From a virus (taxonomy: Duplodnaviria > Caudoviricetes): a DNA stretch of 31,912 nucleotides. The stretch lies in the IMG/VR virus record IMGVR_UViG_3300012347_000581, positions 1 to 31,912 of that record, one strand, 5' to 3'. Within the stretch, counting starts at the first letter, position 1, and the number at the start of each line of letters is the position of its first letter. This document shows positions 1 through 31,912 of this stretch, in pieces. The position numbers and the translations under genes are program-made. The notes beneath the pieces were generated by a model. That model ran no database searches. It saw only the letters and a program-made list of their open reading frames with translations, and had not been told where the DNA came from.

Positions 1-509
1 CATTAATGGATCCAGAATTAGAAGATTTACCAACTGATTACTTACGTGGAGTTGACTTCCGCATTGCAAAAACATCTAAAGGTGGATTTGCTGATTACTC
101 AACATCTAAATGGAGTCGACGCGAACGTGCGTTAACTGACGTTGATTTAGAGGCTATTAAGAATCATAAATTATACAATTTAAGTGACTTTTTACCTAAG
201 AAGCCAACTGATGTTGAATTAAAAGTAATGAAAGAAATGTTTGAAGCAAGTGTCGACGGCGAAGCATATGATATGGAACGCTGGGGTCAGTACTTTAAAC
301 CAGCAGGTATGGGTCAAGCAACAGGTGATCCACATAAGCCAGCACAATCCACTGCTCCAGTAGCAAAATCTCGTCCAGCACCAGTTGCTTCAGAAGATGA
401 CTTACCGTGGGATGATGCTGTAGCAACATCTGCACCAGTAGCAGCACCGTCTGAAAGCACAAATCGTGCACAAGATATTCTTGCAATGATTCGCAATCGC
501 AAGCAATAA
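1..509 (+). CDS. ssDNA-binding protein (T4 gp32-like), C-terminal part; likely 5'-truncated by the window edge
   Basis: Frame is open upstream of 6; GVDFRIAKTSKGGFADYSTSKW resembles the gp32 core; low-complexity acidic tail (EDDLPWDD); directly upstream of uvsX. Confidence 0.75.
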   Translation, partial: LMDPELEDLPTDYLRGVDFRIAKTSKGGFADYSTSKWSRRERALTDVDLEAIKNHKLYNLSDFLPKKPTDVELKVMKEMFEASVDGEAYDMERWGQYFKPAGMGQATGDPHKPAQSTAPVAKSRPAPVASEDDLPWDDAVATSAPVAAPSESTNRAQDILAMIRNRKQ

Positions 510-521
510 GCTAGCTAAAAT

Positions 522-550
522 AAAGAGTGCGACATCGCACTCTTTTCTTT
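522..550 (+). terminator. Intrinsic terminator after SSB
   Basis: AAAGAGTGCGA-CA-TCGCACTCTTT inverted repeat followed by TCTTT. Confidence 0.75.
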
Positions 551-568
551 CCTCTATTAAGGCAAAAC

Positions 569-1645
569 ATGACGAAACCATTTGACATTACTAAATTCAG
601 AAAATCAATTACTAAATCTATTGAAGGACTCGGTATTGGTTTTAACGATCCAACTGATTGGGTCTCGACAGGTAACTACGCATTAAACTATTTGATTAGT
701 AACGATTGGAATAAAGGCATTCCGTTAGGCAAAGTTACTGTATTTGCAGGCGAATCAGGAGCAGGTAAAAGCTATATTTGTTCCGGTAATATTATTAAGA
801 ACGCACAAGAGCAAGGCATTTATGTAGTTCTTGTTGACAGTGAAAATGCACTTGACGAAGCTTGGCTTAAGGCGTTAGGTGTTGATACTAGTGAAGAGAA
901 ATTGCTAAAACTTAATATGGCAATGATCGACGATGTAGCAAAGACTATTTCGGAATTTATGAAAGAGTACAAAGTGATGGACGAAGCCACTCGCCCAAAA
1001 GTACTATTTGTAATCGACTCGTTAGGCATGCTATTAACACCTACTGATGTTAATCAATTCGAAGCAGGCGAAATGAAAGGAGATATGGGACGTAAACCTA
1101 AAGCTCTTACATCATTAGTTAGAAATTGTGTTAACATGTTTGGTAGTTACAATGTCGGTATGGTGTGTACAAATCACACGTATGCAAGTCAAGATATGTT
1201 TGACCCAGATGATAAAATTTCTGGTGGACAAGGATTCATCTATGCATCTAGTATTGTCGTTGCTATGCGTAAACTAAAACTAAAAACTGATGCCGACGGC
1301 AATAAAACAACTACTGTAAATGGTATCCGTGCAGCATGTAAAATCATGAAAACCAGATATGCTAAGCCATTTGAAGCAGTGCAGGTAGAAATTCCGTACG
1401 AAACTGGCATGAGTCCGTATAGTGGCCTAGTTGATTTATTCGAAGCTAAAAGCATCCTTAAAAAAGAAGGCAATAGTTTAGTATATACTACTACAGATGG
1501 CGAAATTATCAAGCAATTTCGAAAAGCTTGGGAACGTAATGAGAAGAACGGGCTGTCAATAATGATGGAAGATGTGTCAAAACACGGTGAAAAAACCGAA
1601 TCTGAGATAACTACTACAGTTAACTCAGAAACGGAGGAAGAGTAA
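569..1645 (+). CDS. uvsX: RecA/UvsX-family recombinase
   Basis: Walker A GESGAGKS, VDSENALD, Walker B FVIDSLG, SGG motif; ATG 569 (AAGG upstream) preferred over GTG 527, which lies inside the terminator. Confidence 0.93.
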   Translation: MTKPFDITKFRKSITKSIEGLGIGFNDPTDWVSTGNYALNYLISNDWNKGIPLGKVTVFAGESGAGKSYICSGNIIKNAQEQGIYVVLVDSENALDEAWLKALGVDTSEEKLLKLNMAMIDDVAKTISEFMKEYKVMDEATRPKVLFVIDSLGMLLTPTDVNQFEAGEMKGDMGRKPKALTSLVRNCVNMFGSYNVGMVCTNHTYASQDMFDPDDKISGGQGFIYASSIVVAMRKLKLKTDADGNKTTTVNGIRAACKIMKTRYAKPFEAVQVEIPYETGMSPYSGLVDLFEAKSILKKEGNSLVYTTTDGEIIKQFRKAWERNEKNGLSIMMEDVSKHGEKTESEITTTVNSETEEE

Positions 1646-1869
1646 TGGGCGAAGAATTAATTGCAGACATTTGGACATTAGTAGTAGAGCACATCCCGGA
1701 AAAATACAGGAAGGATGTTGCTGCAGATTTTGTAAATGCGTTATTAGATCACGACATCAAAGAAGTTGTATTGAAGGAATTAAAAGGTGTTGATACATAC
1801 TTAGACGTAGCAATTGACTATGTAATTGATGTTGACGATGATATTGATATCGAATACGACGAAGAATAA
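1645..1869 (+). CDS. Small acidic hypothetical protein
   Basis: 74 aa, TAATG-coupled to uvsX, GGAGG upstream. Confidence 0.75.
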   Translation: MGEELIADIWTLVVEHIPEKYRKDVAADFVNALLDHDIKEVVLKELKGVDTYLDVAIDYVIDVDDDIDIEYDEE

Positions 1870-1871
1870 AT

Positions 1872-2327
1872 ATGAATTGGTATGACAAAGTTAGTAAAGA
1901 CATTTCTAATATTCCATCCGCGGCAGCGTACTATGAAGCTGAATTATTAACAGCAAAGTATGATACTCGGATATCTGGTTTATTAGAAAAATCAGCAGCA
2001 AATATGCCCGGTATTGTTGAAAATAGATTTAATCAGCTTCAAGAAATCGAAGCTATTTTAGAATATCTCAATATCGAGTTACGTCGACTACGCAGTCAGC
2101 ACTTTCGCAAATATTTAGAATCGTATCAACGAGCATTATCCTCTAGAGATTGTGAAAGATTTGTTGATGGAGAATCTGATGTAATTGATTTTGAAAAAAT
2201 TATTAATGATTTTGCATTACTGAGAAATAAATGGCTAGGTATTATTAAAGCACTTGATAATAAATCATTTTCGATCAGTAATATAATTAAATTAAGAACA
2301 GCTGGTCTAGACGACGTGACATTATAA
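1872..2327 (+). CDS. uvsY: UvsY-like recombination mediator
   Basis: 151-aa helical protein; C-terminal KSFSISNIIKLRTAG resembles the UvsY end; next to uvsX. Confidence 0.7.
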   Translation: MNWYDKVSKDISNIPSAAAYYEAELLTAKYDTRISGLLEKSAANMPGIVENRFNQLQEIEAILEYLNIELRRLRSQHFRKYLESYQRALSSRDCERFVDGESDVIDFEKIINDFALLRNKWLGIIKALDNKSFSISNIIKLRTAGLDDVTL

Positions 2328-2332
2328 TAAGT

Positions 2333-2361
2333 AAAATAGGAGCAATTGCTCCTATTTTTTT
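2333..2361 (+). terminator. Intrinsic terminator
   Basis: AAAATAGGAGC-AATT-GCTCCTATTTT plus T run. Confidence 0.85.
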
Positions 2362-2367
2362 GACTTG

Positions 2368-2374
2368 ATAAATA
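2368..2374 (+). promoter_or_regulatory. T4-late-like promoter (ATAAATA)
   Basis: ATAAATA ends 5 nt before ATG 2380; the same motif precedes other putative late genes. Confidence 0.5.
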
Positions 2375-2379
2375 GCTGC

Positions 2380-3075
2380 ATGAATACTAATATATCAATA
2401 ATACCTGTTTTTATCGGATACGATCCGCGAGAAGCTATCGCATATCATGTATGTACTAACAGTATAATCCGACACTCGAGTCAACCTATATCACTAACTC
2501 CTCTGGCATTACAAACACTACAAGGGTATCAAGAAACGCATACTGACGGTAGTAATCAATTCATTTATTCTAGATTTTTAGTCCCACACTTAACTCAATA
2601 TAATGGTTGGGCAATTTTTATGGATGGAGATATGATTGTTCGAGAAGATTTAACTAAATTATGGAATCTTAGAGACGATACAAAAGCAGTAATGGTAGTC
2701 AAACATAGTTATCAAACAAAAATGGCTGAAAAATATCTCGGTGCAAAAAATGAAAATTATCCAAGAAAGAATTGGTCTAGCGTAATTTTATGGAATTGTA
2801 ATCACCCTAGCAATAAAGTAGTTACACCGGAGCTAATTCAACAGTCTACTGGATCGTACTTACATCGATTTTCTTGGTTAACTGACAACGAAATTGGAGA
2901 TTTACCAGTTGAGTGGAATTGGCTACCAGACGAATTTGGGCCAAACCCTAATGCAAATTTACTCCATTATACGCTAGGCACTCCTAGTTTTTTAGAGTTT
3001 ACAGATACTCCAATGGGAAATGAATGGCATCGAGAACGAATTTACACTAATTACTGTTTACAGCGAATTATATGA
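2380..3075 (+). CDS. Glycosyltransferase, GT-A fold
   Basis: VFIGYD, F-YSRFLVP, DxD (FMDGDM), NWSSV, LHYTLGTP. Confidence 0.8.
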   Translation: MNTNISIIPVFIGYDPREAIAYHVCTNSIIRHSSQPISLTPLALQTLQGYQETHTDGSNQFIYSRFLVPHLTQYNGWAIFMDGDMIVREDLTKLWNLRDDTKAVMVVKHSYQTKMAEKYLGAKNENYPRKNWSSVILWNCNHPSNKVVTPELIQQSTGSYLHRFSWLTDNEIGDLPVEWNWLPDEFGPNPNANLLHYTLGTPSFLEFTDTPMGNEWHRERIYTNYCLQRII

Positions 3076-3863
3076 TTTTTTTAAGTAAAGACGCATCCGA
3101 CGAGTATGTTAATATGTGTGCTGCGGGGTGCAACACACTACCGACAAGTATTGAAAATTTTGTGTATGAAGATAACTTTGAACCGTTAGTATTAAGAGGT
3201 ATTCTCAAACATAAAATAATGAAAAGATGTTGGCAAGATAATCGAACATTTTTTTATATAGATACTGGTTATTTCGGAAATGAAAAGTCTAGCACAAATC
3301 CAAACGGGTGGAAATATTGGCATAGAATTGTAAAAAATAATCTTCAACATACTAATATAATTCCTAGGCCTGACGACCGATTTAAACAATTTAATAAGCA
3401 ATTTACACCTTGGAAAAAATCTGGAAGATCTATTTTAATAGCTGCTCCTGACGAAAAACCTTGCAAATTTTACGGTATATCTAAAGACGATTGGGTTAAT
3501 CAAACAGTCGATCAGCTCAAAAAATTTACAGATCGACCAATTATTGTAAGAGACAGAGCTCCTAAGCGCATTGATAGAATAGCAACAAATACTTTGCAAA
3601 GTGCGTTGAACAACGACGTATTTGCATTAGTAACTTATAACAGTGTTGCTGCAATCGAATCGATATTTCACGGTATACCAGCATTTACATTAGCACCAGT
3701 AAATGCAGCTAGCCCAGTGTCGCTACAAGATTTAAGCCAAATAGAAACTCCATATTATGCAGATTATGATAAATTATATGCATGGGGGTGTCACTTGTCG
3801 TACGGACAGTTTCACATATCAGAGTTAAAAAACGGCAACGCATTTAAAATTTTAAAGGACTAA
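3072..3863 (+). CDS. Capsule-biosynthesis-like (KpsC/KpsS-type) putative glycosyltransferase
   Basis: YIDTGY; DRPIIVR; C-terminal VTYNSVAAIESIFHGIP; paralogous to 4537 and 13092. Confidence 0.55.
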   Translation: MIFLSKDASDEYVNMCAAGCNTLPTSIENFVYEDNFEPLVLRGILKHKIMKRCWQDNRTFFYIDTGYFGNEKSSTNPNGWKYWHRIVKNNLQHTNIIPRPDDRFKQFNKQFTPWKKSGRSILIAAPDEKPCKFYGISKDDWVNQTVDQLKKFTDRPIIVRDRAPKRIDRIATNTLQSALNNDVFALVTYNSVAAIESIFHGIPAFTLAPVNAASPVSLQDLSQIETPYYADYDKLYAWGCHLSYGQFHISELKNGNAFKILKD

Positions 3864-4562
3864 ATGAATTTACACTTTGTAACTAGCATATCAAAAGAAT
3901 ATTGGTATAGTACAGCTAGATTTTGCATTAATACTTGGGACTTACCAGGAACAGTTACTGTGTTTGTTGATCAAAAAGATGGCGACTTAACATGGATTTC
4001 GGAAATTGTAGCAGACAACATCGTCCTGTTAGATGTTCCAGCAATTAACACTCCTGAACACAAAAGATCTAAAGTTAGAAAATTTTGGGGCAAAGCATAT
4101 TCTCAAATTGTCGCAATTAGATCACGCGGATTGAATGAACGAATTATATGGGTTGATTCGGATGTTGAGCAAATTGATGTAGCCGATGCAGAATTATTTA
4201 ATTTCGAATTCGCAGAACCGTTTGCTATATTAAATTCCGAAGATGCCGAAGACTGTTGGGAAACTGGAATTGTATTATTTAATCAACAATACGGAAAACT
4301 AAATCAACTAATAAAAAGATACGAACGATCATGGCACGACGACGATTTTTTATCGTCATTATGGAGACCGTACGATACACAAGTACTCGGTGACATTGCT
4401 TTAGATAAGGGATTCTTAAATTTATGCGATGCTAAATGTAAAAATGTTAATGCATTAGAAAATAGTCGGTATTCGACTGCATTTAAACATTGGATTAACA
4501 AAGATAATAAAAAACTACTTTCAGATATACAACTCAATGACAACAGTAGCGATTTATCATAA
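3864..4562 (+). CDS. Putative nucleotide-sugar transferase (GT-A)
   Basis: KFWGK...IIWVDSD (DxD), ETG, YD; paralog of 11860-12669. Confidence 0.6.
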   Translation: MNLHFVTSISKEYWYSTARFCINTWDLPGTVTVFVDQKDGDLTWISEIVADNIVLLDVPAINTPEHKRSKVRKFWGKAYSQIVAIRSRGLNERIIWVDSDVEQIDVADAELFNFEFAEPFAILNSEDAEDCWETGIVLFNQQYGKLNQLIKRYERSWHDDDFLSSLWRPYDTQVLGDIALDKGFLNLCDAKCKNVNALENSRYSTAFKHWINKDNKKLLSDIQLNDNSSDLS

Positions 4563-5472
4563 ATCAGTCCCTAATGCAAAAAGCCAAGAAAAGATAGATT
4601 TATTAAATTTTTTCTCACAAGGTGTTTCAGTAACTGGTGATGTTGCTATAAATGTTAACGACTACAACTATCAATTAACTGATGTTGGAGTTATTCAAGG
4701 ATGGGTACATACAGGATCTAAGTCAGGCCTGCACTTACAACTGCGAAATCAAGTAGTTCAATCACAGCTATTAGCAAAAAAATATGTAATAGCTGTTGAT
4801 AGTAATTTGTTTTTGTATGCAAATACATTAAATCCTATGCACTATCTTCGATATAGTTTCAATGGAGTGTTTCCAAATACTGGAATTTACTGCGATACGT
4901 TAGTCGACCCTACTCGATGGCAAACTATTAGTAAAGATCTCGGTTTAACTTTAAAAGATTATCGAACATCGGGGGACCATATTTTATTGTGTTTACAGCG
5001 TAATGGCGGTTGGAGTATGGGTTCAGTTGATGTACAAGACTGGGCAATACAGACTATTAATTCACTGCGTAAAGTTAGCGATCGTACAATAATAATTCGT
5101 CCACATCCCGGAGATAAAGCTAGTAAAGAATATCTTAATCCTGCTAATCCGAAATGTAAAATTAAGTTTTCTAAGCGAGTTAGATTAAGTACTAACCCGC
5201 ATTTAGTTGACGATTTAAAGAATTGTTGGGCAGCTGTAAATTACAATTCTAGTTCAGTAGTCGGGGCAGCAATAGAAGGTATTCCTATATTTGTAACAGA
5301 TTATACAAAGAGTCAATGCATTGAAATTGCAAATACAGATATTACACAAATTGAGAATCCGGTATTGTACAATAGACAGCAATGGGTTGAACGATTAAGT
5401 ATGTTCCATTGGAATTTTAACGATCTTAAAACTGGAAAATGCTGGGCACATATGAGATCATTTATACAGTAA
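4537..5472 (+). CDS. Capsule-biosynthesis-like putative glycosyltransferase
   Basis: IRPHPGD and YNSSSVVGAAIEGIP motifs. Confidence 0.55.
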   Translation: MTTVAIYHKSVPNAKSQEKIDLLNFFSQGVSVTGDVAINVNDYNYQLTDVGVIQGWVHTGSKSGLHLQLRNQVVQSQLLAKKYVIAVDSNLFLYANTLNPMHYLRYSFNGVFPNTGIYCDTLVDPTRWQTISKDLGLTLKDYRTSGDHILLCLQRNGGWSMGSVDVQDWAIQTINSLRKVSDRTIIIRPHPGDKASKEYLNPANPKCKIKFSKRVRLSTNPHLVDDLKNCWAAVNYNSSSVVGAAIEGIPIFVTDYTKSQCIEIANTDITQIENPVLYNRQQWVERLSMFHWNFNDLKTGKCWAHMRSFIQ

Positions 5473-6285
5473 TAGCTGTTCAATAGAGTAGAGTTTTTGC
5501 ATATAAGTTGACGGATTAGTTAATACACTTGACTCTAAATCACCGACTCTTCTTGGACGCTCAACAACTTCGAAGTTACAATTATTTACATGTTTAAAAA
5601 TCTCAATCATTTCTTTAACTGAGGTTCCTACTCCGTGCCCTAGATTTTCTATTGTTCCAGACGGAGTAGCTATTCCTTTAGCAATACCGTTGCAAATTTC
5701 ACTTACATGTGTATAATCACGAATACACGTTCCGTCTTTAGTATTATAATCTACTCCATATAAGTTAAATACGCCAGTTTTCTTGGCGTTAAGTAAACAT
5801 GCTAATAGTGTGTCTTTTCTCATACCGGCACCTGTAGTACCAGTAACATTATAAAATCTAAAAATAGTAAATGCAATATCATTTTCTTTGCAATATTGCG
5901 CAACAATATCTTCGGCCATCCTTTTAGATATCCCATACGGACTTCCCAGTCCTGCCGCTGACCCAGTAGATGCTAGTATAAAATTTTGAGTTTTAATATT
6001 TTTAAGCACATTTAATGTACCTAATACATTGGTAACATAATATAGTGCAGGGTTTAATACACTTGGACTAACAGATACTTCGGCAGCAAGATGCACAACT
6101 GCTTCATACTCGGTTGATATGCCCCAACTCGAATCATCAACTATATCTTTGTTGATGAATGTATGCACTGGTATTGCTGGCAATTGCTTATCTAAACCAT
6201 GTATTTCTACAGATTGATTAGATAATAACTCTGTAAGGTGGGACCCAATATAGCCGGCATTTCCGGTTATTAATATTTTACTCAT
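5458..6285 (-). CDS. NAD-dependent epimerase/dehydratase (GalE-like)
   Basis: GNAGYIG, HLAA, YGISK (YxxxK), RFYNV, DGTCIRDYTHV. Confidence 0.9.
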   Translation of the reverse strand: MSKILITGNAGYIGSHLTELLSNQSVEIHGLDKQLPAIPVHTFINKDIVDDSSWGISTEYEAVVHLAAEVSVSPSVLNPALYYVTNVLGTLNVLKNIKTQNFILASTGSAAGLGSPYGISKRMAEDIVAQYCKENDIAFTIFRFYNVTGTTGAGMRKDTLLACLLNAKKTGVFNLYGVDYNTKDGTCIRDYTHVSEICNGIAKGIATPSGTIENLGHGVGTSVKEMIEIFKHVNNCNFEVVERPRRVGDLESSVLTNPSTYMQKLYSIEQLLLYK

Positions 6286-7102
6286 TTATAAATGCTTTTA
6301 ATTCTTTAAGTTGTGTATCATAATCAGCAATATTAAAATTAAAATCAGTCCTAGTATTGACCAAGATTTTATTAACTGGTTTGTCACTAGCAGTCTGCAC
6401 AACTGTTTTCTTTAACTGAAAAATTTTATTAATTTTCGTTAGTAGTGTAAACTTATCAATAGTGTTATCGTTACTAACGAGATGATAAACTCCGCTTATT
6501 ACTGGGTTTTCGACATACTGAACAATGCACTTTGCTAGTTGTAACGTTGTAATTCCGTTCCACAATACATTATCCCAACCGTTTATTGTTTTGCTGGTAT
6601 TGTTAGATATCCAGTTGAATAACCCTGTTCCTGCTTTCTTAAGTTCGGGTCCTATGATACTAGTCCTGAATGTAATATCTTTAGCATTATTAATTTCACC
6701 GTGTGACTTTGATAAGCCGTATGGGTTAGTTTCGGTATGAGTCGCTGTTTCGATATAATTTCCTACTTTGCCATCAAACACACAATCAGTTGACAAGTGA
6801 ATAAGTTTTGTAGTGGTATCTTTTAACTTATGCTCAACAAACAACGGAAACCACGAATTAATAATGTCAGCTCGTGTTGGATTATCGATGCTATCTTTAA
6901 CTAATAATCCAATGCAATTAATTATAAAATCGCAATCAGGCATCTCTTCAAAAAATTTATGAACTGCAAGAATATCTTCAACATTAAGTAAATAATCAGC
7001 ATTAGATTTTGCTACAGTAATCACTTCGTACTTTTGCAATTTAAGATATTGAGTTATAATATGACCGGCCATACCATTAGCACCTAATATCATAATTTTC
7101 AT
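6278..7102 (-). CDS. RmlD-like NDP-4-keto-6-deoxyhexose reductase
   Basis: GANGMAG, HLSTDCVFDG, YGLSK, RTSIIG. Confidence 0.88.
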   Translation of the reverse strand: MKIMILGANGMAGHIITQYLKLQKYEVITVAKSNADYLLNVEDILAVHKFFEEMPDCDFIINCIGLLVKDSIDNPTRADIINSWFPLFVEHKLKDTTTKLIHLSTDCVFDGKVGNYIETATHTETNPYGLSKSHGEINNAKDITFRTSIIGPELKKAGTGLFNWISNNTSKTINGWDNVLWNGITTLQLAKCIVQYVENPVISGVYHLVSNDNTIDKFTLLTKINKIFQLKKTVVQTASDKPVNKILVNTRTDFNFNIADYDTQLKELKAFINE

Positions 7103-7827
7103 ATAGTATCCTTTGTATTAATTAGTGTATTTAACTTGTGAGATTCGACAAATTTTGCAATATTTTGTAAACCGATATGTTGTTTAGTTTTATTAGTTGA
7201 TGCAGCACTGTCGTGAATTCTTACTGAAGTTAATCCTTGATTAATACCACCTAGTATATACTTAGAAGTTAGTAAAATCCATAAGCATACATCTTCTCCT
7301 ATGCTAAATTCTTCTGGAAACTTGTTTTCTTTAAAGATAGCAGTTAACCCCATAACAGTAGGAGTTGCAATTTTACACTTGTTGATAATTTCTGGAAACA
7401 CATTACCGTGTAGCTTACCGGTTCCTTTTATATCAAACAACTTGCCGTCAGAATTAATTTTATTATACGAAGTATGGCTTAATGCTAAGTCGTTTAGCTC
7501 CATAAATTCAATTTGAGTTTTTAATTTATTAGGCAAAAATAAATCATCTGAATCTAAAAATGCAATATATTTTCCAGTTGCATGCAAAATTCCGGTATTT
7601 CTAGCTTTAGCAGGGCCTGCATTTTCTTGGCGAAGATATACAATTCTATTATCAGTAGTACACAGGTCGATTAAATCTGTTATATCTTCAGTTGAACCAT
7701 CATCAATTAACAATAATTCAAAATTATTATGAGTTTGAGACAATACGCTACGAATCGATTCAATGGTCCAGTCGACTCTATTAAAAAATGGCATTATCAC
7801 TGATACTTTAATATCGGTATAGCTCAT
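7099..7827 (-). CDS. GT2 glycosyltransferase
   Basis: SVIMP, IDDGSTE, NAGPAKARNTG, FLDSDD, GED. Confidence 0.92.
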   Translation of the reverse strand: MSYTDIKVSVIMPFFNRVDWTIESIRSVLSQTHNNFELLLIDDGSTEDITDLIDLCTTDNRIVYLRQENAGPAKARNTGILHATGKYIAFLDSDDLFLPNKLKTQIEFMELNDLALSHTSYNKINSDGKLFDIKGTGKLHGNVFPEIINKCKIATPTVMGLTAIFKENKFPEEFSIGEDVCLWILLTSKYILGGINQGLTSVRIHDSAASTNKTKQHIGLQNIAKFVESHKLNTLINTKDTI

Positions 7828-8804
7828 ATAAATTTTCCAGCAGTTAGCATAATTTTAATTTCTGATTTATTCATTATTTTAGTCTTTGATGAAAACTCGG
7901 TATATGGAAATTTGTCGAGATCTTTATATTTGTTAATTAATTCGTCTGAACAATTAACTGGCAAAGTTACAAAATAATCAGGACCATAACTATAAGACAA
8001 TACAGCTTCGTGTTCGGAAATTAGCATTTCGTCAAGCTTTTCTCCAGGACGAGTACCAGTTTCGACGATGTCGACGGTACCATAATGATCCATTAGCACT
8101 TCAGCTAAATCAGTAATGTAGCAAGCTGGCATATTCATTACAAACGTTTCTCCGCCGATGCTATCTGTCGATGCTTTAAACAACAAATTAATAGCTTCTT
8201 CTAACGTTAAAAAGAATCTAGTCATTTGTTTGTTAGTGATAGTAAGAGGACCACCATTTTTAATTTGTTCTACAAAAAACGGAATAACAGAGCCGTTCGA
8301 ACCCATAACATTACCTCCTCTCACACACACAAATTTAGTAGTATCTGATAACGTATTTGCCTGAATTATTAATTTCTCGCCTACTGATTTAGTCATTCCG
8401 TACAAGTTGAGAGGCTCAACAGCTTTATCAGTTGATACGTCAATAACCTTTTTAACTTTATTCTCAATAGCAGCATTTACAACATTCGTTGTACCTATAA
8501 TATTAGTTTTAATTGCTTCTTGTGGATGATCTTCACAAATAGGTACATGCTTTAGTGCAGCTAGATGAAAAATATAATCTACATTTTTAGTAGCAAATTT
8601 GACAGCATCTATATCTCGAATATCGCCAATTATGAATTTAATTTTATTATTATTAAATTTTCTCTGCATTAGAACTTGTTGGAGCTCTCCTCTAGAAAAA
8701 CAAATAATTTCTTTTACATTGTAGTTCTCTAATAACAGTCGAGTTAGTGTTTGTCCCCACGACCCAGTTCCGCCAGTTATTAAAATTCTTGATCCGTTAA
8801 ACAT
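7824..8804 (-). CDS. fnlA: UDP-GlcNAc 4,6-dehydratase (WbjB/FnlA/CapE family)
   Basis: GGTGSWG, AALKHVP, STDKAV, YGMTK, GNVMGSNGSV, MTRF, RPGEKL. Confidence 0.85.
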   Translation of the reverse strand: MFNGSRILITGGTGSWGQTLTRLLLENYNVKEIICFSRGELQQVLMQRKFNNNKIKFIIGDIRDIDAVKFATKNVDYIFHLAALKHVPICEDHPQEAIKTNIIGTTNVVNAAIENKVKKVIDVSTDKAVEPLNLYGMTKSVGEKLIIQANTLSDTTKFVCVRGGNVMGSNGSVIPFFVEQIKNGGPLTITNKQMTRFFLTLEEAINLLFKASTDSIGGETFVMNMPACYITDLAEVLMDHYGTVDIVETGTRPGEKLDEMLISEHEAVLSYSYGPDYFVTLPVNCSDELINKYKDLDKFPYTEFSSKTKIMNKSEIKIMLTAGKFI

Positions 8805-8812
8805 AATTTTCC

Positions 8813-9883
8813 TTAATTTGATAAAATAATACTAACAACTGTATCTGAAACATTGTCTTTTGTATACTCTAATGGTATACTCCAATCTGTCGATTTCACT
8901 TTCATTAATTGATAGCATCTTAGTATGCTTTCGGTAGTTAATCCACTAACAACATTTGACCCGCACCAAACAGTCTCTGGTCTTTCTGTAGTTTCTCGTA
9001 TAGTTATAGTCGGTATATTAAATAAACACATTTCTTCTTGAACAGTCCCGGAGTCACTAATTGCCATGATGCTATTTTGTTCTAATTTAACAAAATCGAA
9101 AAACCCTAGTGGTTCAGTAATTATAATATTTGGGTTTTGCACATTAATATTAAATTTTAATAATTTTTGCTTCGTCCTAGGATGACAACTAAAAATTATT
9201 TTATATTCCTTAGATATCTCTTCAAAGCTGTTAAAAATACTAAGCAGTCGTTGATCATTATCGACATTTTCTGCTCGATGCGCAGTAGCAATAATGTACT
9301 TATTTTTCTCAAGGCCTAATGTGTTTAAAATAGAAGATTGTTGGATTTCAGCATTGTAATATGTTAGTACTTCTTTGATTGGATTTCCAGTTACTAAGAT
9401 TTTATTGTTTGGAATATTTTCTCTTAATAAATTTTGTCTACTTAATTCAGTATAAGGTAAATTTATAGTTGATATAGAGTCTATTATTTTTCTATTTTTT
9501 TCTTCTGGAACTAGCAAATCATAGCATCGATTCCCGGCTTCCATATGATATACTGGAATTCCTAATCTTTCACATATTATTGCCGAAAGCCCTGAATTAG
9601 TATCGCCTAATATTAATACTCGATCTGGGTTAAATTCTGATATACATTTTTCAACACCTACAAACGTATTACCTAATTGCTGTGCAAAACTGGAATTAGT
9701 ATTACTAATAATATAATCCGGTTTTCTTATGTTTAATTGATCAAAAAATATATCGTTTAAATTCTGATCGTAATTTTGACCAGTATGTAATATTTTGTGA
9801 TTACATAATTTGTCTAACTTTGGAATAATTCTAGACAATCTAATAATTTCCGGTCGAGTTCCTAATATTGTTAATATTTTCAT
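8813..9883 (-). CDS. fnlC: UDP-HexNAc 2-epimerase (WbjD/FnlC type)
   Basis: GTRPEIIRLS, HTGQNYD, LGDTNS, HMEAGNRC, PEE-NR, SDSGTVQEE, TERPE. Confidence 0.88.
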   Translation of the reverse strand: MKILTILGTRPEIIRLSRIIPKLDKLCNHKILHTGQNYDQNLNDIFFDQLNIRKPDYIISNTNSSFAQQLGNTFVGVEKCISEFNPDRVLILGDTNSGLSAIICERLGIPVYHMEAGNRCYDLLVPEEKNRKIIDSISTINLPYTELSRQNLLRENIPNNKILVTGNPIKEVLTYYNAEIQQSSILNTLGLEKNKYIIATAHRAENVDNDQRLLSIFNSFEEISKEYKIIFSCHPRTKQKLLKFNINVQNPNIIITEPLGFFDFVKLEQNSIMAISDSGTVQEEMCLFNIPTITIRETTERPETVWCGSNVVSGLTTESILRCYQLMKVKSTDWSIPLEYTKDNVSDTVVSIILSN

Positions 9884-10407
9884 TTTTGAAAATACCCTAC
9901 AAAGTAGTGCTGTAACTTAGGTAAACGAATTTCAGTCCAATCTAAGAAATCATCTTTGCTCCACATACTTTTATGTAAGTCGTATGTATTGTTAAAACAC
10001 CATAACGACGGATCGTCGACATGTTCGTGATTTTGCGTCCATATTGTTTCTAACGGTGTAAGTATAAAAATCTTTTTATTAACTAGTTGTTTACACTGTT
10101 CAATAATAGTTTTACCATTTGCTTTATCAACATGTTCGATAAAATCAATCATTAAAATATAGTCAACTGGTTCAGATATTAATGATTTTAGACTTGTTTT
10201 TTCTAAGTCGGCAAGAATATCAGGGTGAACTTCACTCCATGCATCAATTGTTATTACATTACTAGCAATTTCTAAAAATGGAGAAGAATACAATTTTGGA
10301 CCGCACCCTATATCTAATAACGAACACTGGGGTTCTATGTTATCTTTTAAATATTCCAATAGTGCGTCATTAGAATACGCTAATTTTCCGTTTATGATAT
10401 GTTTCAT
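9880..10407 (-). CDS. Class I SAM-dependent methyltransferase
   Basis: LLDIGCG motif I; DFIEHV. Confidence 0.8.
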   Translation of the reverse strand: MKHIINGKLAYSNDALLEYLKDNIEPQCSLLDIGCGPKLYSSPFLEIASNVITIDAWSEVHPDILADLEKTSLKSLISEPVDYILMIDFIEHVDKANGKTIIEQCKQLVNKKIFILTPLETIWTQNHEHVDDPSLWCFNNTYDLHKSMWSKDDFLDWTEIRLPKLQHYFVGYFQK

Positions 10408-11186
10408 TTTAAATTTAAATAGTGGTTGTGTTCAGCACGAATGTGCCCAGATTCGTTGATTGAGTAAAACAATGATTTATTGTTAACACTAATTGGGGGG
10501 TTATTGGGATTTATTAATTTATCATGATACTGATGAATAACATACGGCTCAGCAACAAAAGTAATTGGTAATTTTAAGTTTTTAATTCTAACAAGTAATT
10601 CATCGTCGTCATATTCGTATCCGTTTGCAAATCGTTCGTCAAATCCGTTTAGTTTAACTAGATTGGCTCGTGTGATAGCCGCTGTAAAATGATAGCCTTT
10701 AGATCGATGCTCGACATGATTGTACCACCATGACATTTTTTTCTTACCGTGCCCTGTTGCATTTGGTACAATAGTATCGCCTGAATGCAATCTAGCAGTA
10801 TCAGCCGAATCAGTTGCGTAACAGTGAAACGTAAGATAATTGTTGTCGGTTAAATTAGCACGAGTGTATGCAATTACATCTCCGATATGACAACATTCGG
10901 GATTTTGTAAGATAATTTTATCGCCACTACAATAGGAAAATCCAACATTAAATGGTACACACGGATTATAGTAAGTCTTTGTTGGACCGATTATATCAGC
11001 CATTTTAATAATTTTAAAGTTAATTGACGGAAATTCTAAAGGAATAGAATCTAGCTGATGTGCAGTATCGCTAAAGTCGTCGACTATTACTACTTCGAAA
11101 TTTGTATCTGTAGTTTTTAAAATTGAATTTAACGTAAATCTTAAATGATGAATTCGGTTATAATATGCTGTTACAATTGAAATCAT
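10404..11186 (-). CDS. GT2 glycosyltransferase with GT7-like C-terminus
   Basis: ISIVTAYYN, IVDDFS, NGFDERFANGYEYDDDEL, HQYH. Confidence 0.85.
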   Translation of the reverse strand: MISIVTAYYNRIHHLRFTLNSILKTTDTNFEVVIVDDFSDTAHQLDSIPLEFPSINFKIIKMADIIGPTKTYYNPCVPFNVGFSYCSGDKIILQNPECCHIGDVIAYTRANLTDNNYLTFHCYATDSADTARLHSGDTIVPNATGHGKKKMSWWYNHVEHRSKGYHFTAAITRANLVKLNGFDERFANGYEYDDDELLVRIKNLKLPITFVAEPYVIHQYHDKLINPNNPPISVNNKSLFYSINESGHIRAEHNHYLNLK

Positions 11187-11869
11187 TGATTATCCTTATA
11201 AGTATTCCAAAATTTTGTTCTAGTTAAACTAGATTTACCATTTAATTTAGTTAATGCAATTCCCATAATGTAATTATGCAATTCTATAGTTACTACTTTT
11301 GCATTAATTGCATTATCGGCCGGTAAAAAAGTATTGTTATATGTTTCTAGTAATTTTTTAGCTGCATGCGGTTTTATGGCATATCCGCAACATCCGGGCA
11401 TTGACGAGTGAGTATACTCGATAGCTGCAGGCTTGCCATCTGGGTTTTCTAAGTATTTCATCCAATTTGGACTTTTCTTTGGATGCCCTAACGCAACAAT
11501 TAATACATCTTTCCATTCAATTGGTGTATACGGCCTAGATAAGACAATATCGTCTTCAAATATTAGAATTGGTTCGTTTAACTCCACACATTTCTCCCAT
11601 AGTCTGTAATGACTATAAAAGCACCCTTTGATACCAGGAGTTTGCATTTTTTCTAATGCAGGATTAGATAAATCAAACGTACCTTTAATGCCTTCGTGAT
11701 GTAATGCTCTACCTTCTGAGAGCATTTGTTGTGCGGCATCTACCCCGTATGTACCTTCAAACAATTCAACCGGCATGTTAAACTTTTCTAACTGTTCTTT
11801 TAAATTTAGTGCAGTCTCTAATGACGGGGCAATTTTTGATAAATGAATAATAAAACTTTTCATTTCCAA
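11183..11869 (-). CDS. GT25 family glycosyltransferase
   Basis: GCFYSHYRLW, IFEDD, GYAIKPHAAKKL, PAD; start may be the second Met (11863). Confidence 0.85.
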   Translation of the reverse strand: MEMKSFIIHLSKIAPSLETALNLKEQLEKFNMPVELFEGTYGVDAAQQMLSEGRALHHEGIKGTFDLSNPALEKMQTPGIKGCFYSHYRLWEKCVELNEPILIFEDDIVLSRPYTPIEWKDVLIVALGHPKKSPNWMKYLENPDGKPAAIEYTHSSMPGCCGYAIKPHAAKKLLETYNNTFLPADNAINAKVVTIELHNYIMGIALTKLNGKSSLTRTKFWNTYKDNQ

Positions 11870-12669
11870 TATGCCTCATTTCTTTTTACTGTTAAATCTT
11901 TATCTAGACTTCGACCTGCTGATTTTCGATTACCTTTTAAATGATCTAAATATGCACCCCATTGACTATTAATCAACGGATGCCCTTCACCCTTTATAAT
12001 CCCAGCACTCCAATTTTGCTGTTTCATAGTTGGAAACTTATGTCGAACTGCATCGAATACAAAGCTGTCATGCCATTCTTCTAATTGAAAAATACCATCT
12101 TCGGCTTGGTCATAAAATCGTTTAAACTCTTTTAAAAATTCTAAAACAATTGGCGATTTTAAATTCATTGCATACAATCCGCATTCAGAATACTTACCTT
12201 CTCTGCCTAAGTATGACAAATCTGCACTAGCTGTACATAACGCAGACACTGCATTAAATGTAACAGGACTGTGACACACAGTATCGGCATCCATCCATAA
12301 TAAAATATCAGCATCAGTCCGTGCCGCGCAGTCAAAAATTGCATATACTTTGTGAGCAAATCGAACAGCATCCCATTTAAAGCCTTTGCCAGAATCTTTT
12401 CGTTTTGATCGAATCGGATCTAATGATACGTCTCCGTTTGCTTTTGGAATATCTTTCCATTTGGTTTTAAAATTAGTGAGATCACTAACTGTATCTAAAT
12501 CAATTGTAATAACTTGATTTGCATCGGGAATATGTGGAGTGCATTTTTCCGGATATACATATAGTGATACTTCTTTTGGCCAGTTGGCGCAAAATGTATT
12601 AATCATACGTTGACCGTATGTTTCTAACCCTTTTTTGTGAAAGGTTGTTACTACTGCAATTTTTGTCAT
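11860..12669 (-). CDS. Putative nucleotide-sugar transferase (GT-A)
   Basis: RFAHKV, LLWMDAD, SECG, WHDSFVFD, DHLKG; start at MTKIAVV overlaps the upstream stop. Confidence 0.7.
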   Translation of the reverse strand: MTKIAVVTTFHKKGLETYGQRMINTFCANWPKEVSLYVYPEKCTPHIPDANQVITIDLDTVSDLTNFKTKWKDIPKANGDVSLDPIRSKRKDSGKGFKWDAVRFAHKVYAIFDCAARTDADILLWMDADTVCHSPVTFNAVSALCTASADLSYLGREGKYSECGLYAMNLKSPIVLEFLKEFKRFYDQAEDGIFQLEEWHDSFVFDAVRHKFPTMKQQNWSAGIIKGEGHPLINSQWGAYLDHLKGNRKSAGRSLDKDLTVKRNEAYWK

Positions 12670-13061
12670 GATGGGATCCATTTCTGCATACGCTTAAAGA
12701 TTTCTACTAACGAATAACTCTCCGATCTAAAATATAAATAATCTTCTGCAGAAAGGGAATCTGCACCTTCAGTAAATATAATAGGCCGATAGCTAGTCCA
12801 TACGGGTTTTAATTTGCTTAAATTTGAGAAATGAGAATGATCTATAAATATAAAATCAATATCGGGAAAGATATTTACATCTTGAAAACCTTGTCTATGT
12901 ACAACATTTTTAAATCTCACTGATGGGTCGACTGCATCAATAACAAATACTGTACCGCAATGGGCTATTAGATCAGGTAAATACCCTAATCCAGATCCTA
13001 CCACTAAACAATTGCGGCAGCTAGACGACGATTGTAATATTCTTTTAGAAAATTTGCTCAT
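12666..13061 (-). CDS. Hypothetical protein (possibly degenerate Rossmann/methyltransferase-like)
   Basis: 131 aa, LVVGSGLG; first gene of the minus-strand operon. Confidence 0.65.
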   Translation of the reverse strand: MSKFSKRILQSSSSCRNCLVVGSGLGYLPDLIAHCGTVFVIDAVDPSVRFKNVVHRQGFQDVNIFPDIDFIFIDHSHFSNLSKLKPVWTSYRPIIFTEGADSLSAEDYLYFRSESYSLVEIFKRMQKWIPS

Positions 13062-13080
13062 TTTAATTAACTACTTACAT

Positions 13081-13087
13081 TATTTAT
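13081..13087 (-). promoter_or_regulatory. T4-late-like promoter (ATAAATA) for the minus-strand glycan operon
   Basis: TATTTAT in the 30-bp divergent gap. Confidence 0.45.
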
Positions 13088-13091
13088 CGCT

Positions 13092-13937
13092 ATGATTTCT
13101 TTCAAACTTTACCGTGAATACGGTGCATTAAACAGTTCGCCAGTATTTGACGCATTCCAGCAAGGGATAAAACACACTGGAAACAGTATTGTTGATTTGG
13201 ACGAGGATGTAGCTGTAATATGGTCTGTTCTATGGAAAGGTCGAATGCACGGTAATTTATCAGTGTATCAATCTAGAACTACAGCGAACAAACCTACTAT
13301 TATTATCGAAGTTGGTAATCTTATTAGAGGAAAAACTTGGCGTATAAGTATGCACAATGTTAATCGATTAGGATACTTCGGAAATACTACCCAGTTAGAT
13401 TGCAATCGCCCTGCTACGCTAGGAGTAACTCTTAAAGACTGTAACACCCATAGAAATTCAGAAATATTAATTACAGGGCAACACGAAGCTAGTTTACAGT
13501 GGTCCGGATTACCATCTACTGCAGAATGGGTAACTAATTTAGTTACACAGCTACGTCGCTATACAGATCGGCCTATAAAGTTTCGACCGCACCCGCGTTC
13601 AAATATTAGTGTATCAAATTTAGCAATCGATTACCCTAAAAAAATATCAGGCACATACGACGACTATAATATGAATTATAACTATCATTGTATTATTAAT
13701 CATAACAGTGGTCCAACAGTGCAATCTGCTATCAACGGAACTCCGATTATTTGTCACTCATCTAGTCTAGCATTTCCAGTTAGTGATATGGTTGGAAACA
13801 TTGATAACCCAGTGTTATTAGATAGATCGGCTTGGTTTTTAGGACTATGTCATACTGAATGGACTGTTGATGAAATTGCATCTGGTATCCCATTACAACG
13901 TTTAATTCCAACAATTAATTCATACCTTACCAGTTGA
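13092..13937 (+). CDS. Capsule-biosynthesis-like putative glycosyltransferase
   Basis: IEVG, FRPHPR, NHNSGPTVQSAINGTP, EWTVDEI. Confidence 0.55.
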   Translation: MISFKLYREYGALNSSPVFDAFQQGIKHTGNSIVDLDEDVAVIWSVLWKGRMHGNLSVYQSRTTANKPTIIIEVGNLIRGKTWRISMHNVNRLGYFGNTTQLDCNRPATLGVTLKDCNTHRNSEILITGQHEASLQWSGLPSTAEWVTNLVTQLRRYTDRPIKFRPHPRSNISVSNLAIDYPKKISGTYDDYNMNYNYHCIINHNSGPTVQSAINGTPIICHSSSLAFPVSDMVGNIDNPVLLDRSAWFLGLCHTEWTVDEIASGIPLQRLIPTINSYLTS

Positions 13938-13962
13938 CATGCTCTACATATTGTAGTATAAT
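13934..13962 (+). promoter_or_regulatory. Consensus sigma70 promoter
   Basis: TTGACA-17 bp-TATAAT; ATG at 13969. Confidence 0.9.
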
Positions 13963-13968
13963 AGTTGT

Positions 13969-15177
13969 ATGGCACAATTTACATACATCGAAGACATTTT
14001 TGTAGAATTTTACAATCGTATCTTGAGTTCTACTTTAATTGATTTAGAACAAAACGAAGATACTGCAAGTTTTAGCTTTTTTTCATTATGTGCCGATAAC
14101 AAAGCAGTTACTGCAAAGCAAGCTAAATTCATGCTGGTATTATTAAAAAAATATCAAATGTACGTCTGTGATACTACGTTTGACTACACTGAGGCACTAA
14201 TAAATCCAGTATTTAAACATCCTTTTAGAGTGATAGATACATCTCGTCGGATGTATATTGTCAAAGAAGACGACGGCAAAATTTTAGTTTACTTCAAATT
14301 CCCATCTATGTTTAAAGATATTTTTAACAATTCCGTAAAAGAATTTACTCATATACCAGCTCCAATGATATATTTTTCAACTGATGTTGGTGCAAGAGTC
14401 GTTGATTTTTATGATATTAATATTATTAGAGCAAGCGAATTTGCACTCGAGAATAATTTTGTATTAGATACATCAGTGCTTGATGCAGTTGTTGCAACAG
14501 AAACTGCATGGGAAAATAGTGAAACATTATCATTTCGACAAGAAAATGTTGACGGTAAAGTTGCGTTATTTCCGGCCAACGCAGATACTAGTGCATATTT
14601 CGAAACTGTGCAAACTGGGAATCTTGTACGTGATCAGTTTCTTGCTAAGGTGATGGGATATCCGTTAGTGTCTGCATCTGCACCAACAAGTGTAATCAAC
14701 AAAGTGCTAGCATCAAATAGCAATTTATTCTGGTGTGATACTAACTTAAAGTTATTTGAACTGTATAATACATTACAGTGCAAAATTGCAATTGTATTAG
14801 AGTCAGGTGTACCAACATTTGATTGGTTAAATCAATTTGTAACAGATGCAGATCAATGTAGCATTCCGCGTGATAAAATAAAAGTATGTTTTAGAGAAAC
14901 TGTGTCTGCACTTAATGATACTAAATCAATTAGTGCATGGATTAAAGAAAATGATGTAGGCGGTACTGTTAAAGACGGCGACATTTTTATTTTTAATCAA
15001 AAGCCGGCAAAATGGATTTTTGCCGATGACATATCTATCCAAATTGCAGTTTGTACATCGTTGTACCCATCGACGAATACACTAAGTCGAAATTTATTTA
15101 ACACACATCCGTGTGTCGTGTATCTTTCGGCAATTAAACCAACTATTAAAGGGAACAAGAAAATTGTTAAATTATAA
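13969..15177 (+). CDS. Hypothetical protein
   Basis: 402-aa ORF behind a perfect promoter; no motif recognised. Confidence 0.8.
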   Translation: MAQFTYIEDIFVEFYNRILSSTLIDLEQNEDTASFSFFSLCADNKAVTAKQAKFMLVLLKKYQMYVCDTTFDYTEALINPVFKHPFRVIDTSRRMYIVKEDDGKILVYFKFPSMFKDIFNNSVKEFTHIPAPMIYFSTDVGARVVDFYDINIIRASEFALENNFVLDTSVLDAVVATETAWENSETLSFRQENVDGKVALFPANADTSAYFETVQTGNLVRDQFLAKVMGYPLVSASAPTSVINKVLASNSNLFWCDTNLKLFELYNTLQCKIAIVLESGVPTFDWLNQFVTDADQCSIPRDKIKVCFRETVSALNDTKSISAWIKENDVGGTVKDGDIFIFNQKPAKWIFADDISIQIAVCTSLYPSTNTLSRNLFNTHPCVVYLSAIKPTIKGNKKIVKL

Positions 15178-15201
15178 TACTCAACAAATTAAAGGCTAAC
15201 T

Positions 15202-16689
15202 ATGACAATTTGTAAATTGCATATCCTCGACGAAGTTAATATAAAAGTTTCAAACTTAGCAATCGAAACTAGAAGAAAAATCGTAAATAAGTTAAAATAT
15301 GAATTACCTTACGCACGACATATGCCTGCGTACAAACTTGGCCGATGGGATGGTACAAAAACATTCTTTGGTATTGGTGGAACTGGTTACTTAGCACATC
15401 TTGATGTCATTTTACCTATTATCGAAAATGACGGCTACGAAATTGAAGTTGAAGACCTACGCAAACCCACTGTATTTCAATTTACCCCAGTAACCGAAAC
15501 ATTTTGGGCAGACCAAGGAAAAACATGGCCGGCTGGGCATCCAAATGCAGGTATGCCTATTTTACTTCGAGATTATCAATATGATGTAGTAAATCAGTTT
15601 TTAGCAAATCCGCAAAGCTTACAAGAAATTGCAACAGGTGCCGGCAAAACTATTACAACTGCAACACTGAGTAAATTGTGTGAACCTTACGGTCGTACTA
15701 TGGTCATTGTACCTAATAAAAGTTTAGTAGTACAAACTGAAGAAGATTACAAAAATCTCGGTCTTGACGTAGGTGTATACTTTGGAGATCGTAAAGAATT
15801 AAATAAGACTCACACAATATGCACATGGCAAAGTCTTAATGTGCTCGATAAAAAGAGCTATGACAATCCTGATATTTTGTCATTGGCCGAATTTACCGAA
15901 GGTGTTAGTGCAATTATTATCGACGAAGTACATCAAGCAAAGGCCGAAGTTCTTACAAAATTGCTAACACAAAATTTTAAAAACTGTGCGATTCGATGGG
16001 GGCTCACAGGCACTGTTCCTAAAGAAGCTTGGGAATTTCAAGGAATCTTAGCCAGTATTGGGCCGGTTATAAATCATGTATCGGCTCATGATTTACAAGA
16101 AAAAGGCGTACTTGCAAGTTTACAAATTAATATTTTGCAAACAAACGAAATTCTAGCATTCAAAGGATTTCAAGAAGAATATGCATACTTAGTAACAAAT
16201 CCAGGTCGACTAGATTGGATGGCAACTAAGCTACACGAGATAAGTCAAACTGGCAATACATTAGTATTAGTTAATCGAATTAGCACTGGAGAAATGCTCC
16301 AAGAGAGACTAACTACGGTTCTGCAGACAACTGATCAAACAGCTGAAGTTCCTTTTATTTGTGGAGCTGTGAAGCTTAATGACAGAAAAGACGAATATGA
16401 TGATATTAAAACTAGTAATAATAAAATTATTTTAGCCACATATGGAGTAGCTGCAGTGGGTATTAATATTCCTAGAATTTTTAATCTTGTTCTTATAGAA
16501 CCAGGAAAATCATTTGTTCGAGTTATTCAATCAATAGGACGTGGTATTCGAAAAGCCCAAGATAAAGACTATGTCGATATTTGGGATATTACATCAGCAT
16601 GTAAGTATTCAAAAAAACATTTAACCGAGCGAAAAAAATACTACAAAGATGCCAAGTATCCATTTAAAATAACAAAGATTGATCTATGA
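15202..16689 (+). CDS. uvsW: SF2 DNA helicase, UvsW-like
   Basis: LRDYQ, ATGAGKT, DEVH, GLTGT, QSIGRGIR; WDG N-terminal motif. Confidence 0.9.
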   Translation: MTICKLHILDEVNIKVSNLAIETRRKIVNKLKYELPYARHMPAYKLGRWDGTKTFFGIGGTGYLAHLDVILPIIENDGYEIEVEDLRKPTVFQFTPVTETFWADQGKTWPAGHPNAGMPILLRDYQYDVVNQFLANPQSLQEIATGAGKTITTATLSKLCEPYGRTMVIVPNKSLVVQTEEDYKNLGLDVGVYFGDRKELNKTHTICTWQSLNVLDKKSYDNPDILSLAEFTEGVSAIIIDEVHQAKAEVLTKLLTQNFKNCAIRWGLTGTVPKEAWEFQGILASIGPVINHVSAHDLQEKGVLASLQINILQTNEILAFKGFQEEYAYLVTNPGRLDWMATKLHEISQTGNTLVLVNRISTGEMLQERLTTVLQTTDQTAEVPFICGAVKLNDRKDEYDDIKTSNNKIILATYGVAAVGINIPRIFNLVLIEPGKSFVRVIQSIGRGIRKAQDKDYVDIWDITSACKYSKKHLTERKKYYKDAKYPFKITKIDL

Positions 16690-17192
16690 AAATATTAACA
16701 TTACAAAATATAGCTTTTGATTTAAACGACTTACCCGAAGAAGTAAGTGAAGATCTACGATTTTCAGTATTAGACAATTCTAATCCTGCTGAACCTGATT
16801 ACTTTTTTATGCCTCTAATATTTTTAGAATCATTCAATGCCCCGGCAATTGTCTTGCGCATTGCCGGGCATGAAGTCCAGATGCCATTAGATTGGTGTGT
16901 TGTTGTTGGAGATAAAGAGTGCGGATTAGACCCCGAAGTACTGCCGCTAACTTCGATTAACGAGAGAGGATTTGAAGCACTGCTATTTAATCCAATTAAC
17001 GGATTTAGGGCAGAATTTGCACCAATAGAAATTGTAAATATATATCAAGACGTAAAATGGTATTTTCCAAAAATGAAAAACGGACAACTGCTAACAGTTC
17101 CACTTGGTGACGAAGCTAGTCCACTTTGTGCATATTTTGTAAAAGAAATTTCTAGACAGAGCGAAGTAATTCAACTTGATAAATTAGTATAA
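16686..17192 (+). CDS. Hypothetical protein
   Basis: 168 aa, 4-nt overlap with uvsW. Confidence 0.8.
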   Translation: MKILTLQNIAFDLNDLPEEVSEDLRFSVLDNSNPAEPDYFFMPLIFLESFNAPAIVLRIAGHEVQMPLDWCVVVGDKECGLDPEVLPLTSINERGFEALLFNPINGFRAEFAPIEIVNIYQDVKWYFPKMKNGQLLTVPLGDEASPLCAYFVKEISRQSEVIQLDKLV

Positions 17193-17202
17193 AGGAAAAC
17201 AT

Positions 17203-17556
17203 ATGAGTAAATTTGGTAAAGTATGGGGTGAGACAGAATTGTTAGAAGCAAACGGAGTATTAGAATTTCATCGGATTGAAGCTAATGCCGGCGGAGTGTG
17301 TTCCAAGCACAAGCACAAATATAAATGGAATGGATTTTTTGTCGAATCAGGAAAAATGATTATTCGAGTATGGAAAAATAATTATGATTTAGTCGACGAA
17401 ACAGTATTAACTGCTGGACAATATACAAAAGTAGCACCCGGCGAATATCATCAATTCGAAGCTGTAGAAGATACTATTGCATTTGAGCTATACTGGGCAG
17501 AATTTGATCATAATGATATCGAACGAGAAAATGTAGGACATGCAAAACATGAATGA
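17203..17556 (+). CDS. Cupin-domain protein
   Basis: KVWG, SKHKH...FFVESG, PGEYHQF; AAGGA RBS. Confidence 0.85.
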   Translation: MSKFGKVWGETELLEANGVLEFHRIEANAGGVCSKHKHKYKWNGFFVESGKMIIRVWKNNYDLVDETVLTAGQYTKVAPGEYHQFEAVEDTIAFELYWAEFDHNDIERENVGHAKHE

Positions 17557-17725
17557 TATTAAATATGTGTATGAACGTGTAAATGATATAATTTATCGTA
17601 GACAAGTCAACAATAATCATCGTATAATAGTAGAGTACAAGTACACTCCTGCAGCGTATACACCTACATGGAGTGACATATCATTATCAACTCATAACCG
17701 GTATATAAATTCAAATGAGCAATAA
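17540..17725 (+). CDS. Small hypothetical protein
   Basis: Fills the gap with overlaps at both ends; start may be 17549. Confidence 0.45.
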   Translation: MQNMNDIKYVYERVNDIIYRRQVNNNHRIIVEYKYTPAAYTPTWSDISLSTHNRYINSNEQ

Positions 17726-18179
17726 ACTCGAATTAAAAGATGTCTTGGCTGCTATTGATTTAGATAGCAAAGACGTATGGGACGAGCTAACTGACGAACA
17801 GCGTAAAAGCGTAACATTTTATACGTTGAATCGATACATTTCAAATGTGCGAGGGTCTCGTGAACTTAAAGAACACTATGTACTATTAGGCAACGAAGTA
17901 TTTAATAAAAATTTATTTGCTATCATGTCTAAGCATCCAAAGCTTACATGGCAGCTAGCTTGTTCTTGTGCGCATGAATCAAAAAAAATTCAATCACATG
18001 AATGGTTATCTCTTAAAAAAGAGAAAAACAAAAAAGAAGAATTTTTAGCTGAATTATTTCCAAATATGAAAAGGAGCGATCTTGAAACCCTCAACGCAAT
18101 TACCACAGTTGATGACATTAAGCGACATTGTGAAGGACTTGGATGGGATAAAAAGAAGATCAGCTCCATTAAATTTTAA
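17715..18179 (+). CDS. Probable clamp-loader small subunit (T4 gp62-like)
   Basis: Size; FYTLNRYIS...N...HPKL...KKIQSHEWL pattern recalls gp62; replication context. Confidence 0.5.
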   Translation: MSNKLELKDVLAAIDLDSKDVWDELTDEQRKSVTFYTLNRYISNVRGSRELKEHYVLLGNEVFNKNLFAIMSKHPKLTWQLACSCAHESKKIQSHEWLSLKKEKNKKEEFLAELFPNMKRSDLETLNAITTVDDIKRHCEGLGWDKKKISSIKF

Positions 18180-18846
18180 ATGCGAATACTGCGGCAAAAA
18201 GTTTGCAAAAGAAAATACACTAATGATCCACATCTGCGAGCAAAAGCGCAGACATATGAATAAGTCCGAAAGACATGTTCAGATGGGGATGATGGCGTAT
18301 CAGAAGTTTTACGAACTAACTCAAAAAAGTAAAATGCCAAAAACATTTGACGAATTTGCAGCTAGTCCGTATTACACTGCATTTGTTAAGTTTGGAAGTT
18401 TCATGATTAACACTGCTCCGATTTATCCAGAACGATTTATTACATTTGTAATTAAAAGCAATGTTAAATTAGATCATTGGTGCAGAGACGAGCTATATGA
18501 TCAATACATTTCAGAATTGATAAAAATTGAACCTGCCGATGGTGCTATCCAACGAACACTAACTACTATGCTCGAGTGGGGCGATAAGAATAAAAGCCCA
18601 TGGGAGCACTATTTTGCATATGTAAACTTAAATAGAGCAACACATGATCTTAAGGAAGGGTTAGTATCACCCTGGATAGTTTTGAATTCAAAAGCAGGTA
18701 AAGCTATGCTTAAAAATATGAATGACGAACAGCTTGAAATTGTCGGCCCTATTATAGATCCGCAATTTTGGCAAAAGCGATTTCGCAATCATCCTGCAGA
18801 TTTGGAATTAGTTAAAGATGTTATAAAGGAAGCTAAAATATTATGA
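18112..18846 (+). CDS. Zinc-finger protein (C-x2-C-x12-H-x-C)
   Basis: CEYCGKKFAKENTLMIHIC; start uncertain, overlaps the previous gene. Confidence 0.7.
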   Translation: MTLSDIVKDLDGIKRRSAPLNFKCEYCGKKFAKENTLMIHICEQKRRHMNKSERHVQMGMMAYQKFYELTQKSKMPKTFDEFAASPYYTAFVKFGSFMINTAPIYPERFITFVIKSNVKLDHWCRDELYDQYISELIKIEPADGAIQRTLTTMLEWGDKNKSPWEHYFAYVNLNRATHDLKEGLVSPWIVLNSKAGKAMLKNMNDEQLEIVGPIIDPQFWQKRFRNHPADLELVKDVIKEAKIL

Positions 18847-19061
18847 AGCCAAAAAGAATAGAAAAAGAGTTAGCCGAGAACGAAGATTACTTACTTGACG
18901 AAGACATCGACATGGAAGTATTAATCCCAGAAGATGCTACTGATATTTCAGTTTATGTTAAATTCACTGGGTTTGATACTAGAGAAGAAGCAACTGAGTT
19001 TGGCGAGTCATTAGCAGAAACTTTACCGTTATTAATTTTTGAATCTACTGTTTTGCATTAA
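18843..19061 (+). CDS. Small acidic hypothetical protein
   Basis: 72 aa, translationally coupled on both sides. Confidence 0.7.
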   Translation: MKPKRIEKELAENEDYLLDEDIDMEVLIPEDATDISVYVKFTGFDTREEATEFGESLAETLPLLIFESTVLH

Positions 19062-19624
19062 TGGATATTGATATCGATTTTTCAAATAGAACAGAGGCGC
19101 TGGGGTTATTTAAACACATTCCAGCTAGCCGAATTGAGAACGATAAATTAGTCAAGCATAATACAGGTGTGTATTTTCATCCAGTACCTGTATTAGCTGA
19201 AAAAAATATATCAGCTGTTCCTCATACGCAAGCAGAAGAATTTGGATATTTTAAAATTGACTTTTTAAATGTGGGGATTTATAAAGATGTACGCGATGAG
19301 GTACACTTGACTGAATTAATGAATAAGGAACCATTATGGGAATTGTTAGAACAAGACGAGTTTTCTAATATGCTGTTTCATATCAATGGGTACGGAGATA
19401 TTTTGCGACAAATGAAACCTAAATCTATTGAACAACTAGCTGCAGTGTTAGCAGTAATTCGACCTGCAAAACGACACCTGGCAGGGAAAGATTGGACAAC
19501 AGTAAATGCCGAAGTATGGAGTACTACTAGCAATGACGGCTACGCATTTAAACGTAGTCATGCTACCGCTTATGCTATGGCAATTGTTGTTCAAATGAAT
19601 GCAATTTGTGAGTCAGTAAGTTAA
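19061..19624 (+). CDS. Miniature DNA polymerase III alpha (DnaE)-like catalytic domain
   Basis: DIDIDF, KHNTGV, FKIDFL, LAVIRP, YAFKRSHATAYA in DnaE order. Confidence 0.8.
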   Translation: MDIDIDFSNRTEALGLFKHIPASRIENDKLVKHNTGVYFHPVPVLAEKNISAVPHTQAEEFGYFKIDFLNVGIYKDVRDEVHLTELMNKEPLWELLEQDEFSNMLFHINGYGDILRQMKPKSIEQLAAVLAVIRPAKRHLAGKDWTTVNAEVWSTTSNDGYAFKRSHATAYAMAIVVQMNAICESVS

Positions 19625-19992
19625 GACATTTTTCGCACCAATGTAATTGACTTCCGTTTAATACGTTTTACTAAAATGTCATTAAGGCTTGTTATTGGGC
19701 CAAGTATAACCTTAACATCCTTAGTGGCAAAATTTCGTATAATGTATTTAAACGGAGCAATGTCTTGCTTGAGGAAAATACTAATTGGTATTTGTCGATT
19801 AGACTCCCACCACCATACTTCTCCTAATTCTAAAAAATAAGCCTTTTCTTGCTCAGTCTTAAGTAAAGAATAGTCGTACATGCTAGTAACAAGCGCATCT
19901 TGATTTAATATAATTCCAACATATTCTTTCTCAGTATGAGTTAACACTGATATGAATGGGAAATTTTCTTGTAAATTTTCTGTTATCCGCAT
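19621..19992 (-). CDS. Hypothetical protein
   Basis: 123 aa, WWWESNR motif; fills the gap. Confidence 0.75.
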   Translation of the reverse strand: MRITENLQENFPFISVLTHTEKEYVGIILNQDALVTSMYDYSLLKTEQEKAYFLELGEVWWWESNRQIPISIFLKQDIAPFKYIIRNFATKDVKVILGPITSLNDILVKRIKRKSITLVRKMS

Positions 19993-19994
19993 AG

Positions 19995-20001
19995 ATAAAT
20001 A
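19995..20001 (+). promoter_or_regulatory. T4-late-like promoter (ATAAATA)
   Basis: In the divergent gap upstream of 20019. Confidence 0.5.
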
Positions 20002-20018
20002 TTATAAAGGTCCTTTGT

Positions 20019-21083
20019 ATGCAATTAGGTTCAGTTTATTTATATCCAAATCGTCTAGACATTTTTACAAATCTAGATTCATGGCTCCAAGAGAGGTATC
20101 GTCAAGTGTATCAGCGTAATCTTAAAATCTACCGCGGTGTAGATAATCGGGTAGAATTTCGAGTTAAATCGTCGGATCAGAAACCCGTCAACATAACAAA
20201 TCGAACATTTGTGTTCAATTTAATATCGAGAGAAAGTCAAGAACTGTTAATCAAAAAAGACTGCAGTTTAATTGATGCAACTACCGGGAAAATTTTCCTA
20301 AGTTTACTTGATAGAGAATTATTAGATATCGAAGCCGGGTCATATCAATATTCGATACACTATGAAGTTAGAAACTATGTTGACGACTATTATACTGTAT
20401 CAGAACGACGACCAGTATATGTAGATGCGCAATACGGTGCATCTCAAACAATAGAAATTCTACCAGATATCTCCGGAGAACCGGTAGTATCACAAGAAGT
20501 AAAAGAAGTTAAATTTTATACTGACTTTACTCCAGCTGGTGATTTTTTTATTAGCGGCCGATTCGATGCCAGAGCAGCATTTAATACTCCAACCTCAATA
20601 CATACTTTTCAATTGTTCATGACAAACTATACTGGAAGAGTAAGTATTCAAGGAAGTTTAGATAACGGGGGTGATCCGCAACAATGGGTGGATATTCAAA
20701 CATTTGACTATGTTAATTCTAATATGCAATATGTAAACTTGATCGGTAAGTATAATTGGTTCAGAATTAAATATCAGCCTAGTACATCTGGATTACTCGG
20801 AGACTTTACTGTTGACTTAACAGTGTTTGGATACTATAACGTATCAATTAATACACCAGGCAGAAACTATCAAGTTGGCAATACAATCGTTATTAAAGGT
20901 AGTCGATTAGGAGGCGAAACCCCAGCGAACGATCTTACTATTAGCGTTACCGGTGTAGATTTAAATGGTGGTATTACAACGTTTACACATTCTGGTAGAG
21001 CGTTTAATGGTGTAACACGATATTTGTTAGGTGGCAGTAGTGCAACGAATACCGGAACTTTTGACAAAGTAGTATATAGATAG
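20019..21083 (+). CDS. Probable virion structural (baseplate/tail-associated) protein
   Basis: Beta-rich, Gly/Thr-rich C-terminus (PGRNYQVGNTIVIKGSRLGG..PANDLTI); late-type promoter. Confidence 0.5.
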   Translation: MQLGSVYLYPNRLDIFTNLDSWLQERYRQVYQRNLKIYRGVDNRVEFRVKSSDQKPVNITNRTFVFNLISRESQELLIKKDCSLIDATTGKIFLSLLDRELLDIEAGSYQYSIHYEVRNYVDDYYTVSERRPVYVDAQYGASQTIEILPDISGEPVVSQEVKEVKFYTDFTPAGDFFISGRFDARAAFNTPTSIHTFQLFMTNYTGRVSIQGSLDNGGDPQQWVDIQTFDYVNSNMQYVNLIGKYNWFRIKYQPSTSGLLGDFTVDLTVFGYYNVSINTPGRNYQVGNTIVIKGSRLGGETPANDLTISVTGVDLNGGITTFTHSGRAFNGVTRYLLGGSSATNTGTFDKVVYR

Positions 21084-21089
21084 TATAAT
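21061..21089 (+). promoter_or_regulatory. Consensus sigma70 promoter
   Basis: TTGACA-17 bp-TATAAT; ATG at 21096. Confidence 0.9.
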
Positions 21090-21095
21090 TAGTCT

Positions 21096-22109
21096 ATGAC
21101 TACTGTTATAGATTTATTTACTTCCTTATTACCGCCAAGAACTAAAACTAGCCCAAGCGGCTGGCTTAGCTTTAATGCCCCGTGTTGCATCCATAAAGGT
21201 CACAAAGCCGATACTAGAAAGCGCGGGGGAGTTAGATTTGATGCTGGCATTGTGTACAATTGTTTTAATTGTAAGTACAGTACAGGCTGGCAGCCCGGAT
21301 CTCCCATTAGTGAAAAGTTAAAAACATTGTGTCGATGGATGGGTGCTGATGACACTCATATCAATAATATGATGTTTGCCGCATTGAAAACCGAATCGCC
21401 TGATTATCGAGCAGAACAACATGTAACTAAAATAGAATTTCCAGAAAAACCGTTACCTCCGGAATCTAAAAAATTATCAGATTGGGCAACTGAAACTCTT
21501 AGTCCCGAGTTAGAAACAAAGCTCATTGCAGTGTACAGTTATATTTTATCACGAGGACTGGACCCGATAACTGGTGACTTTTATTGGAGCCCAACTCCCC
21601 GATACATTGATCGAGTTATTGTACCGTTTAGATATAATGGAAAAATCGTAGGGAATAGTGCAAGACGTATTACTGATGGCAAATTAAAATATTTGTCAGA
21701 TCAGTCACCGTATTTTGTTTTTAACTTCGATGTACAAAAAGAAACTCAAAAATATATTATTGTCACCGAGGGGCCATTTGATGCACTAGCAGTGAATGGC
21801 GTAGCATTACTAACTAACGAAATTTCCGAACAGCAAGCTCGCATAATTAATAGTATAGGTGCAGAAGTTATTGTGGTACCGGATCAAGATAAAGCAGGAC
21901 TGCGCATTTTTGATCAAGCAGTTGAATTAAACTGGTCAGTTGCATCGCCAACTTGGGACGACAGTGTGAAAGACTGTGCCGATGCAGTGATAAAATACGG
22001 CAAACTGTTTGTTGTTGTAGATGCTATACTAACTGCACAGAGGGGAGCAATTAAAATTAACATGGCTAGAAAACAATTAGAACACAAATTAGCAAGAAAT
22101 ACTCAATAG
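21096..22109 (+). CDS. DNA primase (T4 gp61/DnaG-like)
   Basis: Zn ligands PCC...CFNC; TOPRIM EGPFD, PDQDKAG, KDCAD. Confidence 0.9.
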   Translation: MTTVIDLFTSLLPPRTKTSPSGWLSFNAPCCIHKGHKADTRKRGGVRFDAGIVYNCFNCKYSTGWQPGSPISEKLKTLCRWMGADDTHINNMMFAALKTESPDYRAEQHVTKIEFPEKPLPPESKKLSDWATETLSPELETKLIAVYSYILSRGLDPITGDFYWSPTPRYIDRVIVPFRYNGKIVGNSARRITDGKLKYLSDQSPYFVFNFDVQKETQKYIIVTEGPFDALAVNGVALLTNEISEQQARIINSIGAEVIVVPDQDKAGLRIFDQAVELNWSVASPTWDDSVKDCADAVIKYGKLFVVVDAILTAQRGAIKINMARKQLEHKLARNTQ

Positions 22110-22113
22110 CATA

Positions 22114-22578
22114 ATGAATACAAAATACTTAACATTGTTAAACTATGACTTAGACATTCCTGCATTGTTAGTCGAAGCAGAGATAGCTAGAGCTAAATCG
22201 GCTCCGTATACTGATACTCGTTACCCAGATACATCGTTTAATCATTGGAGAATGCAGAAACACACTGCGCCGATTATAGAATCTATTATGGATGATTTTG
22301 AAGTAATAGGTAGTCCAAGATTTTATTTTCAACAACCGCACTCATGTATTTCAGATCATATTGATAACGGTACACTAACATCGATAAATTTTATTTTATC
22401 CGAAAATGCTGCACCTATTACATTTAACAATACTAATTTTTACTATAAACAGTGTTTACTTAATACACAACTTATGCATCGAGTTAATACAGCAGACCAA
22501 GAACGAATACTATTAAAAATATCTATTTTTAATGAAACATATGAAGATTTAGCAACTAGGATAAAATATAAATTATGA
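22114..22578 (+). CDS. Putative 2OG-Fe(II)/cupin-fold oxygenase
   Basis: HID...SINF...H-V...R-LL arrangement. Confidence 0.5.
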   Translation: MNTKYLTLLNYDLDIPALLVEAEIARAKSAPYTDTRYPDTSFNHWRMQKHTAPIIESIMDDFEVIGSPRFYFQQPHSCISDHIDNGTLTSINFILSENAAPITFNNTNFYYKQCLLNTQLMHRVNTADQERILLKISIFNETYEDLATRIKYKL

Positions 22579-23990
22579 TTAAAGAATATGGCTACGATGT
22601 ACAACGATTATATTTAGAACTGATGCTAGCAGATGCAGAAGTGTTTGTTCGATGCCAAGGTATTTTTGATCATACATTGTTTGATCGAAAATTACAAGAT
22701 GCAGCAGAATTTATCAATGTATATGCAAAAGAATACAACGTATTACCAGATTACGAAATGGTAAATGCTAGTTGCAGAACTGATATGAAACGACCCGAAG
22801 ATGTTAAAGAAGGGCACTTAGATTGGTTACTAGACGAGTTTGAATCATTTACTAGACATAAAGCATTAGAGCGTGCAATTTTAGCGTCCGCTGATTTACT
22901 TGAAAAAAACAATTACGGCGAAGTAGAAACGTTAATTAAAGAAGCTGTTCAAATTGGATTAGCTCGCGATATGGGTACTGATTATTTTGCAGACCCGCGT
23001 GGTAGATTAATGGGCCTCAAAGACAAAAATGGTCAAGTTAGTACTGGCTGGTCGACCATGGATAAAAAGTTGTTTGGCGGATTTAATAGGGGCGAACTTA
23101 ACATTTTTGCAGGCGGTTCGGGTGCAGGTAAAAGTTTATTCTTAGCAAATTTAGGTGTAAACTTTGCACTTACAGGACTTAATGTTGTATATTTAACGTT
23201 AGAGTTAAGCGAAGCACTAGTTAGTATGCGTATTGATTCGATGGTAACCGGTGTTTCAACTCGTGATATTTTCAAAGATCTAAACGATGTAGAAATGAAA
23301 GTTAAAATGATTGGTAAGCGAGCAGGAATGTTACAAGTTAAATATATGCCAAGTGGTAAAACAACTAATGACATCCGTGCATATTTAAAAGAATATGAAA
23401 TTAAATGTGGCAAAAAAGTCGATGTACTCTTAGTTGATTACTTAGACTTGCTTATGCCCATTGGTAAAAAAATTAGTGCTGAAAACTTGTTTATTAAAGA
23501 CAAGTATGTTTCAGAAGAACTGCGTAACTTAGCAATGGAGAAGAAGTGTGTGTTTGTAACAGCTGCTCAGTTAAATCGAGGTGCTGTCGAAGAAGTTGAA
23601 TTTGACCACAGTCATATTTCCGGTGGTCTGTCTAAAATTCAAACAGCAGATAACGTATTTGGTATTTTTACAAGTCGTGCTATGCGTGAACGCGGTCGCT
23701 ACCAATTGCAACTAATGAAAACACGAAGTTCGAGTGGTGTTGGTCAAAAGATTGATTTAGAATTTAATATTGAAACTTTAAAAATTACAGATTTGCCTGA
23801 AGATGAACAAGAACAAACAGCTGGTGCAAATAGAGGAACTAGCTCAGTAATTGACAGCATTAAACGCAAGTCTGAAATGAGTCGAGAAAGCCCAGACGAG
23901 GGTGCGCCAGTTGGCAAAGTAAGGGCTACAGTACAAAGTAGCAAGCTAAGGGAAATTTTAAATAATATGAGTGACAGCGACGAAGAATGA
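22575..23990 (+). CDS. Replicative helicase (DnaB/T4 gp41-like)
   Basis: GGSGAGKS, TLELSE, VDYLDL, AAQLNR, KTR. Confidence 0.93.
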   Translation: MIKEYGYDVQRLYLELMLADAEVFVRCQGIFDHTLFDRKLQDAAEFINVYAKEYNVLPDYEMVNASCRTDMKRPEDVKEGHLDWLLDEFESFTRHKALERAILASADLLEKNNYGEVETLIKEAVQIGLARDMGTDYFADPRGRLMGLKDKNGQVSTGWSTMDKKLFGGFNRGELNIFAGGSGAGKSLFLANLGVNFALTGLNVVYLTLELSEALVSMRIDSMVTGVSTRDIFKDLNDVEMKVKMIGKRAGMLQVKYMPSGKTTNDIRAYLKEYEIKCGKKVDVLLVDYLDLLMPIGKKISAENLFIKDKYVSEELRNLAMEKKCVFVTAAQLNRGAVEEVEFDHSHISGGLSKIQTADNVFGIFTSRAMRERGRYQLQLMKTRSSSGVGQKIDLEFNIETLKITDLPEDEQEQTAGANRGTSSVIDSIKRKSEMSRESPDEGAPVGKVRATVQSSKLREILNNMSDSDEE

Positions 23991-24013
23991 TATTGTAAAT
24001 TGCTAAATACTGG

Positions 24014-24919
24014 ATGTGTATAATAATTGGCAAATACTTTGAAAAGCATGGATGGGTCGCTGTTAAAAACAGGGACCGCAATTACATCCCAGATATTAGT
24101 TTTAAGAAAAAAATCACCAAAGGTGTGGAAATTCTATACTTTTGGGATGATATAACTCAATATTGCGAAGGAATGAATTCTGCAGGAGTTGGTGTACTTA
24201 GTGCTAGTTTAATGGTACTCGATGACGAAAAAGAAATTGAAGTTCGTACTAAAACTCCTAGCAAAGACGGCTCTAAAATTAAAAAAGCATTAGAGCAACC
24301 TAATGTAAAATTAGTTGCTGCAAGTTTAATTCAACAAAAGTTAACCGGCAATACTTTAATTTTTGATGCCGAAACTATGATTTTATTAGAAGGTGCTTGG
24401 ATTAAAGGCGGTTATAAAAATGAAGAATTTGAATACAAAGTTAAAGTAATTCCAAAAGATGAAACTGTTGTTAGAACAAATCACGGAGTATTGCTGTCTA
24501 GGGCAGGTTATCAACGCACTACTGACGACGAAGCACAAACCCTTAGTCGTATAAGCTCTGAAAGTAGAAAGCTAATTGCAGAAATTGTAGTTATGCAATC
24601 TGAAGATCCAGAAGACATAATTGACGGACTAACCAAGAATTTTACTGATAACGGACAAATGAATGCATTACGCACTAGTACTGAAAAGAAAAAAATGCGA
24701 ACTACTAGTCAAATAATGATTATTCCAAAAGAAAAAACAATGTATGTTCGTCCAGTACAAAGCAATATGCAATTTAATTTTTGGGAATTAAATCGACCTA
24801 CACAGCAAACATGGGTTGAGATTTTAAGCAATCGAGTATTGTACGCAAATCTTAAAAATTTAGATCCAGGTGATGATCCACCGTTCGATTATAAATTAAC
24901 ACACAACATAATAAAATAA
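24014..24919 (+). CDS. Ntn-hydrolase-like protein (NRDE/C45-like)
   Basis: Cys at position 2, KNRDR, EGMNSAG, RTNH. Confidence 0.6.
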   Translation: MCIIIGKYFEKHGWVAVKNRDRNYIPDISFKKKITKGVEILYFWDDITQYCEGMNSAGVGVLSASLMVLDDEKEIEVRTKTPSKDGSKIKKALEQPNVKLVAASLIQQKLTGNTLIFDAETMILLEGAWIKGGYKNEEFEYKVKVIPKDETVVRTNHGVLLSRAGYQRTTDDEAQTLSRISSESRKLIAEIVVMQSEDPEDIIDGLTKNFTDNGQMNALRTSTEKKKMRTTSQIMIIPKEKTMYVRPVQSNMQFNFWELNRPTQQTWVEILSNRVLYANLKNLDPGDDPPFDYKLTHNIIK

Positions 24920-24921
24920 TC

Positions 24922-25284
24922 ATGAGAGCTATAGAATTCATAAACGAAGCACACGAAAAGCAACTTCGAAAAAGTGCTAAGGCTAGTATCAATAGCTTGC
25001 GAAAAAATCCAACCTTAGATAATAACAGTAATCCTTACTTAGCATATCGATTTGGTATTGCAATGGCAGGTAGTCCAGACTATGAAATGGATGTACACGG
25101 TCCGCTTGGAAGTTCATTCGTTACTACTGATTACACAGACGGTGATACTAAGATTAGGCAAGGTGCAGAAAAAATAATGGGTGTATCAAGTCAATCTGTA
25201 ACTGGTAAAGGTTCGTGCGAAATGGACATTGTTAATAAAATCAGCCCAGTTGCTGCTCCAAAGAAAAACAAATACGGAGTTTAA
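24922..25284 (+). CDS. Hypothetical, possible virion internal protein
   Basis: 120 aa; N-terminal MRAIEFINEA. Confidence 0.7.
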   Translation: MRAIEFINEAHEKQLRKSAKASINSLRKNPTLDNNSNPYLAYRFGIAMAGSPDYEMDVHGPLGSSFVTTDYTDGDTKIRQGAEKIMGVSSQSVTGKGSCEMDIVNKISPVAAPKKNKYGV

Positions 25285-25919
25285 GTATTACCTACATCTA
25301 CTTTTGGAGAAGTAGTACTACCTCGTATATAAGGTTTGTGTATTACTAAATTTGTAGTTAAGTATTGCCAGGGGACCACGATGTTCCCTATTTGTTTATC
25401 TACTGCTTGGGCTCCAGTAGTTTTACTAAATTCGACTAATTTAGATGCTTGAATGGGCGTCAATGTATACGCCCATGCACCCCGAGACCACAATCCGGTT
25501 ATCTCGTTAATTTGGTCTCCACGTCCATCTGCCAGATGTAATTTCCAAATGCATTGATTTAAATCTAGATCCGTTGGCCAAGGACCTTGCACCCATGCAT
25601 CGTGTTCCATGACTATGATTGGTTCTTGCAACGATATACAGTGTTGCCATAGACTAAAATGACTATGAAAACATCCCCTTGCACCGGGCCTTTTTACAAT
25701 AGCTCCTCGATTTAACAGTGTAACACCTATAAGTTCCCAAGATTGGCTAGTAATAGTGTAACCGTCAGTTGCGGGCCATGCAGATACATCCCACCCGAAT
25801 TTTTGTGCCTGTGTGATTGTAGCTTGGCTATTTGATTGAGATTGTTTGCAACTTCGAATGCTATTTACATGCGATGTTGCAGACAGTTGAGTTATTACAA
25901 ATGCTTTAGGTTGTTTCAT
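25281..25919 (-). CDS. GT25 family glycosyltransferase
   Basis: GCFHSHFSLW, VMEHD, AYTLTPIQASKL, AVD. Confidence 0.8.
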   Translation of the reverse strand: MKQPKAFVITQLSATSHVNSIRSCKQSQSNSQATITQAQKFGWDVSAWPATDGYTITSQSWELIGVTLLNRGAIVKRPGARGCFHSHFSLWQHCISLQEPIIVMEHDAWVQGPWPTDLDLNQCIWKLHLADGRGDQINEITGLWSRGAWAYTLTPIQASKLVEFSKTTGAQAVDKQIGNIVVPWQYLTTNLVIHKPYIRGSTTSPKVDVGNT

Positions 25920-26034
25920 TAGGAAGTCTTACAAACTCTATCGTCCCTCCGTATACTGATTTAAATAATTCTGCACATTCTAAAATATAAAATTTGCATA
26001 CAGTACCGTTGGATTTTGTTAATAGATATTGCAT
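25906..26034 (-). CDS. Small hypothetical protein (42 aa), not in the ORF track
   Basis: MQYLLTKSNGTVCKFYILECAELFKSVYGGTIEFVRLPNETT; AAGG RBS; TATAAATA upstream. Confidence 0.55.
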   Translation of the reverse strand: MQYLLTKSNGTVCKFYILECAELFKSVYGGTIEFVRLPNETT

Positions 26035-26062
26035 AGTTGACCTTTGTTTGTAATCAAAAAAG

Positions 26063-26070
26063 TATTTATA
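26063..26070 (-). promoter_or_regulatory. T4 late promoter consensus TATAAATA
   Basis: TATTTATA on + strand, intergenic. Confidence 0.55.
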
Positions 26071-26083
26071 CAATATAAATCTA

Positions 26084-26284
26084 TTAACGACTCGTTCTTA
26101 CTACAGATTCTCGCAATTGTTGCACGTCATTTTCAAGTCGTCTTATCTGCTTAGCTTGCTGTTCAACTAATGATCCCAATCGTTGTACAATTGTCATTAG
26201 CTGCTGTTCAGTAATTGATGGCCCGGTTAATTGCTTAGCCTGCGGTGTTGTACGTGCAACTGTGTGATGCTGATATTGTTCCAT
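26084..26284 (-). CDS. Small coiled-coil protein
   Basis: Heptad pattern; AAGG upstream. Confidence 0.7.
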   Translation of the reverse strand: MEQYQHHTVARTTPQAKQLTGPSITEQQLMTIVQRLGSLVEQQAKQIRRLENDVQQLRESVVRTSR

Positions 26285-26308
26285 GTGTTATTAATTGCCT
26301 TTGTTATA

Positions 26309-27310
26309 CTATATATCAATGTTATGTGTATTCTTGATGTAACTTGATACTTCTTGATATACTTTTTTCAAATATATATTAATAACTACGGCTTCTTTAG
26401 GGTCGTCTCGAGACAAGCTTTTACCTGCATGTTTCTTAGTATAATATACGATTCCCGACTCGATCATCTTTTTAATTTTAGCAGGATGTTCTATAAATGC
26501 GGCTGATGGTAAATGCGAAATAGTAGCAACAACTTCACCGGCAATGTTATGTGCAAACGCATCAATTTCCGACGGTGATGCTTTATATAATTTATACCAT
26601 CGAGCAGATCGAGGAGTACTAGGCGTCTTATTATGTTGTAAACTAAGTGCCTTAAACTCATCGTTGGCACCCTGTCTAAGTTTCGGATCACTTAGCCGGC
26701 TACGATACATAAGTTTATTTCGACCTCGATTGATCTGATAGGTATGTTGTTTACCGTGTACCATCTCATGGATAAATGTGTTACACAACGCAGCTACTGG
26801 ATCTGCAACATCGTCGCTTTTATTAATAATTTCTGTAATTGCCGGAATCAATTTTCGATTAGTTAACTTGTCTTGTATCTCATCAATGTCGTCTCGACGA
26901 TACGGTGTATACACTGAACTAGTTATCTTAGCAGCAATTGGAGTGATGATTGCTAATGTGAAGTCTTGAATTGTTCTAATCGAAAGCTTCACATAGTTTG
27001 CATTTGATATGCTGCCGTGTGCTCGTATGTCAGTAAACGCCACTCCGTTAAGTGCCACAGTCATCTTATAGTAGCCAAAATCAAATAGCTTCTTTTCTAA
27101 ATCAGCTGTTAGTGCTTTGCTGTATGCTCTTTTTAAAACACTTTCTACTTCAACGCCAGAAATGCAATCTTCTATTTCTAAAAGAACTTCGTCAGTTTGT
27201 AATGCAGGTAAGTTATCCGTTAACGATTTGATAACTATGCCATACAATGCAGGATAGTGTTTGGTGAGACTGATTGCTTCAGTGAGGGATATGTTGGTGA
27301 ATAAATTCAT
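26309..27310 (-). CDS. HExxH zincin-like metallopeptidase-motif protein
   Basis: FIHEMVHGKQ plus downstream EIDAFAH; ATAAATA at 27318-27324. Confidence 0.65.
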   Translation of the reverse strand: MNLFTNISLTEAISLTKHYPALYGIVIKSLTDNLPALQTDEVLLEIEDCISGVEVESVLKRAYSKALTADLEKKLFDFGYYKMTVALNGVAFTDIRAHGSISNANYVKLSIRTIQDFTLAIITPIAAKITSSVYTPYRRDDIDEIQDKLTNRKLIPAITEIINKSDDVADPVAALCNTFIHEMVHGKQHTYQINRGRNKLMYRSRLSDPKLRQGANDEFKALSLQHNKTPSTPRSARWYKLYKASPSEIDAFAHNIAGEVVATISHLPSAAFIEHPAKIKKMIESGIVYYTKKHAGKSLSRDDPKEAVVINIYLKKVYQEVSSYIKNTHNIDI

Positions 27311-27604
27311 AGTACATTATTTATTTGATTTACCTGACTTCCCTCTGCGGTGTAACCTCCAGGGGCGGAAAGCAAATTTTTACAGAATATCTACGCAGTT
27401 TATTCCCCACCCAGAGATAGTGATTATACAGTAAGTACACAGTAATAGCACAGTAGCAACACAGTAGCAACACAGTACTGATAACGTATACAGCACAGTA
27501 ATTGCACAGTTTGATACCGGGCGGCGCGGGGTTGTTGCGGTTCGCTACTGTGATATGCACCATCGAACAGCGTTCGCGAGACTGAGTGTTAAGTCTCTTG
27601 CACG

Positions 27605-27807
27605 CCCAAAATGGTTCTGCTACGGTAAAAATTTGGGCGCGCAAAAATTTTAGAACAGTACTTAACGTGGTGGTCTGGTGATTCTACAGCAACGACACAG
27701 TGATTCTACAGTAAGTACACAGTACCCAAAAGGGTTTGCGGGGGTAAAAAACTGGGCGCGTAAAAATTTTAGGATGAGTACTTTTCTTTTCAAGGTGGTG
27801 ATTCTAC
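27605..27807 (+). repeat. Imperfect direct repeat, ~120-bp period
   Basis: CCCAAAA..GGTAAAAA..TGGGCGCG.AAAAATTTTAG..AGTACTT..TGGTGATTCTAC from 27605 and 27725. Confidence 0.8.
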
Positions 27808-27809
27808 AC

Positions 27810-27837
27810 TACAGTGTTGTAAAAATACAACACTGTA
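27810..27837. repeat. Perfect 12-bp inverted repeat
   Basis: TACAGTGTTGTA-AAAA-TACAACACTGTA. Confidence 0.85.
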
Positions 27838-27880
27838 TGTATATATAGCCCCCCACCCAACCTTACAGCAACCTTACAAA

Positions 27881-28230
27881 AAGCTTGCAATTGCTTGCAA
27901 ATGTTTGCAAAAGCTTGCATTGCAAATGCTAACAAAAGCTTGCAAAAGCTTGCAAATGCTAACAAAAGCTTGCATTGCAAAAGCTTGCAAATGCTAACAA
28001 AAGCTTGCAATTGCTTGCAAATGTTTGCGTTACAAAAAATTACAAGATGTTACAAAACATTACACTTTGTTACATTACAATTACATTACACTTTGTTACA
28101 ATACGCAACACTTTGTTACATTACAATTACATTACACTTTGTTACGCTATGCAATACGTTGTTACATTACAATTACATTACATAACCTTACATTTTGTTA
28201 CAAAACATTACAATATAAAAAGCTTGCAAT
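27881..28230 (+). repeat. GCTTGCAA ~10-bp repeats followed by a TTACA pentamer array
   Basis: Read directly; second copy at 30150-30420. Confidence 0.9.
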
Positions 28231-28592
28231 TGTTTGCATACACTTGCAAATGTTTGCGTGTTGTTTTATTGCAACATATACTTGCATAGTGTTTTTTATA
28301 CAGCGTATTTTGCACAATAGCTTTTAAACGTGTTTTAAGCACGTTTTTAGCGTGTTTTTTGTGTAGTGCATAGCAAAGTATACATTTAACAAAAAAACGC
28401 TTAAAACGCGTTTTTTACTAAAATACTTGCAAAAGCTAACAGTAAACACAGTGCAAGTATTTGCAAACATTTTGTAAGTTTGTTGTAAGCTAATAATTTA
28501 ATAATATAAACAACAAAGCAGTTTTAATACTATTTGTAGCGTGTTGCAAGTACACGTACTAGTACGCTTTTAGCGTACACACTAATTGTAAT

Positions 28593-28854
28593 ATGCAAAA
28601 TGCTTGCAAATGCTTGCATTAGCAAAAAACAGTAAAAAGTGTGTTATAATACAGTTATGTAAGCAGTTTTAATACTATTACAAGCGTGTTGTAATACACG
28701 TACTAACTGTTTTATGCAAAATGCTTGCAAATGCTAACATTAGTATAAAACAGTAAAAATTGTGCTATAATAAGCACTATGCAAAGCAGTTTAACTACTA
28801 TTTGCAAGCGTGTTGTAATTACACGTACTAGTATGCTATTAGCATACACACTAA
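28593..28854 (+). promoter_or_regulatory. Two tandem extended -10 promoter plus hairpin units
   Basis: TGTTATAAT 28642-28650 and TGCTATAAT 28763-28771, 121 bp apart, with shared flanks. Confidence 0.7.
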
Positions 28855-28905
28855 TGTATTATGCTAGTAGCGTATATTTTGTAACTTTAACTTTTACTTT
28901 ATATT

Positions 28906-29238
28906 ATGCAAACTAACACAAACAACGTTTTTGCGCACGTTTTTACGCAATTAGCTAACACAAGCAACGCAGTTGCAAGTAATAGCAATAAAAAGTACAC
29001 TGTTGCAGGTATTAGCACACTGCCCAATGGTGAGACTAAAGTACGCTTAGCTAACAACTTGCGTGATAGGATTGGGATTTTGCGTAGGAATGGACACAGC
29101 AATATTATGCTTATGCAGTTGGAGAGTGCAATGACGGAAGCAGAAGTAGCAGCTTACTTGTTGACAGTGGATTTTGGTACAGACGACTTTAATGCAGTAG
29201 TTAAAGCTAATGCAGTAAAATTGGGCGTAAGCAAGTAA
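28906..29238 (+). CDS. Hypothetical 110-aa protein, paralog 1
   Basis: ~86% aa identity to 31213-31545 with many synonymous differences. Confidence 0.9.
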   Translation: MQTNTNNVFAHVFTQLANTSNAVASNSNKKYTVAGISTLPNGETKVRLANNLRDRIGILRRNGHSNIMLMQLESAMTEAEVAAYLLTVDFGTDDFNAVVKANAVKLGVSK

Positions 29239-29249
29239 TGTAATACAAC

Positions 29250-29293
29250 GTAACATACACGCAAGTGTATGTTACGTTTTATTTTTATTTTTA
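29250..29293 (+). terminator. Intrinsic terminator
   Basis: GTAACATACAC-GCAA-GTGTATGTTAC plus T runs. Confidence 0.8.
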
Positions 29294-29346
29294 TAAATTC
29301 GGGCACGGGTAGCCCTCCTCTTAGGTGGCAGCGATACTTGTAGCGG

Positions 29347-30138
29347 GCAGCGGGGCCGAAGGCGAAGGTATTAGACTCTCCGTCCTGCCAACCTGCATCT
29401 GCCAATCTGCCTACACCTTCACCGTCTCCTATACCTACATCGCCTCCTGCACCTACTACGTCTTCTACACCTACTACGTCTTCTACACCTACACCTAGTT
29501 CTGTGTCTTCTACACCGCCTGTGTCACTACTATCGCCACCGCCGCCTGCATCGCTGTCTGCTCCACTACCGTCCGCCCAACCAACCAACCCCGCAGCGGG
29601 GCCGAAGGAGATTGTGGCTCCTGTCTGTGTCCTCCTCGCACCAATCGCTTCCTACTATCAACCAACACCACCTGTCTAGTCTAAACAGTCAAACCAATCT
29701 GCCAATCGCTAATATAGAGCAGCGGGGCCGAATGCGGCTGTGGCTGGTAGATTGTGGCACCTGTCACCGTCCAGGTCTGTCGCATAACCTGTCACACCAA
29801 TGTCTCCTAGTTAACCTGCGTCCGCCAGGCACGTCGCAGCGGGGCCGAAGGAGAAGGAGACAGGTAGATTGTGGCAGGTAGATGGTAACAGGCGAGGTTG
29901 GAGAATAGGCGACCAGAGCGAGGCGAGGTTGGAGAATGATTGCCCTCCACCGCCTCCGAGTCCTGGTTGCCTGCCTTCAGATCATTCTCCGATTCGGCCG
30001 GCACGTCGCAGCGGGGCCTTTGCAAATGCTTGCAAATGCTTGCATATGCTTGCATTACAAAAAGTTACACTTTGTTACACACTGTCGTCGCTCTGCTAAC
30101 CAGTCGTCTGTCTTCTCGCGTCGGCCTGCAGCGGGGCC
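29347..30138 (+). repeat. Array of the exact 11-mer GCAGCGGGGCC with strand-polarised spacers
   Basis: Copies at 29347, 29593, 29719, 29836, 30008, 30128 (7th at 31825). Confidence 0.95.
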
Positions 30139-30744
30139 TTTGCATAGTCTTGCAAATGCTTGCAAATGCTTGCATTACATTTTGTTACACTTTGTTACAA
30201 AACATTACAGTACGTTACGTTACACTTTGTTACAATACGCAACACTTTGTTACATTACAATTACATTACAAAAAGTTACAGCGTCTTACACTTTGTTACA
30301 TTACAATTACATTACAAAAAGTTACGTTATGCAACAAAAAGTTACATTACAATTACATTACAAAAAACAACACTTTGTTACAAAACATTACAATATAAAA
30401 TACTTGCAAACGCTTGCAATGTTGTATTTTTGTAACGCCACTTGTCTGCAAGCTTTTGCAAACTGTTGTTAGCTTTTGCAAACAGTGCTAAAACGTGTTT
30501 TAAGCTGTTTTTTATTAAATGTATATGCTACTATGCACTACGCAAAAAACACGCTAAAAACGTGCTTAAAACACGTTTAAAAGCTATTGTGTTTTTGCTT
30601 GCAGTAAAATGCACAATGCAGCATTTGTTTAGTGTTAGTATTTGCAAGCTTTTTGTAAGTTTGCTGTAAGCTAGCAGTGTAATAATACAGTTATGCAAGC
30701 AGTTAAGTAGTTTACTAGTTAGTTGCTTGCTATACGCTACAATA

Positions 30745-30877
30745 CAAAATGCTTGCAAATGCTTGCATTAGTAAAAATAGCAAAAAAGTGTGCTACAATA
30801 GCACTATGTAAGCAGTTTTAATACTATTACAAGCGTATTGCAATATACGTACTAGTACGCTTTTAGCGTACACACTA
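30745..30877 (+). promoter_or_regulatory. Extended -10 promoter plus double-hairpin unit
   Basis: TGCTACAAT 30791-30799; flanks homologous to the 28593-28854 units. Confidence 0.65.
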
Positions 30878-30928
30878 TGTAAGCGTTAAAAGCGTATATT
30901 TTTAAAACTTTAACTTTTTAATAATATT

Positions 30929-31114
30929 ATGCAAAAAAATGCAAAAACTGTTGTGCATACAAGTGCTAACAAAAACTTTAGTGTGTTATTAGTTAATAAT
31001 ACAGTAGTATTAACTAACATTAACATTGTAATGTTTAGTAACACGTATAGTACACGTAAAGCAGCACGTGCAATGTTTACAGCTTTTAAGTATTACACAC
31101 TTAAAATTAAGTAA
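30929..31114 (+). CDS. Basic 61-aa protein with no D, E, G, P or W
   Basis: Same TTTAACTTT...ATATTATG leader and downstream GCAA hairpin as the 110-aa genes. Confidence 0.65.
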   Translation: MQKNAKTVVHTSANKNFSVLLVNNTVVLTNINIVMFSNTYSTRKAARAMFTAFKYYTLKIK

Positions 31115-31143
31115 CATAACGTAATGTAAGTAAGTAACGTAAT

Positions 31144-31173
31144 GTAACATACACACGCAAGTGTGTATGTTAC
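31144..31173 (+). terminator. GCAA-loop hairpin (weak terminator or processing stem)
   Basis: GTAACATACACAC-GCAA-GTGTGTATGTTAC; no U tract. Confidence 0.55.
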
Positions 31174-31212
31174 TATTACACAATGTAGCAATTTTAACTT
31201 TAAAGTAATATT

Positions 31213-31545
31213 ATGTCAAATACAAATAACGCGTTCGCCCATGTTTTCGCCCAATTGTCCAACACTAGCAATGCAGTTGGTAGTACGTCCAACAAGAAGT
31301 ACACGGTTGCTGGTATTAGCACACTGCCTGGTGGCGGCGAGACGAAGGTGCGCTTGGCGAACAACTTGAAGGATCGCATTGGTATCTTGAGGAGGAACGG
31401 ACACACGAACATTATGCTTATGCAATTGGAGAGCGCGATGACGGAGAGCGAGATTGCAGCGTACTTGTTGACTGTGGACTTTGGCAGCGATGAGTTTAAT
31501 GCGGTTGTGAAGGCTAATGCTGTTAAGTTGGGCGTTAGCAAGTAA
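31213..31545 (+). CDS. Hypothetical 110-aa protein, paralog 2
   Basis: Paralog of 28906-29238. Confidence 0.9.
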   Translation: MSNTNNAFAHVFAQLSNTSNAVGSTSNKKYTVAGISTLPGGGETKVRLANNLKDRIGILRRNGHTNIMLMQLESAMTESEIAAYLLTVDFGSDEFNAVVKANAVKLGVSK

Positions 31546-31557
31546 TGTAACGTAATG

Positions 31558-31590
31558 TAACATACACACGCAAGTGTGTATGTTATTATT
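31558..31590 (+). terminator. GCAA-loop hairpin/terminator
   Basis: TAACATACACAC-GCAA-GTGTGTATGTTA then TTATT. Confidence 0.6.
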
Positions 31591-31620
31591 ACAATTTTTA
31601 ACAATTAATTGGAGAATGAT

Positions 31621-31743
31621 ATGGAAGAGTTCGGATTTGAGATTGTGCTGTGCACGGTGGCTTTTGTGTTAAGTTGGGCGGCAGCTGAGATGACGGTGAT
31701 GATTGCAACACACGAGGCGGAACAGCGGGGTGGTGAAGAGTAA
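31621..31743 (+). CDS. Small (40-aa) putative membrane protein, not in the ORF track
   Basis: GGAG RBS at 31611; MEEFGFEIVLCTVAFVLSWAAAEMTVMIATHEAEQRGGEE; terminator follows. Confidence 0.6.
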   Translation: MEEFGFEIVLCTVAFVLSWAAAEMTVMIATHEAEQRGGEE

Positions 31744-31747
31744 GAGG

Positions 31748-31767
31748 AGGGGGCGTGAGCCCCTTTT
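31748..31767 (+). terminator. Intrinsic terminator
   Basis: GGGGC-GTGA-GCCCC-TTTT. Confidence 0.7.
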
Positions 31768-31912
31768 CTGTTGGCTGGAAGAGGGGTGGTGTGCCCTCCA
31801 CACGTTCGGCCGAGCTTGTACTGCGCAGCGGGGCCGGTGGAGAAGGAGACAGAATTCTCTAACCGCCTCCACCGCCTCCACCGCCTCCACCACTGTCACT
31901 TCCGCTAGTGTT

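Follow-up and report, generated by a model that had tools for sequence, protein, structure and literature searches.

The window studied here, 31,912 nucleotides of DNA from an aquatic phage, contains two deserts in which G is almost never followed by a purine on either strand; in related phages the same exclusion runs through whole blocks of small genes, on the template strand only. It is probable that in these phages the guanines that precede a purine (GR) carry a bulky modification, that such guanines on the template strand hinder the host RNA polymerase and that the units predicted to be read first have for this reason lost the motif. Directly observed are the exclusion and its bias towards one strand, its coincidence with units that run from promoter to terminator, the price paid in proline and codon choice, and the modification genes of the relatives.

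Two deserts in a jumbo phage fragment

The window covers 32 kb of the genome, roughly 350 kb in size, of a jumbo phage related to PA5oct and Paride. Its helicase is 50% identical to that of PA5oct/Paride and 78-83% identical to those of its closest long relatives, and the order of genes from SSB to helicase is the same. The clade appears related to Wroclawvirus/Arenbergviridae and is probably a different genus.

A program recount of GA, GG, TC and CC returned exactly the 2 and 3 sites given for the deserts in the preliminary description (Table 1), and its figure of more than 100 expected per desert is borne out by local base composition, which yields 173 and 159. The longest site-free gaps in the deserts measure 822 and 771 nt, against a maximum of 80 in the rest of the window. 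As had also been claimed, G and C stay common in other dinucleotides (GC, GT, AC, CA and TG have observed/expected ratios of 1.4-3.3), and no single repeat unit accounts for the depletion: hand-picked non-repeat subsegments of 594 and 755 nt hold 0 and 2 sites, while shuffles average 92.7 (minimum 67, 5000 shuffles) and 115.5 (minimum 88). GG occurs 0 times and CC once in each desert, so that every GG/CC context is missing, not just GGC. No peak was seen in the scan for the control classes RG/CY, GY/RC and YG/CR. Contigs from three independent DNA runs leave none of the 30 bins of 27300-31912 uncovered, which rules out an assembly artefact. Against the locus L340, 23 substitutions create no site (7.3 expected, P about 7e-5). 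Among the core genes of the window, 23 of 25 match the synonymous expectation for TC/CC; several have GA/GG below their synonymous null, which may itself be weak.

The borders of the deserts differ by strand. On the + strand, TC/CC are nearly absent as far as 29298 (only 28186, 29023 and 29024 remain), while GA/GG are back from 29008; in the second unit, GA/GG are missing between 30136 and 31278. The spacer between the deserts is motif-rich, and non-coding DNA as such is therefore not depleted.

Table 1. Features of the desert region, in window coordinates
Feature	Position	Strand	Remarks
Unit 1: coding-strand TC/CC exclusion (template G-purine)	27873..29298	+	Left: 28186, 29023, 29024 (Pro40 codon)
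Desert 1	27874..29007	both	2 GR/YC sites (GA 28046, CC 28186); 173 expected
TTGCAA-type palindromic repeat array	27883..28026		Mostly 10-bp spacing; repeat analysis
TTACA-rich repeats, 46-bp period	28035..28275		Second set 30215-30409
Imperfect palindrome, ~100 nt	28313..28414		Inverted copy, 91% complementary, 30490-30591
Predicted extended -10 promoter (TGnTATAAT, no -35 match)	28642..28650	+	TTGCA direct repeat upstream
Second predicted extended -10 promoter, unit 1	28763..28771	+	
Predicted 5' leader, three hairpins without GG/CC/GA/TC	28779..28905	+	Predicted fold
110-aa gene, copy 1	28906..29238	+	22 homologues
Terminator-like hairpin and T run, without GR/YC	29247..29288	+	Near-identical at 31139-31180, 31552-31593
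GC-rich spacer, six CAGCGGGG elements	29300..30149		140 TC/CC, 83 GA/GG
Desert 2	30150..31215	both	3 sites (TC 30284, CC 30438, TC 30445); 159 expected
Predicted extended -10 promoter, unit 2 (TGnTACAAT)	30791..30799	+	
Leader paralogous to 28779-28905	30807..30928	+	Same three predicted hairpins
61-aa ORF	30929..31114	+	No Pro, Gly, Glu, Asp, Trp
Leftward sigma70-like promoter match	31191..31219	-	TTGACA-17-TAAAAT, 11/12
110-aa gene, copy 2	31213..31545	+	Protein 87% identical to copy 1
40-aa acidic ORF with Shine-Dalgarno	31621..31743	+	TC/CC 1, 3.6 expected, not significant

The TTGCAA-type palindromes are possible protein-binding sites. The two ~100-nt palindromes fold with z scores of -1.25 and -2.23, and the first leader with -34.9 kcal/mol as RNA (z -2.2 as DNA). 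Homology of the 100-nt palindrome to that of Paride could not be demonstrated (mean identity 39%). A 26-nt motif of the window has no match in viral contigs.

No Shine-Dalgarno sequence precedes the ATG of the first 110-aa gene. Copy 1 has 2 TC/CC where synonymous recoding predicts 14.4, and 29 GA/GG where it predicts 27.9, which is the same strand asymmetry as in the blocks of relatives; its codons 1-34 hold neither. In copy 2, codons 1-39 carry 12 TC/CC and codons 40-110 just 2 (7.9 expected). Searches with the protein returned nothing from annotated phages, IMG/VR (window query), Pfam, PHROGs or the ESM Atlas. The 61-aa ORF has 0 TC/CC (7.2 expected) and 0 GA/GG (4.9 expected), and is likely a real gene: over codons 1-41, 5 of 6 substitutions against L340 are synonymous as judged by eye. 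The L340 copy has indels close to its 3' end. If the leftward promoter match is active, desert 2 could be transcribed in both directions. Contigs of RNA run X19 reach into both 110-aa genes and one leader (9 of 30 bins), but they are unstranded, differ from the window sequence and are not counted as evidence.

Template-strand blocks in related phages

In the relatives, a promoter-dense block of small genes, 0.4-2 kb long and one to a genome, has zero TC/CC on its coding strand. GA/GG remain common there, and it is the template strand that lacks G-purine; because the signal is single-stranded, two-strand scans of these genomes showed little at first. The exclusion from "either strand" in the preliminary description thus holds within the deserts of the window but is a special case. 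Three relatives (G027, G003 and G005; 200-353 kb scanned) have one notable TC/CC-free stretch each, of 921, 949 and 619 nt, where 67, 59 and 48 TC/CC are expected and 103, 120 and 70 GA/GG are present. Each stretch also carries two or three sigma70 promoters in the same orientation, and neighbouring genes with equally good promoters have ordinary TC/CC. Judged by eye, most stretches open within a promoter or close to one, and what bounds them on the far side is a terminator-like hairpin, the promoter that follows or the end of a gene.

A homologue of the 110-aa protein adjoins these blocks clade-wide. Around it, 11 of 34 unique loci have a strict stretch (at least 30 TC/CC expected; control classes stay below 9), of up to 1613 nt (122 expected). 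A strict block within 4 kb is missing at the other 23, and partial depletion forms a continuum. When many narrower motifs were scanned across 38 loci, of which nearly all lack a strict block, nothing clear emerged; the number of motifs tried inflates the top scores.

No gene family is common to every block. In the commonest, 36 of 66 unique genes have 0 TC/CC, against 12-33 expected. Proline vanishes from the block proteins; indeed, 120 close homologues of this family contain not one in 15,018 residues. Its members are small, acidic proteins (20% D+E, 5% K+R).

The untranscribed spacer of the block-opening promoters is also depleted (0.25 against 1.16 sites; n = 8 against 417; P = 0.009), whereas the 40 nt upstream are not, which favours an effect on DNA over one on RNA. 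In most relatives GA/GG on the other strand stand at about 75-90% of expectation. Low TC/CC just 3' of promoters is partly generic, being found in XaC1 (10, 22.9 expected) and EJP2 (28, 39.9 expected); in G027 the count is 19 against 73.7.

Modification genes and known modified phages

As the preliminary description had noted, no dpdA-like gene is present; gene searches of the 32-kb window found neither a dpdA-family transglycosylase nor any other modification gene. The DpdA/Que genes that it had thought worth seeking were found in the closest long relatives, which encode DpdA3, DpdL, a glycosyltransferase, FolE and QueE, of 7-deazaguanine DNA modification. DpdA3 is present in all three relatives that are at least 90% complete, and the dpdA3 of G005, G014 and G025 is 47-48% identical to that of PA5oct. 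FolE, QueE and DpdL were found in G005, G014 and G027, where a Paride query detected no QueD. All five relatives tested have the glycosyltransferase, an assignment based on weak Pfam hits (E 1e-3 in PA5oct, 0.05 in G005, 7e-12 in the BUDD homologue). Canonical DpdA (NF041059) was found in none of five genomes (Paride, G005, G014, G025, G003), nor was TGT (PF01702) in Paride, the one genome searched. Several unrelated phages also have a glycosyltransferase-like gene beside dpdA and dpdL, which points to an undescribed sugar-bearing deazaguanine.

Modification genes are not sufficient for a block. No stretch was found in Phosso, ACP17 and BUDD (DpdA, DpdL, glycosyltransferase), in Vibrio 2.275.O (DpdA3), or near the sigma70 promoters of two complete relatives with DpdA3 and glycosyltransferase (37 of 37 promoters in G043, 30 of 35 in G063). 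Three of three related jumbo phages without modification genes, Atu_ph07, XaC1 and EJP2, have no stretch; there are small control peaks in XaC1 (GA/TC) and Atu_ph07 (GG/CC). TTGCAA/TTGCAT was rejected as a GA-avoiding -35 element, as XaC1 prefers it without modification genes and the relatives use TTGACA.

PA5oct is listed with DpdA3, DpdL, FolE, QueD and QueE (PMC10516641 Data S1). Its dpdA3, dpdL and adjoining glycosyltransferase genes are EST35_0316-0318. Restriction digests point to GA/GG as the context of its modified G: the DNA resists EcoRI, XbaI, BsaI and BmrI, whose sites contain GA or GG (PMC12191111, section 8), and the list of enzymes that do cut is inferred from a ten-enzyme panel named there for F8. 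ApaLI is the odd enzyme in this pattern, and Paride has only 2 ApaLI sites. DpdA3 enzymes are reported to replace all G; therefore no sequence context comes from DpdA3 alone. PA5oct depends on the host RNA polymerase, is attacked by modification-dependent END nucleases and carries an inhibitor gene. The two ncRNAs that it expresses most strongly have promoters in motif-free gaps of 86 and 67 nt, and normal TC/CC in their bodies. At the 20 PA5oct promoters tested, of 32 published, CT is low as well (18, 27.6 expected).

Small patches free of GR/YC are found at promoters and at palindromes in the cultured relative Paride; some of the palindromes have no predicted promoter, and 18 sites would be expected in the largest patch. 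By coordinate offset, 2 of its 7 peaks fall in the PA5oct terminal repeat and 5 outside. The window has the core gene order of PA5oct/Paride, its close relatives carry the same dpdA3, dpdL and glycosyltransferase genes, and the GA/GG context reported for PA5oct is the motif excluded in the window, although an exclusion testifies to a modified context only indirectly. However, the Paride patches are 70-220 nt long and two-stranded, whereas the window's clade has template-strand blocks of 0.4-2 kb through genes. The PA5oct/Paride literature examined reports no motif avoidance, and a template-strand G-purine exclusion rule was not found in published literature.

CAjan, cited as precedent in the preliminary description, has dPreQ0 at GA and GGC, made by DpdA1; in Iggy the context is GA. 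The precedent stands as regards a context-specific modification of G before a purine, but not in its motif, since the window misses every GG context, nor in its enzyme, DpdA1 being a type not found in the relatives, which have DpdA3. CAjan and Iggy have no long motif-free stretch (the largest holds 9 and 6 expected sites), and their main papers do not mention motif depletion, avoidance, promoters or transcription. Base J of kinetoplastids is a glucosylated DNA base tied to RNA polymerase stopping, an action that resembles the one proposed for the bulky G. Unlike that G, it is a thymine-based modification of eukaryotes that sits at terminators, where a protein complex recognises it; the modified G would be genome-wide and avoided by a short block. 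In T5 first-step-transfer DNA and other early phage DNA, the part of the genome used first is purged of a short word. There the words are host restriction sites, avoided on both strands; here the phage's own modification probably targets the missing word, and the strict ban applies to a single strand.

A block to transcription and its alternatives

In the explanation that we favour, this phage would carry the modification genes of its relatives. Guanines before A or G would be replaced by a bulky 7-deazaguanine derivative, the GR context being that suggested by the PA5oct digests and the context-specific bulk being supplied by the glycosyltransferase encoded beside dpdA3/dpdL. Lying on the template strand, these bases would impede the host RNA polymerase, and the motif would have been lost from those units that are predicted to be transcribed first when modified DNA enters the cell. 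The block would be immediate-early and transcribed by the host polymerase; relief of the hindrance elsewhere in the genome would come from the block's products or from the earliest progeny DNA, still unmodified. The deserts of the window would be an extreme form of this rule, two-stranded because a hairpin or palindrome arm without TC/CC forces the other arm to lack GA/GG. Non-template sites appear mildly disfavoured too, and transcription of desert 2 both ways may add to its two-strand form. In PMC4838386, no class of analogue inhibited bacterial RNA polymerases in vitro more than the 7-substituted 7-deazaguanines; inhibition occurs at initiation, not elongation, for groups up to phenyl, elongation having been tested with just one G analogue.

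The modified-GR idea of the preliminary description is supported by the genes of the relatives, the PA5oct digests and the Paride patches, and requires correction from "either strand" to the template strand in relatives. Its proposal that double-stranded, first-injected DNA is shielded fares badly, since an exclusion that is template-only and runs through whole genes points to transcription. A bolder extension of the favoured explanation, which we regard as speculative, is that the modification also serves to gate transcription. At GR, glycosylated deazaguanines would stop the host polymerase on the incoming genome except in a "boot sector" whose template strand lacks the motif; the small proteins of this sector would lift the block, and motif-dense, modification-dependent stop signs (codons 1-39 of copy 2 and the GGGG elements) would order expression.

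It is unlikely, if worth pursuing, that a host defence reads the motif during transcription, through a factor on polymerase stalled at a modified template G or an enzyme acting on YC cytosines of the displaced strand; the block would then encode an inhibitor and have to be read before the inhibitor exists. A block in only some gene-bearing lineages would follow because hosts differ, the small acidic character of the commonest block protein recalls DNA-mimic inhibitors, and PA5oct has its nuclease inhibitor. Yet known modification-dependent nucleases act on duplex DNA regardless of the direction of transcription, the motif fits the PA5oct digests without a further enzyme, and the literature searched holds no defence of such specificity. 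Avoidance of UC/CC by the first transcripts, under attack from an early endoribonuclease or RNA-modifying enzyme, would suit borders that track transcription units and a strict ban on the mRNA-like strand; it is quite improbable given the depleted promoter spacers (n = 8), the depletion of both strands over about 700 nt upstream of promoters in the window, and PA5oct, where depletion marks promoters and not RNA bodies.

We think it very unlikely that exposed or first-injected duplex is kept unmodified, as protection from modification-dependent nucleases or for origin or activator binding. The two-stranded deserts with their phased palindromic repeats and the promoterless Paride patches would fit, but the other-strand GA/GG counts of most relatives imply a duplex that is still modified, and motif-rich DNA flanks and parts the deserts; this explanation may still account for the upstream repeat arrays. 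Local mutation pressure without selection, by C-to-T changes at TC/CC on the non-transcribed strand or mutagenic decay of modified G, has little to commend it beyond an aquatic habitat and the fact that TC and CC are classic UV and deaminase contexts. The borders are sharp to a few bases, equally promoted neighbours and most core genes (23 of 25) are ordinary, the non-coding spacer keeps its motifs, C is still abundant after purines and proline has gone from whole proteins. The chance that repeat expansion or assembly produced the deserts is negligible: both deserts consist in part of tandem repeats and their units are paralogues, but the non-repeat parts are just as empty, unrelated coding sequences in relatives follow the rule and the region is present in independent runs.

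If modified template guanines do hinder the host polymerase, a strand-specific desert would make a likely modification motif readable straight from sequence. In cultured PA5oct and Paride, modified G is predicted to matter chiefly when it lies in the template strand. The desert also marks genes that probably need to be expressed first, and so candidate host-takeover or anti-defence proteins, among them a family with more than 1,200 unannotated members. The acidic family of the blocks has no hit in Pfam, PHROGs or PDB; in the ESM Atlas it matches only unnamed viral clusters, one of which has DUF4313 on 11% of its members (score 0.88), a lead only.

Two motif-poor units in the window

The two deserts are almost devoid of GA/GG (GR) and TC/CC (YC). 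They hold 2 (desert 1) and 3 (desert 2) motif sites, as counted in the preliminary description, where local composition predicts 173 and 159. Its claim that the exclusion extends beyond the repeats is borne out as well: hand-picked non-repeat parts contain 0 sites in 594 nt (shuffle mean 92.7) and a second such set 2 in 755 nt (shuffle mean 115.5). No peak was found in the scan for the remaining G-neighbour classes, used as controls. The stretch is present, whole or in part, in 20 of the 24 public runs listed, which cover 13 studies, largely of fresh water (one of the 20 may be the source sample), and contigs of three DNA runs cover 30 of its 30 bins. Compared with desert 2, its close variant L340 shows changes in 23 of 594 columns, a few of them next to indels; no site arises from any of these changes, against 7.3 expected (P about 7e-5). 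The feature is real and strongly selected.

The window is an entire 31.9-kb virus record encoding SSB, UvsX, UvsY, a UvsW-type helicase, a primase and a replicative helicase. Its helicase is 49.9% identical to that of PA5oct and Paride, cultured Wroclawvirus jumbo phages, and up to 89% identical to those of uncultured contigs, whose genomes measure about 350 kb by completeness estimates. The deserts start about 4 kb past the helicase, where the small-gene region of the relatives begins. The sugar-enzyme block (see table) may serve in glycosylation of the virion or of DNA, and the repeats and elements just left of desert 1 are possibly an origin or end region; a AAAAATTGGCCGCGC element similar to theirs is present in the relative L035.

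Features and their coordinates in the window and in other phage records
Feature	Record	Position	Remarks
Sugar-enzyme genes	window	2365-13061; 25281-25919	inserted between uvsY and UvsW-type helicase; GT8, two GT2, two GT25, nucleotide-sugar epimerases, UDP-GlcNAc 2-epimerase, methyltransferase
333-aa ORF	window	26309-27310 (-)	adjoins desert 1; no Pfam/PHROG match, no relative among viral contigs
Repeats and elements	window	27414-27790	11-bp ACAGTA-rich repeats; GGGCGCG-AAAAATTTT
Desert 1	window	27874-29007	
Desert 2	window	30150-31215	
Just before the starts of 110-aa genes and ORF61	window	28870-28905; 30895-30928; 31185-31212	no Shine-Dalgarno
CAGCGGGG	window	29348-31833	8 copies on one strand; 0.1 expected
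Fused variant	window	28985 to 31290	2304 nt skipped
HhH-GPD glycosylase-like gene	G005	L115:11253-11699	short; adjoins folE, also in G014 and G027
Gene annotated 'glycosylase'	Phosso	149815-150348	precedes dpdL and glycosyltransferase
Acidic-protein homologue	BUDD	82621-82950	36-37%; also in X1
Small two-strand peak	Iggy	27701-27850	GA/TC, Iggy's own motif
Small two-strand peak	CAjan	53681-53830	GR/YC
Small two-strand peak	XaC1	165371-165580	GA/TC; no modification genes

The region is built from two paralogous units. Each unit has arrays of TTGCAA and of TTACA repeats and a palindrome of 100 nt, whose orientation is opposite in the other unit, along with matches to extended -10 promoters, a leader with three hairpins, small genes and a terminator hairpin. 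The motif is avoided in all of these parts; the GC-rich spacer separating the units has 223 motif sites. Exclusion from both strands, as first described, applies within the deserts but not past desert 1, where the strands differ. GA/GG is back from codon 35 of the first 110-aa gene (copy 1) and normal over the whole gene (29 versus 27.9 expected), while TC/CC remains low up to the terminator (2 versus 14.4; 0 of 3000 synonymous recodings are as low). Copy 2 begins with 12 TC/CC, so the purge downstream of promoter 2 is incomplete.

Three independent runs carry a variant fusing a copy-1-like gene start to the remainder of copy 2, and other joints in the runs suggest additional tandem units; the units recombine or differ in number. 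A common AT-rich element, TTTTAACTTT..ATATTATG, precedes the starts of the 110-aa genes and of ORF61, a 61-aa ORF. Unlike these genes, the relatives' blocks retain GGAG internally. In close homologues of the 110-aa protein (P0002-P0022) the N-terminus carries a common extension, about 28 residues long and made up almost exclusively of N, T, S, A, V, F, Q and L. The clade-wide homologue lacks this extension, which may have arisen from motif-free DNA.

Strand-specific stretches in relatives

In G027 (98% complete at 353 kb, with a helicase 83% identical to the window's), G005 and G003, depletion is deepest just past the homologue of the 110-aa gene. Coding-strand TC/CC, that is, template-strand G-purine, is absent there over 921, 619 and 949 nt (67, 48 and 59 expected), with 103, 70 and 120 GA/GG kept; each record has one such stretch only. 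Among 34 unique loci around the homologue (45 collected), a strict stretch lies within 4 kb in 11 and is absent in 23, and depletion among relatives is graded. In most of the 52 stretches of at least 400 nt (a few of which are redundant), the start falls within or close to a promoter, and the stretch runs up to a hairpin, the following promoter or the end of a gene.

The blocks' commonest gene encodes an acidic protein of 105-160 aa. After removal of 7 loci without the keyed motif and 13 duplicates from 86 examined, 36 of 66 such genes have zero TC/CC; many others encode longer proteins of other lineages. The exclusion has a protein cost: 120 close homologues, not independent since they are 86-99% identical, contain no proline in 15,018 residues. 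Read by eye, the AT-rich relatives L467, L479 and L471 approach the window's two-strand state; the GA/GG that they retain belong mostly to ribosome-binding sites and to codons that are needed. Together with the strand-specific stretches, this indicates a ban on G-purine in the template strand, whereas in the non-template strand it is only minimised.

The same GGCCCCGCTG element that recurs in the window (see table) is over-represented in the relatives' small-gene region, where its copies share one orientation, and at 8 of 49 block ends it comes after the block. Read on the template strand, it consists of consecutive modifiable G. The cultured Xanthomonas phages BUDD and X1 have a distant homologue of the acidic protein; in BUDD, TC/CC is ordinary across the surrounding kilobase.

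Probable guanine modification and rival explanations

The PA5oct entry lists DpdA3, DpdL, FolE, QueD and QueE (PMC10516641, supplement Data S1), and a glycosyltransferase-like gene sits between its dpdA3 and dpdL. G005, G014 and G027 all carry DpdA3, DpdL, the glycosyltransferase-like gene, FolE and QueE; of 30 records, mainly fragments, 10 yielded DpdA3, and all 3 near-complete ones have it. The glycosylase-like genes (see table) are candidate parts of the modification or of its removal. PA5oct digests suggest modified G in GA/GG; the one misfit, ApaLI, is removed because Paride has only 2 ApaLI sites. Paride shows 7 GR/YC peaks, a tandem promoter upstream of its tRNA cluster among them, and none in control classes, and motif-free gaps hold the promoters of PA5oct's two highly transcribed ncRNAs. 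PA5oct requires host RNA polymerase, according to PMC7318152. Atu_ph07 (480 of 490 kb scanned), XaC1 and EJP2, jumbo phages in which modification genes are absent, have no stretch; the XaC1 peak marks the false-positive level.

It is probable, though far from assured, that template-strand modified G hinders the host polymerase and that first-read genes were purged of the motif. The window phage would modify G at GR, with a base probably bearing a sugar; the blocks would be immediate-early, and the hindrance might be relieved by their products or by replication. With good confidence, we attribute the motif to GR modification by the phage itself, no matter which protein is hindered. Several observations do not fit easily. 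No stretch occurs in Phosso, ACP17, BUDD, Vibrio 2.275.O, CAjan or Iggy, all of which carry genes of the DpdA type; the complete G043 and G063, with DpdA3 and a glycosyltransferase, have no block near the promoters read (37 of 37 and 30 of 35); and in Paride a long block on the template strand is missing. The main rival, a host defence that works while transcription is under way, would account better for the patchy distribution of blocks; we regard it as rather unlikely. Targeting at the RNA level seems quite improbable, as untranscribed promoter spacers are depleted too (n=8) and the window's deserts extend upstream.

According to PMC4838386, 7-substituted 7-deazaG was a strong inhibitor of bacterial RNA polymerases in vitro, but it acted on initiation and no stall appeared during elongation, so that an elongation block would require a bulkier group than tested, or a host factor. 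Replacement of all G is reported for DpdA3 members in bioRxiv 2023.04.13.536721; the context must therefore arise from a second step or a different specificity. Chemically, the phage likely uses a variation on an already known system.

Base J offers a functional analogy, as does T5 first-step DNA. The literature searched, with most subscription journals outside its coverage, yielded no case of a hypermodified phage that avoids a motif or shows an effect confined to one strand, and neither the CAjan nor the Iggy paper has the relevant words in its main text. A template-strand purge of first-read genes appears undescribed, and it is testable in the cultured relatives.

Follow-up and report, generated by a model that had tools for sequence, protein, structure and literature searches.

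A polar 11-bp motif and one-strand GA/GG avoidance in a jumbo phage fragment: a putative terminal-repeat or packaging site

What is the role of a short sequence that recurs, always in the same orientation, at points where a phage genome changes the strand on which it avoids certain dinucleotides? The question arises from a 31.9-kb fragment of a jumbo phage genome (hereafter the window, meaning the whole stretch of DNA analysed, 31,912 nucleotides in length), which encodes SSB, UvsX, UvsY, UvsW, a primase, a helicase and sugar enzymes. The helicase shares 50% identity with those of PA5oct/Paride and Atu_ph07 and 69-89% identity with those of the best 80 of 530 IMG/VR loci, and the source of the window, as judged from sequence, is a PA5oct/Paride-like jumbo phage. 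Searches for closer relatives gave chance matches or none, apart from one contig, and no RNA holder was listed for the window region. Elsewhere in the window, 2365-13937 is an island of ~14 glycosyltransferase, epimerase and unassigned genes that include a UDP-GlcNAc 2-epimerase, and 24014-24919 gives a weak match to a C45 autoproteolytic acyltransferase/hydrolase (E 2e-4, far under the cut-off).

In what follows, GR denotes the steps GA and GG, YC denotes TC and CC, and a desert is a region nearly without GA, GG, TC and CC on both strands. The initial annotation held that the repeated sequence, GCAGCGGGGCC, is a protein-binding site at which GR-only and YC-only strands switch. We judge the chances to be evenly balanced that this 11-mer is a polar, putative site for a terminal-repeat or packaging protein, with one-strand bans on GA and GG likely serving to keep a DpdA-made modification off chosen strands.

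A motif scan verified seven exact copies in the same orientation at the positions first reported, all on the + strand and none on the - strand of the whole 31.9 kb, where a local second-order Markov model expects ~0.001 copies. Allowing up to two mismatches added no further site across the 31.9 kb.

29347-29357, + strand: 11-mer copy 1, ~70 nt past the terminator of the 110-aa gene; its first base is A in 2 of 4 runs
29593-29603, + strand: 11-mer copy 2, exact match
29719-29729, + strand: 11-mer copy 3, exact match
29836-29846, + strand: 11-mer copy 4, exact match
30008-30018, + strand: 11-mer copy 5, followed by TTTGCA and a double-strand desert, a context shared with relative L286
30128-30138, + strand: 11-mer copy 6, which opens desert 2
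31825-31835, + strand: 11-mer copy 7, first in a second cluster that likely runs on past the window end

The spacers between copies are irregular (106-235 nt), and their helical phasing in the window is unclear (R 0.03-0.60 over periods 10.2-10.6, n=5, not significant). A CRISPR array or a structured ncRNA was considered and rejected in view of the irregular spacers, the lack of any Rfam match above noise and folding z values of -1.8 to +1.8. Misassembly of the six-copy cluster is likewise ruled out. Logan contigs from four runs of four studies cover all 30 bins, a single contig reaches across 28779-30243, which holds this cluster, and the region is covered in all four runs. A joint from 31912 to 29571 (39 letters, motif included) was recovered in 4/4 runs, with another motif context just beyond the window end. 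A unit of ~2.3 kb (desert, promoters, 110-aa gene and motif cluster) occurs twice, at 27860-30000 and 30008-31912, and loose contig ends in the four runs hold more desert and motif modules beyond the window.

All five intervals for which a strand skew had been quoted were verified by dinucleotide counts, and three of them are non-coding strips:

29376-29597, + strand: non-coding strip, GR-free and C-rich (GR 0, YC 55)
29618-29716, + strand: non-coding strip, GR-free (GR 0, YC 23)
29847-29942, - strand: non-coding strip, GR-free bar one exception (+ strand GR 30, YC 1)

The remaining intervals hold GR 6 and YC 0 (29730-29757) and GR 8 and YC 0 (31836-31854). In flanks of 30 nt, the skew flips across the motif from GR 13 and YC 44 upstream to GR 34 and YC 15 downstream (p=0.002 against random local positions); in flanks of 50 nt the downstream skew is gone (41/41, p=0.05). 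The upstream flanks had been described as dense in YC and lacking GR. The absence of GR stands, but the upstream flank of copy 29347 has no YC skew (GR 4, YC 2), and YC density stays within base composition, with Y before C in 55 of 98 cases at fY 0.70. Dense modification as a selected feature therefore has no support beyond composition; the real signal is that one strand has no GR at all (0 of 27 G, P=6e-5), in strips that are rich in C and poor in G (99 C vs 27 G). The seven copies and this one-strand ban are seen in four independent runs, and among strain variants that create a GR or YC step (24 of 40 listed variants tested; 207 overall), 9 of 10 match the local polarity. An acidic ORF on the - strand (29154-29588) was rejected as probably a by-product of the ban; the other strips are not 3-periodic by eye, and a 19-nt deletion is present in 2 runs.

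The region also contains two deserts and a pair of paralogous genes:

27873-29008, both strands: desert 1, bar 2 exceptions; it holds repeats, and promoter-like sites of the extended -10 type at 28642 and 28763
30149-31216, both strands: desert 2, with a promoter-like site at 30791 and a 61-aa ORF (30929-31114) free of GR and YC
28906-29238, + strand: 110-aa early-region gene with a GR-free template (YC 2 observed vs 14.9 expected from synonymous codons)
31213-31545, + strand: paralog of the 110-aa gene, its template GR-free only from 31386 (YC 14 vs 16.0 overall)

The promoter-like sites of the deserts (28602-28775, 30742-30800) have an extended -10 element, TGnTATAAT, and lack TTGACA, which would violate the ban. 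No Shine-Dalgarno sequence precedes the 110-aa gene. A fold comparison of its product found nothing convincing (best Z 4.5, T7 Gp2, within noise), and the product resembles uncharacterised phage proteins only. In relatives, a number of small early genes combine good ribosome-binding sites with message strands free of YC (0 vs 15.5 expected), which goes beyond codon choice. Most early genes have normal GR templates, and so do those PA5oct repeat genes that are transcribed at 5 min (PMC7318152). In Paride, the tRNA-cluster promoters carry TTGCAA within a double desert, and other double-strand GR/YC deserts show no recognisable promoter consensus (L260 110598-110746, 136250-136409 and 148340-148482; L261 185405-185509). 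At L066:4556-4790, a YC-free + strand faces an open frame on the - strand, the reverse of the usual polarity; this stretch is probably non-coding and is a possible exception.

The specificity of the ban was assessed with eight symmetric dinucleotide sets in the window, Paride, G024, G023, Phosso, Vibrio 2.275.O, Atu_ph07 and CBB. GR/YC alone is under a strong ban in the window, in Paride and in the near-complete relative G024; this ban is absent from Atu_ph07 and CBB, which lack the DpdA-like enzyme described below. In G023, Phosso and Vibrio 2.275.O, which do encode the enzyme, there is little or no ban and deserts are weak or absent.

In G024, the enzyme is a 514-aa protein with the catalytic motif GDSGGxQ and a predicted TGT-type transglycosylase fold (model pLDDT 92.8); all 50 listed Foldseek matches of the model are TGT, the best at E 2.4e-7. 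Homologs occur in G023, G005, G013, G021, the PA5oct group, Phosso and Vibrio phage 2.275.O; none was found in the partial genomes G003 and G026, and the gene is absent from the window fragment. The family is missed by Pfam TGT, PHROG and NCBIfam, and PDB sequence searches returned nothing; 7,506 matches at E<=0.001 were obtained among 8,000 candidates scored. The precursor-pathway genes FolE, QueD and QueE are present in G023, G024 and Paride, and in Vibrio phage 2.275.O the DpdA-like gene adjoins QueF, QueC and FolE. The Pfam scan of G024 took in 335/403 ORFs; no canonical QueC is linked there, and only a weak partial match was found elsewhere. In G024 the DpdA-like gene lies at L247:2804-4348 and a GT-B-like gene at L247:7127-8230, beside FolE, and both have counterparts in Paride that are 41-44% identical. 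The resemblance of this conserved neighbour to GT-B glycosyltransferases comes from ESM and is a lead only, with glycosylated deazaguanine as a possible product.

Given that relatives encode a TGT-fold DpdA-like enzyme together with FolE, QueD and QueE, GR likely carries 7-deazaguanine, and we hold with good confidence that the G of GR is modified in these phages. We infer the GR context from dinucleotide avoidance; known DpdA contexts are GA and GGC for CAjan and GA for iggy (PMC7544227, PMC10484667, PMC10516641). The proposal of a strand-specific modification pattern thus gains from this enzyme, from its precursor genes in relatives and from the GR-free templates, while its chemistry is a prediction.

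How far does the motif extend beyond the window? Counted in related genomes, it was found in 11 of 22 helicase-selected records, with 0 for the reversed-pattern control, and by this sequence survey the 11-mer is conserved over a large clade of freshwater jumbo phages. No exact copy is present in Paride/PA5oct, Phosso, Atu_ph07, CBB or Vibrio 2.275.O. All related copies lie on the helicase strand, bar one stray each in G013 and G024; these strays (G013:14982, G024:143170) are exact motifs on the - strand inside the DpdA-like gene, where they encode Gly-Pro-Ala, and may be due to chance. At 78 loci a motif pair is spaced 191-221 nt apart, and 0 of these loci have a reverse copy. The near-complete G023 holds 4 exact copies at 349-358 kb, within 8.6 kb, and G024 holds 5 at 315-329 kb, within 13.7 kb, in addition to its stray. 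In both, a three-copy cluster edges a ~20-kb block dense in TTGACA-N17-TATAAT (sigma70) promoters, with one or two single copies inside. The relatives' cluster is non-coding and sits where gene direction diverges, and copies have been gained and lost at homologous positions.

Early genes of the relatives, including nine homologs of the window 110-aa gene, run antisense to the helicase; the window 110-aa gene runs in the sense of the helicase while the motif strand is unchanged, and hence motif polarity is independent of transcription. In this argument, the helicase link depends on assembly through the 28.0-28.7 kb repeats, which no contig among those listed crosses, and the link to the 110-aa gene does not.

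The claim that the motif marks a switch from YC to GR fared less evenly. It describes the window, and its upstream half is retained by relatives: among 145 copies from 47 de-duplicated relatives (11 of 58 loci without leftward promoters were dropped first, and several of 20 further candidate loci are chance pairs in coding sequence), the upstream 30 nt average GR 1.34 vs YC 3.17. Downstream, the GR-only flank is not conserved (GR 2.92 vs YC 2.81 for the same copies), and in L286 a lone motif lies within a 1.27-kb double desert with unskewed flanks. The neat YC/motif/GR pattern is therefore an elaboration of the window lineage. The positional evidence belongs to the opposite, GR-to-YC switch, which is located between copies.

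At that switch, relatives share an inter-copy element composed of GTGG, a GAGG-like word and an A-run, and second spacers are convergent in 35 of 42 cases. Distances from motif to element at 38 loci group at 126-129, 137-139, 147-150, 158, 167-168, 180, 188-189 and 197-198 nt, which corresponds to strong phasing (n=38, R=0.77, period 10.2; 0/3000 jitter nulls) that persists when only distinct values are used (n=20, R=0.66, p=0.0003). Phasing also links the element to the next motif (R=0.56, p=0.0003); these counts are inflated by kinship among genomes. Among 28 loci, the first early promoter has its -35 at 6 nt (8 loci), 18 nt (12) or 27-28 nt (5) from the first copy, a relation whose phasing fails on distinct values (p=0.24); motif-to-motif phasing also fails beyond the selected range (p=0.47). 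Repeated polar boxes in fixed helical geometry are seen in the relatives (R=0.77) and are not evident for the window copies. Strict conservation, fixed polarity and this phasing in relatives uphold the prediction that the 11-mer binds a protein.

Evidence from genome ends bears on what such a protein may do. PA5oct has a 39,080-bp direct terminal repeat (1-39080) with early genes read by host RNA polymerase, as given in PMC7318152 with its PhageTerm supplement and in GenBank. Placed on Paride, the repeat ends fall at 158529 and 197463, the fifth- and top-ranked positions in 287 kb for a GR-to-YC switch; YG and TG control sets also rank high at these termini, such that part of the signal may be G/C skew. 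Both CBB termini are unranked, and the predicted ends rank 39 and 28 in G023 and 34 and 7 in G024, whose ends are predicted near 309.6 kb and 328.56 kb. A GenBank 'CRISPR' repeat of Paride (158126-158490, L261) is the GR-only strip lying immediately beyond the left end mapped for PA5oct and is likely a false call.

In the window, the top GR-to-YC switches are at 27,817-27,847 and 29,375, and the former terminates a composite element:

27725-27860, + strand: left-boundary element (A-tract, GCGC, A-tract, GAGTACTT, GGTGGTGATT, C-run), ending in the top GR-to-YC switch of the window

Of 80 helicase loci, 43 reach far enough to show this element and 22 match it, in every case on the helicase strand. 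Contig depth to the right of ~27.8 kb is higher by a median of 1.6-1.7x in 4/4 runs, based on contig means only, with ratios of 0.6-2.5; a long direct terminal repeat would give roughly twofold depth. From the top switch, the conserved boundary element and the depth step, we infer that the terminal repeat of the window would start near 27,850, and that the other repeat end of relatives would be the element inside the motif cluster. The window copies are 1.5-4 kb inside the predicted repeat, away from its predicted end (~27,850), and a regular expression for the right-end element gave 0 matches in the window, although this pattern is loose and also misses the copy of G024 itself. By analogy, the motif may be tied to termini through the type of switch they share, the mapped ends being those of PA5oct, which lacks the motif.

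Among the roles first suggested, terminal-repeat definition or packaging fits best, and injection-stop fits worst because motif polarity tracks the helicase strand regardless of which way the early genes are transcribed. A replication origin or iteron-like primosome-loading site, possibly one that copies the terminal repeat, would give forks leaving the motif GR-free leading-strand templates both ways. The non-coding location of the relatives' cluster at the divergence of gene direction, a polarity that follows the helicase and majority strand even where the early block is inverted, the YC/motif/GR geometry of the window and an adjacent phased promoter that could give a primer are all agreeable to this view. 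We nevertheless regard it as unlikely: relatives have not kept the GR-only flank downstream, a terminus-type switch element has the tightest phasing with the motif, single copies are dispersed through the early region, and neither an AT-rich unwinding element nor an initiator was identified. The origin and packaging readings would overlap should copying of the repeat be primed at this site. We give still less weight to an operator at which a phage protein would activate or repress early sigma70 promoters. An operator would explain why, at 25 of the 28 loci measured, the first cluster copy precedes a -35 by 6, 18 or 27-28 nt, and why several single copies lie 6-10 or 24 nt from a -35, but orientation relative to transcription is reversed in the window and L286, only a few of ~25 early promoters carry the 11-mer, and the remaining cluster copies have no promoter.

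Two other explanations appear quite improbable to us. A recombination signal akin to Chi, or a nick site on one strand for processing or protecting the linear ends, would account for strict polarity, confinement to the end region and the turnover of copies at homologous positions, and motif-linked nicks are reported from some phages (PMC11780129). Against it, eleven invariant bases with helical phasing suit a multi-site complex more than a scanning enzyme, and Chi sites are 5-8 nt long. Alternatively, the skew may concern YC and not GR, reflecting Rho utilisation sites or a footprint of cytosine-directed damage or modification, with the motif shielded from transcription. The C-rich, G-poor strips accord with this, as does the fact that mRNA strands of early genes are the YC-free strands; Rho prefers YC. 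However, YC is not above composition, the ban is absolute and spans untranscribed promoter DNA on both strands, relatives encode an enzyme that exchanges G, and the Pfam scan of 335/403 G024 ORFs revealed no cytosine methyltransferase or TET family.

Returning to a terminal-repeat or packaging site, we can outline how the parts might operate. A DpdA-like enzyme would, with good probability, exchange G for 7-deazaguanine at GA and GG, perhaps followed by glycosylation. The adduct would, somewhat less surely, hinder host RNA polymerase on incoming DNA, which would call for unmodified promoters and, for the first genes, unmodified templates. At the virion ends, the 5'-ending strand would be bare and the 3'-ending strand modifiable. 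A protein on phased 11-mers may wrap or bend DNA and make the switch the place where the DNA is cut or the repeat is copied, a step to which we assign an even chance. In the window lineage, the early block is inverted and the motif-switch module is multiplied inside the predicted repeat, so that its seven copies would be loading sites and not the cut site. Only tentatively do we extend this to guanine hypermodification as a hard-wired strand code, in which bare templates order gene reading, and switches together with the phased 11-mer array delimit the terminal repeat for packaging; the chemistry would then possibly be glycosylated 7-deazaguanine made by the new DpdA family and the GT-B enzyme.

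Comparable architectures are known. Lambda cosB has R sites for terminase recognition. SPP1 pac has several contacts that flank the cut, and P22 pac is 22 bp and asymmetric, as described in PMC7672466. The present sites share with these systems several polar, non-palindromic boxes in fixed helical geometry around a predicted cut. They differ in that the 11-mers are 60-280 nt from the element, with singles also kilobases inside the repeat; in belonging to a jumbo phage with a long terminal repeat, for which neither a small terminase (TerS) nor any other binding protein for the 11-mer was identified; and in having a cut region marked by a strand switch in a dinucleotide ban. With PA5oct they share the phage group (helicase 50% identical), a promoter-rich early block, a boundary GR-to-YC switch, GR/YC deserts and the DpdA-like gene; PA5oct and Paride differ in lacking the 11-mer, and the accessible portion of the PA5oct paper (PMC7318152) does not mention switches, deserts or the enzyme. 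Like phage DpdA systems, the relatives have the TGT fold, the DSGGxQ catalytic motif, FolE/QueD/QueE and a G-purine context, but theirs is a divergent family of ~510 aa with a conserved GT-B-like neighbour (by ESM, a lead only). Moreover, anti-restriction is the role described for DpdA, whereas in the present case the target is avoided on a strand-by-strand basis. In the literature covered, which left out most subscription papers and for which the 11-mer was not a search term, we found no description of a motif role, of deserts or of end switches.

To our knowledge, the way in which phages of the T5, SPO1 and PA5oct types delimit and copy their long terminal repeats is unresolved. The 11-mer is a candidate cis-site whose geometry can be measured across dozens of related genomes, and the sequence signature coincides with both mapped ends of the cultured phage PA5oct. 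The DpdA-like family is unannotated and is present in cultured phages, including therapy candidates. The findings suggest that an anti-restriction base modification puts constraints on how the genome is designed and may also serve as a signal; if the strand-code reading is true, genome ends would be predictable from sequence.
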